From contig CM035353.1 in the NCBI GenBank assembly GCA_020137815.1, positions 2,046,001 through 2,110,000 on the forward strand: a stretch of 64,000 bases of DNA. The letters are read 5' to 3'. Below are positions 1-64,000 of this stretch, in pieces (positions within the stretch are counted from its first letter, which is position 1; the number at the start of each line of letters is the position of its first letter). The position numbers were made by a program, and so were the translations under genes. This DNA is from Hormiphora californensis. Taxonomy: Eukaryota; Animalia; Ctenophora. The notes beneath the pieces are model-generated. The model ran no database searches. It saw nothing but the letters and a program-made list of their open reading frames with translations, and was not told the origin of the DNA.

Positions 1-40
1 AAAAATAAAAATAGAACAAGGAGACTCTATATTGTGTTCC

Positions 41-153
<113 letters not shown>

Positions 154-279
154 ATAATAATTGATAGATCAGATTTGTGGTATAGCTTTGGACTGTCCTC
201 AAGTTGTGTATAAGTTATTAAGTTGAGGTTTGTTCAAAGCTATATATGTATCACAAGTCTGATCTATCTATTAGTACTG

Positions 280-450
280 CAGTCGGACCCCGATTTAGGG
301 ACACCCTCGGGGGAAAGGCTTTTGTCCACTAAATCGGGGTGTCCACTAAATCGGGGTCAAATAAGGTTAATTTCCTATATCGGGGGAAAAAATCCTGTCC
401 CTAAATCGGGGTGCCACTAAATCGGGGGCCCCTAAATCGGGGTCCGACTG
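280..450. mobile_element. Tc1/mariner-type MITE, family A (CAGTCGGACCCC...GGGGTCCGACTG, TA target)
   Basis: Terminal inverted repeats with internal TAAATCGGGG repeats. Other copies: 22930-23071, 24824-24908 and 31526-31699; degenerate or partial at ~4403-4533, ~9195, ~33230-33257 and ~34815-34859; long versions at 17274-18493 and 47889-48852. Most are flanked by TA. Confidence 0.85.
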
Positions 451-451
451 T

Positions 452-1410
452 ACATTGAGGACATAATGTGGACACATTATGGATACATTGAGGACACATT
501 GTGGACATATTCTGGACATATTCTAGACACATTGTGCACAAATTGAGGAACCATTGAGGACACATTGGGGACACATTATGTATGGACACATTGTGGACAC
601 ATTATGGACACATTTTAATTTAGGACACATTAAGGACATATTATGGACACATTATGGACACATTATGGACACATTATGGATACATTGAGGACACATTGTG
701 GACATATTCTGGACATATTATGGACATATTGAGGAACCATTGAGGACACATTATGGACACATTGAGGAATCATTTGGGGACACATTGGGGACACATTGTG
801 GACACATTATGGACACATTATGGACACATTATGGACATATTCTAATTTAGGACACATTAAGGACATATTATGGACACATTATGGATACATTGAGGACACA
901 TTTTGGACATATTCTGGACATATTCTAGACACATTGTGGACAAATTGAGGAACCATTGAGGACACATTATGGACACATTGAGGAATCATTTGGGGACACA
1001 TTGGGGACACATTATGGACACATTGTGGACACATTATGGACACATTTTAATTTAGGACACATTAAGGACATATTATGGACACATTATGGATACATTGAGG
1101 ACACATTATGGACACATTGTGGACATATTCTGGACATATTCAAGACACATTGTGGACAAATTGAGGAACCATTGAGGATACATTATGGACACATTGAGGA
1201 ATCATTTGGGGACACATTGGGGACACATTATGGACACATTGTGGACACATTATGGACACATTGAGGAATCATTTGGGGACACATTGTGGACACATTGTGT
1301 ATGGACACATTATGGACATATCATGGACACATTATGGATACATTGAGGAACCATTGAGGACACATTGTAGACATATTCTGGACATATTCTGGACACATTA
1401 TGGACACATC
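452..1410. repeat. Minisatellite built on an ~11-bp GGACACATTAT/GT unit with higher-order blocks
   Basis: Dozens of ggacacattat, ggacacattgt and ggacatattct variants; longer blocks such as aattgaggaaccattgagg recur. Confidence 0.9.
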
Positions 1411-1866
1411 GTGTTTAGTTCTACGTTTTGAACAAAGGCAAAACACTTCAGTTTTGTTCTGGCCGTAAGAAGTTGTTATTAAAAGATCATTACAAAATGT
1501 ATACTTTCAAAATGTATACTTTCAACTTGAATATCAATATCATAACTTTCTGGCTTTTTACTACCTTTCTCGCTCACTTCTATCACGTCCTACAGCTCTG
1601 CGACTGACACTGACACTGAGTATGACTCTCATGCTGACACTGAGTATATGACTCTCACTGACACTGACACTGAGTATGACTCTCACCGAGTAAAGTCAGT
1701 CCTTAAATAAAATTAACAATATATATAAGCTCTTTATCTTCCTCTGATATGCAATATCTGGCTCCTTCTCACTCTGATTATACTCCGATATGTTCTGAGA
1801 AGAATCATAGAGCTAGTATCTGCTGCCACACAGCTCTCTCTCTATCTCTCTAAAACAATATATAGT

Positions 1867-4800
1867 TCACGGCACACGATCCTCTTTTGTTGCATTGTCT
1901 GTAGTTATCGTGATTTCTCCCTGTTGTGGCTCAAACTTCACTGCCGCAGCATTGGCAATGACCTTAGTTCGGTGAAGTGAGTCATCATCACTAACTTCGG
2001 AGGATGAGGAGCATGAGGATCCATTACTTCTGAACTTGTAGTTTTCCAAGGGGTCTACTTTTACACCTGAAATAGAGCTGTTTAGGGGGCGATGTAAACT
2101 AAAGGATCCTCCATAGCAATTGTTTTGTTTTGATAATAGCAGTTTATAGGGCTGCTCTGTGATTCACAATCACATGGATCAGCGCATGGTTTATATCCCC
2201 CTATATCAGTACCTCGCTCTTGTAGTGGGTGGTGTTAGTAACACTGTTACTAAGGGGGGGGGTGTACTAGTGGAGGGGAGGGGTGTTGTACCTCGCTCAT
2301 GTAGTGGGTGGTGTTACTAAGGGGAGGGGGGGGGGGTGTACTAGTGGAGGGGTGATGTACCTCGCTGATGTAGTGGGTGGTGTTAGTAACTCTGTTACTA
2401 AGGGGGGGGGGGGGGGGTGTACTAGTGGAGGGGTGATGTACATACCTCGCTGTTGTAGTGGGGGTGTTACTAAGAGGGGGGGGGGGGGTGTACTAGTGGA
2501 GGGGAGGGGTGATGTACCTCGCTCTTGTAGTGGGTGGTGTTACTAAGGGGGGGGGGGTGTACTAGTGGAGGGGTGATGTACATACCTCGCTGTTGTAGTG
2601 GGGGTGTTACTAAGAGGTTGGATCCATCGCATCCTATTCTCGCTCCGCGAATAATAGGATGCCGGCCCGTTGAGAGCAAGAACTCACGTGCGCGCGATAT
2701 AAAGCACGTTTTCAGCAGATCGCGCGTGATAGACCGTTTTTGGAGACCTTTTTAGCTGACCTAGCACTACTCAAAGGTCAATTATGGCCTCATTTCGCAT
2801 CGTGATGAATCGGCGGGTATTTTCCCATACTCACAAGGCCATGACGATTCACCCAGTACCCGCAGATTGTCTCAGGACCGAGTAGGAGCTTGCAGCCAGG
2901 TCTTTAAAGAATTGCTCATGTTTAGCGTCAATTTTAACCCACTATTCCTCAAATGCTGATACTCGCGGGTATTTTCCGTAAAACTAGAGACAATTAGCTG
3001 CCAGGAGCAACAAACGAGATGCAAATCGGTTCAGTAGTTCCTTGCAGCCAGGTCTTTGAAAAAGTTTGCTCTAAAATCAATAACGCGCCGGAGGCCTAGA
3101 TGTGAGATCGATCTCGGTCGCTGCGCGACCTCGATCTCACTCAGGCATCAATGTGGCCAAACTAAGAGGGGGGGGGGGGGTGTACTAGTGGAGGGGAGAG
3201 GTGATGTACCTCGCTCATGTAGTGGGTGGTGGGTGGGGGGGGGGGGGGGTGTACTAGTGGAGGGGTGATGTACCTCGCTGATGTAGGAAGTCAGTAAGGA
3301 ATGTGACTCCAATGGCAACGGCAAAGTGAAGGAGCATTATCGTTAGTCGGAAAGGGAAGTTTTGGAATCCTATAGCTCCTACACCTTCTCCCTCCTGAAA
3401 TATAGGTGATCATGTTAGTTGTAGAAATATGTGGGGGGGGGGGCAGAAAAGCCAGGCCATGAAGCCAGATTCAACCCAGATTTCAGGGTAGGTTTGACTT
3501 TTTGGCCTTGCCCTCCCCCCAATATAAGAATGCAGCTGTTTATAATATCAGCCCTACAGCTCTACTTATACCATATATTTGGTAACCTAGCTGCTAGCTG
3601 AACCTACCACGTAACCAGGGAAACGGAGAATTGCTTCAAAACCGAGAACTGGCTCCCCTGAAAGGACCCGGAGTAGTAGTGCCAAGGAGAACCCAGAGAC
3701 CATTCCGTATCTGTTGACATACTTGCTGCCGTATAGAACGAGCACCAAGTGAGGGAAGAGTAGCACGTAGACAAGGTCACTGAAACAATGGGGTGGTGTT
3801 ACTAGGGTGGTGTTACTAGGGGACGTTACTAGGGGTTGTTGCTAGGGGGTGTTGCTAGGGGGTGTTACTAGGGGGGATGGTGTTACTAGGAGGGGGTGGT
3901 GTTACAAAGGGGGGGGTGGTGTTACTAGGAGGGGGGTGGTGTTACTAGGAGGGGGGTGTTGCTAGGGGGTGGTGTTGCTAGGAGGGGTGGTGTTACTATA
4001 GCACTCAGTTACACACACTCAAACGGGGTATGTGCCGCCAGACATAGTCAATATCAGACATAGTCAATATATTGACAGGTTATGATAGTTAGGATGGCAA
4101 TTTCTAGGCAAGATTTGATGGTTTATACCTGCAAATGACGTATAGCCCGTAAACAGATTTTACAGTTATGGCGATTACCATGGCAATAAGTGTGTTACAT
4201 ACGATTGTCACCCTTAACACCCACACTAACACTCTGAAAAGTTAATAATTAATTAATTAATTAACTATAATTAGTTATAATAATAATTAGTTATTGATTT
4301 GAAATAAACTTTAAATTTTAGAACTTTTACTTCAGAACTGTAGTTAGAACCGCAGCAACAATAAAATGACGGCCATGTAGCAACTATATATGATATAGGC
4401 TACAGTCGGATCCCGATTTACCGGCCCCCCAATTTACCGGAAGGATGAAATTCCTCCGATAAAGGAAATTAACGGTATTAGACCCCGATATACAGGGCAC
4501 ACTTTCCCTAACCATCCCTGTAAATTGGGGTACTACAATGAAGAAAGTTATTACTTACTTATCAGAGGCATGAGGGCTAAGGACTTTCTGGTAGACATTT
4601 CGTGTGAACATGGAGCTAACACCAAGTACAGAACTGTCTGTTGAACTCATCACTGCCGCAGACACCGCTCCAAGACCTGATGGGAGGGGGTTGTGGAGGT
4701 ACACAACTGATGGGGGTGCCACTTTTTAGGGGATCACGGGCGGGGAAAATATATTTGAATTCTTCTTACCGATGAAGGAGACAACTGGAGGACACAGTTT

Positions 4801-7800
4801 ACTAAGGCACAGTGGAACAGCTAGTTTGTAAGCTCCTTCCTCTAGGTTAGCTCCGTTAGCAGTCACCCAGTCCGTGTTGATAGTGATAACTCCCATGATA
4901 ACAGGGGGTATGGCAGCCAGGAAACACCCAACACCAGCACAATAGGATAGAACACGGGCTACCTATAGAAGGGGGAGGGGTTACCATGGTAACTAGGATT
5001 ATCTAGGTGAGTGTGATAGTGATAACTCCCATGATAACAGGGGGTATGGCAGCCAGGAAACACCCAACACCAGCACAATAGGATAGAACACGGGCTACCT
5101 ATAGAAGGGGGGGGGGGTTACCATGGTAACTAGGATTATCTAGGTGAGTGTGATAGTGATAACTCCCATGATAACAGGGGGTATGGCAGCCAGGAAACAC
5201 CCGACACCAGCACAATAGGATAGAACACGGGCTACCTATAGAAGGGGGAGGGGTTACCATGGTAACTAGGATTATCTAGGTGAGTGTGATAGTGATAACT
5301 CCCATGATAACAGGGGGTATGGCAGCCAGGAAACACCCAACACCAGCACAATAGGATAGAACACGGGCTACCTATAGAAGGGGGAGGGGTTACCATGGTA
5401 ACTAGGATTATCTAGGTGAGTGTGATAGTGATAACTCCCATGATAACAGGGGGTATGGCAGCCAGGAAACACCCAACACCAGCACAATAGGATAGAACAC
5501 GGGCTACCTATAGAAGGGGGAGGGGTTACCATGGTAACTAGGATTATCTAGGTGAGTGGGATAGTGATAACTCCCATGATAACAGGGGGTATGGCAGCCA
5601 GGAAACACCCGACACCAGCACAATAGGATAGAACACGGGCTACCTATAGAAGGGGGAGGGGTTACCATGGTAACTAGGATTATCTAGGTGAGTGTGATAG
5701 TGATAACTCCCATGATAACAGGGGCCGGTATGGCAGCCAGGAAACACCCAACACCAGCACAATAGGATAGAACACGGGCTACATATAGAAGGGGGAGGGG
5801 TTACCATGGTAACTAGGATTATCTAGGTGAGTGTGATAGTGATAACTCCCATATGATAGAAGGGGGAAGAGTGGGTTATATATAATCCATATTATATAGT
5901 GGTCTTATTATCATGGGGGAAGGGCCGTGTATTTTACCTACAATCCATTACTATACCTGTGGTGTTTTTGATGACAGGACACGCTGGAAATACGCCTGCC
6001 AGGGGATGCCGCCACAGATCATCATAATAAGACCATCAACCCACAGAGAGGGGTATTCTATCTCACCCAGTACGCTCTTTGTCTTGTTTACCAGGACATC
6101 ATTTTCAAGGATCGTGAAGTTCACTGTCTCCTAATTAGATGGGGGAGGGGGGTAAATTATAGCAATTGGGTGTAGTACCATGGTTGTTTGAAGGGAAAAA
6201 TTCTTGACAAGTCTGGGTAACCCATAACCGCAACCGTCTTCATCCAATGTTACCCTGGTACAATATGGTTTACTTCTCATAGTCTACCGAGTCAGGAAAT
6301 ACTGGTCCCTGATTGGCTGATAACCAGTCACGTGATCTAAATAACGAGTTCTGATTGGTTGTTTACTTAATTCGGTCGGTTCCTGCCTACTATACTGACC
6401 TGGAGGGGAGATGTCACGTTCTCATTGGTTATCATGAACGGTAGAGCCAGGATGAGTCCGACAAAGATGGAGATTAGTTGGAAAACATCCGTAAAGGCAA
6501 CAGAGTAAAGACCTGAAGAAAGATAATACCGTATATCATTATTTTTATCAACGTCTAGTTTTCTAAAATATTGACCGATTATCCTCCTCTTCTCTCCTTT
6601 TACCCCTCGCCTCTCTCGTTCTCACTCTCCATCTCGCCCTCTCTCTCCCCAGTCCCCGTTCCCATCTCCTCCTCAGTCTCTCTATGTTATAAATCTCTCC
6701 CTCAAGCTCACCCAGTCTCCCTTCCCATCTCCGCCTCTCTACATGTTAACACACACCTCTCTTCACCCAGCTTTAACATACCTCCAAAAAGGGTGTAGAC
6801 CATAGCAAACATGGCGGATACTATGATCGACGTATTCTCACTGATCAGACCCTGACAAATGACCTGGAGGGAGGAGCCCAGGGCAGCAAGGATGGCAGCA
6901 GACCAGAGGATCTCTCCGGAGAAGGCGGGGATGTACAGCAGAGATCCCAACTTTCTTCCGTATTTCACCTGATAAATATGATGTTGGGTAAGAGAGCTTT
7001 CGAGAGGGAGTAAACTGTAAAGGATGTTGAATTTTTGGTTGGTAAAGAAAGACACTTGTTATATGACTCTGAGAACATAAAATTTATTCTTAGTATAGAG
7101 TCAGTAAATAGGTTAAATGATAATATGTTCTAACCTTCCTTTACATTTGTAAAAGTGTGGGTGAGACATACCTGGAAGGGGTCGAGCATGGTGATGAATT
7201 TCATGGCTCGCATCTTCTTGGCAAAGAACAGCCCACCAATACAGAGAGATGTTGCGAAACAGAACGGGGCTTGACAGTTCAGCTGCAGGAGATTGCATTA
7301 TAAATTAGCTAAAAGTATCACAAAATTATCCAGCTAGATAACATGAGTCTCAAATGATAAAGCAGTATTCTGGAATTTCAACTTACAATTCCACCGCTAA
7401 TGACGGCTTCTGCGGCACCGTTAATGTAGCCTCCCCCTACCCATGTTGCCGTCATTGTAAAGATTCCAACCGCGTAGTTAATGTTCCTTCCTGTGTGGAA
7501 ATCGGACTAGGTCATTCCGTGGGGGGAGGGGGGGGGGGGTGTTTTCAATGTTCATTCCTAACAACACCTATACAGCTAGCCTCTATGATTGTACTAGCTC
7601 TCTATTATCTTCCTACAGTACTCACCAGCTAGCATCAGATCCTCGGTATTAGTTAGTCCAGATTCACCGTTATCTGCAGGCTGCTGTTTCTTCTTCCCAT
7701 TCATCATCTCCATTAATCTGAAACGAGGGCGCCTATCAACACAAGCTGTAAAATGATTTTGTCAAAGGGGGTGTTAGCTGTGATATATGTGGTGTATAGG

Positions 7801-9113
7801 TAATAGTTTTTGGAGATCTATTTTAATTGGCGAGGGGGTTAGAAGTAGGTTTGTAAATGTAAAAACACCGAAGTATTAAAAACTTAAAATAGTTGCGGGT
7901 CCTCAGTGCAGTAGAGATGGTGAAATTGTGTCCGGATAATGTATGAATTCAGTGTGTGATGTTTTTGAGATCATTATATGAGCTGGCTAAAGGAAAACCC
8001 TATCAAAAATAGCTTTTTTGTGAAATGAGACTTAAATTATTGATTGGGTTTCCATTTAGGGAGAGAGAAAAGGCAAGAGAATTTTGATCAGAGTAACATG
8101 TGAGGTTTTATAGTTTCGTCTGATATATATATTAGTGAGAGCGGCTAGATCATGTTCCCGCCGAAAGTCGCCTGATTTGCGCATTGTCATAGCTACTTCA
8201 TATCTTAAATCAAATGGTCCGTAAGTTTCTGATAGATCTCATCAAGAAATCTACGAAAATGATAAAGAACATATTATTTGAATGCTCGAACTGAAGGGAG
8301 CTATGACGGGAGCAACTGCAGAGCTGCTGATCTAACCGCCCCTACTATATATATAGTGTGAGGGGTGTGTGTGTGATGGGTGTGTGTGATGGGTGTGTGT
8401 GAGGGGTGTGTGTGTGTGATGGGAGGGTTTATTGCACGTATAAGTAGACGTTCACCTCACTGTAATTTACTACAGTTGAAGAGTTGCCGGGAACGTTGCT
8501 GGACCAGATTCCGAACATTCCGACTGAGCTGCAGAGATAATGTACTACCACCTGGGTATAGTCGCGGGAAATGTTGTTGACACACACAGACACACACACA
8601 GACATGAAAACTGTACTGACACACACACAGCTACACACACACTTACACACAGATATATGAAAACTGTACTCGAGAACTGACGAAAACTGTACTGGCAAAC
8701 TGACAAAAACTGACATTGATCAGAAACAAACAGAACAACAAATATTATATAATTTTTTGGATGAGTTGGACAAGTACCTACAGACCAGGAACCGACCGAA
8801 TCAGGAAATACTGGTACCTGATTGGCTGATAACCAGTCACGTGACCTAAATAGCGAGCTCTGATTGGTTGTTTACTTGGTTCGGTCGGTTCCTGCTACAG
8901 ACTAACAACCGATGTGAAGCTTCAATTAACTTTATGAATTTTTGTGATAAATATGTGGTTAATATGGACAGCTCTAATCTATATATCAAGGACAGTCACG
9001 TACCGTTTAGCGAAAAGCCCAGCAAAAAGGATGAGGAAGTAGAAGAAGATCAGGCCTCCAATACCCACCCAATCAACCGCAGGTTTAACTTCATTATCCA
9101 TCACTCCGGTCAT
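1867..9113 (-). CDS. SLC5A7: High-affinity choline transporter-like sodium:solute symporter (SLC5A7/CHT1 family), 12 coding exons
   Basis: Manual splicing gives one in-frame chain of GT-AG exons: 9113-9004 ([36 protein letters not shown]), 7717-7625, 7492-7387 ([21 protein letters not shown]), 7282-7172 ([22 protein letters not shown]), 6968-6782, 6512-6400 ([12 protein letters not shown]), 6131-5957 ([14 protein letters not shown]), 4961-4770, 4675-4559 ([16 protein letters not shown]), 4233-4129, 3779-3608 ([10 protein letters not shown]), 3393-3274, then terminal exon 2066-1867 (stop). The motifs are hallmark CHT1 sequences. Exact exon count may be 13 including the terminal exon. Confidence 0.9.
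2209..3285 (-). repeat. Donor-anchored G/C-rich minisatellite in the last SLC5A7 intron
   Basis: Variable ~55-70-bp units, each re-creating the exon end and donor (...TACAxxAGCGAG|GTAC on minus). Interrupted by the insertion at 2618-3160. Confidence 0.8.
2618..3160. mobile_element. 543-bp insertion with 9-bp target-site duplication (MULE-like non-autonomous element)
   Basis: ACTAAGAGG is duplicated at 2609-2617 and 3161-3169 and splits a repeat unit seen intact at ~2461-2500. Ends are TTGG...CCAA with only a weak TIR. Confidence 0.65.
3790..3998. repeat. GGTGTTACTAGG-type minisatellite
   Basis: About 12 variable units in an SLC5A7 intron next to the acceptor at 3780. Confidence 0.85.
4876..5851 (-). 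repeat. 136-bp x ~7 tandem array of acceptor plus first 86 nt of an SLC5A7 exon
   Basis: Periodicity is about 136 bp (ttaccatggtaactagg at 4981, 5118, 5254, 5390, 5526...). Each unit carries CTATAG|GTAGCCCGTGTT... on minus; only the last copy continues into the true exon. Confidence 0.95.
8786..8894. mobile_element. 109-bp hAT-type MITE, family B (CAGGAACCGACCGAA TIR, 8-bp TSD)
   Basis: TSDs: CTACAGAC here, TTTTATAC at 22586-22694, TCAATTAC at 23660-23768 and CAAAATAA at ~28422-28534. Further copies at ~6285-6385, 13912-14009, 26451-26559, 32431-32540, ~32993-33087, 34365-34473, ~35275-35374 and 53103-53210. Confidence 0.9.
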
Positions 9114-9316
9114 TTTTCTTCAATCTTGCCCCGTTTTGCTAAACAAAATAGTACATGTAAAGTGTCAAACTAAATGTAAAGTAAATATAATAGTACAGTC
9201 GGACCCCGATTTAACGGGTCCGAATGTACACATTAGTGGAAAAGTTGACATAAATTTGGCGGTTACTGATTAGGTTTGGAGTAGAAACTATTTCAAAACA
9301 AGGTATGTACTACGCA

Positions 9317-9530
9317 CATTGGGGGTTGAGGGATAGCTCGTCTCCGGCTTCTGTGCTCCAAAAACGGGTGTGACAGGATTCCACTGCATGGGGTGATCTG
9401 TGACTTGGATTTCTTTTCAAGCTGAATCTAAAGAAATCCAAGTCACAGATCACCCAATGCAGTGGAACCCTGTCACACCCGTTTTTGGAGCACAGAAGCC
9501 GGAGACGAGCTAACCCTCAACCCCCCATGT
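9317..9530. mobile_element. Palindromic MITE with 15-bp flanking direct repeat
   Basis: About 100-bp near-perfect arms around a ~12-bp loop; GGTATGTACTACGCA at 9302-9316 and 9531-9545. Confidence 0.8.
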
Positions 9531-10240
9531 GGTATGTACTACGCAGGTTTGCAGAATTTACTCTCCTGCAAAAGCTAGTACTGAAGAAGCTTGACTAGCT
9601 CGACGTCCCCTTTACAAATGTTAAGGAGCTAGTTAGAACAAGAATCTCCTGATGGTGAAACACAAACAGGTTTGTTCAGATTTATACCCCTCCTTTCCTG
9701 GTGTTGAAGCGGCGCGTGAGTCACGAGTTTCAAGTGTCACGTGTCTCATGTCTTAATTTGATAACTAAGCTCTGTACCCAAGTCACAGGAAAATTAGGCA
9801 CGCATTATCATAGGAGCTCAGTGCAATATGAGGACCCAAAGGAAGTGTAGGAAATTAAAAGGCCGTGGCAATTTAAGTTTTTAAAGGACTGGGTAACATA
9901 CCCGAGTTCTTTTTGTAAGTTGGTTTTTGAAGAACGTACTATTAATAGGGCAACCCTGCAGACTTGTTCAGACACTGTCTGATGCATCTCTCTTGAGTGC
10001 CACCCCAGCTCCTTCCCGTGAAACAGCACTCAGCAGTATGAATTCGAGGTCCTGCTATTCCTTTCAGTAAATTCAATCACTAATCCAATATAAATATAAC
10101 ACCCCCATCAGCAATTGAATCAAACTGTGCCCCACTACCATGTGTGATTTCAGATTCCCAGATTCACTGGAGCACCCTAATAAGATTATTATTCGTTTCA
10201 GAGGACTGTTTTTATCACGCCGCCTCTCTCTCTCTCTCTT

Positions 10241-10372
<132 letters not shown>

Positions 10373-11723
10373 CGGTCATTCGAAGTTCGACTTCCCACTT
10401 TAATAGGGCTCCGATAACAGTAACGCCGTGGTGGCTGCAACGAAATTATCGAACACGGCGTCAAACAATAACCATTGTGGAATCAATAGAATTACTTTCA
10501 AATATATATTGCGGATGCCGCGGTAACCTTGGTAACGACTATCGAAATTACCCCTACCTTGCAGGCACTCTAAAACTTGCCTTGTTCGACCCTCCCCGCG
10601 ATAAAATAAAATATAAAGGGTTCGAACAAAACAATCTAAAACGTGCTATACCGCAATATGCCTCAGGTACGAGGGTTAATTTCGATACCAAGAGCCAAGC
10701 CGGTCATTCGAATTGATCTGATTAATCAATAATCGGGTAAAATCATTGGCAATGACAATTTAGCTGTAGCAATGACTCATTGCTACAGCTAACGAGCACA
10801 CCAGAATTCAATTCATTGGGAGCCAACCCGGATATAACATTCCCCACCACAAACTTACCTACAGCTGCTTTTTCCTCCGTTCATTCTTGGCGTCCAACAT
10901 CATATTACTATGATTTATAGTTGGAAGGGTGTCAATAGTGCCTCCTGCCGGTATCATGCCCACCATCATCAGATCCTCATTTCATCCTTCCATTGCTATT
11001 ATGAGACCTGCAGAGGAAGAGGGGTAATTCTGTATAGAAACAAAATGATTATTCAAATGATAACGGACAATGTTTTTCATTGTCCGACAATTACAAATGG
11101 AGAACATTTACTGATCTTGTAGAAGAGCGCTTATAGGTACTCGTATCTTGTGAGAACTGAGAGTTCCAACTCCGCGAAATAGGTCCAGCACGATGCCTGC
11201 TACTGATAGATGTAAGTGTCAGTATCATTATAAATAAACTGTCTGACTTGGCATGATGTTCACAATTTTTTAGAAATTTATAAATTCTTGGGGTTTGTGG
11301 TTTGTGTGCAAATTAATTAAAGATACATTATATAATCAGAAAATATATAATCATTCACTGCACATCTCTATGCCAATCTCACGAGTCTTCTGTTTTGATT
11401 TTTCACACTGCCAGCTGTCTCCAATAAACTCTGTCTGGCGGCCTGATCTGAGCGCACTTGAGAATCAAAGACAGAGCACTCTGACCCACACAAATCATGT
11501 CACAGACACTCTGACCCACACAAATCATGTCACAGACACCCACACTCACACTCACACAGGCTAAAAAACACAGCTTGAATGTTCGTTAACTTCTTCTGTG
11601 TCCCATCGAATGTGACATTGCAGCATTTCTCTCCTCTCCATCCTTTGGAAATGGGCGATACCCCAGCTGTACTCCATTAATCTATACCGTGTGCAAATAT
11701 CAGCACCACACAGCTGCACTCCA

Positions 11724-23870
<12,147 letters not shown>

Positions 23871-24471
23871 GGTGTAGCTGCAACATAACATGATGGGTGG
23901 AGGCGGTGGTTAGGTGATTAACGGAGTGGTGAAGTGGTTACTGGAGGGTGAAGTGGCTACTGGATGGGGCGGGGGAGGAGGGGCGGATGGTTATTGAAGT
24001 GGTTAAGGGATGAGTGGTGAAGTGGTTAAGGGATGAGGGGTCGTGAAGTGGTTACGGTTATAAGAGGGAACATGAGGGGGAAATAAGACACACAATGTTG
24101 TGGTAAAAAACTGGGACAAAATTCAGAAATGGATATACACTCTCATTCGAATATACAATTATATATTGGGTCACGAACAATATACCCTCTTCTGGATCCC
24201 TTTCTTCCCCACCTTTTTATATAAATTCCTTCTTAAAGCGCCTCGATTTAAATGCTACAACAACTTAAAACTGAAAACAGTACATGACATTTTAACGGAA
24301 AGCTATGTTACATTTTCTAGGGTTAGCTTGCTGAGTTATAACACACAGCAAAGGGTTAACCACTCATCCAAATAGGGTCACAAACCACAAACAAACAAAC
24401 CTCAAACACAAACAAAAACAACCCCGAACCACTTTCACACAACCAACCCCATACTGACAACACACACGGTT

Positions 24472-47123
<22,652 letters not shown>

Positions 47124-47454
47124 CTTACTAAAGGTGGTAAGGTGTCAAGTCTTCTTAAATTTAACAAATCAAGGGGTGGGGTGTCAAATCTTACTAAATT
47201 TAAGAAATCTAGAAATTAGGTGCGGCGAGAAATATAATTTTACATATAATTTTGTCTGACAGGAGGGAGGAGGGGATTGAATTCCTAGAAAGATCGGGGT
47301 GCGGTTTTTGGGAAGAAAGATTTAACTTCATAACTTTTAAATAATGACTATTATATAGCGAGAGGGGTGATGCTACAAGGGAGTGGTTAACGATGGTCGG
47401 TAGTTTAGTAAAACATCACTTGAAACAGTAAATTTATCATAAATTGACATTTAA

Positions 47455-48886
47455 AGGTTGACAAGATACCTAAAACTTTTCGTATATCGTCTTATTTTGA
47501 TTTATCATTAGTTTTCAGCATTTTTTTAGATTTTTTTTGTCGGCTAGAAAAAAATTCGAAATAGGGGGTCTACCGATATTGTCAGCACTGGTTTTACTGG
47601 GCACACTCACTGCGTCTCGCAAATTGAAATTCACGTTTCCGGTTCCTCAAAAGATAGCTACTTGATCTTGGTTGCGTTGGATTGGTCTCAATAAGACCTT
47701 TCCAACGCTACCAAAACGGTTTCTGTATCTCATCAGGAACCGGAGATATTACGGTATCAATTTTTAAATTGCGCCTCTCGTTTATCAGTAGAACCCATAT
47801 TTTGCACATATTTCTAGCCGACAAAGAATTCTGAAAAAATGCTGAAAATTAATGATAAATCAAAATAAGACGATATATCGTCTATATACAGTCGGACCCC
47901 GATTTACCGGGATCCTCGGGGGAAGCCATTTTGCCCGGTAAATCGGGGTGCCCGGTATATCGGGGTAGAACATATTTGACCCATAAATCCTACTTTTGTC
48001 CAAAATTCTATACCAAGACACCTCTAACTGTATAGTATACATTTATTGATGACAATATGATCATTGCTTCTGTCATTAGAAATAGAAAATTTAAAAAATT
48101 CAAAAAAAATTGTAAGGTAAACCACCCCGACCGAGTCCGAATCGTGTTTCGAATCGGTGCATCTTATCGCATGTCCTGCCACTAATTAGATGGTTCGAAA
48201 CGAACCGATACGTGATACCATGCCGAATCTGGGCACCTTAAGCGGGGTGAGGAAGTATCAAAGTTTCAAAATAACTTTTTCTCTGAAAATTTACGGGGAG
48301 CATCGATCAAAGAATTGACAATGATTCTGTAAAATTTTGCAAAAAAAAGTTTTGAAATTTTTCTAAGGTATACCAGCCACGTTCGAATCGTGTTTCGAAT
48401 CGGTGCATCTTATCACATGCCCTGCCGCTAATTAGACGGTTCGAAACGAACCGATACGTGATACCATGCCGAATCTGGGCACCCTAAGCGGGGTGAGGAA
48501 GTATCAAAATTTCAAAATAACTTTTTCCCTGAAAATTCACGGGGAGCATCGATCAAAGCAGTGACAATCATTCTGTAAAATTTTGCAAAAAAAAGTTATG
48601 AAATTTTTCTAAGGTATACCAGCCACGTTCGAATCGTGTTTCGAATCGGTGCATCTTATCACGTGTCCTGCCGCTAATTAGACGGTTCGAAACGAACCGA
48701 TACGTGATCCCCATTAGACCTAGCGAATTGCAAATGCAAGTTTACCAACCGGCCAAACTTCAAAAATTTTCCAAAAAAAATCGGGGGAAAGAAATCCTCC
48801 CGGTAAATCGGGGTTCCGGTAAATCGGGGCCCGGTAAATCGGGGTCCGACTGTATATACGAAAAGTTTTAGGTATCTTGTCAACCT
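47455..48886. mobile_element. Kolobok-like TTAA element with nested long family-A element (47889-48852)
   Basis: TTAA|AGGTTGACAAGATACC...GGTATCTTGTCAACCT|TTAA. The right TIR is split by the TA-flanked CAGTCGGACCCC element, which itself has a ~247-bp internal tandem repeat. Confidence 0.8.
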
Positions 48887-49041
48887 TTAACAACATACTA
48901 CTTATCATACAAATAAACATCATTCCGCCTGAATCTGTTTATACCCAGCAGAATCAATTTCATTAGCATCTTAGAAAAAAACGACATAGCAAAGAGTTAC
49001 ATATATAATCACCCAGAAGTCAGTTCTCATTGGTCAACGAC

Positions 49042-51291
49042 TTACAAAACTTTAGACAAAAACCGAAGCTCCACCTCAAGTTTCTCCGCCGTTTCATATT
49101 GTCCACTTTCAATAGCCGTTTTGATATCTCCCCGCAGCTTCTCGACTTTTTTCTCCACATCAGCCAACTCAATTCCAACCTCCTTATTAACTTCACGACA
49201 CTGCTTCTCCAGTTCCTCGCCCATGTTAACAGTAACACCCCTACCTCTAACGAGTAGAAGGTAATTGTACATGTAGGCAATATCATAATTTAGAAGCGTG
49301 CTGGTGACCCCTGTACAACTGCCACTTAGGCCCTCCACCGCAGTTTGCAGATGGGCTACTATCTTGGAGATACATTCACGGTCAAAGCCTGCTTGTTTCT
49401 CCCCTGCTTCCAAACGAACCCGTTTCAGCACCATTTGAACCCGATTTATCTCGCTGTCGAGCTCACGTTTCTCATTCTTTAACTCAGATTTCCGATCAGC
49501 TAACGATTTCACCTTGGCCGCAAGTTCACCCTCTTCGCGTACAATTCTTGCAGCTTCTGTGTACTGTTGCCGCTCAACTGCCTCATGTTTGAGGGATGTG
49601 AGGGCTTTCAACTCACTCTCAGCTAGGACAACCTCATTTTCAGCTCGGACCACGGCACGAGTTGCAGCAAACTGAGCGGAGTTTTTATCCTCTAACTCCT
49701 TTTCTAACTCGGCTGTTTGTTGGAAGAGGGCGATTAGGGAGGCGGGTGCTGTTAGGGAATCATCAGGGAGTAGGGTGCTCTGAACCTCTCCAACAACGTG
49801 CTCCTCATGCCGTGAGATCGCCTCTACAACCGAACTCTGGAGATCTGAAAGTCGTTGGGTAACCGCACTTTCAGTATCTGTAATTTTGGCGATTTGCCCG
49901 GATAACGCTTCAAACTCCTTTCGCCTTTCTCCTATCCTATCTTCCTCGGCCTTGATGGACATTTCCTTGATGTGCAGCTTTTCACTGTCTCTCTTTATCT
50001 CCTCTGCTTTACGTGCAAGTTTTGTGTCATTGTCACCCTTCTCCACATTGAGTTTGTTTTTCTCCGCTAGAATTCGCCCTTCTTCTGCCCTGAGTTTAGT
50101 TAGCCGAGCCTCTAAACCCCCGATCTCTGTCCTAATACCCGTCAATAGTTCCTCTTGGTAGGAGAGTTGTGCTGTGAAATCAGTGTCAACTGCAGCCCTA
50201 TCCGTCGCTAATGCACCCTCCAACTTCTCCAAATATTCTCGATCAATAGAGATGTGTTTTGCTCGACACTCCAGGGCGTTACTGGCATTCTCCAGTTCCA
50301 ACCGCTGCTTTTCAACTCTACTTTTACACCGTATTTCAACCTTCTTGCTGACCCCCTTGAACCTACTCCCCATTTCGCTCAGCTCAACACAATGCGACTT
50401 CAGTGACTCAACATGGGATCTTCGAGTTGAGTTTAGCTGGCTCAAAATATCACGAGTATCTTTATCCTGCCGTGGTGTCTGGTACTGCAGTACACCCCCA
50501 CCAGAAGTCTCAGCGGCACGCTTTGCAGCAGTTTTAAGGGCCTCTGCATCCTCGTATCGATCCTCCTTGAGTGCAGTTTCTATTTTAACCTTGACCTCCA
50601 CCTCATTCCTTTCTTTCCGTTGCACCGCAAGGATTCTCTGTACTGCACGGAGAGAAGTGCACTTTAGCATACTCTGAAGGTTGTCCAGATCGCGTTCAGA
50701 GGCTGAACGCTCCGGTGCACTGGCAAGGGACTCTAACTGTGCTGAAAACTCATCCACCTCCCGTTCCAATCGACCGAAGTAGTCCTGGTCGGACGAGGTC
50801 GATGAAGAGCGTGGAGAATCTTCTAACGGTGGGGGTGATGTTGGGTGGTTTTGGAAGGATACTGTAGGAAGAGGTGGGATAGAGGACGGACTTGACTGTT
50901 TTTTCCCTTCTCTCGGTGGCGTCGAAGTTGATTTTCCTTGATTGAAATTGGTATTATTTTGGGAATGTTGCCAACTTTTAGGAAGTCCTCTTTGCTGTGG
51001 GGGTGAAATGTCCAAACTGCTGAACTGGGTAGGTGGCATATCTTCATCGTGTTCAAAACTCATAGCGGGAAGGGAAGCAGGAGGGAGAGAAGAAGGAGGT
51101 TTCATGACATCAGGAGAATCAAAGTTGTATGATGTCGAGTGGGGAACATAGGACCGTGTCCCACGACTAGAATGGCCGCCCGGAGCAGTGGAACTCATTG
51201 ATTGAGTCATCGAGAACTTAGCATCGGTTTTCCCAAATATCTGGAGGCCATCGAACATGGATCCTTTGGCACTTTTATTCATGTTGCTCAT
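49042..51291 (-). CDS. Intronless 749-aa protein: S/P-rich N-terminus, long coiled coil, three UVR (UvrB/C)-like motifs
   Basis: Uninterrupted 2.25-kb ORF with heptad-rich sequence; motifs IETALKEDRYEDAEALK, KHEAVERQQYTEAARIV and IKTAIESGQYETAEKLE. Confidence 0.85.
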   Translation of the reverse strand: MSNMNKSAKGSMFDGLQIFGKTDAKFSMTQSMSSTAPGGHSSRGTRSYVPHSTSYNFDSPDVMKPPSSLPPASLPAMSFEHDEDMPPTQFSSLDISPPQQRGLPKSWQHSQNNTNFNQGKSTSTPPREGKKQSSPSSIPPLPTVSFQNHPTSPPPLEDSPRSSSTSSDQDYFGRLEREVDEFSAQLESLASAPERSASERDLDNLQSMLKCTSLRAVQRILAVQRKERNEVEVKVKIETALKEDRYEDAEALKTAAKRAAETSGGGVLQYQTPRQDKDTRDILSQLNSTRRSHVESLKSHCVELSEMGSRFKGVSKKVEIRCKSRVEKQRLELENASNALECRAKHISIDREYLEKLEGALATDRAAVDTDFTAQLSYQEELLTGIRTEIGGLEARLTKLRAEEGRILAEKNKLNVEKGDNDTKLARKAEEIKRDSEKLHIKEMSIKAEEDRIGERRKEFEALSGQIAKITDTESAVTQRLSDLQSSVVEAISRHEEHVVGEVQSTLLPDDSLTAPASLIALFQQTAELEKELEDKNSAQFAATRAVVRAENEVVLAESELKALTSLKHEAVERQQYTEAARIVREEGELAAKVKSLADRKSELKNEKRELDSEINRVQMVLKRVRLEAGEKQAGFDRECISKIVAHLQTAVEGLSGSCTGVTSTLLNYDIAYMYNYLLLVRGRGVTVNMGEELEKQCREVNKEVGIELADVEKKVEKLRGDIKTAIESGQYETAEKLEVELRFLSKVL

Positions 51292-51774
51292 GATGTTGTT
51301 GTGAAGATTGTTTCCCTTCAGGTCATAGCGGCTAATTGGGGATAGGGGAAGTTAGTGGTACATGTTAATGGAGTATTATTTCAATATTATTTGAGAACTA
51401 TTGGAGATGTAAACCAAACTGGGGAGAATGATTGAATAGATTTCTTATCATACATAACTGACTTCAATTCATTTATTTTTTCTAATTTTTCGTCATAACT
51501 TAAATAAATTGTTCGTGGTCAAATATCGCGTTTCCTAACTAAATAATTATAGTGCAATCAATTCACATGACATTTGACAATGCAATCCATACATAATATA
51601 TTATATGTATACGCTGGTCGGGAAGATTTGTAAAAAATGTCACTCCGTAAAAAGATATACAATGTACTAGTCTACCATTCAGCCCATTGCTATTCACTAT
51701 CTTAGCATGCCCGATACGATCTAGGTAAACCAAACATTTTACTATAAAATAACTGTCTGATCCCACTCCATCGA

Positions 51775-53891
51775 CTATCCCGGTAGTTTTATCGAACTTT
51801 GTGCATTTTTCACGATCCACGGATGGGCAAGAATGTCTGACAGGGTTGGTCTGAGTTTAGCGTCGACCACCAAAATCTTGGATATCAGGTCGGCTGCTTC
51901 TCGATTCACATACTCAGGAATCTCGTACTAAAATGAGTGGAATGGGAGATAAAGAAAAGGAAATATTTTAATACAACGATGGTGATCTATCTAGGTCGAA
52001 ACTTAAAACCCCACACGCTCCTATCTTCCCGCTCCTACCTTGCATGTTTTGATGTTTTCTAGTGTCGCATGAGTAGATTCCAGCTCAAAGGGAGCCTTGC
52101 CGACCAGAAACTCGTAAACCAGAATTCCAACACACCAAATATCAACGAACTCGTCATACTGAGGGGGAGATATTATTCAAGAAAACACGGTGACGTTTGG
52201 GGCTGTGGCATTGCCACCACAGTTGAATTTAATTCGAATGGCTCATTTCCCCAATACAATAAGCATCCTCAATAAATAGTTTTACGTTTTAGTTGATTAA
52301 ATATAGAGATAGAGAGAGATAATACTGAATACTTAGTCAGTTATTTCTGCATCTTCACTAAATCTAGTTAAATGATAATCTCAGTCACTGACCCAAGGAG
52401 GTGATTACGTGGGAAATTAAATTAGTTTGGTGTATCAATTAGTATCAATTAGTATCAATTAGCATCAATTAGTATCAATTAGTGTTCACCTGCTGATTAT
52501 GCAGCATTTCTGGGGGTAGGTAATCGACTGTGCCACAAAGTGTTTTCCTTCGTGAGTTGGGGGAGTGAATGGCCCAACCAAAATCTCCCAATTTCAATAA
52601 CAGCTCATCGTTAGAACCTGCAGATTTTAATAAACCCTTCAATTCAGTTTGGAAGGCATTTAGCGAGAAGCCCGGGCTGGCAAACTCCCTCCAACATAGG
52701 GGATGGTGAATTGTACCTACCTAATTTATTGTAATAGCACAAGTTTACATAGATGTTTTAGTTCAAGCTGAGAGTTCTCAGCATCAAAGTTTAGTTACAG
52801 TAGCGCTCTCCCTTGAAATTCACTCTCACCTGGCATTGTGCCCAGAAAGATATTCTCAGGTTTAAATTCACTCTCACCTGGCATTGTGCCCAGAAAGATA
52901 TTTTCAGGTTTAATATCACGATGTAGTACGTTGTGACCGTGTGTGTAGACCAGCGCCTCAGCAAGTTGTTTTATCAATGTAGCGGCCAAGGAATCAGTGA
53001 ACCGTCCCGCTTTCTTTAGATGCTTGTAAATATCGCTCTCTTTCGCGTATTCCAACACGACGTATATTTTAGCTGAGTGAACGAGGGGTTTTACAAGGGA
53101 CTAGGAACCGACCGAAACAAGTAAACAACCAATCAGAACTCGTTATTTAGGTCACGTGACTGGTTATCAGCCAATCAGGGACCAGTATTTCCTGATTCGG
53201 TCGGTTCCTGGGACCATCATCATCATGCGATCATGTGGAGAATTGGTAAAAACCCAGAACATCAATCCCCCACTTACTCGCATCATGGAAATATCCATAT
53301 AACCGGATAATATTTTGATGCCGTAACCGCCACTGAATTTCCAGTTCTCTCCTCAGCTGCTGAAGTGCCTCGTTCTGCTCAACCTCCTCCTTGTCTAGAC
53401 ACTTGATGGCAACCACAAACTTACTCTTCTTCTCCCGTGCCAGGTACACCTTCCCCATTTTACCTTTACCCAACGGCTTACCTGTAGATAGCGGACAAGA
53501 GAAGTATGAGAGATCTGTTATTGAATCCCTATTTAAAGACTCGTTTTTGTGCGAGACGATGACCCTGCTGAGGATCTGATCTTCTACTGTGAAGAGAGTG
53601 AGAAGGCACAAAACCTGGCACATTAACATTCTGAAATTACTATAGTGGGAATTGGAAGTGGGTCTAGAATTCTTTGCGTAGAGTACATGTTGAGTTGGCC
53701 GTGTGACCAAAATCTTTATTATTATTATTATCATTATTGTTATTGCATGTACCTATATCAAAGTCATCTATACTCCACGATGGTAACTTGTTCTCTTTAT
53801 TTCCTGGGTTTCCTGCTGGTGCCTGAAACTGTACACTCTTTCCTGATTGATCACCTTCAGGTTTTTTAGCAGGTCCCTTTCCTTTCAGCAT
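51775..53891 (-). CDS. Aurora kinase, 6 coding exons
   Basis: Exons: 53891-53753 (...WSIDDFDIG), 53481-53278 ([26 protein letters not shown]...[25 protein letters not shown]), 53071-52878 (HRDIKPEN), 52617-52490 ([27 protein letters not shown]), 52158-52039 ([19 protein letters not shown]) and 51927-51775 (ILAHPWI...stop). Confidence 0.92.
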
Positions 53892-53928
53892 CTTTCTGAT
53901 TTTAAAAGATACGTGTATAATATATTGA

Positions 53929-56900
53929 TAGATCAAAAAAACAAAAGAAATTTGTTTGGAACACCCGTGGCCTTTTTACGATACTTGGCGCTACGGGAAA
54001 CGCACCCATAATCTGAGCTACTAGGTATTGTTATGTCATCGATCTCTCTCCAAGTTCTCACACTTTTTCACTCTCCCTCTCTTTTACTTTTACTCCGACG
54101 AAGGGTGCATTTCCCGTAGCGCCAAGTATCGTAAAAAGGCCACGAGTGTTCCAAACAAATTTCTTTTGTTTTTTTGATCTAGTTTCTCAGGTTTTTTTGT
54201 ATACAGGTATCAAAATATGCAAATAACGATGCGAGATACGATGCGAGATACGACTTTTTGTCCGGGGGACGACCCCATATAAATCGATCATTCTGCGTCG
54301 AAATTTGTCCATAACGTTCTAGGACCAGCTAAAATGGAAATATTCAAAATACGCATTTAATCATGAATCTGCGCATAAATATGCAAATAACGGCTAAACG
54401 GTGCGAGATACGACTTTTTGTCCGGGGGACGACCCCCCATAAATCGACCATTCTGCGTCAAAATATGTCCATGAAAACTTTCTAGGACCAGCTGAAATGG
54501 AAATATCCAGAATATGCATTAAATCATGAATCTGTGCATAAATATGCAAATAACGGCTAAACGGTGCGAGATACGACTTTTTGTCCGGGGGACGACCCCC
54601 CATAAATCGACCATTCTGCGTCAAAATATGTCCATGAAAACTTTCTAGGACCAGCTGAAATGGAAATATCCAGAATATGCATTAAATCATGAATCTGTGC
54701 ATAAATATGCAAATAACGGCTAAACGGTGTGAGATACGACTTTTTGTCCGGGGGGCGACCCCCCATAAATCGACCATTCTGCGTCGAAATATATCCATGA
54801 AAACTTTCTAGGACCAGCTGAAATGGAAATATTCAAATATGCATTAAATCATGAATCTGCGCATAAATATGCAAATAACGGCTAAACGGTGCGAGATACG
54901 ACTTTTTGTCCGGGGGTTGACCCCCCATAAAGTGAGTATTCTGCGTCGAAATATGTCATTTGAAATGTCCTTACAACAGCCAATACCGAGATAATCATAA
55001 AATTATACATAAATTATGCATAATTAAGGGTACGCTAACCAAAAATTTTTTTCGAGTGCAGGGAAATCTCTCACCTTAGGGTTGTAGGCCATGCCAAGGA
55101 GACCTCAAATATGCAATTTGAGCTCTCAAGTCGAATTCATATTTTTGCTACAGCTGCTTGAAAAATGAACTGAAAATAAGTTTTTGGCATCTTAAAAATA
55201 CATTTGTAAAGATAGGATCATAAAAATTTGTGGATTTGAAGAGGACAAAGAGGTGAGTAGCCACAAAAAATTTTTTTGAAATCCGAGCTGATTTCCGGTC
55301 CTGAGATGGATTTCTTTTTTTTGACTTTAACGCCATATTTGGCCAAGTTCCGAAAATATGTGAAAGCTGTAAATTGGTCAAAAGTTGCGTCTAACGATTC
55401 TCTATATGGCCATAAATTTTGGGCGCGTCCTTATTTGAGATAAGCTGTACAGAGGTTTTTTTGTGAAAGCCGTCATTTCAGAAATAAATAAATTCCCTGT
55501 ATCTCAAAAACGACTGATCGTAGAGACCTGAGACTATGCTTAAACGATTCAGAAGGTCCGATTTTGGGGGGGTCTTCTGAGAGACATTTTGCTCCTACTT
55601 CAACCGTTTTTGCTGTAATTGCGAAAAACAAAAATCCATCTTCGCCATCGTGGATTTTTTGTGATTTTGTTTTTGGTGATTATAGGGACCCATATGGACC
55701 AAATAGTGAAGAAAGTAGCTTGTTACACATTTTTCCATAGTTTCGGTCCTTTCTTAGCTAAAATTCCCTAATTACAGGATATTGGATTTTAGCTTTTGCC
55801 CTTTTCATAGAATTTGTTTTTCGCAATTACAGCAAAAACGGTTGAAGTAAGAGCAAAATGTCTCTCAGAAGACCCCCCCAAAATCGGACCTTCTGAATCG
55901 TTTAAGCATAGTCTCAGGTCTCTACGATCAGTCGTTTTTGAGATACAGGGAATTTATTTATTTCTGAAATGACGGCTTTCACAAAAAAACCTCTGTACAG
56001 CTTATCTCAAATAAGGACACGCCCAAAATTTATGGCCACTTAGATAATCGTTAGACGCAACTTTTCACCAATTTACAGCTTTCACATGTTTTCGGAACTT
56101 TGCCAAATAGGGCGTTAAAGTGGAAAAAAAGAAATCCATCTCAGGACCGGAAATCAGCTCGGATTGCAAAAAAAATTTTTGTGGTTATTCACCTTCATGT
56201 CCTCTTCAAATCCCCAAATTTTCATGCTCCTATCTTTAAAATAATTTTTTTGAGATGCCAAAAACGTATTTACAGGACATTTTTTAAACAGCTGTAGCAA
56301 AAATATGAATTCGACTTAAGGGCTAAAATTGCATATTTGAGGTCTCCTTGGCATGGCCTACAACCCTACGGTGAGAGATTTCCCTGCACTCGAAAAAAAT
56401 TTTTGGTTAGCGTACCCTTAATGACTTCCCATGCTCAAATCAAAATTTTATATAGCCTACTACATGTAGAATATTCGATTTATGGGGGGTCGTCCCTGGG
56501 ACAAAAAGCTCTAAATCCAGCCGTTTTCGCTCAGTTTGGTCTGTAAAAAGGTCGTGCATATGTACGGAGTATAAATATGCAAATAGCGGCTAAACGGTGC
56601 GAGATACGACTTTTTGTCTGGGGGACGACCCCCCATAAATCGATCATTCTGCGTCGAAATATGACCATGAAAACTTTCTAGGACCAGCTGAAGTGGAAAT
56701 ATTCAGAATATGCATTAAATTATGAATCGGCGCATAAATATGCAAATTAAGGCTAAACGGTGCGAGATACGACTTTTTATCTAGGGGACGACCCCCCACA
56801 AATCGACTATTCTCCGTCCAATGCGACCAATGAAAAGCCGCTATCATTAGTAGAACCTGAGATATTCAGATATGCATATTGTCATAATTATGCGCATATA

Positions 56901-57550
56901 ACTCCTTAACGGTTCAAGTTAGAGAAAATTGTCCCGAGTAAGACCCCCCATAAATCGAATATTTTGCGTCGGTTAGAACCGTTCATTTTTCTCTAATATG
57001 AGTCATTACCGAGATATTCATAAATTTATACATAAATTATGCATAATTAATGACTTAATGATCTCCAATCAAGATGCCACATACTTTATGACACACAGAA
57101 TAACTAGAGTAACCTAAGTTTAAAATTTCAGGGCTCTAGCTTTAGCCGTTTTTCCAGGCGAATGTTTGCAAAATGGTGGTGCCTTGTATGTATGTATAGT
57201 GTCTACACAGGGTGTGTTTGGGACCCCCCTCGTAACTTTTGAACGAAACGACCGATCCACTTGAAATTTATATCACTAACAGTAATGGTAGAGGTACCTA
57301 TGACTACAAAATTTCAGCTCGCTAGCTTATCGGGAACATGGTCAAACAGGCGCTCAAAAAGGGCGTTTGTCGCATCCGTATGGTATACTGCACTGGCCCC
57401 CACTGGGGGGGGGGGGTAAATGAACTTCTCGCGCCGGATTTAATTGTTTCAGAGTCATGATTTGATATGACTGGGGATATTTTTAATGCTGGGGGCTGTG
57501 CCCCCAGACCCCCCTAAGGCCACGGGGCACTTGCCAGTGCAGTGATATAG
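53929..57550. mobile_element. Putative Helitron/Helentron-like element with 163-bp satellite array, interrupted by the Kolobok-like foldback
   Basis: 72-bp inverted repeat (53929-54000 / 54110-54181), 163-bp units at ~54213-54950 and ~56572-56975, and GC-rich hairpin-like sequence at ~57490-57545. Boundaries are approximate. Confidence 0.5.
55028..56417. mobile_element. Second copy of the 1.39-kb Kolobok-like foldback element
   Basis: TTAA-flanked, with the same TIRs and spacer as 14863-16254. An empty-site equivalent (GCATAATTAATGACTT) is seen at ~57041-57056. Confidence 0.85.
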
Positions 57551-57687
57551 ACGCTCAGAAGGTAAACAATTAATTCCCACACACAAATCAAAAGAAATCA
57601 GATAATATAGAACATGTAAAAACTTCAAGTAGACAAAAAATTGGAGGAAAAGACAATTAAAATACGTTTCTGCCTTCTCTCCCCCTC

Positions 57688-58599
57688 TCAATCAATGTTG
57701 AGTGGTAGCTCATAGTAACTTGACACAGTTTGTCCCCTAGACCCGATCGGCTCTGCAGTCCAAACCACCTGAACACAATACCCTGCAGACTGGTTGTTTT
57801 GAACCACCCTGTATATCAGAACCACTTGTTCGAGGGGCCCCAGTTTCAGTGGCATCGGAAGGTGAGAAACAGGTCGGAGCACACAGTCACCCTCCTGTTT
57901 ACTCGGATAAACCTGGAGACTTTTGGCAGTAATTGGTAATTGGATTGTGTTGGTTATCATAATCTTTAGGAGGGTAGAGTCTGATGTATCCAAGTAGCTC
58001 CAATATACATTGATGGGATTAACCAACTTGATATCTACATAAACTTTAAACTCCATAGGGTTTTTAAGGTAGCTCTGAAGATTGCGACCCGTGGCGAAAC
58101 TCTCTAGTATGTTGTCGATGTTACCTTTCTGGTTTTGAATGCCCGTAAACAGGAGCTTTGCTCTTTTACTGGTGGGGGACAACCCCCCAAGACTTGTGCA
58201 CAGTGGAAAAAGGACATGACCCTCAGAGGTAATTTGCGGTTTAAAGTACTCATTGCTCACATGTTTTGGGTGGCTATTCTCAGCGGAGTAAAGCCGACAC
58301 TGATTCATACCATCAACGGGGAGGAGTTCCTCCGTTTTATCATCTTGCGAGCTGACCTCAACACCAATATTTAGCGACTGTAAATGTTCCTTCCAGTTGT
58401 CGTACAACGTGCTCCCTACCGATCCCTTGTATTTTACAATCAGATAGATGTAGAGATATTCCTGAATGAATGCCTGGTCACGAGACGTGCTGTTGGAAAT
58501 ATCGTATTTGTCGTGCAGACTCAGCGGCATAGATATGAAGTAGTTGTTTTCATCGGGCGGAGGTTTTAATCGACCGGATTCGTTCCGTCGACTCGACAT
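57688..58599 (-). CDS. TRAPPC14: TRAPPC14 (C7orf43/MAP11)-like protein, single ORF of about 303 aa
   Basis: Colinear similarity, recognised from memory of human TRAPPC14: RDQAFIQEYLYIYLIVK ~ RNHLYLGETVRFLLVLR; VLFPLCTSLGGLSPTSKRAKL ~ VIFPLTVSLDRLPPGTPKAKI; LPMPLKLGPLEQ; VVWTAEP...SYYELP. First ATG at 58599. Confidence 0.6.
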   Translation of the reverse strand: MSSRRNESGRLKPPPDENNYFISMPLSLHDKYDISNSTSRDQAFIQEYLYIYLIVKYKGSVGSTLYDNWKEHLQSLNIGVEVSSQDDKTEELLPVDGMNQCRLYSAENSHPKHVSNEYFKPQITSEGHVLFPLCTSLGGLSPTSKRAKLLFTGIQNQKGNIDNILESFATGRNLQSYLKNPMEFKVYVDIKLVNPINVYWSYLDTSDSTLLKIMITNTIQLPITAKSLQVYPSKQEGDCVLRPVSHLPMPLKLGPLEQVVLIYRVVQNNQSAGYCVQVVWTAEPIGSRGQTVSSYYELPLNID

Positions 58600-59336
58600 A
58601 ATTAGTGGTGACACATTGATTTAACAATTGAACCTAAAAAGAGTTTGATTATTAATATTTAATAGTTTGGTTGGGCAGTATCTGTTCGACCAATGCAATA
58701 GGTAAACGCCAAACGGCATAGGTAAATGACATACAGTCTTCTGTTCCAATGAGGCGGTCAAAAGATCCCATGTTACAACAGACGTGCCCTCGAAGTCGAA
58801 TAGAGCTAATTTTGTCTATTCTGTCCGATGCTTAATTGACCCATGCTGCACTTTGCAAAATGTGTGCGATGGCGCGTGGCGGACTGTAGCACAGGTCAAG
58901 TGGAATAATACAAAGTGCGATAATGCAAAGCTTTCCAACATTAAACTTCTGGGGCGGGCGGTCGGTCGGCGGAGCCCCTGCGGTGGGATGGAACAGCGGG
59001 GTCCATGGGCGGGTTTTAAGCGGTTAAACCCCCCTCAACCGGGTTCCACGGGCTGTTAACCCAGGTAGGGGTCGAAAGGGCAAAGAATCCAAGGCATTTT
59101 CACCACATGGCTGCTAGGTCCTTCGTTGGTCCTGAAATGGGGGTGCCTACGATCTGGGTGTTTGGTGGCATGTTTACAGGTGTGCACTGCCAAACAGTTT
59201 GATTCACTAAAATGGCTCTAACCGGCATACCACTCAACCGTTTTGGCTAATTCAAAGTTTGTGTGGTATGAAATGTCAAGGCCTAACCCCAACCCTAACC
59301 CTAACCCTGAAAAACCGTTTGTCAGCACTTACGGAA

Positions 59337-62300
59337 CACACAGATTTTAACGCTAGCCAGTGCGCGTAAAAATTCTTCGCCTTTTTTTTAAACTACACAA
59401 CTGTGTACCATTATAGTGTTGTGTTGGCACACGGAGAATATGGGAGAGGGACACAACAAGAGTGGCTTCAGCCTTCACGATCCACCACTAAACTATAAAG
59501 TCCATTTTTTTTCAACTGTTCACCCAAAAACTGAAATTTAATAAAAATTAGAATTTGGGTGGCGCGTGCTACACGTTAACATGTGATAAACGCGCAAAAC
59601 AATTCCGCGCACGACTTTGGGGGGTGAACAGTTGAAAAAAAATGGACTTTACACAACCCACTTTTCACCTTTTTTAGTTTTTTTTTTGAACATTCACTAA
59701 CCCCAACACCGATTGGCATCACTTTCCAACAGCCGAAGAGAAGCTGCCGAAGAGAGAAAGGGGGTAACCATATGTGTTGGGGTTAGTAATAAATAAATCT
59801 TAAAATCACTCAAATATTACTATGCATAAATAAAATCTCACACATGTTTCGAATATTGAAGTCCATTCACCTTTTTTAGCCCTTTATTTTTCGGAGGCAA
59901 AAAAATATCGCACACAAAATTTAAATTTAATATGCGTCGCACGCGCAGTTAATGTAACGCGCGAAGTATGACAAAAAAAACGCTGCCAACAAGTGTTTTT
60001 TACGCTGCGCTGAAAATGCTCAGTGCAGCTCCAGCTCCAGCTCAGATTTTGGGCAGCCTTAAAATCTGGGTGTTTGGTGAGTGCTGACAAAAGGCTTTTT
60101 AGGGTTAGGGCTAAAGTAGGGTTAGGGTTGGGGCTGGGGGTTGGGCTGGGGTTAGGCCTTGACATTTCCTACCAGATAAACTTTGAATTAGCCAAAACAG
60201 TTGAGTGGTTTGGACTTTGGCGGTTAGAGCCATTTTAGTGAATCAACTTTTTTGGCAGTGACCAGTGTGCACCTGTTAACACTAAAGACCCAGATCGGAA
60301 CAGCGCCCCAGATTTTTGGCCAGCGTTAAAATCTGAGTGTTTCGTGAGTGCAGACAAACGGTTTTTTAAGGTTAGGGCTAAATTGGGGTTAGGATTAGCC
60401 GTTAGTGCTGGGGGTTGGGTTGGGGTTAGGCCTTGACATTTCCTACCAGATAAACTTTCAATTAGCCAAAACGGTTGAGTGGTTTGGCGGATAGAGCCAT
60501 TTTAGTGAATTAACTTTTTTGGCAGCACGCAGCTGTAAACAGGCCACCAAACACCCAGAAAATTTGAGCCAATCACAGCACAGATTTCGGACCGTGTTAT
60601 CCTTTACATTTGTAAAGGGTGGAGCTCGCGAAAAGAGCGTTGAGCTAGGCAAACGATTGTCGGAAAAGTGCTAAGTGCCAGACTTTCACCCTGGTCCAGG
60701 GTCCCTGGACTATTTTTAGACATCTCAAACAAAGTTTTTTACACTATTTCATCATAATTTGTTTTTTTATGATAAGTCATGCGTAGAGACGGCCTCCAAG
60801 AAGAAGAAGAGTCTTCTTAGAAGACACGCATGATTTCAGACTTTACGGTGAATACGCCTTAATTCAATGTCTTCGTTTCAACACTTCTCCCAGCGCATTA
60901 AATCAACCCAATGCAAGTTCGGACAAAGAAATATATTGCAAGAGGGCATCTCACTGCCATTGTTTGGTTATGAAATTACCCCTCCCGGTAGAGATGGAAT
61001 GGTTGTAGATGTCTCTCTCTATCTTTCTTTTTCTCTATCTTTCTCCCTCTTAGAGTCAGCGGCTGATTTTTGAAGTTGAACACACAGATTTTAACGCTAG
61101 CCAGTGCGCGTAAAAATTCTTCGCCTTTTTTTTAAACTACACAACTGTGTACCATTATAGTGTTGTGTTGGCACACGGAGAATATGGGAGAGGGACACAA
61201 CAAGAGTGGCTTCAGCCTTCACGATCCACCACTAAACTATAAAGTCCATTTTTTTTCAACTGTTCACCCAAAAACTGATATTTGATAAAAAATTAAAATT
61301 TGGGTGGCGTGCGCTACACGTTAACATGTGATAAACGCGCAAAACAATTCCGTGCACGACTTTGGGGGGGTGAACAGTTGAAAAAAATGGAGTATACTCC
61401 ATTTTTTTTCAACTGTTCACCCCCCAAAGTCGTGCGCGGAATTGTTTTGCGCGTTTATCACATGTTAACGTGTAGCGCGCGCCACCCAAATTTTAATTTT
61501 TTATCAAATATCAGTTTTTGGGTGAACAGTTGAAAAAAAATGGACTTTACACAACCCACTTTTCACCTTTTTTAGTTTTTTTTTTTGAACATTCACTAAC
61601 CCCAACACCGATTGGCATCACTTTCCAACAGCCGAAGAGAAGCTGCCGAAGAGAGAAAGGGGGTAACCATATGAAGAGTTAATCGCGATGAGTCTCATTC
61701 ACATTGGGTTCGATCATTTGCCCCCGGTGTTGGGGTTAGTAATAAATAAATCTTAAAATCACTCAAATATTACTATGCATAAATAAAATCTCACACATGT
61801 TTCGAATAGGGCGCGATTATAATCTGGGTGCCTTGCAGCCTGTTTACAGGTGCGCGCTACCAAAAGAGTATACTTAGACCGACTTTTTTCAAACGGCTAT
61901 AGCCATGGAACCACATGGCCGATTTGAGTAAACTAAACGGTATCAGTTAGAGAATCGATAGCCCTAACCGATAACCCCAAACCAAACCCTAACCAGACCC
62001 TAACGGATAGCCCTAACCCGTCGCGCGCGCCAAAACTACGAATTGTTAGCAATGAAAGGCACCCAGATTTTAACGTTTTCCTTTCGAATATTGAAGTCCA
62101 TTCACCTTTTTTAGCCCTTTATTTTTCGGAGGCAAAAAAATATCGCACACAAAATTTAAATTTAATATGCGTCGCACGCGCAGTTAATGTAACGCGCGAA
62201 GTATGACAAAAAACGCTGCCAACAAGTGTTTTTTACGCTGCGCTGAAAATGCTCAGTGCAGCTCCAGCTCCAGCTCAGATTTTGGGCAGCCTTAAAATCT

Positions 62301-63311
62301 GGGTGTTTGGTGAGTGCTGACAAAAGGCTTTTTAGGGTTAGGGCTAAAGTAGGGTTAGGGTTGGGGCTGGGGGTTGGGCTGGGGTTAGGCCTTGACATTT
62401 CCTACCAGATAAACTTTGAATTAGCCAAAACAGTTGAGTGGTTTGGACTTTGGCGGTTAGAGCCATTTTAGTGAATCAACTTTTTTGGCAGTGACCAGTG
62501 TGCACCTGTTAACACTAAAGACCCAGATCGGAACAGCGCCCCAGATTTTTGGCCAGCGTTAAAATCTGAGTGTTTCGTGAGTGCAGACAAACGGTTTTTT
62601 AAGGTTAGGGCTAAATTGGGGTTAGGATTAGCCGTTAGTGCTGGGGGTTGGGTTGGGGTTAGGCCTTGACATTTCCTACCAGATAAACTTTCAATTAGCC
62701 AAAACGGTTGAGTGGTTTGGCGGATAGAGCCATTTTAGTGAATTAACTTTTTTGGCAGCACGCAGCTGTAAACAGGCCACCAAACACCCAGAAAATTTGA
62801 GCCAATCACAGCACAGATTTCGGACCGTGTTATCCTTTACATTTGTAAAGGGTGGAGCTCGCGAAAAGAGCGTTGAGCTAGGCAAACGATTGTCGGAAAA
62901 GTGCTAAGTGCCAGACTTTCACCCTGGTCCAGGGTCCCTGGACTATTTTTAGACATCTCAAACAAAGTTTTTTACACTATTTCATCATAATTTGTTTTTT
63001 TATGATAAGTCATGCGTAGAGACGGCCTCCAAGAAGAAGAAGAGTCTTCTTAGAAGACACGCATGATTTCAGACTTTACGGTGAATACGCCTTAATTCAA
63101 TGTCTTCGTTTCAACACTTCTCCCAGCGCATTAAATCAACCCAATGCAAGTTCGGACAAAGAAATATATTGCAAGAGGGCATCTCACTGCCATTGTTTGG
63201 TTATGAAATTACCCCTCCCGGTAGAGATGGAATGGTTGTAGATGTCTCTCTCTATCTTTCTTTTTCTCTATCTTTCTCCCTCTTAGAGTCAGCGGCTGAT
63301 TTTTGAAGTTG
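59337..63311. repeat. Tandem segmental duplication (~59337-61080 and 61081-63311) of TE-derived sequence with TTAGGG-like tracts
   Basis: Identical ORF pairs are offset by 2233 bp (60023/62256, 60458/62691, 60867/63100); copy 2 has three extra segments. Confidence 0.9.
61809..62080. mobile_element. MULE-like MITE with 9-bp TSD, present only in duplication copy 2
   Basis: TTTCGAATA is duplicated on both sides; subterminal AATCTGGGTGCCTT / AAGGCACCCAGATT; empty site at ~59845-59860. Confidence 0.8.
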
Positions 63312-63381
63312 AAGTTTGCTACCCATTTTATGAGTTTTTGAAGTCGCTTCAAAAACTTTAAAAATATTGATAAATTTTAAT

Positions 63382-63941
63382 TGTTACGAGTGGATAAAGG
63401 CTATTCTTGTTACAGGAAATAAACGTGTTTATAGCACATATCACAACCGAAATTAGAGCCCACAAAACAAACTTTTCTTGGGGCGTTGTAGGGTGAGCCG
63501 AGCCGTCAGCACGGACTGTAAAATGCTAGGCGCTACAAGGGTAACTAGACCTCCCCTTGAGCGTGCTCGACAACCTACGGACTGGGGTTTCCAGCCCAAT
63601 AAACCTTGCTGGTCTAGCAGCGTACAAGACCCCTAACCTTGCACCGATCAGTATCCTTAGGATTTGTGACTGGCCGCGACCCAACCAAACGTGAAGCTCC
63701 TATCGCCGATACTAAGTGTCCCCACTTATAGAGAGTTGCCAATGTGGCTAGAAGTGAGGCTGGAGACACTTTGTACCCTAAACTAGGCATTAGGAGTTCC
63801 CCCGATCCGGTACCTAGTGTTCCCCTAGAGTGAGAATTGCCAATGTGGCAAGAAGAGATAATATAGAGAACCCCTCGAGAATATTGGGGAACACCGAGTA
63901 GAGTTGTACTAATTGAAATGGGTCGGTTAAAAGGTTGTAAC
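63382..63941 (-). mobile_element. Possible solo LTR
   Basis: Begins TGTTAC and ends GTAAC, with TAAT on both sides; ~560 bp of unique, more GC-rich sequence. The canonical terminal A is missing. Confidence 0.3.
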
Positions 63942-64000
63942 TAATGTGCCCCTAGCTACAATCATATATACAATAGATAATACAACATATTGCAAATAAC

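Follow-up and report, generated by a model that had tools for sequence, protein, structure and literature searches.

Tandem repeats that copy an exon-intron boundary are a type already known, from the "mirage" minisatellites of amphioxus and from a few human genes. Amphioxus mirages have been described in Adh3, the globins BflGb6 and BflGb9, troponin C and PGBD5, where either boundary is copied in tandem into the adjoining intron with units of 10-160 bp (PMC3087553, PMC3902484). Their length differs between haplotypes, and the paper on the globins calls their origin unclear (PMC3087553). In human genes, VNTRs that span a donor are found in F7 intron 7 (37 bp), CBS intron 13, IFI6 (6-16), LMNB2 and PDGF; the true donor lies in the first unit and identical pseudo-donors follow (PMC1557585). 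A related model, that of Rogers, has introns gained via tandem duplication of an AG-GT-containing segment (PMC3265369). The arrays we describe here come from another phylum, in the ctenophore Hormiphora californensis; they too copy either boundary, and their units measure 29-141 bp. Their density could be measured: 12 of 61 introns carry tandem copies of the adjoining exon edge with its own splice signal (7 donor-side, 5 acceptor-side), with up to 35 units. The human VNTRs, in contrast, are a few isolated donor-side loci (PMC1557585), compared with 20% of introns and 5 of 12 arrays on the acceptor side here. No account of mirage-type repeats in ctenophores was found among the titles and abstract openings searched, which lay outside subscription journals.

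The window is a 64-kb stretch of H. californensis (Ctenophora) contig CM035353.1, in which we modelled four multi-exon minus-strand genes. The hand-built models comprise 65 exons and 61 GT-AG introns with a median intron of 269 bp; a typical exon is ~115 bp and a typical intron ~270 bp.

51775..53891, minus strand: Aurora-like protein kinase gene, 6 exons, Pkinase by Pfam
24472..47123, minus strand: XRN1 gene, 36 exons, exons confirmed by Pfam
11724..23870, minus strand: RNF41/NRDP1 gene, 10 exons, exons confirmed by Pfam
1867..9113, minus strand: SLC5A7-like choline transporter gene, 13 exons

The kinase is presumably Aurora-like, and the transporter we take to be SLC5A7 from its translation; a Pfam search with two SLC5A7-like exons matched no family. 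Near exons 6, 8 and 32/33 the XRN1 gene has what appear to be 1-bp indels of the assembly, which is imperfect, since these break the frame.

An earlier note on this DNA had listed at least 12 tandem repeats that straddle splice sites across the four genes. Duplications were located using an annotation-blind self-match scan and a junction-probe scan, which together recover all 12 at the places listed, every one spanning a real splice site. The self-match scan gave 0 matches at equal score in 3 local shuffles, and the unit sizes of the regular arrays are consistent with TRF.

52816..52913, minus strand: kinase exon 3 donor duplication, 48 bp x2, one synonymous difference
46445..46555, minus strand: XRN1 exon 3 acceptor triplication, 36 bp x3
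42074..42156, minus strand: XRN1 exon 10 donor duplication, 43 bp x2
41626..41749, minus strand: XRN1 exon 11 donor duplication, 48 bp, three increasingly degenerate copies
40512..41390, minus strand: XRN1 exon 12 donor minisatellite, 29 bp x30, with 29 decoy donors and 9 types of unit
32943..33135, minus strand: XRN1 exon 20 acceptor duplication, 2 copies with a truncated MITE between them
30783..31135, minus strand: XRN1 exon 25 nested acceptor duplications, intron tail in three different versions
27287..27782, minus strand: XRN1 exon 30 donor minisatellite, 47 bp x~11, 10 decoy donors
26861..27279, minus strand: secondary 25-bp array, abutting the XRN1 exon 30 array and resembling the exon 30 donor
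23154..23380, minus strand: RNF41 exon 3 acceptor duplication, 69 bp x2 and part of a third copy, three synonymous differences
11905..13338, minus strand: RNF41 exon 9 donor minisatellite, 41 bp x35, unit of 38 exon and 3 intron bases
11664..11755, minus strand: RNF41 stop-codon duplication, 47 bp x2, a coding edge with no splice site
4878..5852, minus strand: SLC5A7 exon 8 acceptor minisatellite, 136 bp x7, decoy acceptors 5 intact and 1 dead
2209..3286, minus strand: SLC5A7 exon 12 donor array, 8 copies of ~70-bp units with 7 decoy donors, split by a ~550-bp insert

The SLC5A7 exon 12 array is the most diverged of all, and the secondary 25-bp array may derive from the XRN1 exon 30 donor that it resembles. 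The RNF41 exon 8 donor has one additional degenerate copy that the earlier list lacks; the 47-bp RNF41 stop-codon duplication was likewise absent from it.

In each array the unit straddles a junction and the coding exon remains whole. The extra copies sit in the adjoining intron, and the site compatible with the ORF is the first of the donors or the last of the acceptors. With the exon left intact, its sequence has been copied, not converted into intron as had been supposed. Many copies retain GT or AG (33 of 34 decoys at RNF41 exon 9, 5 of 6 at SLC5A7 exon 8), bearing out the suggestion of stacked decoy splice sites. The units have no relation to one another, each matching its own exon; the process is therefore positional, as had also been proposed, and origin from a repeat family is rejected on the same evidence. 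An mRNA-templated origin was likewise set aside, since no exon-exon joined copy was seen with spliced-junction probes, a poorly designed test in which the 23 of 183 probes that matched were by eye AG-GT look-alikes of true junctions or decoys. Multi-copy arrays (7-35 units) contain variants that recur interspersed among the units. As in amphioxus mirages, whose host is also a polymorphic marine invertebrate, terminal copies escape the homogenisation of internal ones (PMC3087553, PMC3902484): the last units of RNF41 exon 9, XRN1 exon 30 and XRN1 exon 12 are unique, as is the first unit of SLC5A7 exon 8. The XRN1 exon 10 unit includes only 3 intron bases, so its working donor is a chimera, scoring 8.3 compared with 5.0 for the second copy.

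By ORF logic, use of a decoy would shift the frame or bring in a stop in 10 of 12 cases. At XRN1 exon 3, for instance, the upstream acceptors lead to a stop. The two in-frame cases are the kinase exon 3 decoy donor (+16 aa) and the RNF41 exon 3 upstream acceptor (+23 aa), both without a stop. Since most decoys would break the ORF, selective tolerance, which the earlier note offered as an alternative, forms part of the explanation, and the arrays are probably tolerated because splicing would take place at the outermost site alone. Use of the most upstream donor has been shown for the human VNTRs (PMC1557585) and is inferred from the ORF here. If one in five introns carries identical decoys and transcripts are nonetheless correct, the outermost site must win on both sides of the intron, which would include bypassing up to five identical upstream acceptors. 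Short introns would suggest nearest-site pairing. Such arrays will also mislead ctenophore gene prediction and read mapping.

We observed that the copies differ from their exons mainly by silent changes, a pattern that is new here. Over the exon-derived parts (423 bp), raw substitutions number 15 synonymous and 7 non-synonymous, or 14 and 4 after removing four artefacts of one 6-bp deletion. Mutation of the copy alone predicts a synonymous share of 0.24-0.31, and a stricter null in which the exon lineage also adds silent changes predicts 0.38-0.47. Under the stricter null the 14:4 excess gives P=0.0007-0.008, tested post hoc on small counts, as the 12 arrays used for the test are those in which the pattern had been spotted by eye. 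The six low-copy cases have 8 synonymous and 0 non-synonymous changes (P=0.0004-0.002), while the count in the multi-copy arrays alone, 6 to 4, does not reach significance under the strict null (P=0.13-0.31); excluding the two in-frame cases leaves 10 to 4 (P=0.012-0.058). SLC5A7 exon 12 has only non-synonymous variants (2), XRN1 exon 3 has no variants of either kind, and the XRN1 exon 10 breakpoint has one possibly non-synonymous change outside the counted stretch. The intron-derived parts of the units carry ordinary substitutions and indels. Across the 8 arrays in which both parts could be measured, the non-synonymous rate is 0.005 per site compared with 0.052 for each bp of intron-derived sequence (P about 0.004, Fisher test); a rate half that of the intron would predict about 5 non-synonymous changes, against 1 observed (P about 0.03). 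The passages describing amphioxus mirages leave such a bias unmentioned (PMC3087553, PMC3902484), and we found none described in the titles and abstract openings searched, which lay outside subscription journals and the supplement alignments of PMC3087553. The earlier note had missed both the name "mirage" and the synonymous character of the copy-exon differences.

Since the exon-derived parts differ mostly at synonymous sites, the copies would descend from other functional alleles of the exon. We lean towards a reading in which the arrays are mirage-type minisatellites that are tolerated through use of the outermost site and are formed or renewed when different alleles exchange sequence. From the sequence, the intronic copies likely sample different exon alleles, which suggests that homologs exchange sequence in a highly polymorphic genome. 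One Ala codon of the XRN1 exon 12 array occurs in three synonymous versions and the XRN1 exon 25 intron tail also in three, more than the two haplotypes of a diploid. In a pleurobrachiid relative, heterozygosity is about 3.2% counting SNPs and indels, and non-coding indels are numerous (PMC8527503). In such a genome, where haplotypes diverge in their introns through indels and TEs, exons would act as homology islands, so that misaligned repair or crossover near the homology border could set one allele's exon edge beside another's. Once two copies were present, unequal exchange would expand the array to 7-35 units. Duplications wholly inside exons would be purged, and those straddling a junction would survive as intron; the self-match scan of the window found no wholly exonic duplication clusters, and the 2.25-kb single-exon gene has no duplicated 16-mer. 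The synonymous signature is a simple statistic for any annotated genome that separates cis birth from allele exchange, which makes the origin of mirages directly testable. If allele exchange is the true source, it would explain why mirages recur in polymorphic marine invertebrates. More tentatively, and at somewhat less than even chances, mirages in general may arise incidentally when hyperdiverse alleles recombine or are repaired from one another, with about one in five introns of this comb jelly storing other exon alleles as decoy sites. If true, this would provide hundreds to thousands of natural tests of choice among identical donors or acceptors in an early-branching, short-intron animal.

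Purely synonymous differences would also be expected if the low-copy cases were assembly chimeras, with two haplotypes joined in tandem at the border of conserved exon and divergent intron. The silent-only signal is strongest in precisely these cases (8 to 0), the window has 1-bp frame breaks, and related genomes are highly heterozygous (PMC8527503). We nevertheless consider such chimeras improbable given the arrays of 7-35 units with their recurring, interspersed variants, the three different versions at XRN1 exon 11, XRN1 exon 25 and RNF41 exon 3, the MITE or insert within two arrays, and the lack of both Ns in the sequence and wholly exonic duplications. Additionally, the equivalent amphioxus structures are backed by two haplotypes and RT-PCR (PMC3087553).

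The earlier note had attributed the arrays to a junction-focused process. In an automated test with expectations drawn from intronic pseudo-junctions, 13 of 122 junctions were positive, compared with 7.7 expected over all introns (P=0.043) and 5.2 over introns up to 450 bp (P=0.002). An event-based test on hand-picked lists gave 12 observed against 3.2-11.9 expected, with P between 3.5e-6 and 0.57 over 12 null settings. The enrichment at junctions is modest (about 2-fold): in these genes the excess over chance stands once intron length is controlled at 450 bp, and is lost under the most conservative null, in which introns are limited to 300 bp and detectability is given a 2-fold bonus (P=0.2-0.57). 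This loss is what would be expected of position-blind cis duplication, by slippage or staggered-nick repair, followed by a selection filter. Junction-spanning copies would then simply be what survives and stays detectable where exons are 115 bp and introns 270 bp long, and the exon lineage and chance would account for the silent excess. Several further observations fit: the junction falls anywhere in the unit, with 3 to about 90 intron bases (the positional test gave P=0.29, with XRN1 exon 30 entered as 34/13 where about 26/21 is correct, so it is not relied on); 7-10 wholly intronic duplications are also present; and the RNF41 duplication spans a stop codon. The overhang beyond whole periods, a microhomology estimate usable only in the simplest cases, is just 2 bp at kinase exon 3 and 3 bp at XRN1 exon 3 (111 bp for 3 x 36). 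We still regard this account as unlikely, since it predicts about half of the changes to be non-synonymous, compared with 4 of 18 observed and 0 of 8 in low-copy cases, and non-synonymous sites are depleted relative to the intron-derived parts of the same units.

The introns also contain a hAT-like 109-bp MITE, present in 12 of 61, with 6 copies at most 20 bp from a donor compared with 1.2 expected (P=3e-4) and an exact 8-bp target duplication at 3 copies and, by eye, a fourth. With this preference for intron starts, breaks from its insertion or excision followed by templated repair might seed duplications, and a truncated copy lies exactly between the two XRN1 exon 20 copies. The MITE occurs in only 1 of the 12 array-bearing introns, however, and seeding leaves the synonymous bias unexplained; we find this origin hard to credit.

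The arrays had also been likened to intron gain by tandem duplication. As in the Rogers model, tandem duplication multiplies splice signals here; that model creates a new intron inside an exon, whereas these arrays enlarge existing introns (PMC3265369). Two in-frame decoys without stops (kinase exon 3, RNF41 exon 3), the three synonymous differences at RNF41 exon 3 and an AG-GT proto-splice site in the SLC5A7 exon 8 units could indicate intermediates of intron gain in the sense of Rogers/Hellsten, or alternative splice sites that function and are under coding constraint. Either seems very unlikely to us when 10 of 12 decoys give a frameshift or stop. Moreover, the copies carry intron-derived sequence beside the splice site, and their intron starts match the intron and not the next exon, so that intron ends do not copy the edges of the next or previous exon. 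At the two of 12 array introns examined, gene calls made on relatives' genomic contigs diverge at the corresponding place, and for this reason both introns appear older than their arrays. With both positions apparently introns in relatives too, no gain is shown; the RNF41 proteins of relatives have the exon 3 segment in a single copy. A protein search with kinase exon 3 returned nothing at E 1e-15, and a metagenome scan for orthologs yielded only 2 transcript-like contigs of other species, none genomic with introns.

Altogether, extra array copies account for 5,146 bp (14%) of the 35,624 bp of intron, and dispersed repeats for more, at least 7,816 bp (22%, a lower bound). The arrays are thus not the leading contributor to intron growth overall, as the description of a "major route" would have it, but they contribute most in 4 of the 13 introns >900 bp. 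At RNF41 exon 9, the array occupies 1,393 of 1,427 intron bp.

The duplications lie in intron-rich eukaryotic DNA without Ns, within four multi-exon genes whose models we built by hand:

Aurora-like kinase, minus strand, 6 exons; the exons tested are backed by Pfam
XRN1, minus strand, 36 exons; the exons tested are backed by Pfam
RNF41/NRDP1, minus strand, 10 exons; the exons tested are backed by Pfam
SLC5A7-like transporter, minus strand, 13 exons

Combined, these genes comprise 65 exons, with a median length of 115 bp, and 61 GT-AG introns, with a median of 269 bp and a sum of 35,624 bp. The name SLC5A7-like was assigned from the translation, and neither of the two exons of this gene that were tested matched any Pfam family. 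RNF41 homologues group with Bolinopsis and Mnemiopsis proteins, which, along with the Pleurobrachia bachei match of the single-exon gene, points to a likely ctenophore near Pleurobrachia.

Using TRF, an annotation-blind self-match scan, and junction probes, we recovered all 12 junction-spanning duplications of the earlier note, in 12 different introns. Seven are donor-side and five acceptor-side, with units of 29-141 bp in 2 to 35 copies; as had been claimed, the units are unrelated, each matching its own exon only. The process had been taken for an unknown one; however, the structure is the same as that described for the amphioxus mirage, a minisatellite of exon-edge and splice-site copies in the adjoining intron (PMC3087553, PMC3902484). 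The arrays belong to this known kind, and what is new is their high measured density and a testable clue to origin, which the amphioxus globin paper calls unclear (PMC3087553). Our literature search found no ctenophore mirage. Further donor-spanning copies, possibly older or minimal mirages, are small or degenerate:

18632-18656, RNF41 exon 7
23085-23131, RNF41 exon 3
44906-44985, XRN1 exon 7
16532-16650, RNF41 exon 8, degenerate, newly found by the scans

The self-match scan also added a 47-bp duplication spanning the RNF41 stop codon (11664-11755), where a coding boundary that is no splice site shows the pattern too. Elsewhere, a 163-bp satellite occurs at three places (19499-20096, 54213-54957, and 56571-56971), and a duplication with a period of ~2.2 kb lies at the window end (59150-63364).

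The proposed focus on junctions stands as a modest enrichment that is lost under the strictest null. Automated screening scored 13 of 122 junctions positive, meaning that a 16-mer across the junction recurred within 400 bp. The number expected from intronic pseudo-junctions was 7.7 (P=0.043), falling to 5.2 when introns were limited to 450 bp or less (P=0.002). An event-based test set 12 straddling duplications against 7 or 10 hand-picked, wholly intronic ones; the choice of null sets the expectation, 3.2-11.9 straddlers, and P runs between 3.5e-6 and 0.57. Significance disappears once introns are limited to 300 bp and copies anchored in an exon are taken to remain detectable for double the time. 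Wholly exonic duplications turned up neither in the self-match scan nor in the 16-mer test of the single-exon gene, which fits purging by selection and speaks against a position-blind artefact.

As a major route of intron growth the arrays qualify in part: they are the chief filler in 4 of the 13 introns longer than 900 bp, occupying 1,393 of 1,427 bp in RNF41 intron 9, but extra copies total 5,146 bp (14.4% of intron DNA) against at least 7,816 bp (21.9%) for repeats dispersed within the window. The suggested intron gain was not borne out. Relatives' gene calls on genomic contigs reach the RNF41 intron-9 acceptor (P0002) and the kinase intron-3 donor (P0017, P0020, P0023) and diverge there, so both introns, at 2 of the 12 positions, look older than their arrays.

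Most decoys, the extra splice-site copies, score equal to the true site on a matrix from the 61 introns. In 10 of the 12 cases, using one would shift the frame or run into a stop; the in-frame exceptions are kinase e3 (exon 3; +16 aa) and RNF41 e3 (+23 aa), and the latter segment is single-copy in relatives' RNF41 proteins. The site that fits the ORF is the first donor or last acceptor, from which we infer that the outermost site is used; this would explain how the arrays are tolerated. In human VNTRs that span a donor, the most upstream donor has been shown to be the one used (PMC1557585). XRN1 e10 and RNF41 e9 units hold only 3 intron bases, and the working donor there is chimeric, joining the intron start to exon-derived bases; that of XRN1 e10 scores 8.3 and its second copy 5.0. 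Another RNF41 relative has 320-aa and 317-aa forms (P0004/P0011 and P0012/P0013) with a three-residue difference at the exon 9/10 junction (P0004 versus P0012), which suggests alternative site use at this intron.

Intronic copies differ from their exons mainly at synonymous positions. Over 423 exon-derived bp, the raw count of distinct substitutions was 15 synonymous to 7 non-synonymous; four of these (1 and 3) are artefacts of one in-frame 6-bp deletion aligned without gaps, leaving 14 to 4, with at least one synonymous difference in 10 of 12 arrays. The neutral synonymous share would be 24-31% for an intronic copy, or 38-47% if the exon lineage adds silent changes; under this stricter null P=0.0007-0.008 (0.004-0.04 for the raw count). 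The six low-copy cases gave 8 to 0, and multi-copy arrays alone a non-significant 6 to 4; excluding the two in-frame cases leaves 10 to 4 (P=0.012-0.058). At the XRN1 e10 breakpoint, one further change that may be non-synonymous fell beyond the stretch we counted. The 8 arrays in which both parts were measurable served as an internal control: their intron-derived parts had 12 substitutions and 7 indels over 230 bp, and their exon-derived parts 1 non-synonymous change in ~200 sites and 9 synonymous in ~70-80. Because we spotted the pattern by eye before testing it on these very data, it needs replication.

Amino-acid changes should not be under-represented in sequence that never codes, and the most economical reading is that the copies are of recent origin and derive from other functional alleles. 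A pleurobrachiid relative is reported to have ~3.2% heterozygosity and many non-coding indels (PMC8527503). In so heterozygous a genome, exons would be islands of homology between haplotypes; where homologs are misaligned close to an exon border, crossover or repair between them would bring one allele's exon edge next to another's, and later unequal exchange would expand the pair. Inter-allele exchange may have come at array birth or afterwards. The chief danger is that an assembly chaining two haplotypes would leave the identical signature in two-copy cases, and this assembly does have 1-bp frame breaks. Against chaining, arrays carry interspersed, recurring variants, XRN1 e12 has three synonymous versions of one codon, XRN1 e25 has three different intron tails, and two arrays contain inserts.

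Some duplications may be seeded by a 109-bp MITE, presumably hAT-like, that ends in 15-bp terminal inverted repeats, has 8-bp target duplications, and is present in 12 of 61 introns. Examples are:

23657-23768, MITE copy
22583-22694, MITE copy
8784-8894, MITE copy
28419-28534, MITE copy

Six copies start 12-19 bp past a donor, where chance predicts 1.2 within 20 bp (P=3e-4), and one lies between the two XRN1 e20 copies; however, of the 12 introns with arrays just 1 contains this MITE.

XRN1 exons 6, 8, and 32/33 contain 1-bp frame breaks (45377-45486, 44449-44700, 25743-26040) that are likely assembly indels. XRN1 intron 8 likely houses a nested plus-strand gene (~43060-44460) with a signal-peptide-like start and then an E/R-rich exon; it reaches as far as the XRN1 exon 8 end, where the modelled donor is atypical, which may reflect overlap or misassembly. 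On the minus strand, 10859-11010, lying between RNF41 and SLC5A7, may be an additional exon, as its splice sites are good and it briefly resembles SLC5A7 exon 2, and 57688-58620 is a stop-to-stop ORF of 310 aa, of no assigned kind, in repeat-rich surroundings. The single-exon gene (49042-51291, minus) encodes a coiled-coil-like protein of 749 aa, in which a weak UVR motif falls short of the Pfam cut-off; its sole match among 7,987 candidates scored is a Pleurobrachia bachei protein (89% identity), and it is possibly lineage-specific.

Follow-up and report, generated by a model that had tools for sequence, protein, structure and literature searches.

The choline transporter-like gene and its seventh intron

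The window, as we call the whole stretch of 64,000 nucleotides from the ctenophore Hormiphora californensis analyzed here, carries on its minus strand a gene of the high-affinity choline transporter family (SLC5A7-like). Translation and tblastn with the Mnemiopsis homolog P0002, the matches of which carry PF00474, revealed 13 coding exons and a frame that is open through to the stop codon, while a Pfam search with two single exons delivered no match. Splice sites were scored on 54 introns annotated by hand in four genes: 12 in SLC5A7, 34 in XRN1, four in RNF41 and four in an Aurora-like kinase gene, which presumably encodes Aurora itself. Not counted were the XRN1 intron below 35791 (unresolved frame), the middle part of RNF41 and the initial exons of the kinase gene, while the uncertain XRN1 junction 32839/32647 was kept. 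The donor matrix derives from these same hand-picked introns, was applied in a leave-one-out manner and ignores dependencies between positions. The following features are needed to describe the locus:

1866..9113, minus strand: SLC5A7-like gene, 13 coding exons
5957..6130, minus strand: exon 7, ending in CAG; donor of 5.2 bits, the seventh lowest of the 54
5853..5956, minus strand: non-repeated first 104 nt of intron 7, for which run X6 shows just one contig
5834..5867, minus strand: relic of an older copy, in which 12 nt of acceptor tract (5856-5867) run directly into the end of the exon-derived part, as judged by alignment
4878-5852, minus strand: tandem array with a period of 136 nt, 7.1 copies and 98% matches; each unit comprises 50 nt of intron 3' end and 86 nt of exon 8 5' end
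5644..5784, minus strand: most upstream copy, with AG replaced by AT at 5784-5783 and a 3-nt insertion, both in the assembly
5098..5645, minus strand: five intact decoy acceptors, each AG/GT
4770..4962, minus strand: true exon 8, 193 nt; acceptor the same as in the decoys, own donor of 8.0 bits
2067..3273, minus strand: six copies of the exon 12 donor region in SLC5A7 intron 12, a second, donor-type array

Intron 7 is 994 nt long and consists of the 104 unique nucleotides followed by the array. The first-pass annotation had described seven stacked acceptors, five intact AG/GT decoys upstream of the true one and an exon 7 ending in CAG at 5957, and all of this was recovered, within an intact gene. 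It was likewise right to place the true acceptor in the last copy; however, exon 8 starts at 4962 and not at 4961. The exon-like starts follow AT at 5782 and AG at 5643, 5507, 5371, 5235, 5098 and, for true exon 8, 4962. Since the copies starting at 5507, 5371 and 5098 equal the true exon over the first 85 exon-like bases, the idea that single nucleotide differences tell the copies apart can be kept only in part. The expectation that decoy use brings stops or frameshifts was borne out, as all five decoy products reach a stop 31 codons past the junction.

At the 5' edge of the array, the relic would fit a deletion that removed the AG and most of the exon part of that copy. Together with the AT copy of the assembly, the two most upstream acceptors thus appear inactivated. 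We also asked whether the entire unique part of the intron is homologous to the repeat unit, for which shuffling gave p of about 0.01; however, the 3' ends of other introns score equally, and therefore only the 12-nt edge match is used as evidence for a relic.

Each unit carries, in addition, a perfect 14-nt palindrome (4980-4993, with six more copies up to 5813), to which two near matches were seen elsewhere in the window. We take it to resemble the RFX X-box, and the seven copies could be a candidate regulatory cluster.

The gene that hosts the array is a working one, with exons under purifying selection. Among the 40 variant rows listed (93 more exist), 15 of the 16 exon variants of SLC5A7 are synonymous, compared to 23.6% expected from the possible changes (p about 5e-9). 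Exon 8 shares 63 of 64 residues with a Pleurobrachia bachei gene model and is 67% identical to the Mnemiopsis protein. It begins with valine, a residue conserved in all four homologs checked, and the GT behind the acceptor is the start of this valine codon. The open frame and the synonymous bias, as read from the DNA, imply a correct SLC5A7 product, and the bias suggests that the correct join of exons 7 and 8 must be made often enough to matter. In run X7, possibly an RNA run, 11 contigs were found, all less than 95% alike and thus read as paralogs. Two of these paralog-like contigs, on 5964-6047, were seen by eye to read Lys-Val, with AAG followed by GT at the same junction, so the AG/GT context may predate the SLC5A7 gene copy.

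The array in DNA sequencing runs

The assembly of this window contains at least two frameshifts inside conserved XRN1 exons (45377-45486 and 44449-44700, minus strand), which are most likely assembly errors and leave the unit-specific changes of the array uncertain. However, the array is multi-copy in all three DNA runs examined, which stem from two studies, one of them possibly the assembly's own source. Contig depth, which gives a rough indication and does not equal copy number, is raised over the repeat unit relative to the flanking contigs by about 5x in run X2, 4-11x in X5 and 7-23x in X6. These ratios vary widely among the runs and are compatible with length variation, with the same reservation on contig depth. 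Furthermore, the P. bachei gene model carries codons 1-24 of exon 8 in duplicate and differs from exon 8 at one residue, so it derives from another haplotype. Since its flanks match no homolog, this model is probably a computed prediction.

For the AG to AT change in the first copy the picture is mixed. The assembly has it, as the first-pass annotation stated; however, it is on no contig listed in X2 or X6 and reaches at most depth 10 of 1720 in X5, while contigs drop rare variants. The 3-nt insertion of this copy was likewise not clearly visible in the three runs.

The array is not merely a product of the assembly, and doubt concerns only its exact copy number and the unit-specific changes. 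That it is an artefact, or that the gene is dead, is hardly credible: the indel errors in XRN1 speak for the former, but the raised depth in every DNA run and the duplicate in a model with a different exon 8 allele speak against it, while the latter conflicts with 13 exons of open frame and the synonymous bias.

Very high depth in the DNA runs was also seen for an element of approximately 100 nt with inverted ends, which lies at 6286-6385 and in many other introns and is probably a miniature transposon.

Splice site strength and duplicated splice sites in the window

The introns of the set have a median length of 263 nt, the shortest one comprising 93 nt. By the matrix, and given its small training set, the donor that would be regenerated by joining exon 7 to a decoy (CAG/GTAGCC) scores 2.2 bits, with 53 of the 54 native donors higher. 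The first-pass annotation had called this site a plausible donor, for which the score gives no support. It has C at position +5, found in none of the 54 native donors. However, G at +5 is absent from 13 of the 54 as well, including the native donor of intron 7, and one XRN1 donor is one base away from the regenerated one. The donor at the joint between units is weaker still (0.5 bits, all 54 natives higher). Each unit offers 12 GT sites, the best of which scores 2.9 bits; the GT at offset 72 reaches -4.2 bits. In contrast to these donors, the exon 8 acceptor is strong (rank 43 of 54), and its sequence is shared by the five decoys. The decoy nearest to the exon 7 donor lies 313 nt away from it, and an exon starting at the decoy nearest to exon 8 would comprise 329 nt, compared to 252 nt for the longest internal exon in the set. 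RNA structure failed as a discriminator: pairing is predicted to be nearly the same at the six intact acceptors (0.009-0.018 unpaired), and shuffled sequences form a hairpin just as good (z 0.03).

Intron 7 is not the only intron of the window with a repeated splice site. Besides the array in intron 12, the following duplications at coding borders were found:

11905-13338, minus strand: 41-nt unit, about 35 copies, across the donor of the second-last RNF41 exon; GT kept in 33 further copies
40512-41390, 41658-41749 and 42074-42156, minus strand: donor duplications that open three consecutive XRN1 introns, with 29, 2 and 1 extra copies, respectively
27287-27781, minus strand: XRN1 donor repeated about 11 times in units of 47 nt; a similar-looking 25-nt array (26861-27279) comes next
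46445-46555, 32940-33120, 30780-31050 and 23154-23347, minus strand: acceptors duplicated in front of exons without GT start, three of them in XRN1 and the fourth in RNF41
52816-52913, minus strand: 48-nt duplication over a donor of the Aurora-like kinase gene; by eye, the second donor would add 16 in-frame codons within the catalytic region
11664-11755, minus strand: 47-nt duplication at the end of the RNF41 coding region, across the stop codon, where no splice site lies

Between the kinase gene and XRN1, at about 49000-51300 (minus strand), we noticed by eye a long coiled-coil-like frame that is apparently intronless.

In total, 12 of the 54 annotated introns hold additional copies of their own splice site (the donor in 7, the acceptor in 5), while 0 of 2862 control probe-intron pairs gave such a copy. 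In all 12 duplicated cases the reading frame uses the site that adjoins the complete exon. The exons behind four of the five acceptor duplications start with TG, GG, GA and GA and therefore cannot recurse, so that tolerance of decoys in this window needs no recursion.

Nevertheless, AG/GT junctions were found at six of the 12 introns with a duplicated site and at three of the 42 others (Fisher p 0.002), a comparison made post hoc as one of five tests. The source of this excess are the donor arrays, six of seven of which precede an exon starting with GT, compared to nine of the other 47 introns. Among the acceptor duplications there was no GT excess (1/5 vs 14/49, p 1.0).

The arrays also appear to prefer exon borders. 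Nine of the 14 arrays with a period of at least 25 in the annotated genes span a splice site while 2.6 were expected (p about 1e-4), although the random-placement model is crude and the annotation was made after the repeats had been seen. One candidate idea is that recombination begins in conserved exons and slips at highly polymorphic introns. For a close relative, 3.2% heterozygosity and many intronic indels are given in excerpts of PMC8527503.

Candidate routes for the removal of intron 7

With the other duplicated splice sites of the window, which settle its class, the array belongs to the mirage-type minisatellites and repeats the border between intron 7 and exon 8 in tandem. We favor, with a probability of roughly 0.65, that a single step joining exon 7 to the last acceptor removes the intron. 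Such mirage minisatellites have been described for amphioxus in Adh3 and the globin genes BflGb6 and BflGb9; in BflGb6, units of 150-160 bp join the intron 3' end to the exon 5' part, occur six and three times, and are spliced normally as judged by RT-PCR (excerpts of PMC3087553). The array in intron 7 resembles the amphioxus cases, as far as that source portrays them, in the tandem arrangement of intron 3' end and exon 5' part, in unit size and number (3-6 in amphioxus), in a splice signal present in many, though not all, copies, in diverged edge units and in the fact that either border can be affected. Here, the duplication spans the exon-intron border, with five decoys retaining AG, one reading AT (in the assembly) and one relic without AG; the inner units are homogenised (98% matches), and the 5' edge is degenerate and partly deleted. 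In contrast to these published cases, the host is a ctenophore, the density reaches 12 of 54 introns and the junction happens to be AG/GT. Furthermore, normal splicing was demonstrated by RT-PCR in amphioxus, whereas the route proposed here is inferred from the sequence and not from RNA.

According to this model, a duplication across the intron/exon border would have founded the unit, which then may have been expanded and homogenised by unequal exchange while the 5' edge decayed. Cross-exon recognition would pick the acceptor at 4962, which belongs to an exon of 193 nt with a donor of 8.0 bits, in preference to the decoys, whose exons would either end at a donor no better than 2.9 bits or extend over at least 329 nt. 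The last acceptor would thus be chosen because it alone is followed by a good donor at the distance usual for an exon. Mis-spliced products, which would stop after 31 codons, may be removed by nonsense-mediated decay. The AG/GT at the junction of exons 7 and 8 is then likely incidental. A comparable situation is known from the 37-bp VNTR in intron 7 of human F7, where, in the excerpted text of PMC1557585, identical splice sites are repeated into the intron as well and the authentic site is the one next to the exon. However, the silent pseudo-sites of F7 are on the donor side, where scanning from 5' to 3' explains the choice. Here the acceptor side is affected and, since the authentic acceptor is the last copy, scanning from upstream would pick a decoy.

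Several aspects count against a one-step removal: the introns are short, the strong acceptor is identical in five decoys and the upstream-most acceptors appear inactivated. Short introns pose the main difficulty, since pairing across the intron would favor the nearest acceptor, the decoy 313 nt from the donor. Apparent inactivation of the two upstream-most acceptors is what would be expected if decoys carry a cost. Moreover, one-step removal leaves the excess of AG/GT at duplicated sites without explanation.

A rival scenario is leaky splicing, in which a sizeable share of transcripts would use decoys and be destroyed, so that expression of the transporter would be tuned, or simply reduced, by the number of repeats. 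The stop shared by all five decoy products fits this scenario, as do the short introns of the genome, the strength and identity of the acceptors, the apparently inactivated ones upstream and the depth ratios of the runs (about 5, 4-11 and 7-23), which would be compatible with length variation. However, similar decoys in XRN1, RNF41 and the kinase gene suggest that leak is generally small, and splicing is undisturbed by the mirages of amphioxus in the excerpts of PMC3087553. We therefore consider a sizeable leak unlikely, if somewhat less so than the remaining scenarios. The first-pass annotation had offered two routes, strict exon definition that skips identical acceptors, which is the better supported one, and, in its headline, a recursive ladder, which finds no support given the weak donor and a GT that starts a valine codon. 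In such a ladder, exon 7 would be joined to a decoy and the regenerated donor spliced onward, or the 136-nt units would be cut out as GT...AG mini-introns in any order, with an identical mRNA as the result. For this scenario speak the AG/GT at every intact joint, a unit of the size of an ordinary intron in the set, the native donors that lack G at +5 or come within one base of the regenerated one, and the excess of AG/GT at duplicated sites. In addition, human cells spliced a duplicated AGGT segment in 6-16% of transcripts (PMC3265369), a share low enough to be read against the ladder as well. Against it stand the scores of both the regenerated and the unit-joint donor and the lacking GT excess among acceptor duplications. 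Furthermore, the regenerated donor arises at the correct join of exons 7 and 8 too, and its use there would skip exon 8, leaving the ladder without a built-in stop, and up to five extra steps of low efficiency would lose most transcripts. All in all, a recursive ladder appears improbable.

The published recursive systems point in the same direction. Ratchet points and RS-exons, as excerpted from PMC8605326, PMC8184009 and PMC6224609, share with intron 7 the juxtaposed AG/GT and the regenerated donor. They differ in that here the regenerated donor is very weak rather than of working strength, no good cryptic donor is apparent downstream, the intron is below 1 kb and a coding border is duplicated. 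Nor does the motif seem to be kept for splicing, as its GT starts the codon of the conserved valine. A ratchet point in Drosophila depends on a cryptic exon that has a donor further downstream (PMC8605326), for which the candidates here reach at most 2.9 bits. Once fly RNA has been spliced, recursive sites regenerated on it are blocked by the exon junction complex (PMC8184009). Intron gain through tandem AGGT duplication (excerpts of PMC3443670 and PMC3265369) is similar in that AGGT brackets GT...AG units of more than 60 nt. However, the segment duplicated here straddles an existing intron border without a new intron position: the unit includes 50 nt of existing intron, and the protein aligns to its homologs without a new break. 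A productive use of the copies is highly improbable. It would either repeat one membrane helix in frame in steps of 72 nt, using the weak GT at offset 72, or trans-splice a spliced leader onto left-over acceptors. The P. bachei model has 24 codons twice, and in a close relative 56% of long reads carry a spliced leader (PMC8527503), but that model is probably a computed prediction and the offset-72 donor scores -4.2 bits. Re-splicing might finally act as a safety net that filters surviving duplications, those with AG/GT being repairable after a wrong first cut, which would make the SLC5A7 intron a natural multi-rung recursive ladder born from a minisatellite; this idea we regard as doubtful. 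Our literature searches found no report of mirage minisatellites in ctenophores and no paper that combines recursive splicing with tandem duplication and AGGT.

Taken by itself, the SLC5A7 locus is an ordinary mirage of a type already known from amphioxus and adds a ctenophore to this class. The window suggests that mirages are common in this genome, with 12 of 54 introns affected, and concentrated on exon borders. Gene models in such a genome are prone to error, and the public Pleurobrachia model appears to be wrong already. The excess of AG/GT keeps alive the idea of re-splicing as a filter on surviving duplications. Should an early-branching animal with short introns dependably find the one site next to the exon among identical ones, this would be a natural test of exon definition outside the bilaterians.
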